From: a virus
Lineage: Duplodnaviria > Caudoviricetes
Reading direction: 5' to 3' (one strand)
Virus record (IMG/VR): IMGVR_UViG_3300025621_000050
Coordinates: 1 to 25,714 of that record
DNA length: 25,714 nt
The notes below the pieces were generated by a model that saw nothing but the letters and a program-made list of their open reading frames with translations, was not told the DNA's origin and did no database searches. Below are positions 1-25,714 of this stretch, piece by piece (position 1 is the first letter of the stretch; each line of letters begins with the position of its first letter). The position numbers were made by a program, and so were the translations under genes.

Positions 1-2
1 AT

Positions 3-152
3 GCTAAGGTAGACATGAAAACAATAGTAGACAAAGCAGACGACTGTCTGTATAAATTGTATACCAGATATAATCGAAAAGACCTACTGACAAAGCTACG
101 TCCTACCGACCTGACTCTTATCCCTTACTTCCTTATAACCAAATTCAGCTAA
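3..152 (+). CDS. Partial (5'-truncated) hypothetical protein
   Basis: Frame is open from nt 3 (AKVDMKTIVDKADDCLYKLYTRYNRKDLLTKLRPTDLTLIPYFLITKFS) to TAA 150-152. The stop overlaps the exonuclease ATG (TAATG coupling). Not in the ORF track. Confidence 0.6.
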   Translation, partial: AKVDMKTIVDKADDCLYKLYTRYNRKDLLTKLRPTDLTLIPYFLITKFS

Positions 153-856
153 TGAGTAAACACGTTTTAATAGATGGCGACCAGATCGCTTACCGCGCTT
201 GTTTTTCTTCCGAGACTGAGATCAAGTGGGACGAAGATACGTATAGCTTAACAAGCTCGCAAAGTAGTATCGAGTCCAGTTTGGAGTATCAGATCTCCCA
301 AGCAAAGCGAGACACAGGTATAATGAATGTTCGCGTTGCGCTTTCCGACTCAAAGAATTTTCGGAAGGAGATCTACTCTGACTACAAGGCAAACCGCACC
401 GCACGGAAACCTCTTGGACTCAGCGGAGCGAAGGAATATCTTGAGGCTACATACGGAGCCGAAACAAAGGACAGCTTAGAAGCTGACGACCTTATTGGAA
501 TGTGGGCAGTGGCTAACCCTGATAGTATTATCTGGGCAACGGATAAGGATTACCTTACGGTGCCATGTAAGCTGTTCCGAAACGGACAACTGGTTGTTGT
601 TACTGAGGCTGACGCTGATTCCTTTCTTCGACTCCAGACAATGGTTGGAGATACGGCTGACAACTACAAAGGTGTAAAGGGATTCGGAGATAAGACTGCA
701 TCCAAGTGGATCGAGAAACACGGTGACACTTGGGACTCGGTTAAAAAGGCTTTCGAGTCAAAGAACCAGACCGAGGAAGACTACGTAACAAATGCTAGGC
801 TTGCACGAATTCTTAGATCAATGAGCGATTTAGATTGGAGACCATATGACAAATAG
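152..856 (+). CDS. 5'-3' exonuclease, T7 gp6-like (FEN/PolA 5'-nuclease family)
   Basis: Motifs LIDGDQIAY, NFRKEIYSDYKANR, LEADDLIG, TDKDY and GDTADNYKGVKGFGDKTA (H3TH). Located just before the structural module, as in T7-like phages. Confidence 0.93.
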   Translation: MSKHVLIDGDQIAYRACFSSETEIKWDEDTYSLTSSQSSIESSLEYQISQAKRDTGIMNVRVALSDSKNFRKEIYSDYKANRTARKPLGLSGAKEYLEATYGAETKDSLEADDLIGMWAVANPDSIIWATDKDYLTVPCKLFRNGQLVVVTEADADSFLRLQTMVGDTADNYKGVKGFGDKTASKWIEKHGDTWDSVKKAFESKNQTEEDYVTNARLARILRSMSDLDWRPYDK

Positions 857-1196
857 TAAACTACCAGATAGCGGAGAGCGTAGCACTTTTGAAACGGGTG
901 CCGTTCGAGACGCAATGCAAGGCAAGGGATGTCCTAGCCTTTTACCTATTGATGCCTTGAGAGCTGCCGCCAAGCGGTTCGAAGACGGAGCAGAGAAATA
1001 CGGACGTAATAACTGGGAAAAGGGTATCCCCCTTTCTCGGTATGTTGACGCTCTCTATCGACACCTTTGGGCCTTCATGGAGGAGCGCTACGACGAGGAT
1101 CACGGCGGCGCTGTCATATGGAATGCTATGTGTCTTGTGCAGACAAGGGAGTGGATCCGCGAAGGCAGGCTTCCAGAAGAACTGAACGACTTATAG
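846..1196 (+). CDS. DUF5664-type dATP/dGTP diphosphohydrolase-domain protein
   Basis: Motifs FETGAVRD..GKG..LLP, GAEKYGRNNWEKG.P.S.Y..ALYRHL and DEDH.GAVIWN are typical of phage DUF5664 proteins. Overlaps the exonuclease stop. Confidence 0.8.
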   Translation: MTNSKLPDSGERSTFETGAVRDAMQGKGCPSLLPIDALRAAAKRFEDGAEKYGRNNWEKGIPLSRYVDALYRHLWAFMEERYDEDHGGAVIWNAMCLVQTREWIREGRLPEELNDL

Positions 1197-1210
1197 AGAG
1201 AGCCCCCTAT

Positions 1211-1408
1211 ATGAATCATAATACCGAAACATTTCCGATGGTCTCAGTCCAGCTTATGAAATCGCTTGAAGAAGCATTTCCGATGCGAGACTTTGAGGCT
1301 ACCGATTCGATCCCTAACCTGAACTATCACTACGGTCAGCGGTCTGTTATAAATTTCCTACGGAATCAATACGAGATCCAGAACGAAAATATTCTCAACC
1401 CAAACTAA
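1211..1408 (+). CDS. Small conserved phage protein (T7 gp6.5 positional equivalent), 65 aa
   Basis: ATG 1211 lies just after the DUF5664 stop and gives MNHNTETFPMVSVQLMKSLEEAFP...YGQRSVINFL. The longer 1067 start in the track overlaps the upstream gene and is unlikely. Confidence 0.7.
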   Translation: MNHNTETFPMVSVQLMKSLEEAFPMRDFEATDSIPNLNYHYGQRSVINFLRNQYEIQNENILNPN

Positions 1409-1430
1409 CTCAAACCACGTATAATATATT

Positions 1431-1625
1431 ATGGGCTCCGCACCTAAAATTCCACCTCCTCCTCCTCCTCCAGCTCCTCCTCCTCCTCCTACTAAGATGG
1501 CAGAGCAGGTTAAACAAACTACTCGTGCCTCTTCCGCTTCAAGTAAAAAACGAGGTGCAAGCGCACTAACAATTCGCCGTCCTTCAGTAAACATTGGATC
1601 GTCTGGAACTGGGGCTCGGGTCTAA
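1431..1625 (+). CDS. Small proline-rich virion/tail-assembly protein (T7 gp6.7/gp7.3-like)
   Basis: MGSAPKIPPPPPPPAPPPPP...KKRGASALTIRR. A poly-Pro N-terminus with a basic 'G.S.L.I' C-terminus is typical of the small gene normally preceding the portal in T7-like phages. Confidence 0.7.
   Translation: MGSAPKIPPPPPPPAPPPPPTKMAEQVKQTTRASSASSKKRGASALTIRRPSVNIGSSGTGARV
1452..1490 (+). repeat. CCT/CCA trinucleotide run encoding polyproline
   Basis: ccacctcctcctcctcctccagctcctcctcctcctcct, in frame with the 1431 ORF. Confidence 0.85.
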
Positions 1626-1644
1626 TACTTAATCCATATATACC

Positions 1645-1932
1645 ATGTCACTTAAATCCTTAAACACAACGGTCACCGCTAACGGTGAAACCCTAGTGCC
1701 TGACTGGAACGGACGCCTCGGTGCCTTTCTTGCTTCAGGCACGTTCGACGGAGCGACTGTGAAACTTCAGCACAAGATTGGTGCCGAGTGGGTAGATGTC
1801 GGAATCGACACCACGCTCTCTTCATCTGGCGGTGCTCAGTTCATTACTCCTCAGGCCGAACTTCGGGTCAGCGTATCAGGCGGCGGCGCTTCTCTTAGCG
1901 TTACTATTCTGGTTAAACCTCTTGTTATCTAA
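1645..1932 (+). CDS. Hypothetical small beta-strand-rich protein (probable virion accessory)
   Basis: 95 aa, G/S/T/V-rich with alternating hydrophobics (SGTFDGATVKLQ, W.DV, LRVSVSGG). Directly precedes the 806-aa protein. Confidence 0.65.
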   Translation: MSLKSLNTTVTANGETLVPDWNGRLGAFLASGTFDGATVKLQHKIGAEWVDVGIDTTLSSSGGAQFITPQAELRVSVSGGGASLSVTILVKPLVI

Positions 1933-1937
1933 TATAG

Positions 1938-4358
1938 ATGCTACAGCAGCGCCTTACTCGTAATCTTTACACAGGTCAGACCGAACCGTTGACCGCTCCG
2001 TTATCCTTCGACTTCACTGAAGACTTAGGAGACAAGCGCAACCTGTCCTTGCTGAGTCAATACGGAGGCGCTGCTGCTGCGTATTCGCTACGTGCGCTGG
2101 GTAGTTATAACGCGAATGTTGTTCGTGTTCGCAGAGCAAGCGACAACGACGAAAAAGACTTCACCGCTTCTCAAGTAAGCAGTGGCGAGATGGTGAACTG
2201 GGTGAACTCCCAGACTGTTCCACCTTTGGACATCGGCAAGGAGACCGAAGATGGGCGCACACCAGTTCCAGAGGGAGGGGAGAGCATTGGAACTCCTGCT
2301 GCTGCGTATAGCTTGCGTAACCTTAGCACGACCTACACAGGGAACGTGGTGGACGTGAGGCGGTCTAGTGACGATGCAGTGGCTTCCTTTACTGCGGCTG
2401 AGGTTACTGATGGGACGCTTCTTAACTTTTGCAGAAACATCAACAATGCTGACATTATCAGTTTTGCTGATGCTGGATCGACTGGAAGTCCTGCGGCTAA
2501 CAAGCGAATGTATTTTGATGGGGAGGATGATTTTATAAATCATGCCGCAGTTTCTTTTCCCAACACTAATGATTGGTCTATTGATTTTTCTATGATTTTC
2601 ACTGACACCGTAGGCGAGGGCGTGGGTTTTAAGTCTGGAAATCAAGAAAGTTTTGCCCGATTTGTTAGTGCAAGTGAATTGGCATTAAGGACTAAGGGAT
2701 ACGTCTTTCGGACTTTGTCTATATCACCTGCATTACAAGTTGGCAATACTTACAACCTTTCAATTAAAAATGTATCTGGATTGATTGGACTATATAGCGA
2801 TGGTGTTTTAATATCATCCACAGCCCCAGTAGGTTTAGGATTTTCCAATATAGCAACTTTCGGGTGGATGGGGTCAGATTTTGCGAATCAATCAGAGTAT
2901 ATTGTATGGGATGTGGGATATGATACTGATGGAGACGGTGAATATGAATCATTCTATCAAGGCTACGGTAACACCAACGCCGACTGGACAGACCAAATCG
3001 GCAGTAACGACGGCACCGTCAACGGCTCGCCAGCATTGTTTACAGGGCAGGGCTTCTACGACTTCGACGGCTTCGTCTCCAAATGGTATGACCAGTCAGG
3101 GAACGACAACCATGCAACTCAAGGGACAGCCGCAAGTCAGCCTAAGATTGTTGATGGTGGGGCTTTGGTTTCTGGTGGGATTGATTTTGATGGGGTGGAT
3201 GACAGTTTATCTACTTCAGATCTTTCATTATTTACCTTAAATAACGCATCTTCTTTTGTAGTATCAACAGTTACAACTGGCGGTGGTCAAGTTGCGTCTA
3301 TAACCGAAATAGGAAACGGTTCAAATAGATTTGGTAATCCTTACAGATACGGAAATACCTATGGATTTAGATATGGAGATGAGTCAGCTCAACTTCAGCC
3401 AGAATCCATTAATTCTACGGAAGCAATAACGTCATTGATTGCGGGTTCATCGGGTGCTGAGGGCTACAAGAATGGAACAAGTATTAAAACGTATGGAACA
3501 CCAAATACTACGGCTATTGTAAATCCTATTTCTATAGGAAAAAGTTTTGCTGGGACACCAAGTTGTTTAGTTCAGGAAGCTATATTTTACCCCTCCGACC
3601 AATCCGACAACCGCACAGCGATTGAGGCGAACATTGGGGAAACCTACGGCATCACTGGAATCCCTGCTTATGATAATACAGTGGATGGCTTTGTCGAAAC
3701 ATGGTATGACCAGAGTGGGAACGGCATAGATCAGACGCAAAGTGTTGCTAGCAATCAGCCGCAGATCGTAAATAACGGAGCATTGATGACAGACGCAATT
3801 TATTTTGGTGATGGAACTTTCGCTCTTATTGGTGGAGACACAGATGTATCCGTATCGTCTGGAGTTACGGTGCATTGCGTGTTAAATGGTCCACAGGTTG
3901 CAGACATTACAGGCGGAATTGGCGGCGCGTTATGGTCATTAACCGACAACACTCAAATTGCAAATAATCGGGTTTTGTTGTTTCGTGGCGTTAGCTCCGA
4001 TAATTTACAGGTATTTTTAGAAAATACGGCTGGAACACAGACAAGAGTGCTGGCCTATAACAATTTTTTCCAGACTTACAATGGAGTTGATACTTTGATT
4101 ACAACCGTTTTTGATGTTACAGCAAATGGAATAAGTGTCTATATAAATGGTTCCTTGGCAACTCCTGATTCAATAAGCGGAACTTACGACAATGACGTCA
4201 CAGCGGACTATTTTTCAATCGGTTCCTACGGAAATGCTTCAAATGTTGGAAGGCTAGATCAAAATGGAGTTAGGGAAATCCTGCTTGATCCATCGGTTGA
4301 CGGAACGCGAAGGGATGGAATTATGGCCAACATTAAATCTCAATACAATATCGCATAA
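1938..4358 (+). CDS. Large ConA/LamG-like (GH54 arabinofuranosidase-catalytic-domain-like) repeat protein, probable virion fibre/adhesin
   Basis: Two copies of AAAYSLR.L...Y....V.VRR.SD....FTA..V..G and two of DGFV..WYDQSGN....TQ..A..QP.IV..GAL, plus LamG-type F-D-G-x-D-D motifs. G/S/T/N/D-rich. Confidence 0.65.
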   Translation: MLQQRLTRNLYTGQTEPLTAPLSFDFTEDLGDKRNLSLLSQYGGAAAAYSLRALGSYNANVVRVRRASDNDEKDFTASQVSSGEMVNWVNSQTVPPLDIGKETEDGRTPVPEGGESIGTPAAAYSLRNLSTTYTGNVVDVRRSSDDAVASFTAAEVTDGTLLNFCRNINNADIISFADAGSTGSPAANKRMYFDGEDDFINHAAVSFPNTNDWSIDFSMIFTDTVGEGVGFKSGNQESFARFVSASELALRTKGYVFRTLSISPALQVGNTYNLSIKNVSGLIGLYSDGVLISSTAPVGLGFSNIATFGWMGSDFANQSEYIVWDVGYDTDGDGEYESFYQGYGNTNADWTDQIGSNDGTVNGSPALFTGQGFYDFDGFVSKWYDQSGNDNHATQGTAASQPKIVDGGALVSGGIDFDGVDDSLSTSDLSLFTLNNASSFVVSTVTTGGGQVASITEIGNGSNRFGNPYRYGNTYGFRYGDESAQLQPESINSTEAITSLIAGSSGAEGYKNGTSIKTYGTPNTTAIVNPISIGKSFAGTPSCLVQEAIFYPSDQSDNRTAIEANIGETYGITGIPAYDNTVDGFVETWYDQSGNGIDQTQSVASNQPQIVNNGALMTDAIYFGDGTFALIGGDTDVSVSSGVTVHCVLNGPQVADITGGIGGALWSLTDNTQIANNRVLLFRGVSSDNLQVFLENTAGTQTRVLAYNNFFQTYNGVDTLITTVFDVTANGISVYINGSLATPDSISGTYDNDVTADYFSIGSYGNASNVGRLDQNGVREILLDPSVDGTRRDGIMANIKSQYNIA

Positions 4359-4600
4359 TGAGTATATACCTACTATACTCAACCGAACAAGACGCATGGG
4401 ATCGCTCCGAAGAGGAGGGGATTGCACAGGGCTTGGCCTACCACACTGAGGGGAGAGGCTCACGCTACGTGTCTGCTCCGAAGGAGACCATTGACGGCCT
4501 CTGGGCATTGGACGTGACTGGATACGATTTGGACGAGATTGAGGAATCGACTGTAACTCCTGATGTAACTTTCCCACAACCAACCGAAGACCTAATGTAA
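4358..4600 (+). CDS. Hypothetical acidic protein, translationally coupled to the 806-aa protein (possible assembly chaperone)
   Basis: TAATG overlap at 4356-4360; 80 aa, acidic. Confidence 0.65.
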   Translation: MSIYLLYSTEQDAWDRSEEEGIAQGLAYHTEGRGSRYVSAPKETIDGLWALDVTGYDLDEIEESTVTPDVTFPQPTEDLM

Positions 4601-4601
4601 C

Positions 4602-4763
4602 ATGGAAGAGGTAATCACAAAATCACTCGTAGGCACAGGGGGCTTCTTTGCCACCCTCGGCCTCGCTCCAATCAGTGAGGTTGTTAGCCTGCTAGTTGGT
4701 GTCGCCACCCTTGTTTACATGGTTGTCTCGATCATCAAGATTACCAAGGGACTTATCAAATAA
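4602..4763 (+). CDS. Small holin-like membrane protein, 53 aa
   Basis: Hand translation gives MEEVITKSLVGTGGFFATLGLAPISEVVSLLVGVATLVYMVVSIIKITKGLIK, with hydrophobic helices and a basic C-terminal tail. It fills the gap exactly and is below the ORF-track size cutoff. Confidence 0.65.
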   Translation: MEEVITKSLVGTGGFFATLGLAPISEVVSLLVGVATLVYMVVSIIKITKGLIK

Positions 4764-4767
4764 CATT

Positions 4768-4956
4768 ATGAAAGAAATCATCGCATACCTAGTATCCAAC
4801 GTGGACAGTATTGTTACTGCCCTTACCGCTGTCGTAGCTGCGGCTTCTGCCATTGCAGCCCTTACCCCTACGCCTAAAGATGACGGCCTTGCATCGAAAG
4901 CTTACAAGGTTGTGGACTGGCTCGCTCTTAACATTGGTAAAGCTAAGGATAAATAG
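4768..4956 (+). CDS. Small membrane protein, holin-like (TPTPKDD type), 62 aa
   Basis: ATG 4768 gives MKEIIAYLVSNVDSIVTALTAVVAAASAIAALTPTPKDDGLASKAYKVVDWLALNIGKAKDK: a hydrophobic helix, TPTPKDD turn, amphipathic helix and basic tail. Confidence 0.6.
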   Translation: MKEIIAYLVSNVDSIVTALTAVVAAASAIAALTPTPKDDGLASKAYKVVDWLALNIGKAKDK

Positions 4957-4958
4957 TC

Positions 4959-5159
4959 GTGATCTCGCTGATCGTTCAGCTGCTTATAGCATTTCCAAAG
5001 ATTGGTGCCTTACTTCTTAAACTGAAACGAGAGTATGTTAAAGAGCTTGTTACTCGCCGCGACAATGAGCATCGCAAGCATATTGCCGAGTGGGTGCGTG
5101 ACGCTAAAAGAGAGCAGGATTCCAGAGTTCCTCCAAAAACTGAACAACCACGAGTTTAG
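4959..5159 (+). CDS. Putative i-spanin (Rz-like)
   Basis: GTG start, hydrophobic N-terminus (MISLIVQLLIAFPKIGALLL) then a charged helical region. Overlapped in the +1 frame by a lipoprotein ORF. Confidence 0.5.
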   Translation: MISLIVQLLIAFPKIGALLLKLKREYVKELVTRRDNEHRKHIAEWVRDAKREQDSRVPPKTEQPRV

Positions 5160-5223
5160 CATCGAGGAAAAAGAAACTATCGGAGAAATCCTTTACTACG
5201 TAAACGAATTAGAAAATCAATAA
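5035..5223 (+). CDS. Putative o-spanin lipoprotein (Rz1-like)
   Basis: Signal peptide MLKSLLLAATMSIASILPSG followed by Cys21 (TGC 5095-5097), lipobox-like. Overlaps the preceding ORF by 125 nt in the +1 frame and ends 5 nt before the portal ATG. Confidence 0.6.
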   Translation: MLKSLLLAATMSIASILPSGCVTLKESRIPEFLQKLNNHEFSIEEKETIGEILYYVNELENQ

Positions 5224-5228
5224 CCTAT

Positions 5229-6752
5229 ATGAACAAATCAGCTAAAGCCCTTTACAGCTCTTTAGAAGGACACAGGTATCAATACCTAGACAGAGCTCGA
5301 CAGTGCTCTAAGCTGACGCTTCCTTACGTGATGCCTGAAGAAGGCTTCGGAGCACATAGCAAACTCGATACTCCATTTCAGGGCGTTGGGGCAAGAGGAG
5401 TAAATAACCTCGCCTCGAAATTACTGTTAGCACTTCTACCTCCCAACGCCCCGTTCTTTCGTCTTAACGTAGACACCTTTAAACTTCAAGAAGAGGGAGC
5501 ACCTCTTGAACTGATTACCGAGATTGAAGCTTCCCTACAAAGCGTAGAGGAAGCTGTGATGGCTGAGATCAGTCGTGAGTCATATCGCACTGGTCTCCAC
5601 GAAGCCCTCAAGCAGCTTATCATAACAGGGAACTCGCTTGTCTATCTGCCAGACGATGGTGGCATGCGTGTGTTCCGTCTGGATCGATATGTTGTTAAAC
5701 GTGACCCGATGGGGAATGTTACTCAGATTGTAACTCGTGAGAACCTTTCGTTCAAAACTCTTCCTGAAGAGATGCAGCAGATTGTTGGTGACGACGTGGA
5801 TGCGGACGGTAACGTCAGTCTCTATACCGCTATCCTTCTTAACGATTCTAACAAGTGGGAAATCTTTCAGGACATCAACGACACACGGGTTCCGAACTCG
5901 GAGGGAGCTTATGAGAAAGATAAGTCTCCATTCATTCCTCTTCGATTCTCTCGTGTAGACGGAGAGAACTACGGACGAGGATATGTTGAAGAGTATTTGG
6001 GCGACCTCCAGTCCCTTGAATCTCTTACCCGTGCTATCGTCGAAGGTAGCGCCGCAGCAGCAAAGGTTCTGTTTCTTGTTAACCCGAACGGCACCACACG
6101 TCAGCGTGTTCTCGCCGAAGCGCCCAACGGTGCTATCGTTCAAGGTTCTGCTCAGGATGTCACTACTCTTCAGCTTCAAAAGGGAAGCGACTTCCAAGTG
6201 GCTCAGGTCACAATGAACGAGATCAAAGATCGTCTCGGTCATTCCTTTTTGCTGACTTCTGGAGTTGTTCGGAATGCGGAACGTGTTACGGCTGAGGAGA
6301 TTCGTATGCTTTCCCAAGAGCTAGAGACTGCTATCGGCGGGCTTTATTCTCTTCTTTCGAACGAGCTCCAGATTCCGTTTGTTAACCGAATCATGTCGGC
6401 AATGAACAAGTCCAAGCGCCTTCCAAAGCTTCCTAAAGATATTGTAAATCCTGTGATCATTACAGGTGTCGAGGCGCTTGGGCGAGGTAACGATCTCCAG
6501 AAACTGGATCTGTTCCTTGCAGGTGCGGCTCAGGTCGTAGGGCCTCAAGCCGTTGCGGAATACGTCAACGTCGGGGAATACTTTAAACGACGCGCTACGT
6601 CCTTGGGTATCAAGACTCAGGGGCTTGTTAAAAGTGATGAAGAAATTCAAGCAATGATGCAACAACAGCAACAAATGCAGTTGACAGAAAAGCTTGGGCC
6701 TGCTGGTATTAAGGCGGTCTCTGATAATATAGGTGCAGAGCAATCCGTTTAA
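5229..6752 (+). CDS. Portal / head-tail connector (T7 gp8-like)
   Basis: Motifs LTLPY, QGVGARGVNNLASKLLLALLPPN.PFFRL, GENYGRGYVEEYLGDL, ERVTAEEIR and ITGVEALGRG.DL; 507 aa. Confidence 0.97.
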   Translation: MNKSAKALYSSLEGHRYQYLDRARQCSKLTLPYVMPEEGFGAHSKLDTPFQGVGARGVNNLASKLLLALLPPNAPFFRLNVDTFKLQEEGAPLELITEIEASLQSVEEAVMAEISRESYRTGLHEALKQLIITGNSLVYLPDDGGMRVFRLDRYVVKRDPMGNVTQIVTRENLSFKTLPEEMQQIVGDDVDADGNVSLYTAILLNDSNKWEIFQDINDTRVPNSEGAYEKDKSPFIPLRFSRVDGENYGRGYVEEYLGDLQSLESLTRAIVEGSAAAAKVLFLVNPNGTTRQRVLAEAPNGAIVQGSAQDVTTLQLQKGSDFQVAQVTMNEIKDRLGHSFLLTSGVVRNAERVTAEEIRMLSQELETAIGGLYSLLSNELQIPFVNRIMSAMNKSKRLPKLPKDIVNPVIITGVEALGRGNDLQKLDLFLAGAAQVVGPQAVAEYVNVGEYFKRRATSLGIKTQGLVKSDEEIQAMMQQQQQMQLTEKLGPAGIKAVSDNIGAEQSV

Positions 6753-6758
6753 AACATT

Positions 6759-6806
6759 ACCTAAGTAAACACAATATACTAAACCTAAGTAAACACAATA
6801 TACTAA
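6759..6806 (+). repeat. Perfect 24-bp tandem duplication (2 copies)
   Basis: acctaagtaaacacaatatactaa at 6759-6782 and 6783-6806, ending 3 nt before the scaffold ATG. Confidence 0.95.
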
Positions 6807-6809
6807 ATT

Positions 6810-7589
6810 ATGGCACAACTTAACCAAGTAAGCATCAACGAATCTACCGATTCTGAGAACATCTCTCTCGAAGAACAAGCCGCAGCGATGGACGCTAAAC
6901 TAGCGAACAAAGCCGAGGATACTGAGGCAGCGCAGACCGTAGAGTCGGATCGTCCTGATTGGCTTCCTGAAAAGTTTCAATCTCCTGAAGATATGGCAAA
7001 AGCTTATAACGAGCTTCAGTCTAAACTCGGAGAAGGAGACAAAGAAAAGGAGAGCTCGAAAAAGGAAAGCAAAGCTGAACCTGACCAGACGGTAATGCAG
7101 GAGATCATTGATTCTGCTACCAACGAGTTTATCGAAAGCGGTGAATTATCCGAAAAGTCGCTAAAGGCTTTGGAAGAGCAAGGTCTTGCTCGTAATCTCG
7201 TAGAAGCCTACGTTTCTGGTCAACGAGCGTTGATGGAGAATCAAGCCAACCAAGTGAAGGCTACTGTAGGTGGCGAAGAGAATTATAACGCTATGGCTGA
7301 ATGGGCCGCTGAGAACCTAGATCAAAGTGAACTGGACGCGTTTAACGAAGTCGTTGAATCGGGCTCAATCAACCAAGCTCAGATGGCTGTTCGTGGCTTG
7401 TATTCCCAGTTCGCTTCCGCAGGTGGTAAAGCTCCTAACCTTATCCAAGGTAATACATCTGGAAGCGCTGTGAAGCCGTTTAACTCCGCAGCTCAGGTCA
7501 CTGAAGCTATGCGAGATCCGCGATATAAGAACGATCCAGCATATCGTAAGACTGTTGAAGATCGTCTTGCGGTCACCTCTTCGTTCTAA
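6810..7589 (+). CDS. Capsid assembly scaffolding protein (T7 gp9-like)
   Basis: Motifs RPDWLPEKF.SPEDMAKAY.EL, VGGEENY.AM.EWA and AMRDPRY..DPAYR..V..RL. Acidic; lies between portal and capsid. Confidence 0.95.
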   Translation: MAQLNQVSINESTDSENISLEEQAAAMDAKLANKAEDTEAAQTVESDRPDWLPEKFQSPEDMAKAYNELQSKLGEGDKEKESSKKESKAEPDQTVMQEIIDSATNEFIESGELSEKSLKALEEQGLARNLVEAYVSGQRALMENQANQVKATVGGEENYNAMAEWAAENLDQSELDAFNEVVESGSINQAQMAVRGLYSQFASAGGKAPNLIQGNTSGSAVKPFNSAAQVTEAMRDPRYKNDPAYRKTVEDRLAVTSSF

Positions 7590-7612
7590 GAGATTTAGAA
7601 AATAAAACAACC

Positions 7613-7640
7613 AGCCCTTGTCTTCGGACGGGGCTTTTTT
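7613..7640 (+). terminator. Intrinsic terminator-like hairpin with cUUCGg loop
   Basis: AGCCCTTGTC-TTCG-GACGGGGCT followed by a T tract. Confidence 0.8.
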
Positions 7641-7746
7641 GTATCCCTCCTCTGTGAACGCTACCAAGCGTAAGGGGGCTTACCGTCCAATACGGTAAAA
7701 AGAAATAACAACTTTCAGGTCTAAATACAATGTGTGCGACAAGTAG

Positions 7747-7779
7747 CGCAATGCCCACTGCGGTGGATAACATTAGGCG
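7747..7779 (+). promoter_or_regulatory. Stem-loop in the capsid 5' leader (cUGCGg UNCG tetraloop, internal loop)
   Basis: CGC-AATG-C-CCAC-TGCG-GTGG-ATAA-CATT-AG-GCG pairs as CCAC/GTGG, AATG/CATT and CGC/GCG. Confidence 0.5.
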
Positions 7780-7854
7780 AGCAAACGAAGCAAACTGAAT
7801 AAGGACTGATCAAACCAACCAACTAAAACTAACCAAATAGAAAGACAAACAATC

Positions 7855-8859
7855 ATGGCTAACGGAAATACAAGCCCATCTCGCGTGGGTCAAATTAACG
7901 GGGCTAACGATGTCGATGCTCTCTTTCTGAAGGTGTTCTCTGGTGAGATCCTTACTACGTTTGAAGAATACAACGTAATGAAGGAGCTTCACATGGTTCG
8001 CACCATTCAGAACGGCAAGACCGCTCAGTTCCCCAAAACAGGTATCGCAAGTGCGAAGTATCACACAGCAGGTGAAAACATTGCTGACGCTGGTAACTCT
8101 TACCTGTCTGACATCAAGAAGAACGAAGTCACCATCGCTATTGACGATGTGTTGCTTGCTTCGACCTTCCTTGCTAACATCGACGAGCTCAAGACTCACT
8201 ACGACGTTCGTAGCATCTACGCTCAAGAACTGGGTAAGGCATTGGCAAAACGCTTCGACATCGCTACGATGAAGACTCTTGTTGCTGGTGCTCGCACCTC
8301 TACTCCTACCATCAGCGGTGGTAAGGCTGGTATCCAGATCACTGGTGCTTCTCTTACAACTGGAACAGGTCTTCTTGACGCACTGTTCGAAGTTGCTGAG
8401 AAGCTGGATAACAACGACGTCCCATCTGAGGATCGTTTCGCTATCCTGAGTCCTACTCAATACTACAAGCTGATCAGCGACCCAACCACTAACATCGCTC
8501 TTAACCGCGACTACGGTGGTGAAGGTTCTGTTGCTCGTGGCGTTGCTCCTATGGTAGCAGGTATCAAGCTGTTCAAGTCGAATCACGTTGCTGACATCTC
8601 TGTTGCTGACGCAAGTCAGGATCAAGATGACGACAACGCAAAGAACGACGTGTTCGGTGATGCTGGCACAGGCTACAATGCCGACCTTAGTGCTACTGGC
8701 TTCGTTGCTGGTCACAAGTCGGGTATCGGCACTGTCAAGCTTCTTGACCTTGCTACCGAGTCTGAATACCAGATCGAGCGCCAAGGCACTCTGTTCGTTG
8801 CTAAGTATGCTATGGGTCACGGTGTCATCCGTCCTGAAGCTTGCGTAGAGGTTCAGTAG
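7855..8859 (+). CDS. Major capsid protein (T7 gp10-like)
   Basis: Motifs ALFLKVFSGEILT.F, RTIQNGKTAQFP, IDDVL, HYDVRSIYAQELG.ALA..FD and KYAMGHGVIRPEA. Confidence 0.97.
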   Translation: MANGNTSPSRVGQINGANDVDALFLKVFSGEILTTFEEYNVMKELHMVRTIQNGKTAQFPKTGIASAKYHTAGENIADAGNSYLSDIKKNEVTIAIDDVLLASTFLANIDELKTHYDVRSIYAQELGKALAKRFDIATMKTLVAGARTSTPTISGGKAGIQITGASLTTGTGLLDALFEVAEKLDNNDVPSEDRFAILSPTQYYKLISDPTTNIALNRDYGGEGSVARGVAPMVAGIKLFKSNHVADISVADASQDQDDDNAKNDVFGDAGTGYNADLSATGFVAGHKSGIGTVKLLDLATESEYQIERQGTLFVAKYAMGHGVIRPEACVEVQ

Positions 8860-8875
8860 TAATCGAATCCATTCT

Positions 8876-8913
8876 GATCCCCTTCTCACTAAATGTGGGA
8901 AGGGGGTCTTTTT
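8876..8913 (+). terminator. Intrinsic terminator after capsid gene (T-phi equivalent)
   Basis: GATCCCCTTCTCAC-TAAAT-GTGGGAAGGGGGTC followed by TTTTT. Confidence 0.88.
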
Positions 8914-8946
8914 CCTTCTTTTTACTTTTACCTTATTTCACGAACT

Positions 8947-9546
8947 ATGTCCTTACTTACTACCAAGCTACAAGCCGTTAACGTAATGATCGGTTACTTA
9001 GGCGAAGCGCCAGTAAACTCGATCTCGGATAACGTCGGGCTTCCTCTTTCCGTCTCTCAGGCCAAAACAATTTTGGACGAGACATCAAAAGGTATTCAAG
9101 TAGACGGTTGGTTCTTTAATATCGAAAAGGATGTTACCTTTAGTCCTGACGTAGAGACCAACTTCATCGATCTATCTGGAGATATCCTTTCTGCGGATTC
9201 AGTAGATGGACATAAAGACAATGTTGTTGTTCGCGGTTCTAGGCTTTATGACCTGACAGACAACACTTATAAATTTACAAAACCAGTTAAGATGGATCTC
9301 ATTCGTTTCCTAGAATGGGACTATCTTCCCGAAGCTGCTCGCCGTTATATCAACCTAAAAGCTTCTCGGATTCTTGTGGCTCGTTCGCTAGGCGCTCCTG
9401 AGATTGAACAGCTTATCCTACGAGACGAAGTGTTCGCTAAAGCTCGCCTCGAATCGCTTGACTCAGGAACGTCGGATCGCACTATATTTGATAGCTACGA
9501 CACTGCTATTCGTATTGGAGTTAACCGTCCTCAGAATATTCTTTAA
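8947..9546 (+). CDS. Tail tubular protein A (T7 gp11-like)
   Basis: ATG 8947 gives MSLLTTKLQAVNVMIGYLGEAPVNS, with GWFFN.E, VVRGSRLYD and LPEAARRYI..KASR. The track start at 8893 lies inside the terminator. Confidence 0.92.
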   Translation: MSLLTTKLQAVNVMIGYLGEAPVNSISDNVGLPLSVSQAKTILDETSKGIQVDGWFFNIEKDVTFSPDVETNFIDLSGDILSADSVDGHKDNVVVRGSRLYDLTDNTYKFTKPVKMDLIRFLEWDYLPEAARRYINLKASRILVARSLGAPEIEQLILRDEVFAKARLESLDSGTSDRTIFDSYDTAIRIGVNRPQNIL

Positions 9547-9551
9547 TAGAT

Positions 9552-12323
9552 ATGCCTTTAATCAACACATCGGTTCCGAACCTTATACAGGGTGTCTCAC
9601 AGCAAGCGGATATTATTAGATATGCAGGTCAATGTGAAGAACAGGAAAATGCTTTAAGTAGTGTTTCTGACGGACTGTCAAAAAGAGCTGGCGCGAATCA
9701 CATTGTAGAAGTCACTCAGAATAAAATTAAACAAGATAGCTTTATTCATTTTGTGGATCGAAGCGCTACGGAAAGATATGTTATAATACATACGGGAGAT
9801 TATTTGTATGCTTATAATCTTTTTACAGGCAGTCCAGCTTCCATCTGGTATAACACTGTAGAATATACTGATGGGTGGGCTATACCAGAGGGACATTACC
9901 TCAGAACAAGTGGCTCTCCGTTAGCTAATTTAAAAGGAATTACCATAGGAGATAGCTCCTTTATTACAAATAAGAATGTAGTCGTTGAAGCTTCCGACGA
10001 AGTAAATGACAGCTTTGCAGAAGAGGCTATTGTTGTAGTTAACCAAGGCGATTATGAAAAGAAATATAGCATTATTTTCGGAGAAACAGGGCCACAGTCA
10101 GGAACAGTTTTAAGTTTTGATGTTGATTTTTATAATGGTAAAACAGGAGAAGTGACAGGGAGTGCGATTGTTTTAAATGGGGAAACACTCAGTAATCCAG
10201 AAGGAAGTCCTGAAACAGCATCTATCGAGGTATCGCCAATTGTAAATATAATTCAATCTAGCGAAGATTTTACTCCTAATTTAACTAACCAAACTGGAAT
10301 ACTCAGTTTAACTGTGACTAACGGGATTAGCACTATAAGTGCTCCAATGGCAATATCGACAAACTCCAATGGACTTCTACTTTCTGTTACCATTACTGAA
10401 CCCATACTAGCCAACATACGCTTTGATGCTGCCTTTCTTTTTACTGTAAACGGACTTACTCAACTAGGATCTTTAGGCGTAAGAACTGTAAATACTGGGG
10501 CTGCGGATGCTTCTGCTGGAGGTAAAAACGCCGATACGTCTAATATTGCTTCTCAGCTTGCTGGAGGAACAACTGCTGGAACAAATAATACTGTAAGCGG
10601 AGCCATCCCTTCTGGATTTACAGCAGAAGCTCTTGGCGGTGTTATTCGCATTAAAAGGACAGACGGAGCGTCTTTTAGTATTTCTACATCCGACGGGTTA
10701 GCTGACGAAGGTTTATCTTTAGCTTACAAAAGTGTTGAAAGTCTTTCAGCTCTTCCTCAAAGAAACTTTAACGATTTCAAAATTAAAATATTAGGCGATC
10801 CTGACGTAGACCAAGATGACTACTACGTCAGTTTTAAGACTGATGACAATAGCATTTTTGGTGAAGGAGAATATATAGAGATAGCAAATGAAGGTATAGA
10901 AAAGGGAATTGATGTATCTACCTTTCCTCATAGGTTAGTAAATGACGAATTAAATTCTTTCGTTGTAGAAACGTGTCCTTTAGAGGATCGAGTATCAGGG
11001 GACATAGCTTCAAATCCTCAGCCTAACTTTGTAGGAAACAAGATATCTAATTTGATCATTCATCGTAATAGATTGGGAGTCTTAAGCAACGACCAACTGA
11101 CTTTCTCTGAATCAGACCAATTTTTTAACTTTTTTAGAGTTACCGTTTCTAGCTTTTTAGATTCAGCGCCTATCAATGTAAGTATCGCTACTAAAAATGT
11201 TATTAACATTATAGACGCAATCGGGTTTCAAGATAGCCTTATTTTGTTTACTCGTCGCGGTCAATATTCTGTTAAAGGAGAACCTACTCTTACAGCTAAA
11301 ACTATCGCTGTTTCTCCCTTAACTTCCTACGAGACATCAGAACTCGTGTCGCCTATTTCTCTTGGTTCGTATATTTATTTTGGCTTTGATAGAAAACAAA
11401 AATCAGGACTTAGAGAATATACAGTAAACACTAACACTAATACTTTTGACGCTTCCGACATTACGGAAGCCGTTCCGTTCTACATTGGCAAAAATATTAA
11501 AACCATTTCAGGATCAGCAACAGAGCAGATGCTTGCTGTCGTTACCGAGGACGATTTAGATACCATATATGTCTATAGTTACTTCTGGAGTAACAACGCT
11601 AAAGTATTGAGTGCGTGGTCTAAGTTTAAGATAAAAGGAGATATAGTTTCGAGTTTCTTTATTGATTCAAGTTTGTATGTAATAACAACGATAGAGGGTT
11701 CTACAAATATCTTAGAAATTAACTTAGAAAAACAAGAGGGAACAGCAGATGAACCTGAGATTCTTATGGATTATAGGTTCCCGTTAACTCTTCAAAGTGG
11801 ACAGACTCATATAGATCTTCCGTATTCTACGCCTGCGAATACCAAGTTTGAGGTCTACTCTAAGAAAGGTAGTTTACTTAAATCTACTTCTCATACTAGA
11901 CACATCACTTTGATGGATGCTCCTGAAGAAGAAACAGAAGTTTATATAGGGCTGCCTTTTAATATGAAATATGTATTTTCTAGGCAGATCTTTAAAGCAC
12001 CAAGTGAATCAAGCAAAACAGCCACAAACGCTATCTCTTCTCGTTTGAAATCAGGAAGTATATTCTTCAATAAAGCGAGAACTTTTAAAGTAACTGCTGA
12101 TGTAAAACTAAGGGATTCTGTTATTGCTACTTTTGATGCAAACACAGTAGGAGAAGCTTTTGTTTCTAAGACTGATAATAAAGAAGGTGTTTTCCGTTTC
12201 TTTGTTTTAGCTCCAGCCGAAGATACGACGATTACGTTGGAAAACGATACTGTGTTTTCGTCCTCATTTCTTAGCGCTGAGTTTGAAAGTTTCATTCATC
12301 AAAAGTCTTCTCGCTATGCTTAA
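9552..12323 (+). CDS. Tail tubular protein B / nozzle (T7 gp12-like)
   Basis: MPLINTSVPNLIQGVSQQ, GLSKR, SNPQPNFVG..I, RNRLG.LS, FFNFFR.TV, SGLREY and SAWSKF. Confidence 0.93.
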   Translation: MPLINTSVPNLIQGVSQQADIIRYAGQCEEQENALSSVSDGLSKRAGANHIVEVTQNKIKQDSFIHFVDRSATERYVIIHTGDYLYAYNLFTGSPASIWYNTVEYTDGWAIPEGHYLRTSGSPLANLKGITIGDSSFITNKNVVVEASDEVNDSFAEEAIVVVNQGDYEKKYSIIFGETGPQSGTVLSFDVDFYNGKTGEVTGSAIVLNGETLSNPEGSPETASIEVSPIVNIIQSSEDFTPNLTNQTGILSLTVTNGISTISAPMAISTNSNGLLLSVTITEPILANIRFDAAFLFTVNGLTQLGSLGVRTVNTGAADASAGGKNADTSNIASQLAGGTTAGTNNTVSGAIPSGFTAEALGGVIRIKRTDGASFSISTSDGLADEGLSLAYKSVESLSALPQRNFNDFKIKILGDPDVDQDDYYVSFKTDDNSIFGEGEYIEIANEGIEKGIDVSTFPHRLVNDELNSFVVETCPLEDRVSGDIASNPQPNFVGNKISNLIIHRNRLGVLSNDQLTFSESDQFFNFFRVTVSSFLDSAPINVSIATKNVINIIDAIGFQDSLILFTRRGQYSVKGEPTLTAKTIAVSPLTSYETSELVSPISLGSYIYFGFDRKQKSGLREYTVNTNTNTFDASDITEAVPFYIGKNIKTISGSATEQMLAVVTEDDLDTIYVYSYFWSNNAKVLSAWSKFKIKGDIVSSFFIDSSLYVITTIEGSTNILEINLEKQEGTADEPEILMDYRFPLTLQSGQTHIDLPYSTPANTKFEVYSKKGSLLKSTSHTRHITLMDAPEEETEVYIGLPFNMKYVFSRQIFKAPSESSKTATNAISSRLKSGSIFFNKARTFKVTADVKLRDSVIATFDANTVGEAFVSKTDNKEGVFRFFVLAPAEDTTITLENDTVFSSSFLSAEFESFIHQKSSRYA

Positions 12324-12894
12324 AGATTTAAATCACAAGATTTTTGAATGCGTTGAATCTACGCACCTGTATTTGCTGGAGAATCAAGAAGGAGAAGACT
12401 TAATCGTTACTGCTGAAAAGCAATCAGCAGGAAAAACTTCAAAAGAAGATCAACAATGGGAATCTGAAAAAGGAGGATTATACCTATCTATACGATTTAC
12501 GGATAGATATCTCATGCGTTCTAGGAAAAATTTTTCAAATAATATTGGGTATGAAATAGCTCAAGCATTAAGTTCAATCTCAAAAACAAATATAGTATTT
12601 AAAACCCCGAATGACTTCTACATTGGGGATTTTAAAATTGGAGGATCTTTAATTTCTTATTCTAATCTTACCTGTATTTATAGTCTAGGTATCAACGTAA
12701 ATCAAAAAAGTTTTTCACAACCACTATCCAACAAAGCAACATCTTTATTTTTACAAACAGCAAGCGAATACGACATCAGTCAGATTTTAAATATTGTTTT
12801 AAATAAAATAAATGATAAATTAAAAGAATACAGACAAGACTACCCTAGATATTCTAAACCGCTAAAGACAACAAAGTTTAAAGGAAAACTATAA
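12316..12894 (+). CDS. birA: Divergent biotin-protein ligase (BirA/BPL catalytic domain) homolog, 192 aa
   Basis: BPL motifs in order: VESTH (D-S-T-N), VTAEKQSAG (AE.Q.AG), QWES..GGLYLSI, FKTPNDFYI (KWPND), KIGG.LI (K.xGIL), LGINVNQ and ATSL. ATG 12316 overlaps the tail B stop. No N-terminal HTH and no C-terminal SH3-like domain. Confidence 0.8.
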   Translation: MLKDLNHKIFECVESTHLYLLENQEGEDLIVTAEKQSAGKTSKEDQQWESEKGGLYLSIRFTDRYLMRSRKNFSNNIGYEIAQALSSISKTNIVFKTPNDFYIGDFKIGGSLISYSNLTCIYSLGINVNQKSFSQPLSNKATSLFLQTASEYDISQILNIVLNKINDKLKEYRQDYPRYSKPLKTTKFKGKL

Positions 12895-12899
12895 TCACC

Positions 12900-13895
12900 A
12901 TGTCTCTCTCATATAACCAACATACTGATCTTTCCACTGACACGTTTACATTTACGTTCGGCTTTATCGACATCAACGACGTGTTCGCTATCGGATTACG
13001 AACTTCGGACGATACGTGGATTCCTCTTACGATAACGGGTCGCAGTGCGTCAGCAAAAACCGTAACTGTTTCTGACGTTCTTACTCCGTATTCAAAGGTT
13101 CAGGTCTACCGTAAGACTACAGTTGCCCCTATCGTTGACTTCCAAGACGGCTCTAGGCTCACAGAACGTGATCTTGATGCTGCCTATCGACAAGGTCTTT
13201 ACGTAGCCCAAGAGGTGGCTGAGAACTCGAATCAAAGCACTCAGCGTGAAGACGTAGACACGGATCTTATTGCGGACGGAGCTATTACTACGGCTAAGAT
13301 TGCAGACAACGCTGTAACAGATCAAAAGCTTTCTCTTACACTGGATCTGTCTACACACTCAGTGGCGTTGGCAACTGGCGAAATCAGCACAAGTGAACTG
13401 GCAAACGATGCTGTGGACAGCACTAAACTGGCTGACGATGCTGTGGACAGTGAGCACCTTGTAGACGGCTCGGTGGACAACGTTCACCTTGCTGGAGGAA
13501 TTGACCTGACAACCAAGGTCACAGGGACTCTTCCTAGTGCTAACGGCGGCACGGGTGTTGCTACGGCTATTCCGTTTACAGTGAAGGCTGAAAGCGGTGA
13601 TGTTACTATTCCTGCTGTTGGAACGGCTGCTACTTTTACTCACGGATTGGGCAAACTTCCTGAGTTATTTAAAGTGTATTTGAAATGCACAACAGCCGTA
13701 AACGGATACGCTGTAGGAGACCTTGTTGACTTTATTCAAGACACCAACGGTAATAATGTTATATCCGTTTATGCGGACTCGACTGAGATAGGAATCAATC
13801 GAGCAGGTTCTATTGTAATTTCTAACAAGAGTTCAGGTGCCTTCGAAACCATAACCACGACAAACTACAAGTTTATATTCAAAGCTTACGCATAA
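12900..13895 (+). CDS. Tail fibre protein with T7 gp17-type N-terminal adaptor domain
   Basis: N-terminal FTFTFGFID, VYRKT...PIVDFQDGSRLTERDLD....Q.LY.AQE; central 10-aa repeats (IADGAITTAK/LANDAVDSTK); C-terminal HGLGKLP...LKC....GYAVGD domain. Confidence 0.88.
   Translation: MSLSYNQHTDLSTDTFTFTFGFIDINDVFAIGLRTSDDTWIPLTITGRSASAKTVTVSDVLTPYSKVQVYRKTTVAPIVDFQDGSRLTERDLDAAYRQGLYVAQEVAENSNQSTQREDVDTDLIADGAITTAKIADNAVTDQKLSLTLDLSTHSVALATGEISTSELANDAVDSTKLADDAVDSEHLVDGSVDNVHLAGGIDLTTKVTGTLPSANGGTGVATAIPFTVKAESGDVTIPAVGTAATFTHGLGKLPELFKVYLKCTTAVNGYAVGDLVDFIQDTNGNNVISVYADSTEIGINRAGSIVISNKSSGAFETITTTNYKFIFKAYA
13396..13450 (+). repeat. 30-bp-period coding repeat in the tail fibre shaft
   Basis: aactggcaaacgatgctgtggacag (13396-13420) versus aactggctgacgatgctgtggacag (13426-13450). 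Confidence 0.8.
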
Positions 13896-13896
13896 T

Positions 13897-14838
13897 ATGC
13901 TAATCAAAGAATACAGCAACGGTTGTAAGGCAGTCCTTGCCACTGAGGATCACGCTCGTGAGCTCGCTCCGTTGTTGCGTGAGTATGACTCCATTGAAGT
14001 TAGCGTAGGGCAGTTTGGTGATAATGAAGAGGCACTGCTGTATGGAGTCAGAAACGACGACGTAACCATCACAGGCTTAGACCCTGATGGTAAACCAATC
14101 GTCATGTTTGGCGTGGGCTCTAGTGATGATAGTATACCCTACATCTGGCTTCTTGGAAGTAAGGGCGTTCGTGACTACTGGTATACCTTTGCTAAGGCAT
14201 CACGAGAACTGCTTCCACACCTTTTATTAGATCATCCGTGTGTGGCTAATATTGTCCTAAAGGAATACGACGACTCTGTTCGCTGGCTTAGATGGCTAGG
14301 AGCAAAGTTCATACGAGAGGTTGAAGTAGGTGGACAAGTTTTTTACGAGTTCATTATAAGACAAAAAGAACCAACTTCTGTTGGTATGCCCGTTGAGGAT
14401 TTTAGAGAGAGTATAACTCTTTTTAATAAAAATCTACAAAGCTTACCGAACGCAATGGTAACTCGTGCGGAGATTGATGCTGTTAATCCTTTGGAACATT
14501 TCTTTGGCGACGGTATGTATATACGAAAAATCGTAATGCCAGCTGGTCAGGTAATTGTGAGCAAGATACATAAACAAGATCATCCTTATTTTATTATGTC
14601 AGGAGATGTGTCGGTTTTAACTGAGGAAGGTGTCAAGCGTTATAAAGCTCCATATTTTGGTATGACAAAACCAGACACACAACGGGTATTATTTACCCAC
14701 GAAGAAACCACATGGATAACCGTTCAAAGAACAAACAACACTGATTTAAAAGAAATTGAAAAAGAATTAACAGAAGACTCTTTTGATTATAAACTTTCAA
14801 ATACAGATTTTAATTTACTAACAGAAGGAACAAAATGA
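13897..14838 (+). CDS. Internal virion protein A (T7 gp13-like, GNAT-like fold) fused to a C-terminal cupin domain
   Basis: N-half: LAPLLREYD..E, MFGVG, IWLLGS, N.V....DSVRWLRWLGAKF. C-half: HFFGDGMYIR.I.MPAG..IVSKIHKQDHPYFIMSG...APYFG.TKP.TQRV...HEET.WITV. Confidence 0.78.
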   Translation: MLIKEYSNGCKAVLATEDHARELAPLLREYDSIEVSVGQFGDNEEALLYGVRNDDVTITGLDPDGKPIVMFGVGSSDDSIPYIWLLGSKGVRDYWYTFAKASRELLPHLLLDHPCVANIVLKEYDDSVRWLRWLGAKFIREVEVGGQVFYEFIIRQKEPTSVGMPVEDFRESITLFNKNLQSLPNAMVTRAEIDAVNPLEHFFGDGMYIRKIVMPAGQVIVSKIHKQDHPYFIMSGDVSVLTEEGVKRYKAPYFGMTKPDTQRVLFTHEETTWITVQRTNNTDLKEIEKELTEDSFDYKLSNTDFNLLTEGTK

Positions 14839-15350
14839 GTTTTGCAATAACTGCTATTATAACAACGATTGCAACAACAGCTCTCTCCATACGAGGACAA
14901 CAACAAGCCGCCGCCGCACAGGCTAAATACCAAAAGCAAGCAAGCGAAGCGGAAAACCAAAGAGCGCTGCAACAGATGTCCGCTGAACGTATTCAAGAAG
15001 CGTTCCAGAACGAAGAGCGAGCAAAAGAAATCGAATTAGCAGCCAAAAAAGCACGAGAAGCTAGATCGAGAGCAACTGTAGCTGCTGGTGAGTCAGGCGT
15101 TACTGGTCTAAGCGTAGACGCGTTGTTAAACGATTTCACGAGACAAGAAGCTACCTACCGTTTCGGGCTCCAGAGACAAGGACAGCAGATGGCTGTAGCT
15201 CGGGATCTTAGGTTAAAGGATATGGGGCTTCAGTCTTATAACACGCAGATTGCAATCAATAAACCAATCGCACAACCTGACTATGCTGGAGCGCTTGTTA
15301 GCGGCGTTAACACAGGTCTGAGTATTTATTCAGCAACTAAAAAACCATAA
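14835..15350 (+). CDS. Internal virion protein B (T7 gp14-like ejection protein)
   Basis: Hydrophobic N-terminus, Q/A-rich helices and the AAGESGVTGLSVDALL motif. ATGA coupling to the upstream gene. Confidence 0.85.
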   Translation: MSFAITAIITTIATTALSIRGQQQAAAAQAKYQKQASEAENQRALQQMSAERIQEAFQNEERAKEIELAAKKAREARSRATVAAGESGVTGLSVDALLNDFTRQEATYRFGLQRQGQQMAVARDLRLKDMGLQSYNTQIAINKPIAQPDYAGALVSGVNTGLSIYSATKKP

Positions 15351-17611
15351 TGGCTCAAAAAACATTAAAACAACTTCTCGGCTCTTCAGGCGAAAGAGAA
15401 CAGGTAGACCTTAACCTTGATGAAGCTACGTTCCGAGCTCCGAACGTTGCAGCTGGACAGTATTCTGTCCAAGTTCGGCAAGCTCCTACACAGAATACGG
15501 CGCTTACTTTAGCTAAGTCTCTTCAAAGTTTCTCTGGTGTTCTCAAAAACTACGCAGACGTTCAAGAAGAAATTGGAATAAAACAAGCCGCAGGAGTTGA
15601 GGACAAGGACTTATATAAAGCACTTAAGAAAGAGAATCCTGCTGCGTTTATTGCATTTAAACGAGACAACGCATACAGGAACGCGCTATACAAAAGAGCT
15701 CTTACTTATGACATTCTTCCATCTCTTGATACCGATTCAGAAGGACTACTAAATATTGACGAGTTTGGAGCCAAGACAAACAAATTCTTAGATAGCAGGC
15801 TAGACCCTTACATCGAAGAAAAGTGGAATGATTTCAGCGAAAAGGTTGGAGAGTATGCTAACGATCCTGCGGCTAAAGCTGTTTGGAATGCTGCCATATC
15901 TGGGTGGCGTTCTGATATGGTTAGTAATTATAACGACAGGATTGTATCGTATAACAAAGGTGCCCAAAAGGAAGAGCTAGGTCTTCAGATTGAAGGAGTT
16001 CTTCGCCGCCGCGTAGACGATCAAGGAAACCAAATACAACCTGATTTTAGCAGCTTACCTGATATCCTTCAGAATAGAGATAACCTGATGGCTCAAGATA
16101 ACGTCTCTAATATAGAACGGACTCAAATTTTGGCAACTGAGGTAAGTAACCAAGCTCAAGGTCTACTGGCCGAAGGACGAGTAAGTGATGCTGAAAAGCT
16201 TATTGCTATTACGGAAGCTACTAAAATAAATGGTAAACCTGTGTTTCGCACAGGAGAATCTCGTCGTGCATTTGCAGCTCTTAAACAGCAGATCGATAAC
16301 ACAAGCGATCAGGAAGACGAGTTATCTAAAGCTGATATACGTAGAACATACACTGGTAAGGCTATTTCCGTTTATGAATCACTATCAGCAATAAATAGTT
16401 CTGAAGAAATGGATAACATTACCAGAAAAACTATTATTGATACGTTTGAAACTATTAACCCAAATATTTCTGAAGAAGAGATTAACCAGAAATTAGAGGA
16501 TATTTTTAATCACCCTGTTTCTTCTACGGAAGGATACGATCTAGCGCTTCGTCAGCTGGCTATTAACGGATCTGATCTCGGTAACAGCATATATTTTGAC
16601 ACAAAAGCAGATTTGAATCGAGAGTTAGTAACCAGACAAAACAGAACTATTATTACTACAAGTTTAAGCGACAAACAAAAGTCTCAGTATATTTCCGACT
16701 TTTCTGAGTGGAAAAAGGATAACCCACAAAAAACAGCAAAACAGTGGATATCTTCCCAAGGTCTTAAACTCTCTCCATTCCAAGAGCTACGAGATAAAGA
16801 CATAGAACTTAGCCAAGGTAATTGGGTGTTCGATAACCTATATTATAAAAACTCTGAGGATACGCTGGTTAATGCTATAGATCGTGCTGTTGCTCCTGAT
16901 TTAGTAGGATTAGAAGAAGATCTAGATATAACAAAGATAATGATTAGCGGAATGACGGATCAGCTTAAAATTAACCTCAGCTTGGAAGCACAAGATTACG
17001 CAAGAAATCTTGATCCACTACTTTCAGCAGAAGAGCGGAATGTTATGATGCGGGATTTTATACAATCAAAATCAGGTGAGTATGCTCAACGAGCTAGTGA
17101 TTTTAATAAAGCATTTCAAAGCAGAGGATTAATTAAGGATGAAATGAGTGAAACCGAAAGAGCCCGAATACAGACAGCTAGTGCTGAGGTAAAAGATAAA
17201 GCAAAGAGACCAAAGAAGGTAGTTTACGAGCATTTAGAAAACCCAAATATTAGATATTACTCTAAGTTTGTTGAGAACGAAAGAGAGACAATGCTACAGC
17301 GAGGCGACGATCTTCAGCTTCAAAAGTCTCTTATCAACAAAGGTTATCTAAGCTGGGATCCGTCTTCGTGGAAACTTCTTGATGAGACAGGTCTTTCCGC
17401 TCAGGACGTAAAACTGTTTGGAAATGACGCTGAACTGAATCGCGTAACATCTGATTGGAAAGATGTTATGATAAAAGAACTTTCTCTTGAGGAATTGACT
17501 GATGAAGAAGAAAAAATTAAAGATACATTCCAAGATTTCGGTATATACGATTTCTCAACTTTAAACACGTTCTTAGCTGAACAAGGTCAATTCTTCGAAG
17601 ACAGAGACTAA
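15350..17611 (+). CDS. Internal virion protein C (T7 gp15 positional equivalent)
   Basis: 753 aa, helical and charged, with LAKSL..FS..L near the N-terminus. Lies between the gp14-like and gp16-like genes; TAATG coupling. Confidence 0.7.
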   Translation: MAQKTLKQLLGSSGEREQVDLNLDEATFRAPNVAAGQYSVQVRQAPTQNTALTLAKSLQSFSGVLKNYADVQEEIGIKQAAGVEDKDLYKALKKENPAAFIAFKRDNAYRNALYKRALTYDILPSLDTDSEGLLNIDEFGAKTNKFLDSRLDPYIEEKWNDFSEKVGEYANDPAAKAVWNAAISGWRSDMVSNYNDRIVSYNKGAQKEELGLQIEGVLRRRVDDQGNQIQPDFSSLPDILQNRDNLMAQDNVSNIERTQILATEVSNQAQGLLAEGRVSDAEKLIAITEATKINGKPVFRTGESRRAFAALKQQIDNTSDQEDELSKADIRRTYTGKAISVYESLSAINSSEEMDNITRKTIIDTFETINPNISEEEINQKLEDIFNHPVSSTEGYDLALRQLAINGSDLGNSIYFDTKADLNRELVTRQNRTIITTSLSDKQKSQYISDFSEWKKDNPQKTAKQWISSQGLKLSPFQELRDKDIELSQGNWVFDNLYYKNSEDTLVNAIDRAVAPDLVGLEEDLDITKIMISGMTDQLKINLSLEAQDYARNLDPLLSAEERNVMMRDFIQSKSGEYAQRASDFNKAFQSRGLIKDEMSETERARIQTASAEVKDKAKRPKKVVYEHLENPNIRYYSKFVENERETMLQRGDDLQLQKSLINKGYLSWDPSSWKLLDETGLSAQDVKLFGNDAELNRVTSDWKDVMIKELSLEELTDEEEKIKDTFQDFGIYDFSTLNTFLAEQGQFFEDRD

Positions 17612-17621
17612 AAAATATAAC

Positions 17622-20600
17622 ATGAGCATTGAAAAACGATTAGACTACACCAATCCATCAGGGTCTCTTGAAAAGCCTTCTGTTTCTTTGGATACAGAGT
17701 TTGATACTGAGGACCGAACTGAGGCTCAACTTGCTGCCTTAGAAGCTCGACAGCTTATAGATGAACAAGTAAGTGCTGGAAAACAGTGGACAGCAACGGG
17801 TGCATCTCTCGTAGCGGAACTAGGTGGAGGTCTTTATCTTTCTCATAAACTTCATCGATCTGCAAAATTTGCACAAGGCGCTAACTACTTAAGAACAGCT
17901 GTTAAGACTCTTAGAGCTGCGAAAACGGCATCAGTCGCTGGTATCGTAGCGCCTGAGCCAGCATCTACTGTAGGTGGTATAGCTACATACGCCGTAGCAG
18001 AAGCTGGTATATGGGCTCTTAGCAATGCAGCAGGACAGCAGATAAGAATTTCAATGGGTGTTCAGGACGAATACTCTGCTGGAGAAGCTATTGCTTCTGC
18101 GGTATTCGGAGCATCAATCACAGGTAAGGTAGCAGACAACGTTTTAGGACTTGGGACTAAAAGTCTAGCGGATCAAAAACTTTGGAAAACAAGAGAACTT
18201 GTTAAACAAGGAAGTAAGCTTGCTGTCAGTGGTGCTGTCTTAGGAATTGCTGAAACCGCTATGCGACAAGAGCTCCAGCTAATTTTAAACGAGCGCGAAA
18301 ACCGAGACGTATACGAGTATTTATTGGCTGCTGGTATAGGTGGAGGATTGAATACTGGATTTGGTCTCATCGCCTCGACAGGTAAGTGGGGACGTAACTT
18401 AGCTCAGAAAACAGCGAAAAATAGTAGAGAAAACATTAACAATCAGATCAACGCTCTTAAAGAGGAGATGGAGATTGTAAGAGCTAAAGGAGGAGGACCA
18501 GCTAGAGGAAAAGTAAAGAACATAAGTAGTAAGATACGACGGCTCGAAGATTCTCTTCTCATTGTGGACGACATCGATGAGATGATCCAGAGCTCGGGAA
18601 AAACTATTGAGTTCATGGAAAGTCCGTATGGACAGCAGCTAGTTCAGGCAGAGAATTCAAAGATTGTTATACCAGACGAGCCGTCTATACCTACTCAGTC
18701 CGCTAAGAAAGCTGATGAAGCTATTGTTGAGATCCCTAAACAATCAAAGCTAGAGGGAGTCCCTGACGCAGCTAACGCTCAGAAAACACAAGTAGCCACA
18801 ACGACCCCAACGTATGTAAAAGCTGCTGATATTCTTAACAAAAGTAAAACTGGAAACATCCTAGATTACGGAGCAGGAAGAGGAAAAGGTTCGGAAGCTA
18901 TTGGAGCTGATAGTTTCGAGCCGTTTCCTAGAGAAGGATTTAATCCAACATATAAGGACTCTGGTAGTATACCGAGTGAATCGTATGATAAAGTAATCAG
19001 TGCTTCAGTTATCAATGTAGTTCCTAAAGACGTTAGGGATGGTATTGTTAAAGATATTGGAAGAGTTCTTAAACCTGAAGGAGAGGCTATCATAACAGCT
19101 CGGACAGTAAGTGACGTGTCCGCAGCTAAGAACAAAACAACATTTGAAGGTGAAGAAAACGCCTTTGTGATTGGGGATCAAGCAACTGGAACATTTCAAA
19201 AAGGTTTTACCCAGTCAGAACTTGAAACATACGTTAAGACGCAACTGGGGGATAATTTTGAAGTCGCAGCTGCTCCAAAAACAGAAGATGGTCAGAAAAT
19301 AAATGGAGCTGCTGTTCTTGTTCGTAAAATACGAAGCGATGCGGACGCCCCAACACCTCCTTCACCTCGTTCAAAGGAGGAGCTCGAAATAGAAGGAAAT
19401 AAGTTCCTTGAGCAGCAGGGTTTAGGATTAGACGACTTTGTAATCGACCCTATAACTAACCAACCTTCGCCTGTCCCAGTATCTGGTGCTGGTGGAGCTA
19501 GGAAGCCTACGTTGGCTGAAATTGGTGCCTATAGACTTCTTACGTATAAAAGATACGAAAAAGGAGGATCACTTAAACAAGGGGTAACTTTTCCAATGTC
19601 TAGACCAAAAAGTTTTGGCGAAGCCGTCGATCTTCTTATTGATCCGAAGTCTAATATGATAGACGGAATGGATGAAAGGACGGAAGGACTTTTGGATATT
19701 CTTAAGTTAATGCGAAAGCAGTTTCCTGAGATGATGAATGAGGTTAAGATATTCACATATGGAAATGAACGAGCTCACTATTCAGAGTCTTCCCAACAAA
19801 TAGGAGGAGCTTCTGGAATAAGGGTAGCAAAAGGAGAACCTTTAGAAACTATTGTTCACGAAGCTGTTCACGCTGTTACGGCTAAATACATATATCAATA
19901 CGTAAAAAGCTATACAATTAACAAAACAGGAACAAAGGCTCTTGCTATAAGTGGTAAGGAGTATTTAAAACTGCTTGAAAATACTGTAGCCGATCAAGGT
20001 AAACCTCTTCTTATAAGAGAGCTGTCCGAAGTTTATCTCGAAACGATAAAGCGGATGGGGGTTCGTAAACAGATTGAAGCAAAATTAAACGCAAATCACG
20101 GAGGTGACCGAGTTAAGTATAACGGTTATAATTACGGATTAGGTAATCTTCACGAATTTTTATCCGAAGCACTGACAAGTTCTCAGTTTCAACGTGAGTT
20201 AAATTCAATTCAACTTAGTCGAAAGGGTCGAAGCGCTTGGAGCCAGTTTACTAGCATTATAAAACGTCTACTTGGGTTTGATGTAACAAAAGGCTCTGTT
20301 TTAGACGAAGTTCTCTCTTTAACAAGTGCTATCGCTCGGGATAACGAACAGATTTATAAAGCAGCTCGGAATGAGAGAGAAAGAAGCTTTGCCAGAACGA
20401 TGGGTCAGAAAAAACCTGAGCTGTTTAGAACTAAATTCAAAAAAGGAGTGTTATCAGAATTAGATCCTAACTCCAAAGAAGCAGTAGCTTTGTCTAATTT
20501 GCCTGCTTTTGAAGAAGGGTTCTTACCAAAAGGTGAAATAACAAAGAAGTTTGAAAAGAGTAAAGTATGGCAAGCAACGTTTGAAGGCGAAATTGATGGG

Positions 20601-23600
20601 ATTGCCTACGAAGTAAAAGCTTCAACCCTAGAAGAAGCAATGTCAAATGCAGCTATGCAACACGTTACCAAATCAATGCAAGCACGACGTGATGAAGTAA
20701 TTTCTTTCGATTCGATTAAACGAGCAGCGAACGAGAACGAGCTAGCTATTGATATAACACCTCTTAACACTCTTAAGCTCGGAGCTGGTTTTGACTCTAA
20801 CGTCGAGATCACACTGCGTAATCAAAAGGGGGATATTGTAAACTACAATGACCTTGATAAAAAGATGCAATACGAGGTCAACTTAGCCCTTAAAGCTAAT
20901 GGTGGTGTGTATATAAATCCTGCTGATGTAGCTGATATTGGGACTCCTAAAGCCTTTGTTAATCCGAAAGATCAACTTAACTTCCTCAACGAGTTGGATG
21001 CAGAACCTCCCGTTGTTGTTGCTGTTGATGACGCAGGAACTACTCCTCCTCCAACTCCACCTCTTACCGAAGAAGGGGCCGCAGGATCTGGAGGCGATCC
21101 TAGATTCGAACAACTTCGTTTACTTAGAAAGAAGCTTGCGAAGTATACCAACATAGAGGGCGAAGATCTTCCAGACGAAGAGGAATTATTGTCTCGTTTT
21201 ATACAAGTAGAGTTTCCTGAAATGGCTAGGGAAGCTAAAAAACTTGATCGTGACTCAAAAGAATTGATGGATAACGCGTTGGCTGTTCTTAGTTCACAAG
21301 GCCCAAACCCAACCGTATTGCGTGAGCTGTATGACGAAGTGGTCTTCATGCGGAAGGCTAATGTTGTCCGAGATACTTTGGAGACTACAGCTGGTCGAAG
21401 TCTTCAAGCAATGAATAAAAAGGCAGATATTTACAAATACGAGGGCCAATATAGCGTCCGAGCTCGTATGGAAGATGATGCACTTAACGAACTTGAAGAA
21501 GTCCTTAAAAGCATGATAACAGGGAAAAATACTGGAGAAGAAGATAGCCTTGAAGAGCTTCTTACCGATTTCCTTGATGACTTCTTTGACGTGGATCAAG
21601 ACTTTGTTGTAGATGCTGTAAACGTCCGCGATGAGCTGAAAAATCTAGATGCTGAAGAATTAGATGCTGAAGATCTGAAGATTACTCAAGAAACTGAAGA
21701 AGTTGTTCCTATTGAAGGCACAGGAGCCAAAGAAGGCACAGGAAAAACAAAGGAAACGAAAAAGAATAATTCTCTTTCCTTGGAAGAGAAACTAGCAAAA
21801 CGTCAGAACAAGATTGAAGACCAGATCCAAAAGCTTGAAGAACGTCTTGAGAAAGCAAGAAAAGAGTTCGTAGCTTCGACTCCAGTAAAGGATCAGAACA
21901 ATACTGATCTAGGTCTTGAGGATGAACTGATTGACGCTGGGGCCCAGCCGAAGCCAGAAAAGACTCCTAAAGATCCTCGCATCGAACGTCTTCAAACTCT
22001 TTTAAAGTTCTATAAAGACTCAAGAAACGAGCTAAAAACTCTTATAGAGCGTAAACGTGAACGCGCTCGGTTAGCCGCTATCGAAGGAAGCAGTGACATC
22101 ACTCTTCAAAAGAAGGAACTTGAGAAGCCAGAAAAAGATCGCAAACCTACTAGCTTAGACCAAGTCAATAAAGACATCCGAGACATACGCAATCGTATGC
22201 GGTCTCGTCTTCGTGAAATTGAAGCAGCTGAACGTAAGCTTGAGGGAGAATCGGCAGCTGATGCTTCGGCGCGTATACAGCAAAAGCTTATCAAAAAGAG
22301 AGAGAGGCTACAGGAACAGCTCGACGGGTATCGTGCTCGGTTTACAGATCGAGGCCCGACAGAGGATTTTACGAAGATTAAGCAGCAAAAGATTGAAGAC
22401 GAGCAGACCAAGCAGCTTGAAAAGCAGATTCAGTTCTACCGCAACGCGGAAAAAGAAGTAGACCAAACAAAAGAACTGAGCGAGAAACTTGCCAAGCTTG
22501 CTGAAATCGAAGGACGCGGAGTTATGTCTGAGCTGGAAGCTACTGTCGGGACGAAACCTAAGCCGCCGAAAAGCGAAGATCCGAAGATCAAAGAGCTTCG
22601 TAAACAGATCAACGAGTCGAAAGCTAGAATGCGTAAAAAGCTTCAGGACATCGAGAAAGCAAGAATGGATAACGAGCAATTACAGCTGCTGTTTACCTTG
22701 GAAAAGAGCTTTATGTCCCAACTAGGCACAGACAACGCTTCAAGGTTTACCAGATTTTTTAGATCAGTAAGATCAGCACGAACGATGTCTCTTATTGCTC
22801 AAGTTCCTTCCATTTTGGCGGGTGTTCCGACTGGAATAGTTGGAGGAATTAAACAAGTCTTTAGAATTCCTGCTAGTTTTTTCTCTTCTCTTAAAGAAGC
22901 ACACGGTTCATTGCCCTCCAGAATCAAAACCTCAAAGCTTCTTGCTCAGTCAGAAGGACGAGCCTTGTTTGCTATGTTCCCTAAGAGTAAAAAGGAAGCA
23001 AAAGAATATTGGGAATCGTTTAAACGTTCTTACCTTATGAACCAATCCGTAACCGACGGAGTTAATAATAAATACGAAACTGAAGGGGCTAAATACGGAA
23101 CTCCAAGGGGAATGCACGCCCTTGTTGTTAGGGCGCGAACAAATGCTCAGATACGGATAAATGCTCGTGACTCCTTTGTTACTAAACTAGGTGAAATGGT
23201 TCGGCTTGGTAAGTTTGGTCACCTGTTCTCCTTTGGAGTTCGTGGAATCATAGGGGTTGATGACGTATTTAAACGCTCTCTTTTTAAAGCCCGTATTACT
23301 GCGGACTCGTATCGACGCGCTCTTTTAGAGTTTCCAGAAGGAGGCGCTAAAACAGAAAAGCGAGCAAAGGAGCTATACGAAACAGCTTGGGTAGAACAAG
23401 ATGGGTTACCAGTCTTAGCCGCTAACAACGAATTTGCATTTGAGATAGATAGCGTAAGAAAGGATCTTTTGTTTGCGTCTAATGCTGACGATGTTGAGGA
23501 CCTTGTTACTTCTGTCGTGGACGATCAGATTAAAATGTTTAACAAAACGAAAAGCAGCGACAACATATTTGGCGTGGTATTTGATGGGCTTATGCCTTTC

Positions 23601-25022
23601 TTCGGTGTTGCTACTCGTGGCGTATACAGAGCTGGAAGACTTCAATTCTTTCCTGCTATTGCTCTTAGAGCGGCTTTAGCAAATCCATATACAGCTAAAA
23701 TAAAACAAGTTGAAGGGATTATTGAAAAGCTTCGTGAGACTGCTACGGACAAAAAGGTAAACAAGGAATCAAGAGATGATGCGTTAAATGCAATTAAGTC
23801 GAATCTTGAGCTGGTTGAATCCCTTAAAATAAATAGACTTAAATATAACGAGGAAATCCTTACAGAGGTCTTGATGGGAACCTCCGTAGCAGCCACTGCA
23901 ATGTTGGCAGGAGCGGCAGGTAACATGACTGGATCTTTAAGCTTCCTTAGCTCTGATCAGCAAAAACGAGCGCGTGAGTATGGTATTCAACCGTATCGAA
24001 CACTTGGCATGGACTACAGAGCAGCACTTCCGTTTACTTTTGCAATGTCTATGTATGCGGATATCGGAGCGTTTCTTCACTTGAGAAACGTTCAAGCGGA
24101 AACGAACCAACCAATCTTAGACCCTGAACTTCACTTGTTCGAAGTCATGCGTCGATCTTCGCTGTCCGCTGCATCAGAACTTCCACTGTTTAGCGGAATA
24201 AACAGTTTCCAAGAACTGACGGACAACAGAAGCGGCACAGCAGAACAAGCGGCAAGCGCTTTGGAAAAGATCTTAACAAGCTACATCCCTGTTCCTGCCC
24301 AAGTCCGTAAGATTGTTAAAAAGGTTACTGTGGATAACAAAATTGTGGATCTGAAGGGAGGAAGCTTCTACGACCGAGTAGCCTATCAAGTGTTAGGCGT
24401 TGCCCCGATGAACTATAAAACGAATCACTTTGGTGAGAATTTAGAGACCGATATCAACTGGATCACCGAGACCGTGTGGAGACAGGCACCTCGTTTCAAA
24501 AGGGATAAGGGTGTAAACTTTGAAGGAAGTAATGTAACAACCTTTGAAGATATAATTGGAGCGGACTCACAAGGTATTATCCGTGTTAAACCTACTTATC
24601 TCTCACAAGGAGTTAAGATGGAAGACTTCCGTAACGAAGAGGGAGTTACTCTTAAATATTACTACGCTCAACAACTGAGAACGTATAAGCAAAGATACAG
24701 GGGAAGAAACAGAACACTTAGTGAAGCTGTTAACGAACTTATCAACGACCGAGCTTGGCAAAAGAAGTATGAAAGCGGTTATGAGCCAGATCCGAACAAC
24801 CCTCAAAAGTATACCCAAAAGGGTCTCGAAGAAATAGATGAGATACTTACAAGCTACTACACTAATCTAAGAAAAAATATAGCGAAGGATAAGGATGTTA
24901 TGTTTTCCTTTATTAACAAAGACGATGTTACGTTAGGCAACTTTATGCAATCCACCCTAGACAACATGAACTCTAACATAAGAAATAAGCCCTTTTCGTT
25001 AAAGGACTTTTACGAACTATAA
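17622..25022 (+). CDS. Giant internal virion (ejection) protein, gp16 position, polyvalent: SAM-methyltransferase, HExxH zincin and coiled-coil repeats
   Basis: 2466 aa. G/A-rich hydrophobic N-terminal helices; ILDYGAGRG (about 18858-18884); HEAVH (19857-19871) with a downstream HEFLSEA; C-terminal helical region with PFFGV..R. Confidence 0.8.
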   Translation: MSIEKRLDYTNPSGSLEKPSVSLDTEFDTEDRTEAQLAALEARQLIDEQVSAGKQWTATGASLVAELGGGLYLSHKLHRSAKFAQGANYLRTAVKTLRAAKTASVAGIVAPEPASTVGGIATYAVAEAGIWALSNAAGQQIRISMGVQDEYSAGEAIASAVFGASITGKVADNVLGLGTKSLADQKLWKTRELVKQGSKLAVSGAVLGIAETAMRQELQLILNERENRDVYEYLLAAGIGGGLNTGFGLIASTGKWGRNLAQKTAKNSRENINNQINALKEEMEIVRAKGGGPARGKVKNISSKIRRLEDSLLIVDDIDEMIQSSGKTIEFMESPYGQQLVQAENSKIVIPDEPSIPTQSAKKADEAIVEIPKQSKLEGVPDAANAQKTQVATTTPTYVKAADILNKSKTGNILDYGAGRGKGSEAIGADSFEPFPREGFNPTYKDSGSIPSESYDKVISASVINVVPKDVRDGIVKDIGRVLKPEGEAIITARTVSDVSAAKNKTTFEGEENAFVIGDQATGTFQKGFTQSELETYVKTQLGDNFEVAAAPKTEDGQKINGAAVLVRKIRSDADAPTPPSPRSKEELEIEGNKFLEQQGLGLDDFVIDPITNQPSPVPVSGAGGARKPTLAEIGAYRLLTYKRYEKGGSLKQGVTFPMSRPKSFGEAVDLLIDPKSNMIDGMDERTEGLLDILKLMRKQFPEMMNEVKIFTYGNERAHYSESSQQIGGASGIRVAKGEPLETIVHEAVHAVTAKYIYQYVKSYTINKTGTKALAISGKEYLKLLENTVADQGKPLLIRELSEVYLETIKRMGVRKQIEAKLNANHGGDRVKYNGYNYGLGNLHEFLSEALTSSQFQRELNSIQLSRKGRSAWSQFTSIIKRLLGFDVTKGSVLDEVLSLTSAIARDNEQIYKAARNERERSFARTMGQKKPELFRTKFKKGVLSELDPNSKEAVALSNLPAFEEGFLPKGEITKKFEKSKVWQATFEGEIDGIAYEVKASTLEEAMSNAAMQHVTKSMQARRDEVISFDSIKRAANENELAIDITPLNTLKLGAGFDSNVEITLRNQKGDIVNYNDLDKKMQYEVNLALKANGGVYINPADVADIGTPKAFVNPKDQLNFLNELDAEPPVVVAVDDAGTTPPPTPPLTEEGAAGSGGDPRFEQLRLLRKKLAKYTNIEGEDLPDEEELLSRFIQVEFPEMAREAKKLDRDSKELMDNALAVLSSQGPNPTVLRELYDEVVFMRKANVVRDTLETTAGRSLQAMNKKADIYKYEGQYSVRARMEDDALNELEEVLKSMITGKNTGEEDSLEELLTDFLDDFFDVDQDFVVDAVNVRDELKNLDAEELDAEDLKITQETEEVVPIEGTGAKEGTGKTKETKKNNSLSLEEKLAKRQNKIEDQIQKLEERLEKARKEFVASTPVKDQNNTDLGLEDELIDAGAQPKPEKTPKDPRIERLQTLLKFYKDSRNELKTLIERKRERARLAAIEGSSDITLQKKELEKPEKDRKPTSLDQVNKDIRDIRNRMRSRLREIEAAERKLEGESAADASARIQQKLIKKRERLQEQLDGYRARFTDRGPTEDFTKIKQQKIEDEQTKQLEKQIQFYRNAEKEVDQTKELSEKLAKLAEIEGRGVMSELEATVGTKPKPPKSEDPKIKELRKQINESKARMRKKLQDIEKARMDNEQLQLLFTLEKSFMSQLGTDNASRFTRFFRSVRSARTMSLIAQVPSILAGVPTGIVGGIKQVFRIPASFFSSLKEAHGSLPSRIKTSKLLAQSEGRALFAMFPKSKKEAKEYWESFKRSYLMNQSVTDGVNNKYETEGAKYGTPRGMHALVVRARTNAQIRINARDSFVTKLGEMVRLGKFGHLFSFGVRGIIGVDDVFKRSLFKARITADSYRRALLEFPEGGAKTEKRAKELYETAWVEQDGLPVLAANNEFAFEIDSVRKDLLFASNADDVEDLVTSVVDDQIKMFNKTKSSDNIFGVVFDGLMPFFGVATRGVYRAGRLQFFPAIALRAALANPYTAKIKQVEGIIEKLRETATDKKVNKESRDDALNAIKSNLELVESLKINRLKYNEEILTEVLMGTSVAATAMLAGAAGNMTGSLSFLSSDQQKRAREYGIQPYRTLGMDYRAALPFTFAMSMYADIGAFLHLRNVQAETNQPILDPELHLFEVMRRSSLSAASELPLFSGINSFQELTDNRSGTAEQAASALEKILTSYIPVPAQVRKIVKKVTVDNKIVDLKGGSFYDRVAYQVLGVAPMNYKTNHFGENLETDINWITETVWRQAPRFKRDKGVNFEGSNVTTFEDIIGADSQGIIRVKPTYLSQGVKMEDFRNEEGVTLKYYYAQQLRTYKQRYRGRNRTLSEAVNELINDRAWQKKYESGYEPDPNNPQKYTQKGLEEIDEILTSYYTNLRKNIAKDKDVMFSFINKDDVTLGNFMQSTLDNMNSNIRNKPFSLKDFYEL

Positions 25023-25023
25023 A

Positions 25024-25269
25024 ATGAGCAAAACAAATAAAGAACTTCTTGAAGAGCTGATGGCTCTTACCATAACGGAGTTGCTTGATCAGATCCGTTC
25101 TGGAGAAGCTAACCCGACGGTGTTGAATGTAGCTCGACAGCTATTACGGGATAATCAGATCACCTGTAGCGTTGACACAGACAGCCCACTAAAGAATCTT
25201 GTAGATATTCTTCCATTTGACGACGCATCAGAACGTGAACATACAAGACACCAAGCTCAAGGACTTTAG
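25024..25269 (+). CDS. terS: Terminase small subunit (T7 gp18-like)
   Basis: ELLDQIRSGEA.P.VLNVARQLLRDNQI...L..L.D.LPF; directly precedes the large terminase. Confidence 0.88.
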   Translation: MSKTNKELLEELMALTITELLDQIRSGEANPTVLNVARQLLRDNQITCSVDTDSPLKNLVDILPFDDASEREHTRHQAQGL

Positions 25270-25714
25270 AAACTTCCTGTATTATGTATGGCACTCTTTA
25301 CCGCAGATTAAAAGAGACCCTACACCGATTCAATACGACATTGCTGAGTATATGCAGTATGGCGCTAAAAGAGGTGTTATTCAGGGTTTTCGAGGTGTGG
25401 GTAAGAGTTGGATTTGTTCTGCTTTCGTGGTGCATCAGCTTCTGCTCGATGCGTCAAAAAATATCCTTGTCGTCTCGGCTTCTAAAACTCGTGCTGATGA
25501 TTTCTCGACTTTTACGCTGAGACTGTTGCAGGAGTTGGAAATTCTTAGAGCTCTTAAGCCTAGAACAGACCAACGATTCAGTAAGGTCTCGTTCGACGTA
25601 GGCTTGGCTCCTGCGTCCCATGCCCCTTCTGTGAAGTCGCTTGGTATTACCTCTCAGCTGACAGGTAGTCGTGCTGATATCATTATCGCTGACGACATCG
25701 AGGTTCCGACCAAC
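25235..25714 (+). CDS. terL: Terminase large subunit (T7 gp19-like), 3'-truncated by the window end
   Basis: Hand translation from GTG 25235: (M)NIQDTKLKDFRNFLYYVW...PTPIQYDIA..MQYG.KR.VIQGFRGVGKSWI (Walker A)...VVSASKTRADDFS...SLGITSQLTGSRADIIIADDIEVP (Walker B). Open to the end of the window; missing from the ORF track. Confidence 0.95.
   Translation, partial: MNIQDTKLKDFRNFLYYVWHSLPQIKRDPTPIQYDIAEYMQYGAKRGVIQGFRGVGKSWICSAFVVHQLLLDASKNILVVSASKTRADDFSTFTLRLLQELEILRALKPRTDQRFSKVSFDVGLAPASHAPSVKSLGITSQLTGSRADIIIADDIEVPTN

Follow-up and report, generated by a model that had tools for sequence, protein, structure and literature searches.

Our analysis showed that a 640-bp segment (18707-19346) inside the 2466-aa gene of a T7-like phage structural module is an exchangeable cassette. 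In the DNA studied here it encodes a predicted methyltransferase domain; relatives have a GNAT, an ART-like domain, ParB or some other domain in its place, or nothing at all. Single samples can contain both the methyltransferase and the GNAT form. The protein that carries the cassette is likely to be packaged in the phage head and injected with the DNA, and the methyltransferase is probably one of several interchangeable tools for early infection.

The carrier gene and its place among the ejection genes

The window (the whole stretch analysed, 25,714 nt, which is also the whole record) holds a T7-like structural module of portal, scaffold, capsid, tube, nozzle, fibre and a gp13-like gene, continuing with a gp14 homologue, a 753-aa orphan, the 2466-aa carrier gene and the small terminase gene. 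The capsid protein has its best match in an Autographiviridae genome (62.8%), and the sequencing runs containing the stretch, among those listed, are marine, estuarine, aquatic or freshwater metagenomes. With the gp14 homologue and then the orphan on its 5' side and the small terminase on its 3' side, the carrier occupies the third ejection-gene position, after the gp14 and gp15 slots, which is where gene order places an IVP-D protein. The features of this region are as follows.

14835-15350, plus strand: T7 gp14 homologue (ejection protein), no cysteine (PF24072, E 2e-20; phrog_805)
15350-17611, plus strand: 753-aa orphan, in the gp15 position by gene order only, no cysteine
17622-25022, plus strand: carrier gene, 2466 aa, in the gp16/IVP-D position, modular (polyvalent-type), no cysteine (open reading frame and neighbours)
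17760-18626, plus strand: conserved N-terminal scaffold block, also present in relatives with an empty slot (BLAST blocks, anchor HMM)
18707-19346, plus strand: exchangeable cargo cassette, aa 362-575, 640 bp (X15 contig, L110 comparison)
19692-20321, plus strand: putative zincin-like metallopeptidase region, HExxH at aa 746-750 with a downstream E-F-x-x-E helix (motif-level call)
21939-25019, plus strand: conserved helical C-terminal scaffold, aa about 1440-2466 (21 proteins, 80 viral loci)

The first-pass annotation had called the carrier gp16-like. Gene order and the absence of cysteine support this name, whereas a match to T7 gp16 itself was not found in PHROG, PDB-sequence or fold searches. 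The PDB sequence searches gave matches only at E of at least 0.095; a model of the C-terminal scaffold (776 aa, mostly helical, pLDDT 63, built from 12 sequences) had no fold match at E<=0.001, and its best Z, 8.9, was confined to a 54-residue helical hairpin, an outcome that does not count against homology. No cultured phage matched the C-terminal scaffold, and neither a transglycosylase nor a polymerase domain was found in the carrier. All 18 aligned copies, among them some duplicates, retain the zincin motifs; the region has no Pfam match, and its Atlas matches are mostly unnamed. Further along, a single Walker-A-like string at aa 1369 lies within a low-complexity linker.

There is no cysteine in the 2466 residues of the carrier, nor in the gp14 and gp15-position proteins of the window, and the accessible part of a study of Schitoviridae reports ejection proteins without cysteine as well (PMC11445570). 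Cysteine-free carriers make up 95 of the 107 in our loci, 65 of the 74 giants and 98 of 144 further carriers, where 5.3 would be expected, the carriers being related to each other and not 144 independent trials. Cysteine-containing carriers do exist (CRP-3 gp36 with eight, Myrna gp97 with seven). Taken together, structural-gene context and cysteine absence make packaging and injection of the carrier likely, in agreement with the delivery that had been proposed for it; virion proteomics of a domain carrier was not found in the accessible literature.

A cargo slot that differs between near relatives

The C-terminal scaffold as query retrieved 21 proteins, of which 11 have the methyltransferase domain and 10 lack it. 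Outside aa about 370-580, proteins P0220 and P0221 mostly match the window protein at 85-100% identity; inside, they are unrelated to it, and P0221 has a GNAT there (E 4e-4). At the DNA level, the P0220 locus (L110) is 92-95% identical to the window on both sides; similarity ends at 18721 and resumes at 19344, and the cargo in between is flanked by a 70-bp direct repeat (87%). By eye that cargo resembled an ART, an assignment we dropped, as its 5.6 bits fall below the shuffle maximum of 8.2 and the Atlas lead was 0.86 only. A more distant relative, P0227, has ParB in the slot (E 9e-4), while the ART-like domains in the slots of P0222 and P0025 (in P0025 together with a methyltransferase) scored 24 and 29 bits, the best of 1200 shuffles reaching 8.2 bits, and the L158 copy matches Pfam ART-PolyVal at E 4.5e-5. 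The cargoes of L133/L165 and of L152 looked ART-like and GNAT-like, respectively; neither had a relevant Pfam match and both were left unnamed.

Among the viral scaffold loci (80 kept of 100), the slot is spanned in 46, representing 37 distinct slot sequences, and is empty in 35 of these and filled in 11, three of them with the methyltransferase. Cargo differs within the tight sister pairs P0222/P0223, L149/L152, L165/L172 and P0025/L156, the only part that we used of a quick scaffold tree with long branches and no bootstrap. The methyltransferase of P0025 groups with those of unrelated carriers (FastTree support 1.0) and not with that of the window, which suggests, on sequence grounds, that the methyltransferase entered this scaffold twice, separately.

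Comparison of eight metagenome runs, all as contigs and with per-contig depths that are rough only, shows the alternative forms side by side. In run X15, positions 18706 and 19347 are linked on a 22.7-kb contig (depth 45) by 472 other letters; the methyltransferase lies on another contig, of depth 5.2. For X4, depth is 128 in the contig of the left flank and 18.9 in that of the cassette. X7 belongs to that study too and gives the same picture, and the loose ends in both runs translate to peptides found only in the GNAT cassette of P0221. X13 and X17 hold the methyltransferase form with gaps and no alternative; X3 also holds this form and has one loose end, at 18703. The cassette is bridged by single contigs in X8 (18639-20162) and X10 (18255-20462), from two other studies, and therefore the window is not an assembly chimera.

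Swapping of cargo between near-identical genes, together with coexisting alleles, suggests a locus of conflict with the host. Most of the cargoes to which a name could be given are group-transfer enzymes whose cofactor is found in the cytoplasm (SAM, acyl-CoA, NAD+). An alternative view is that the domain acts late: it would methylate virion proteins in the producing cell or take part in head assembly, and would be carried along only through its fusion to a head protein. All virion-linked copies are indeed late genes adjoining portal, terminase or scaffold; however, absence from 35 of 46 loci and replacement by unrelated enzymes in near-identical genes would not be expected of such a role, and the domain's near lack of cysteine (three in 18,308 residues) fits passage through the envelope, which makes a late role decidedly unlikely in our view.

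The methyltransferase domain and its proposed target

A SAM-dependent methyltransferase domain between two Pro-rich linkers had been proposed at 18770-19330, in agreement with the bounds found here (18777-19340). The motifs on which the proposal rested (ILDYGAGRGKG, SFEPFP, YDKVISASVINVVP, RVLKPEGEAIITAR and GTFQKGFTQSELETYV) and both linkers are in frame in the open reading frame 17622-25022.

18777-19340, plus strand: predicted class I SAM-dependent methyltransferase domain, aa 386-573 (AlphaFold2, Foldseek, VIA-align, family HMM bounds)
18858-18920, plus strand: predicted SAM-binding motif I (D415, G417, G419, G421) and acidic E433 (conserved in 96-100% of 100 domains)
19008-19022, plus strand: post-strand-4 motif V-I-N-V-V with invariant N465 (N465 100/100, V466 99/100)
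19191-19208, plus strand: T-[FY]-Q-K-G-F family signature (Q526 100/100, K527 96, G528 98)

Family matches of the single sequence are weak, Pfam Methyltransf_11 scoring 20.9 bits, just under its cut-off of 21.2, but the structural comparisons place the domain far beyond chance. The AlphaFold2 model (from a 22-sequence alignment) has a pLDDT of 89.2 and a pTM of 0.88; with it, Foldseek returned at least 500 PDB matches at E<=0.001, those listed being SAM methyltransferases, and the best VIA-align match was 2p8j (Z 16.1, rmsd 3.1, 167 aligned), with 3sm3 (Z 14.9), Trm9 (14.4), toxoflavin N-methyltransferase (14.2) and METTL6 (13.0) among the further matches. The model has the Rossmann-like seven-strand fold of class I SAM methyltransferases, with the glycine loop of motif I and an acidic residue after strand 2; the SAM role of the motif I residues follows from the established anatomy of this class. 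Fold and motifs thus bear out the proposed domain, its activity being predicted.

Across 100 non-redundant domains (pruned to below 70% identity from 332), G419, N465, R472, G487, R494 and Q526 are invariant, and D415 and E433 are kept in 99 and 98. The domain has a dN of 0.11 as against 0.31 in both scaffold blocks in two of two pairs, whose partners L001 and L003 are close to each other and show saturated synonymous sites in domain and scaffold. Recent transfer was rejected as the cause of the domain's high identity, since pS is 0.83-0.85 there and 0.80 in the scaffold, equally saturated. Fold, conservation and low dN indicate that residues 386-573, as modelled, are an intact, constrained class I SAM methyltransferase domain with predicted activity. 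An inactive relic or a binding decoy would fit the dispensability of the domain in many relatives; against this stand the invariant SAM-site and predicted substrate-site residues in 100 diverse copies and a dN three-fold below that of the scaffold, and we consider a relic or decoy extremely improbable.

The family is large and nearly phage-only: pattern scanning confirmed 292 of 385 candidate stretches in viral contigs, compared with 8 of 261 among 185,579 genomes, of which five were strong and lay on contigs shorter than 23 kb. Profile searches gave 2217 clusters at E<=0.001, 1060 at E<=1e-10 (clustered at 50% identity) and 555 at 1e-30. At E<=0.001 the domain is found in 74 giant proteins of 1356-4316 aa. 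Once the domain is set aside, 182 carriers form 63 groups, and many of the singletons are short proteins that leave little to compare. Carriers include giants in the gp16 position, proteins encoded between portal and scaffold (CRP-3 gp36) and short genes at the terminase-portal junction; Myrna gp97 lies directly 5' of the capsid genes, and proteins of 190-250 aa have little beyond the core. A terminase, portal, scaffold, capsid, ejection or tail gene lies within two genes of the domain in 29 of 37 representative loci (of 107), with no structural-gene neighbour match in the other eight, and three standalone copies adjoin a sigma factor, GroES or FolE/dCTP deaminase. Co-domains in other carriers are those of polyvalent proteins (ART-PolyVal, LPD22/23/38/39, cell-wall hydrolase and lysozyme), and in L037 and L044 the methyltransferase has a SAP domain immediately in front of it. 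Culturable phages with the domain infect Roseobacter (CRP-3, CRP-738), Pelagibacter (HTVC103P/104P) and Microcystis (MJing1), or are mycobacteriophages (Myrna, Phabba, Bigswole).

DNA amino-methylases carry [SDN]PP[FYW] at the place after strand 4, which in our domain model comprises residues 70-76. An analogy to P1 DarB, drawn in the first-pass annotation, did not hold for the type of enzyme. According to PMC5512222, the DarB type is a gamma-class adenine methylase that has the NPP(Y/F) motif and comes with LPD36 and an SF2 helicase. The pattern [DNSH]PP[YFW] is absent from the window protein and from all 100 family domains, the window protein has no DEAD/DEAH-type motif, and the carrier has no Pfam match to SF2 helicase or LPD36. 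We therefore rejected a DarB-type methylase, and likewise a C5 DNA methylase, as the required motifs are absent and the window protein has no cysteine for C5 chemistry. Judged by its motifs, the domain is not DarB-like.

Membership in the phosphorothioation-associated methyltransferase family (TIGR04096) had also been suggested, and here homology stands while membership does not. The TIGR04096 HMM scores 26.1 bits with the single sequence (E 3.5e-6; model positions 25-153 of 478), against a cut-off of 150. HHalign of the family (100 sequences) with TIGR04096-type domains (six sequences, trimmed with the family HMM) gave a probability of 98.85 and E 4.2e-17 over 122 columns, a kinship with which the independent hmmscan match agrees, and the T-F-Q-K part of the signature is common to both. 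On this evidence the domain is a sister of the TIGR04096 methyltransferase domain, not a member of that family. Three plasmid copies of TIGR04096 were examined: the first adjoins an SspA/DndA desulfurase, DUF4007 and PAPS-reductase cluster, the second is two genes from SspH and the third is near an FtsK-domain gene. PADLOC gave a weak mad2 match only (E 0.0026), a DNA-binding domain in the C-terminal part of TIGR04096 was sought without a Pfam match, and no function for TIGR04096 was found in the accessible literature. None of the 20 window proteins scanned, which are phage replication proteins, virion proteins or orphans, is a dnd or ssp product. Standalone relatives at a greater distance were seen on large plasmids of Vibrio, Geobacillus and Aneurinibacillus and, in T4-like Vibrio phages, next to the late sigma gene. 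Matches in VH7D-like Vibrio phages prompted us to consider a link to DpdM, which we dropped: according to the accessible text of bioRxiv 2023.04.13.536721, DpdM is an unrelated DUF3109 metal protein.

We tentatively favour a role in which the domain, once injected, methylates a protein or RNA of the host during the first minutes of infection. The slot-mates point this way, as GNATs and ARTs of polyvalent proteins are predicted host-protein modifiers (PMC5512222, sections 9 and 11), and so do the missing DNA-methylase motif and helicase and the fact that the domain, at about 200 aa, can be a protein by itself and is not basic (24 K+R versus 27 D+E; family median net +2). Substrates of the nearest folds are small molecules, peptides or tRNA (Trm9, Z 14.4; METTL6, Z 13.0); these folds are tied within about 2 Z units, so that the fold does not name the substrate. 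The carrier, a cysteine-free product of the third ejection gene in a T7-like structural module, would be packaged and would cross the envelope as T7 gp16 and N4 gp50 do. Its helical ejection scaffold would hold a linker-bounded cargo bay, followed in the window lineage by the zincin motif. The domain would refold in the cytoplasm, where SAM is available, perhaps after being freed by the zincin, with its SAM site and a family-specific predicted substrate site (N465, R472, R494, Q526) intact as judged from fold and conservation. Relatives swap the slot for other domains or leave it empty; the alternatives may be early effectors matched to different hosts or defences, the methyl acceptor in the methyltransferase form being a host macromolecule and not N6 of adenine in DNA. 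Several points weigh against this picture: no sequence or fold link to T7 gp16 was found, the protein targets assigned to the GNAT and ART slot-mates are predictions as well, some carriers hold cysteines (CRP-3 gp36, Myrna gp97), eight of the 37 loci lack a structural neighbour match and three standalone copies lie elsewhere. Moreover, TIGR04096 beside phosphorothioation genes, the SAP neighbour and ParB in the slot all suggest nucleic acid and fit DNA just as well.

Indeed, the TIGR04096 link (with plasmid copies near an SspA/DndA cluster, SspH or an FtsK-domain gene), the SAP fusion in L037 and L044 and the terminase-portal position make methylation of phage DNA in cis a close second, at entry or packaging, by non-NPPY chemistry and directed against restriction or phosphorothioate-based defence. 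The short versions between terminase and portal resemble the methylases of ParB-terminase loci (PMC4738411, in its accessible part). We nevertheless regard DNA as a somewhat unlikely acceptor, because [DNSH]PP[YFW] occurs in 0 of 100 domains, cysteine for C5 chemistry is missing from the window protein, there is no helicase, none of the 50 listed VIA-align matches is a DNA methyltransferase (amino-methyltransferases included), the charge is not basic and the C-terminal part of TIGR04096 has no Pfam DNA-binding domain. A broader version of this idea seems unlikely to us: the domain and TIGR04096 would form a non-NPPY class of DNA-modifying enzymes, the phage version being delivered at the DNA entry channel and leaving an undescribed mark, at a ring nitrogen or the backbone, on the entering genome against phosphorothioate-linked defence; the slot, where acetyl- and ADP-ribosyl-transferases can take its place, would be a diversified counter-defence locus for injected enzymes.

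A small-molecule substrate (a defence-signalling nucleotide or cofactor), or the draining of SAM, is quite unlikely in our judgement. Most of the top structural matches are small-molecule or uncharacterised methyltransferases, and standalone copies adjoin nucleotide-metabolism genes (L099), but the fold neighbours are tied, and ejection proteins are expected in few copies per virion, a number better suited to a stoichiometric target among macromolecules than to a pool of metabolites. Our preferred target remains a host protein or RNA.

Implications and comparison with known systems

Enzymes delivered with the genome act before expression of any phage gene. The injected methylases in the literature examined are of the DarB type, and the window clade would be a second, large one with a different active site. 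As the clade is present in culturable phages, these ideas are testable now, and solving its substrate would give a first handle on TIGR04096. The naturally tolerated 640-bp slot, with two alleles in one water sample, is an instance of the cassette exchange suggested for polyvalent proteins, and it shows where foreign cargo is accepted by an ejection protein. Both virion proteins of the polyvalent kind with a DarB-type methylase and enzyme passengers on IVP-D are already known from PMC5512222 and PMC4819975, as is the cargo concept; what appears novel is this clade of enzymes, its link to TIGR04096 and the exchange observed directly. A literature search, with subscription journals largely outside it, found no description of the clade, nor of a T7-like ejection protein whose cargo slot is allelic. 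The clade is not named in the accessible text of PMC5512222 (whose supplements could list it), nor in the accessible text of PMC4738411, PMC7824862, PMC10853773, PMC12839542 and PMC8056088.

Like T7 gp16/IVP-D, N4 gp50 and DEV gp71, the carrier is the third and largest gene product of its ejection operon and is helical, and it lacks cysteine as do gp50 and gp71 (PMC11445570, in the part available); no sequence or fold match that would tie it to them was detected, and no transglycosylase or polymerase domain was found in it. Enzyme passenger domains are an accepted feature of such ejection proteins, as far as the accessible parts of PMC4819975 and PMC11445570 go.

As an enzyme, the domain has Trm9, METTL6, toxoflavin N-methyltransferases and CypM among its nearest solved folds (Z 12.6-14.4), at 12-19% identity and in ties from which no substrate is drawn. 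With TIGR04096 it shares a homologous catalytic domain and the motifs D-Y-G, V-[LI]-N-V, R and T-F-Q-K..E-L, and differs in scoring below the cut-off, in its partial model coverage and in its phage virion context. P1 DarB and the methylase-bearing IVP-D proteins of H66 (gp60) and F116 are likewise virion proteins (as predicted for the window protein) with a SAM-binding domain acting in the cell; in the accessible parts of the sources, H66 gp60 carries its methylase SAM site as an IVP-D passenger (PMC4819975) and the Dar proteins of P1 are co-ejected (PMC12810830). The window domain differs in having neither the NPPY motif nor a helicase, and the 25 phage records with a match to the domain at E<=0.01 include none from H66, F116 or P1. 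T4 Alt sets the precedent for a group-transfer enzyme that is packaged in the head, injected and active on host proteins (PMC5512222, section 9); it is a stand-alone ADP-ribosyltransferase, and its likeness to the window domain is one of functional analogy only.

A close parallel is with the polyvalent proteins of Iyer et al. 2017 (PMC5512222, compared here through its accessible text). The carrier is, like them, a giant late-gene protein joining unrelated catalytic domains, here a methyltransferase and a putative zincin motif that fits the description of their MPTase, proposed to release domains (section 8), and the methyltransferase family has ART, GNAT, ParB and LPD22/23/38/39 partners in common with them. 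The methyltransferase described there is of the DarB type, with LPD36 and an SF2 helicase, in a set of methylases called "mostly" monophyletic. Cassette recombination was raised there as a possibility, whereas here exchange at one slot is observed directly.

Cargo exchange and variable stretches in the carrier

L133:8267-9082 and L165:7430-8164 hold unnamed cargoes that closely resemble each other and look ART-like on visual inspection. The scaffolds of these two loci (the conserved carrier blocks around the cassette slot) belong to different clades, which suggests that a cassette has moved horizontally. At L110, the locus of relative P0220 with different cargo in the slot, a 70-bp direct repeat (87%) lies on both sides of the cargo (L110:6015-6084 and 6612-6681), possibly as a footprint or substrate of cassette exchange. 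Downstream of the slot, the zincin region and the stretch after it (window 19692-21100) are optional too: they are missing from the shorter scaffold relatives. Loose ends of metagenome run contigs at window 19979 and 20089 hint at further variable sites.

Genes upstream of the carrier

Window 846-1196: PF18909 domain (dATP/dGTP diphosphohydrolase; E 4e-20)
Window 1938-4358: 806-aa protein upstream of portal, matching phrog_10356 'virion structural protein'
Window 12283-12894: LipB/LplA-family match between nozzle and tail fibre genes (PF03099, E 4e-8)
Window 13897-14838: gp13/IVP-A-like N-terminus (phrog_308 match) fused to a tail-fibre adhesin-like C-terminus

The PF18909 family is frequently associated with modified-base phages. 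GC is low (33-36%) around the LipB/LplA-family match. When L110 was compared with the window, it had no similarity over window 14353-14874; that segment is a second exchangeable piece, besides the carrier slot.

Other carriers of the methyltransferase domain

L099:631-3360: standalone methyltransferase-family member
L032:10774-14409: mycobacteriophage Myrna gp97, carrier of the domain

The standalone copy has a GTP cyclohydrolase I gene on one side and a dCTP deaminase two genes on; its domain is among the few in the family with a cysteine. Myrna gp97 lies in the head gene block, despite its 'tape measure' record label, and its methyltransferase domain is also present in Phabba, Bigswole and ScoobyDoobyDoo.
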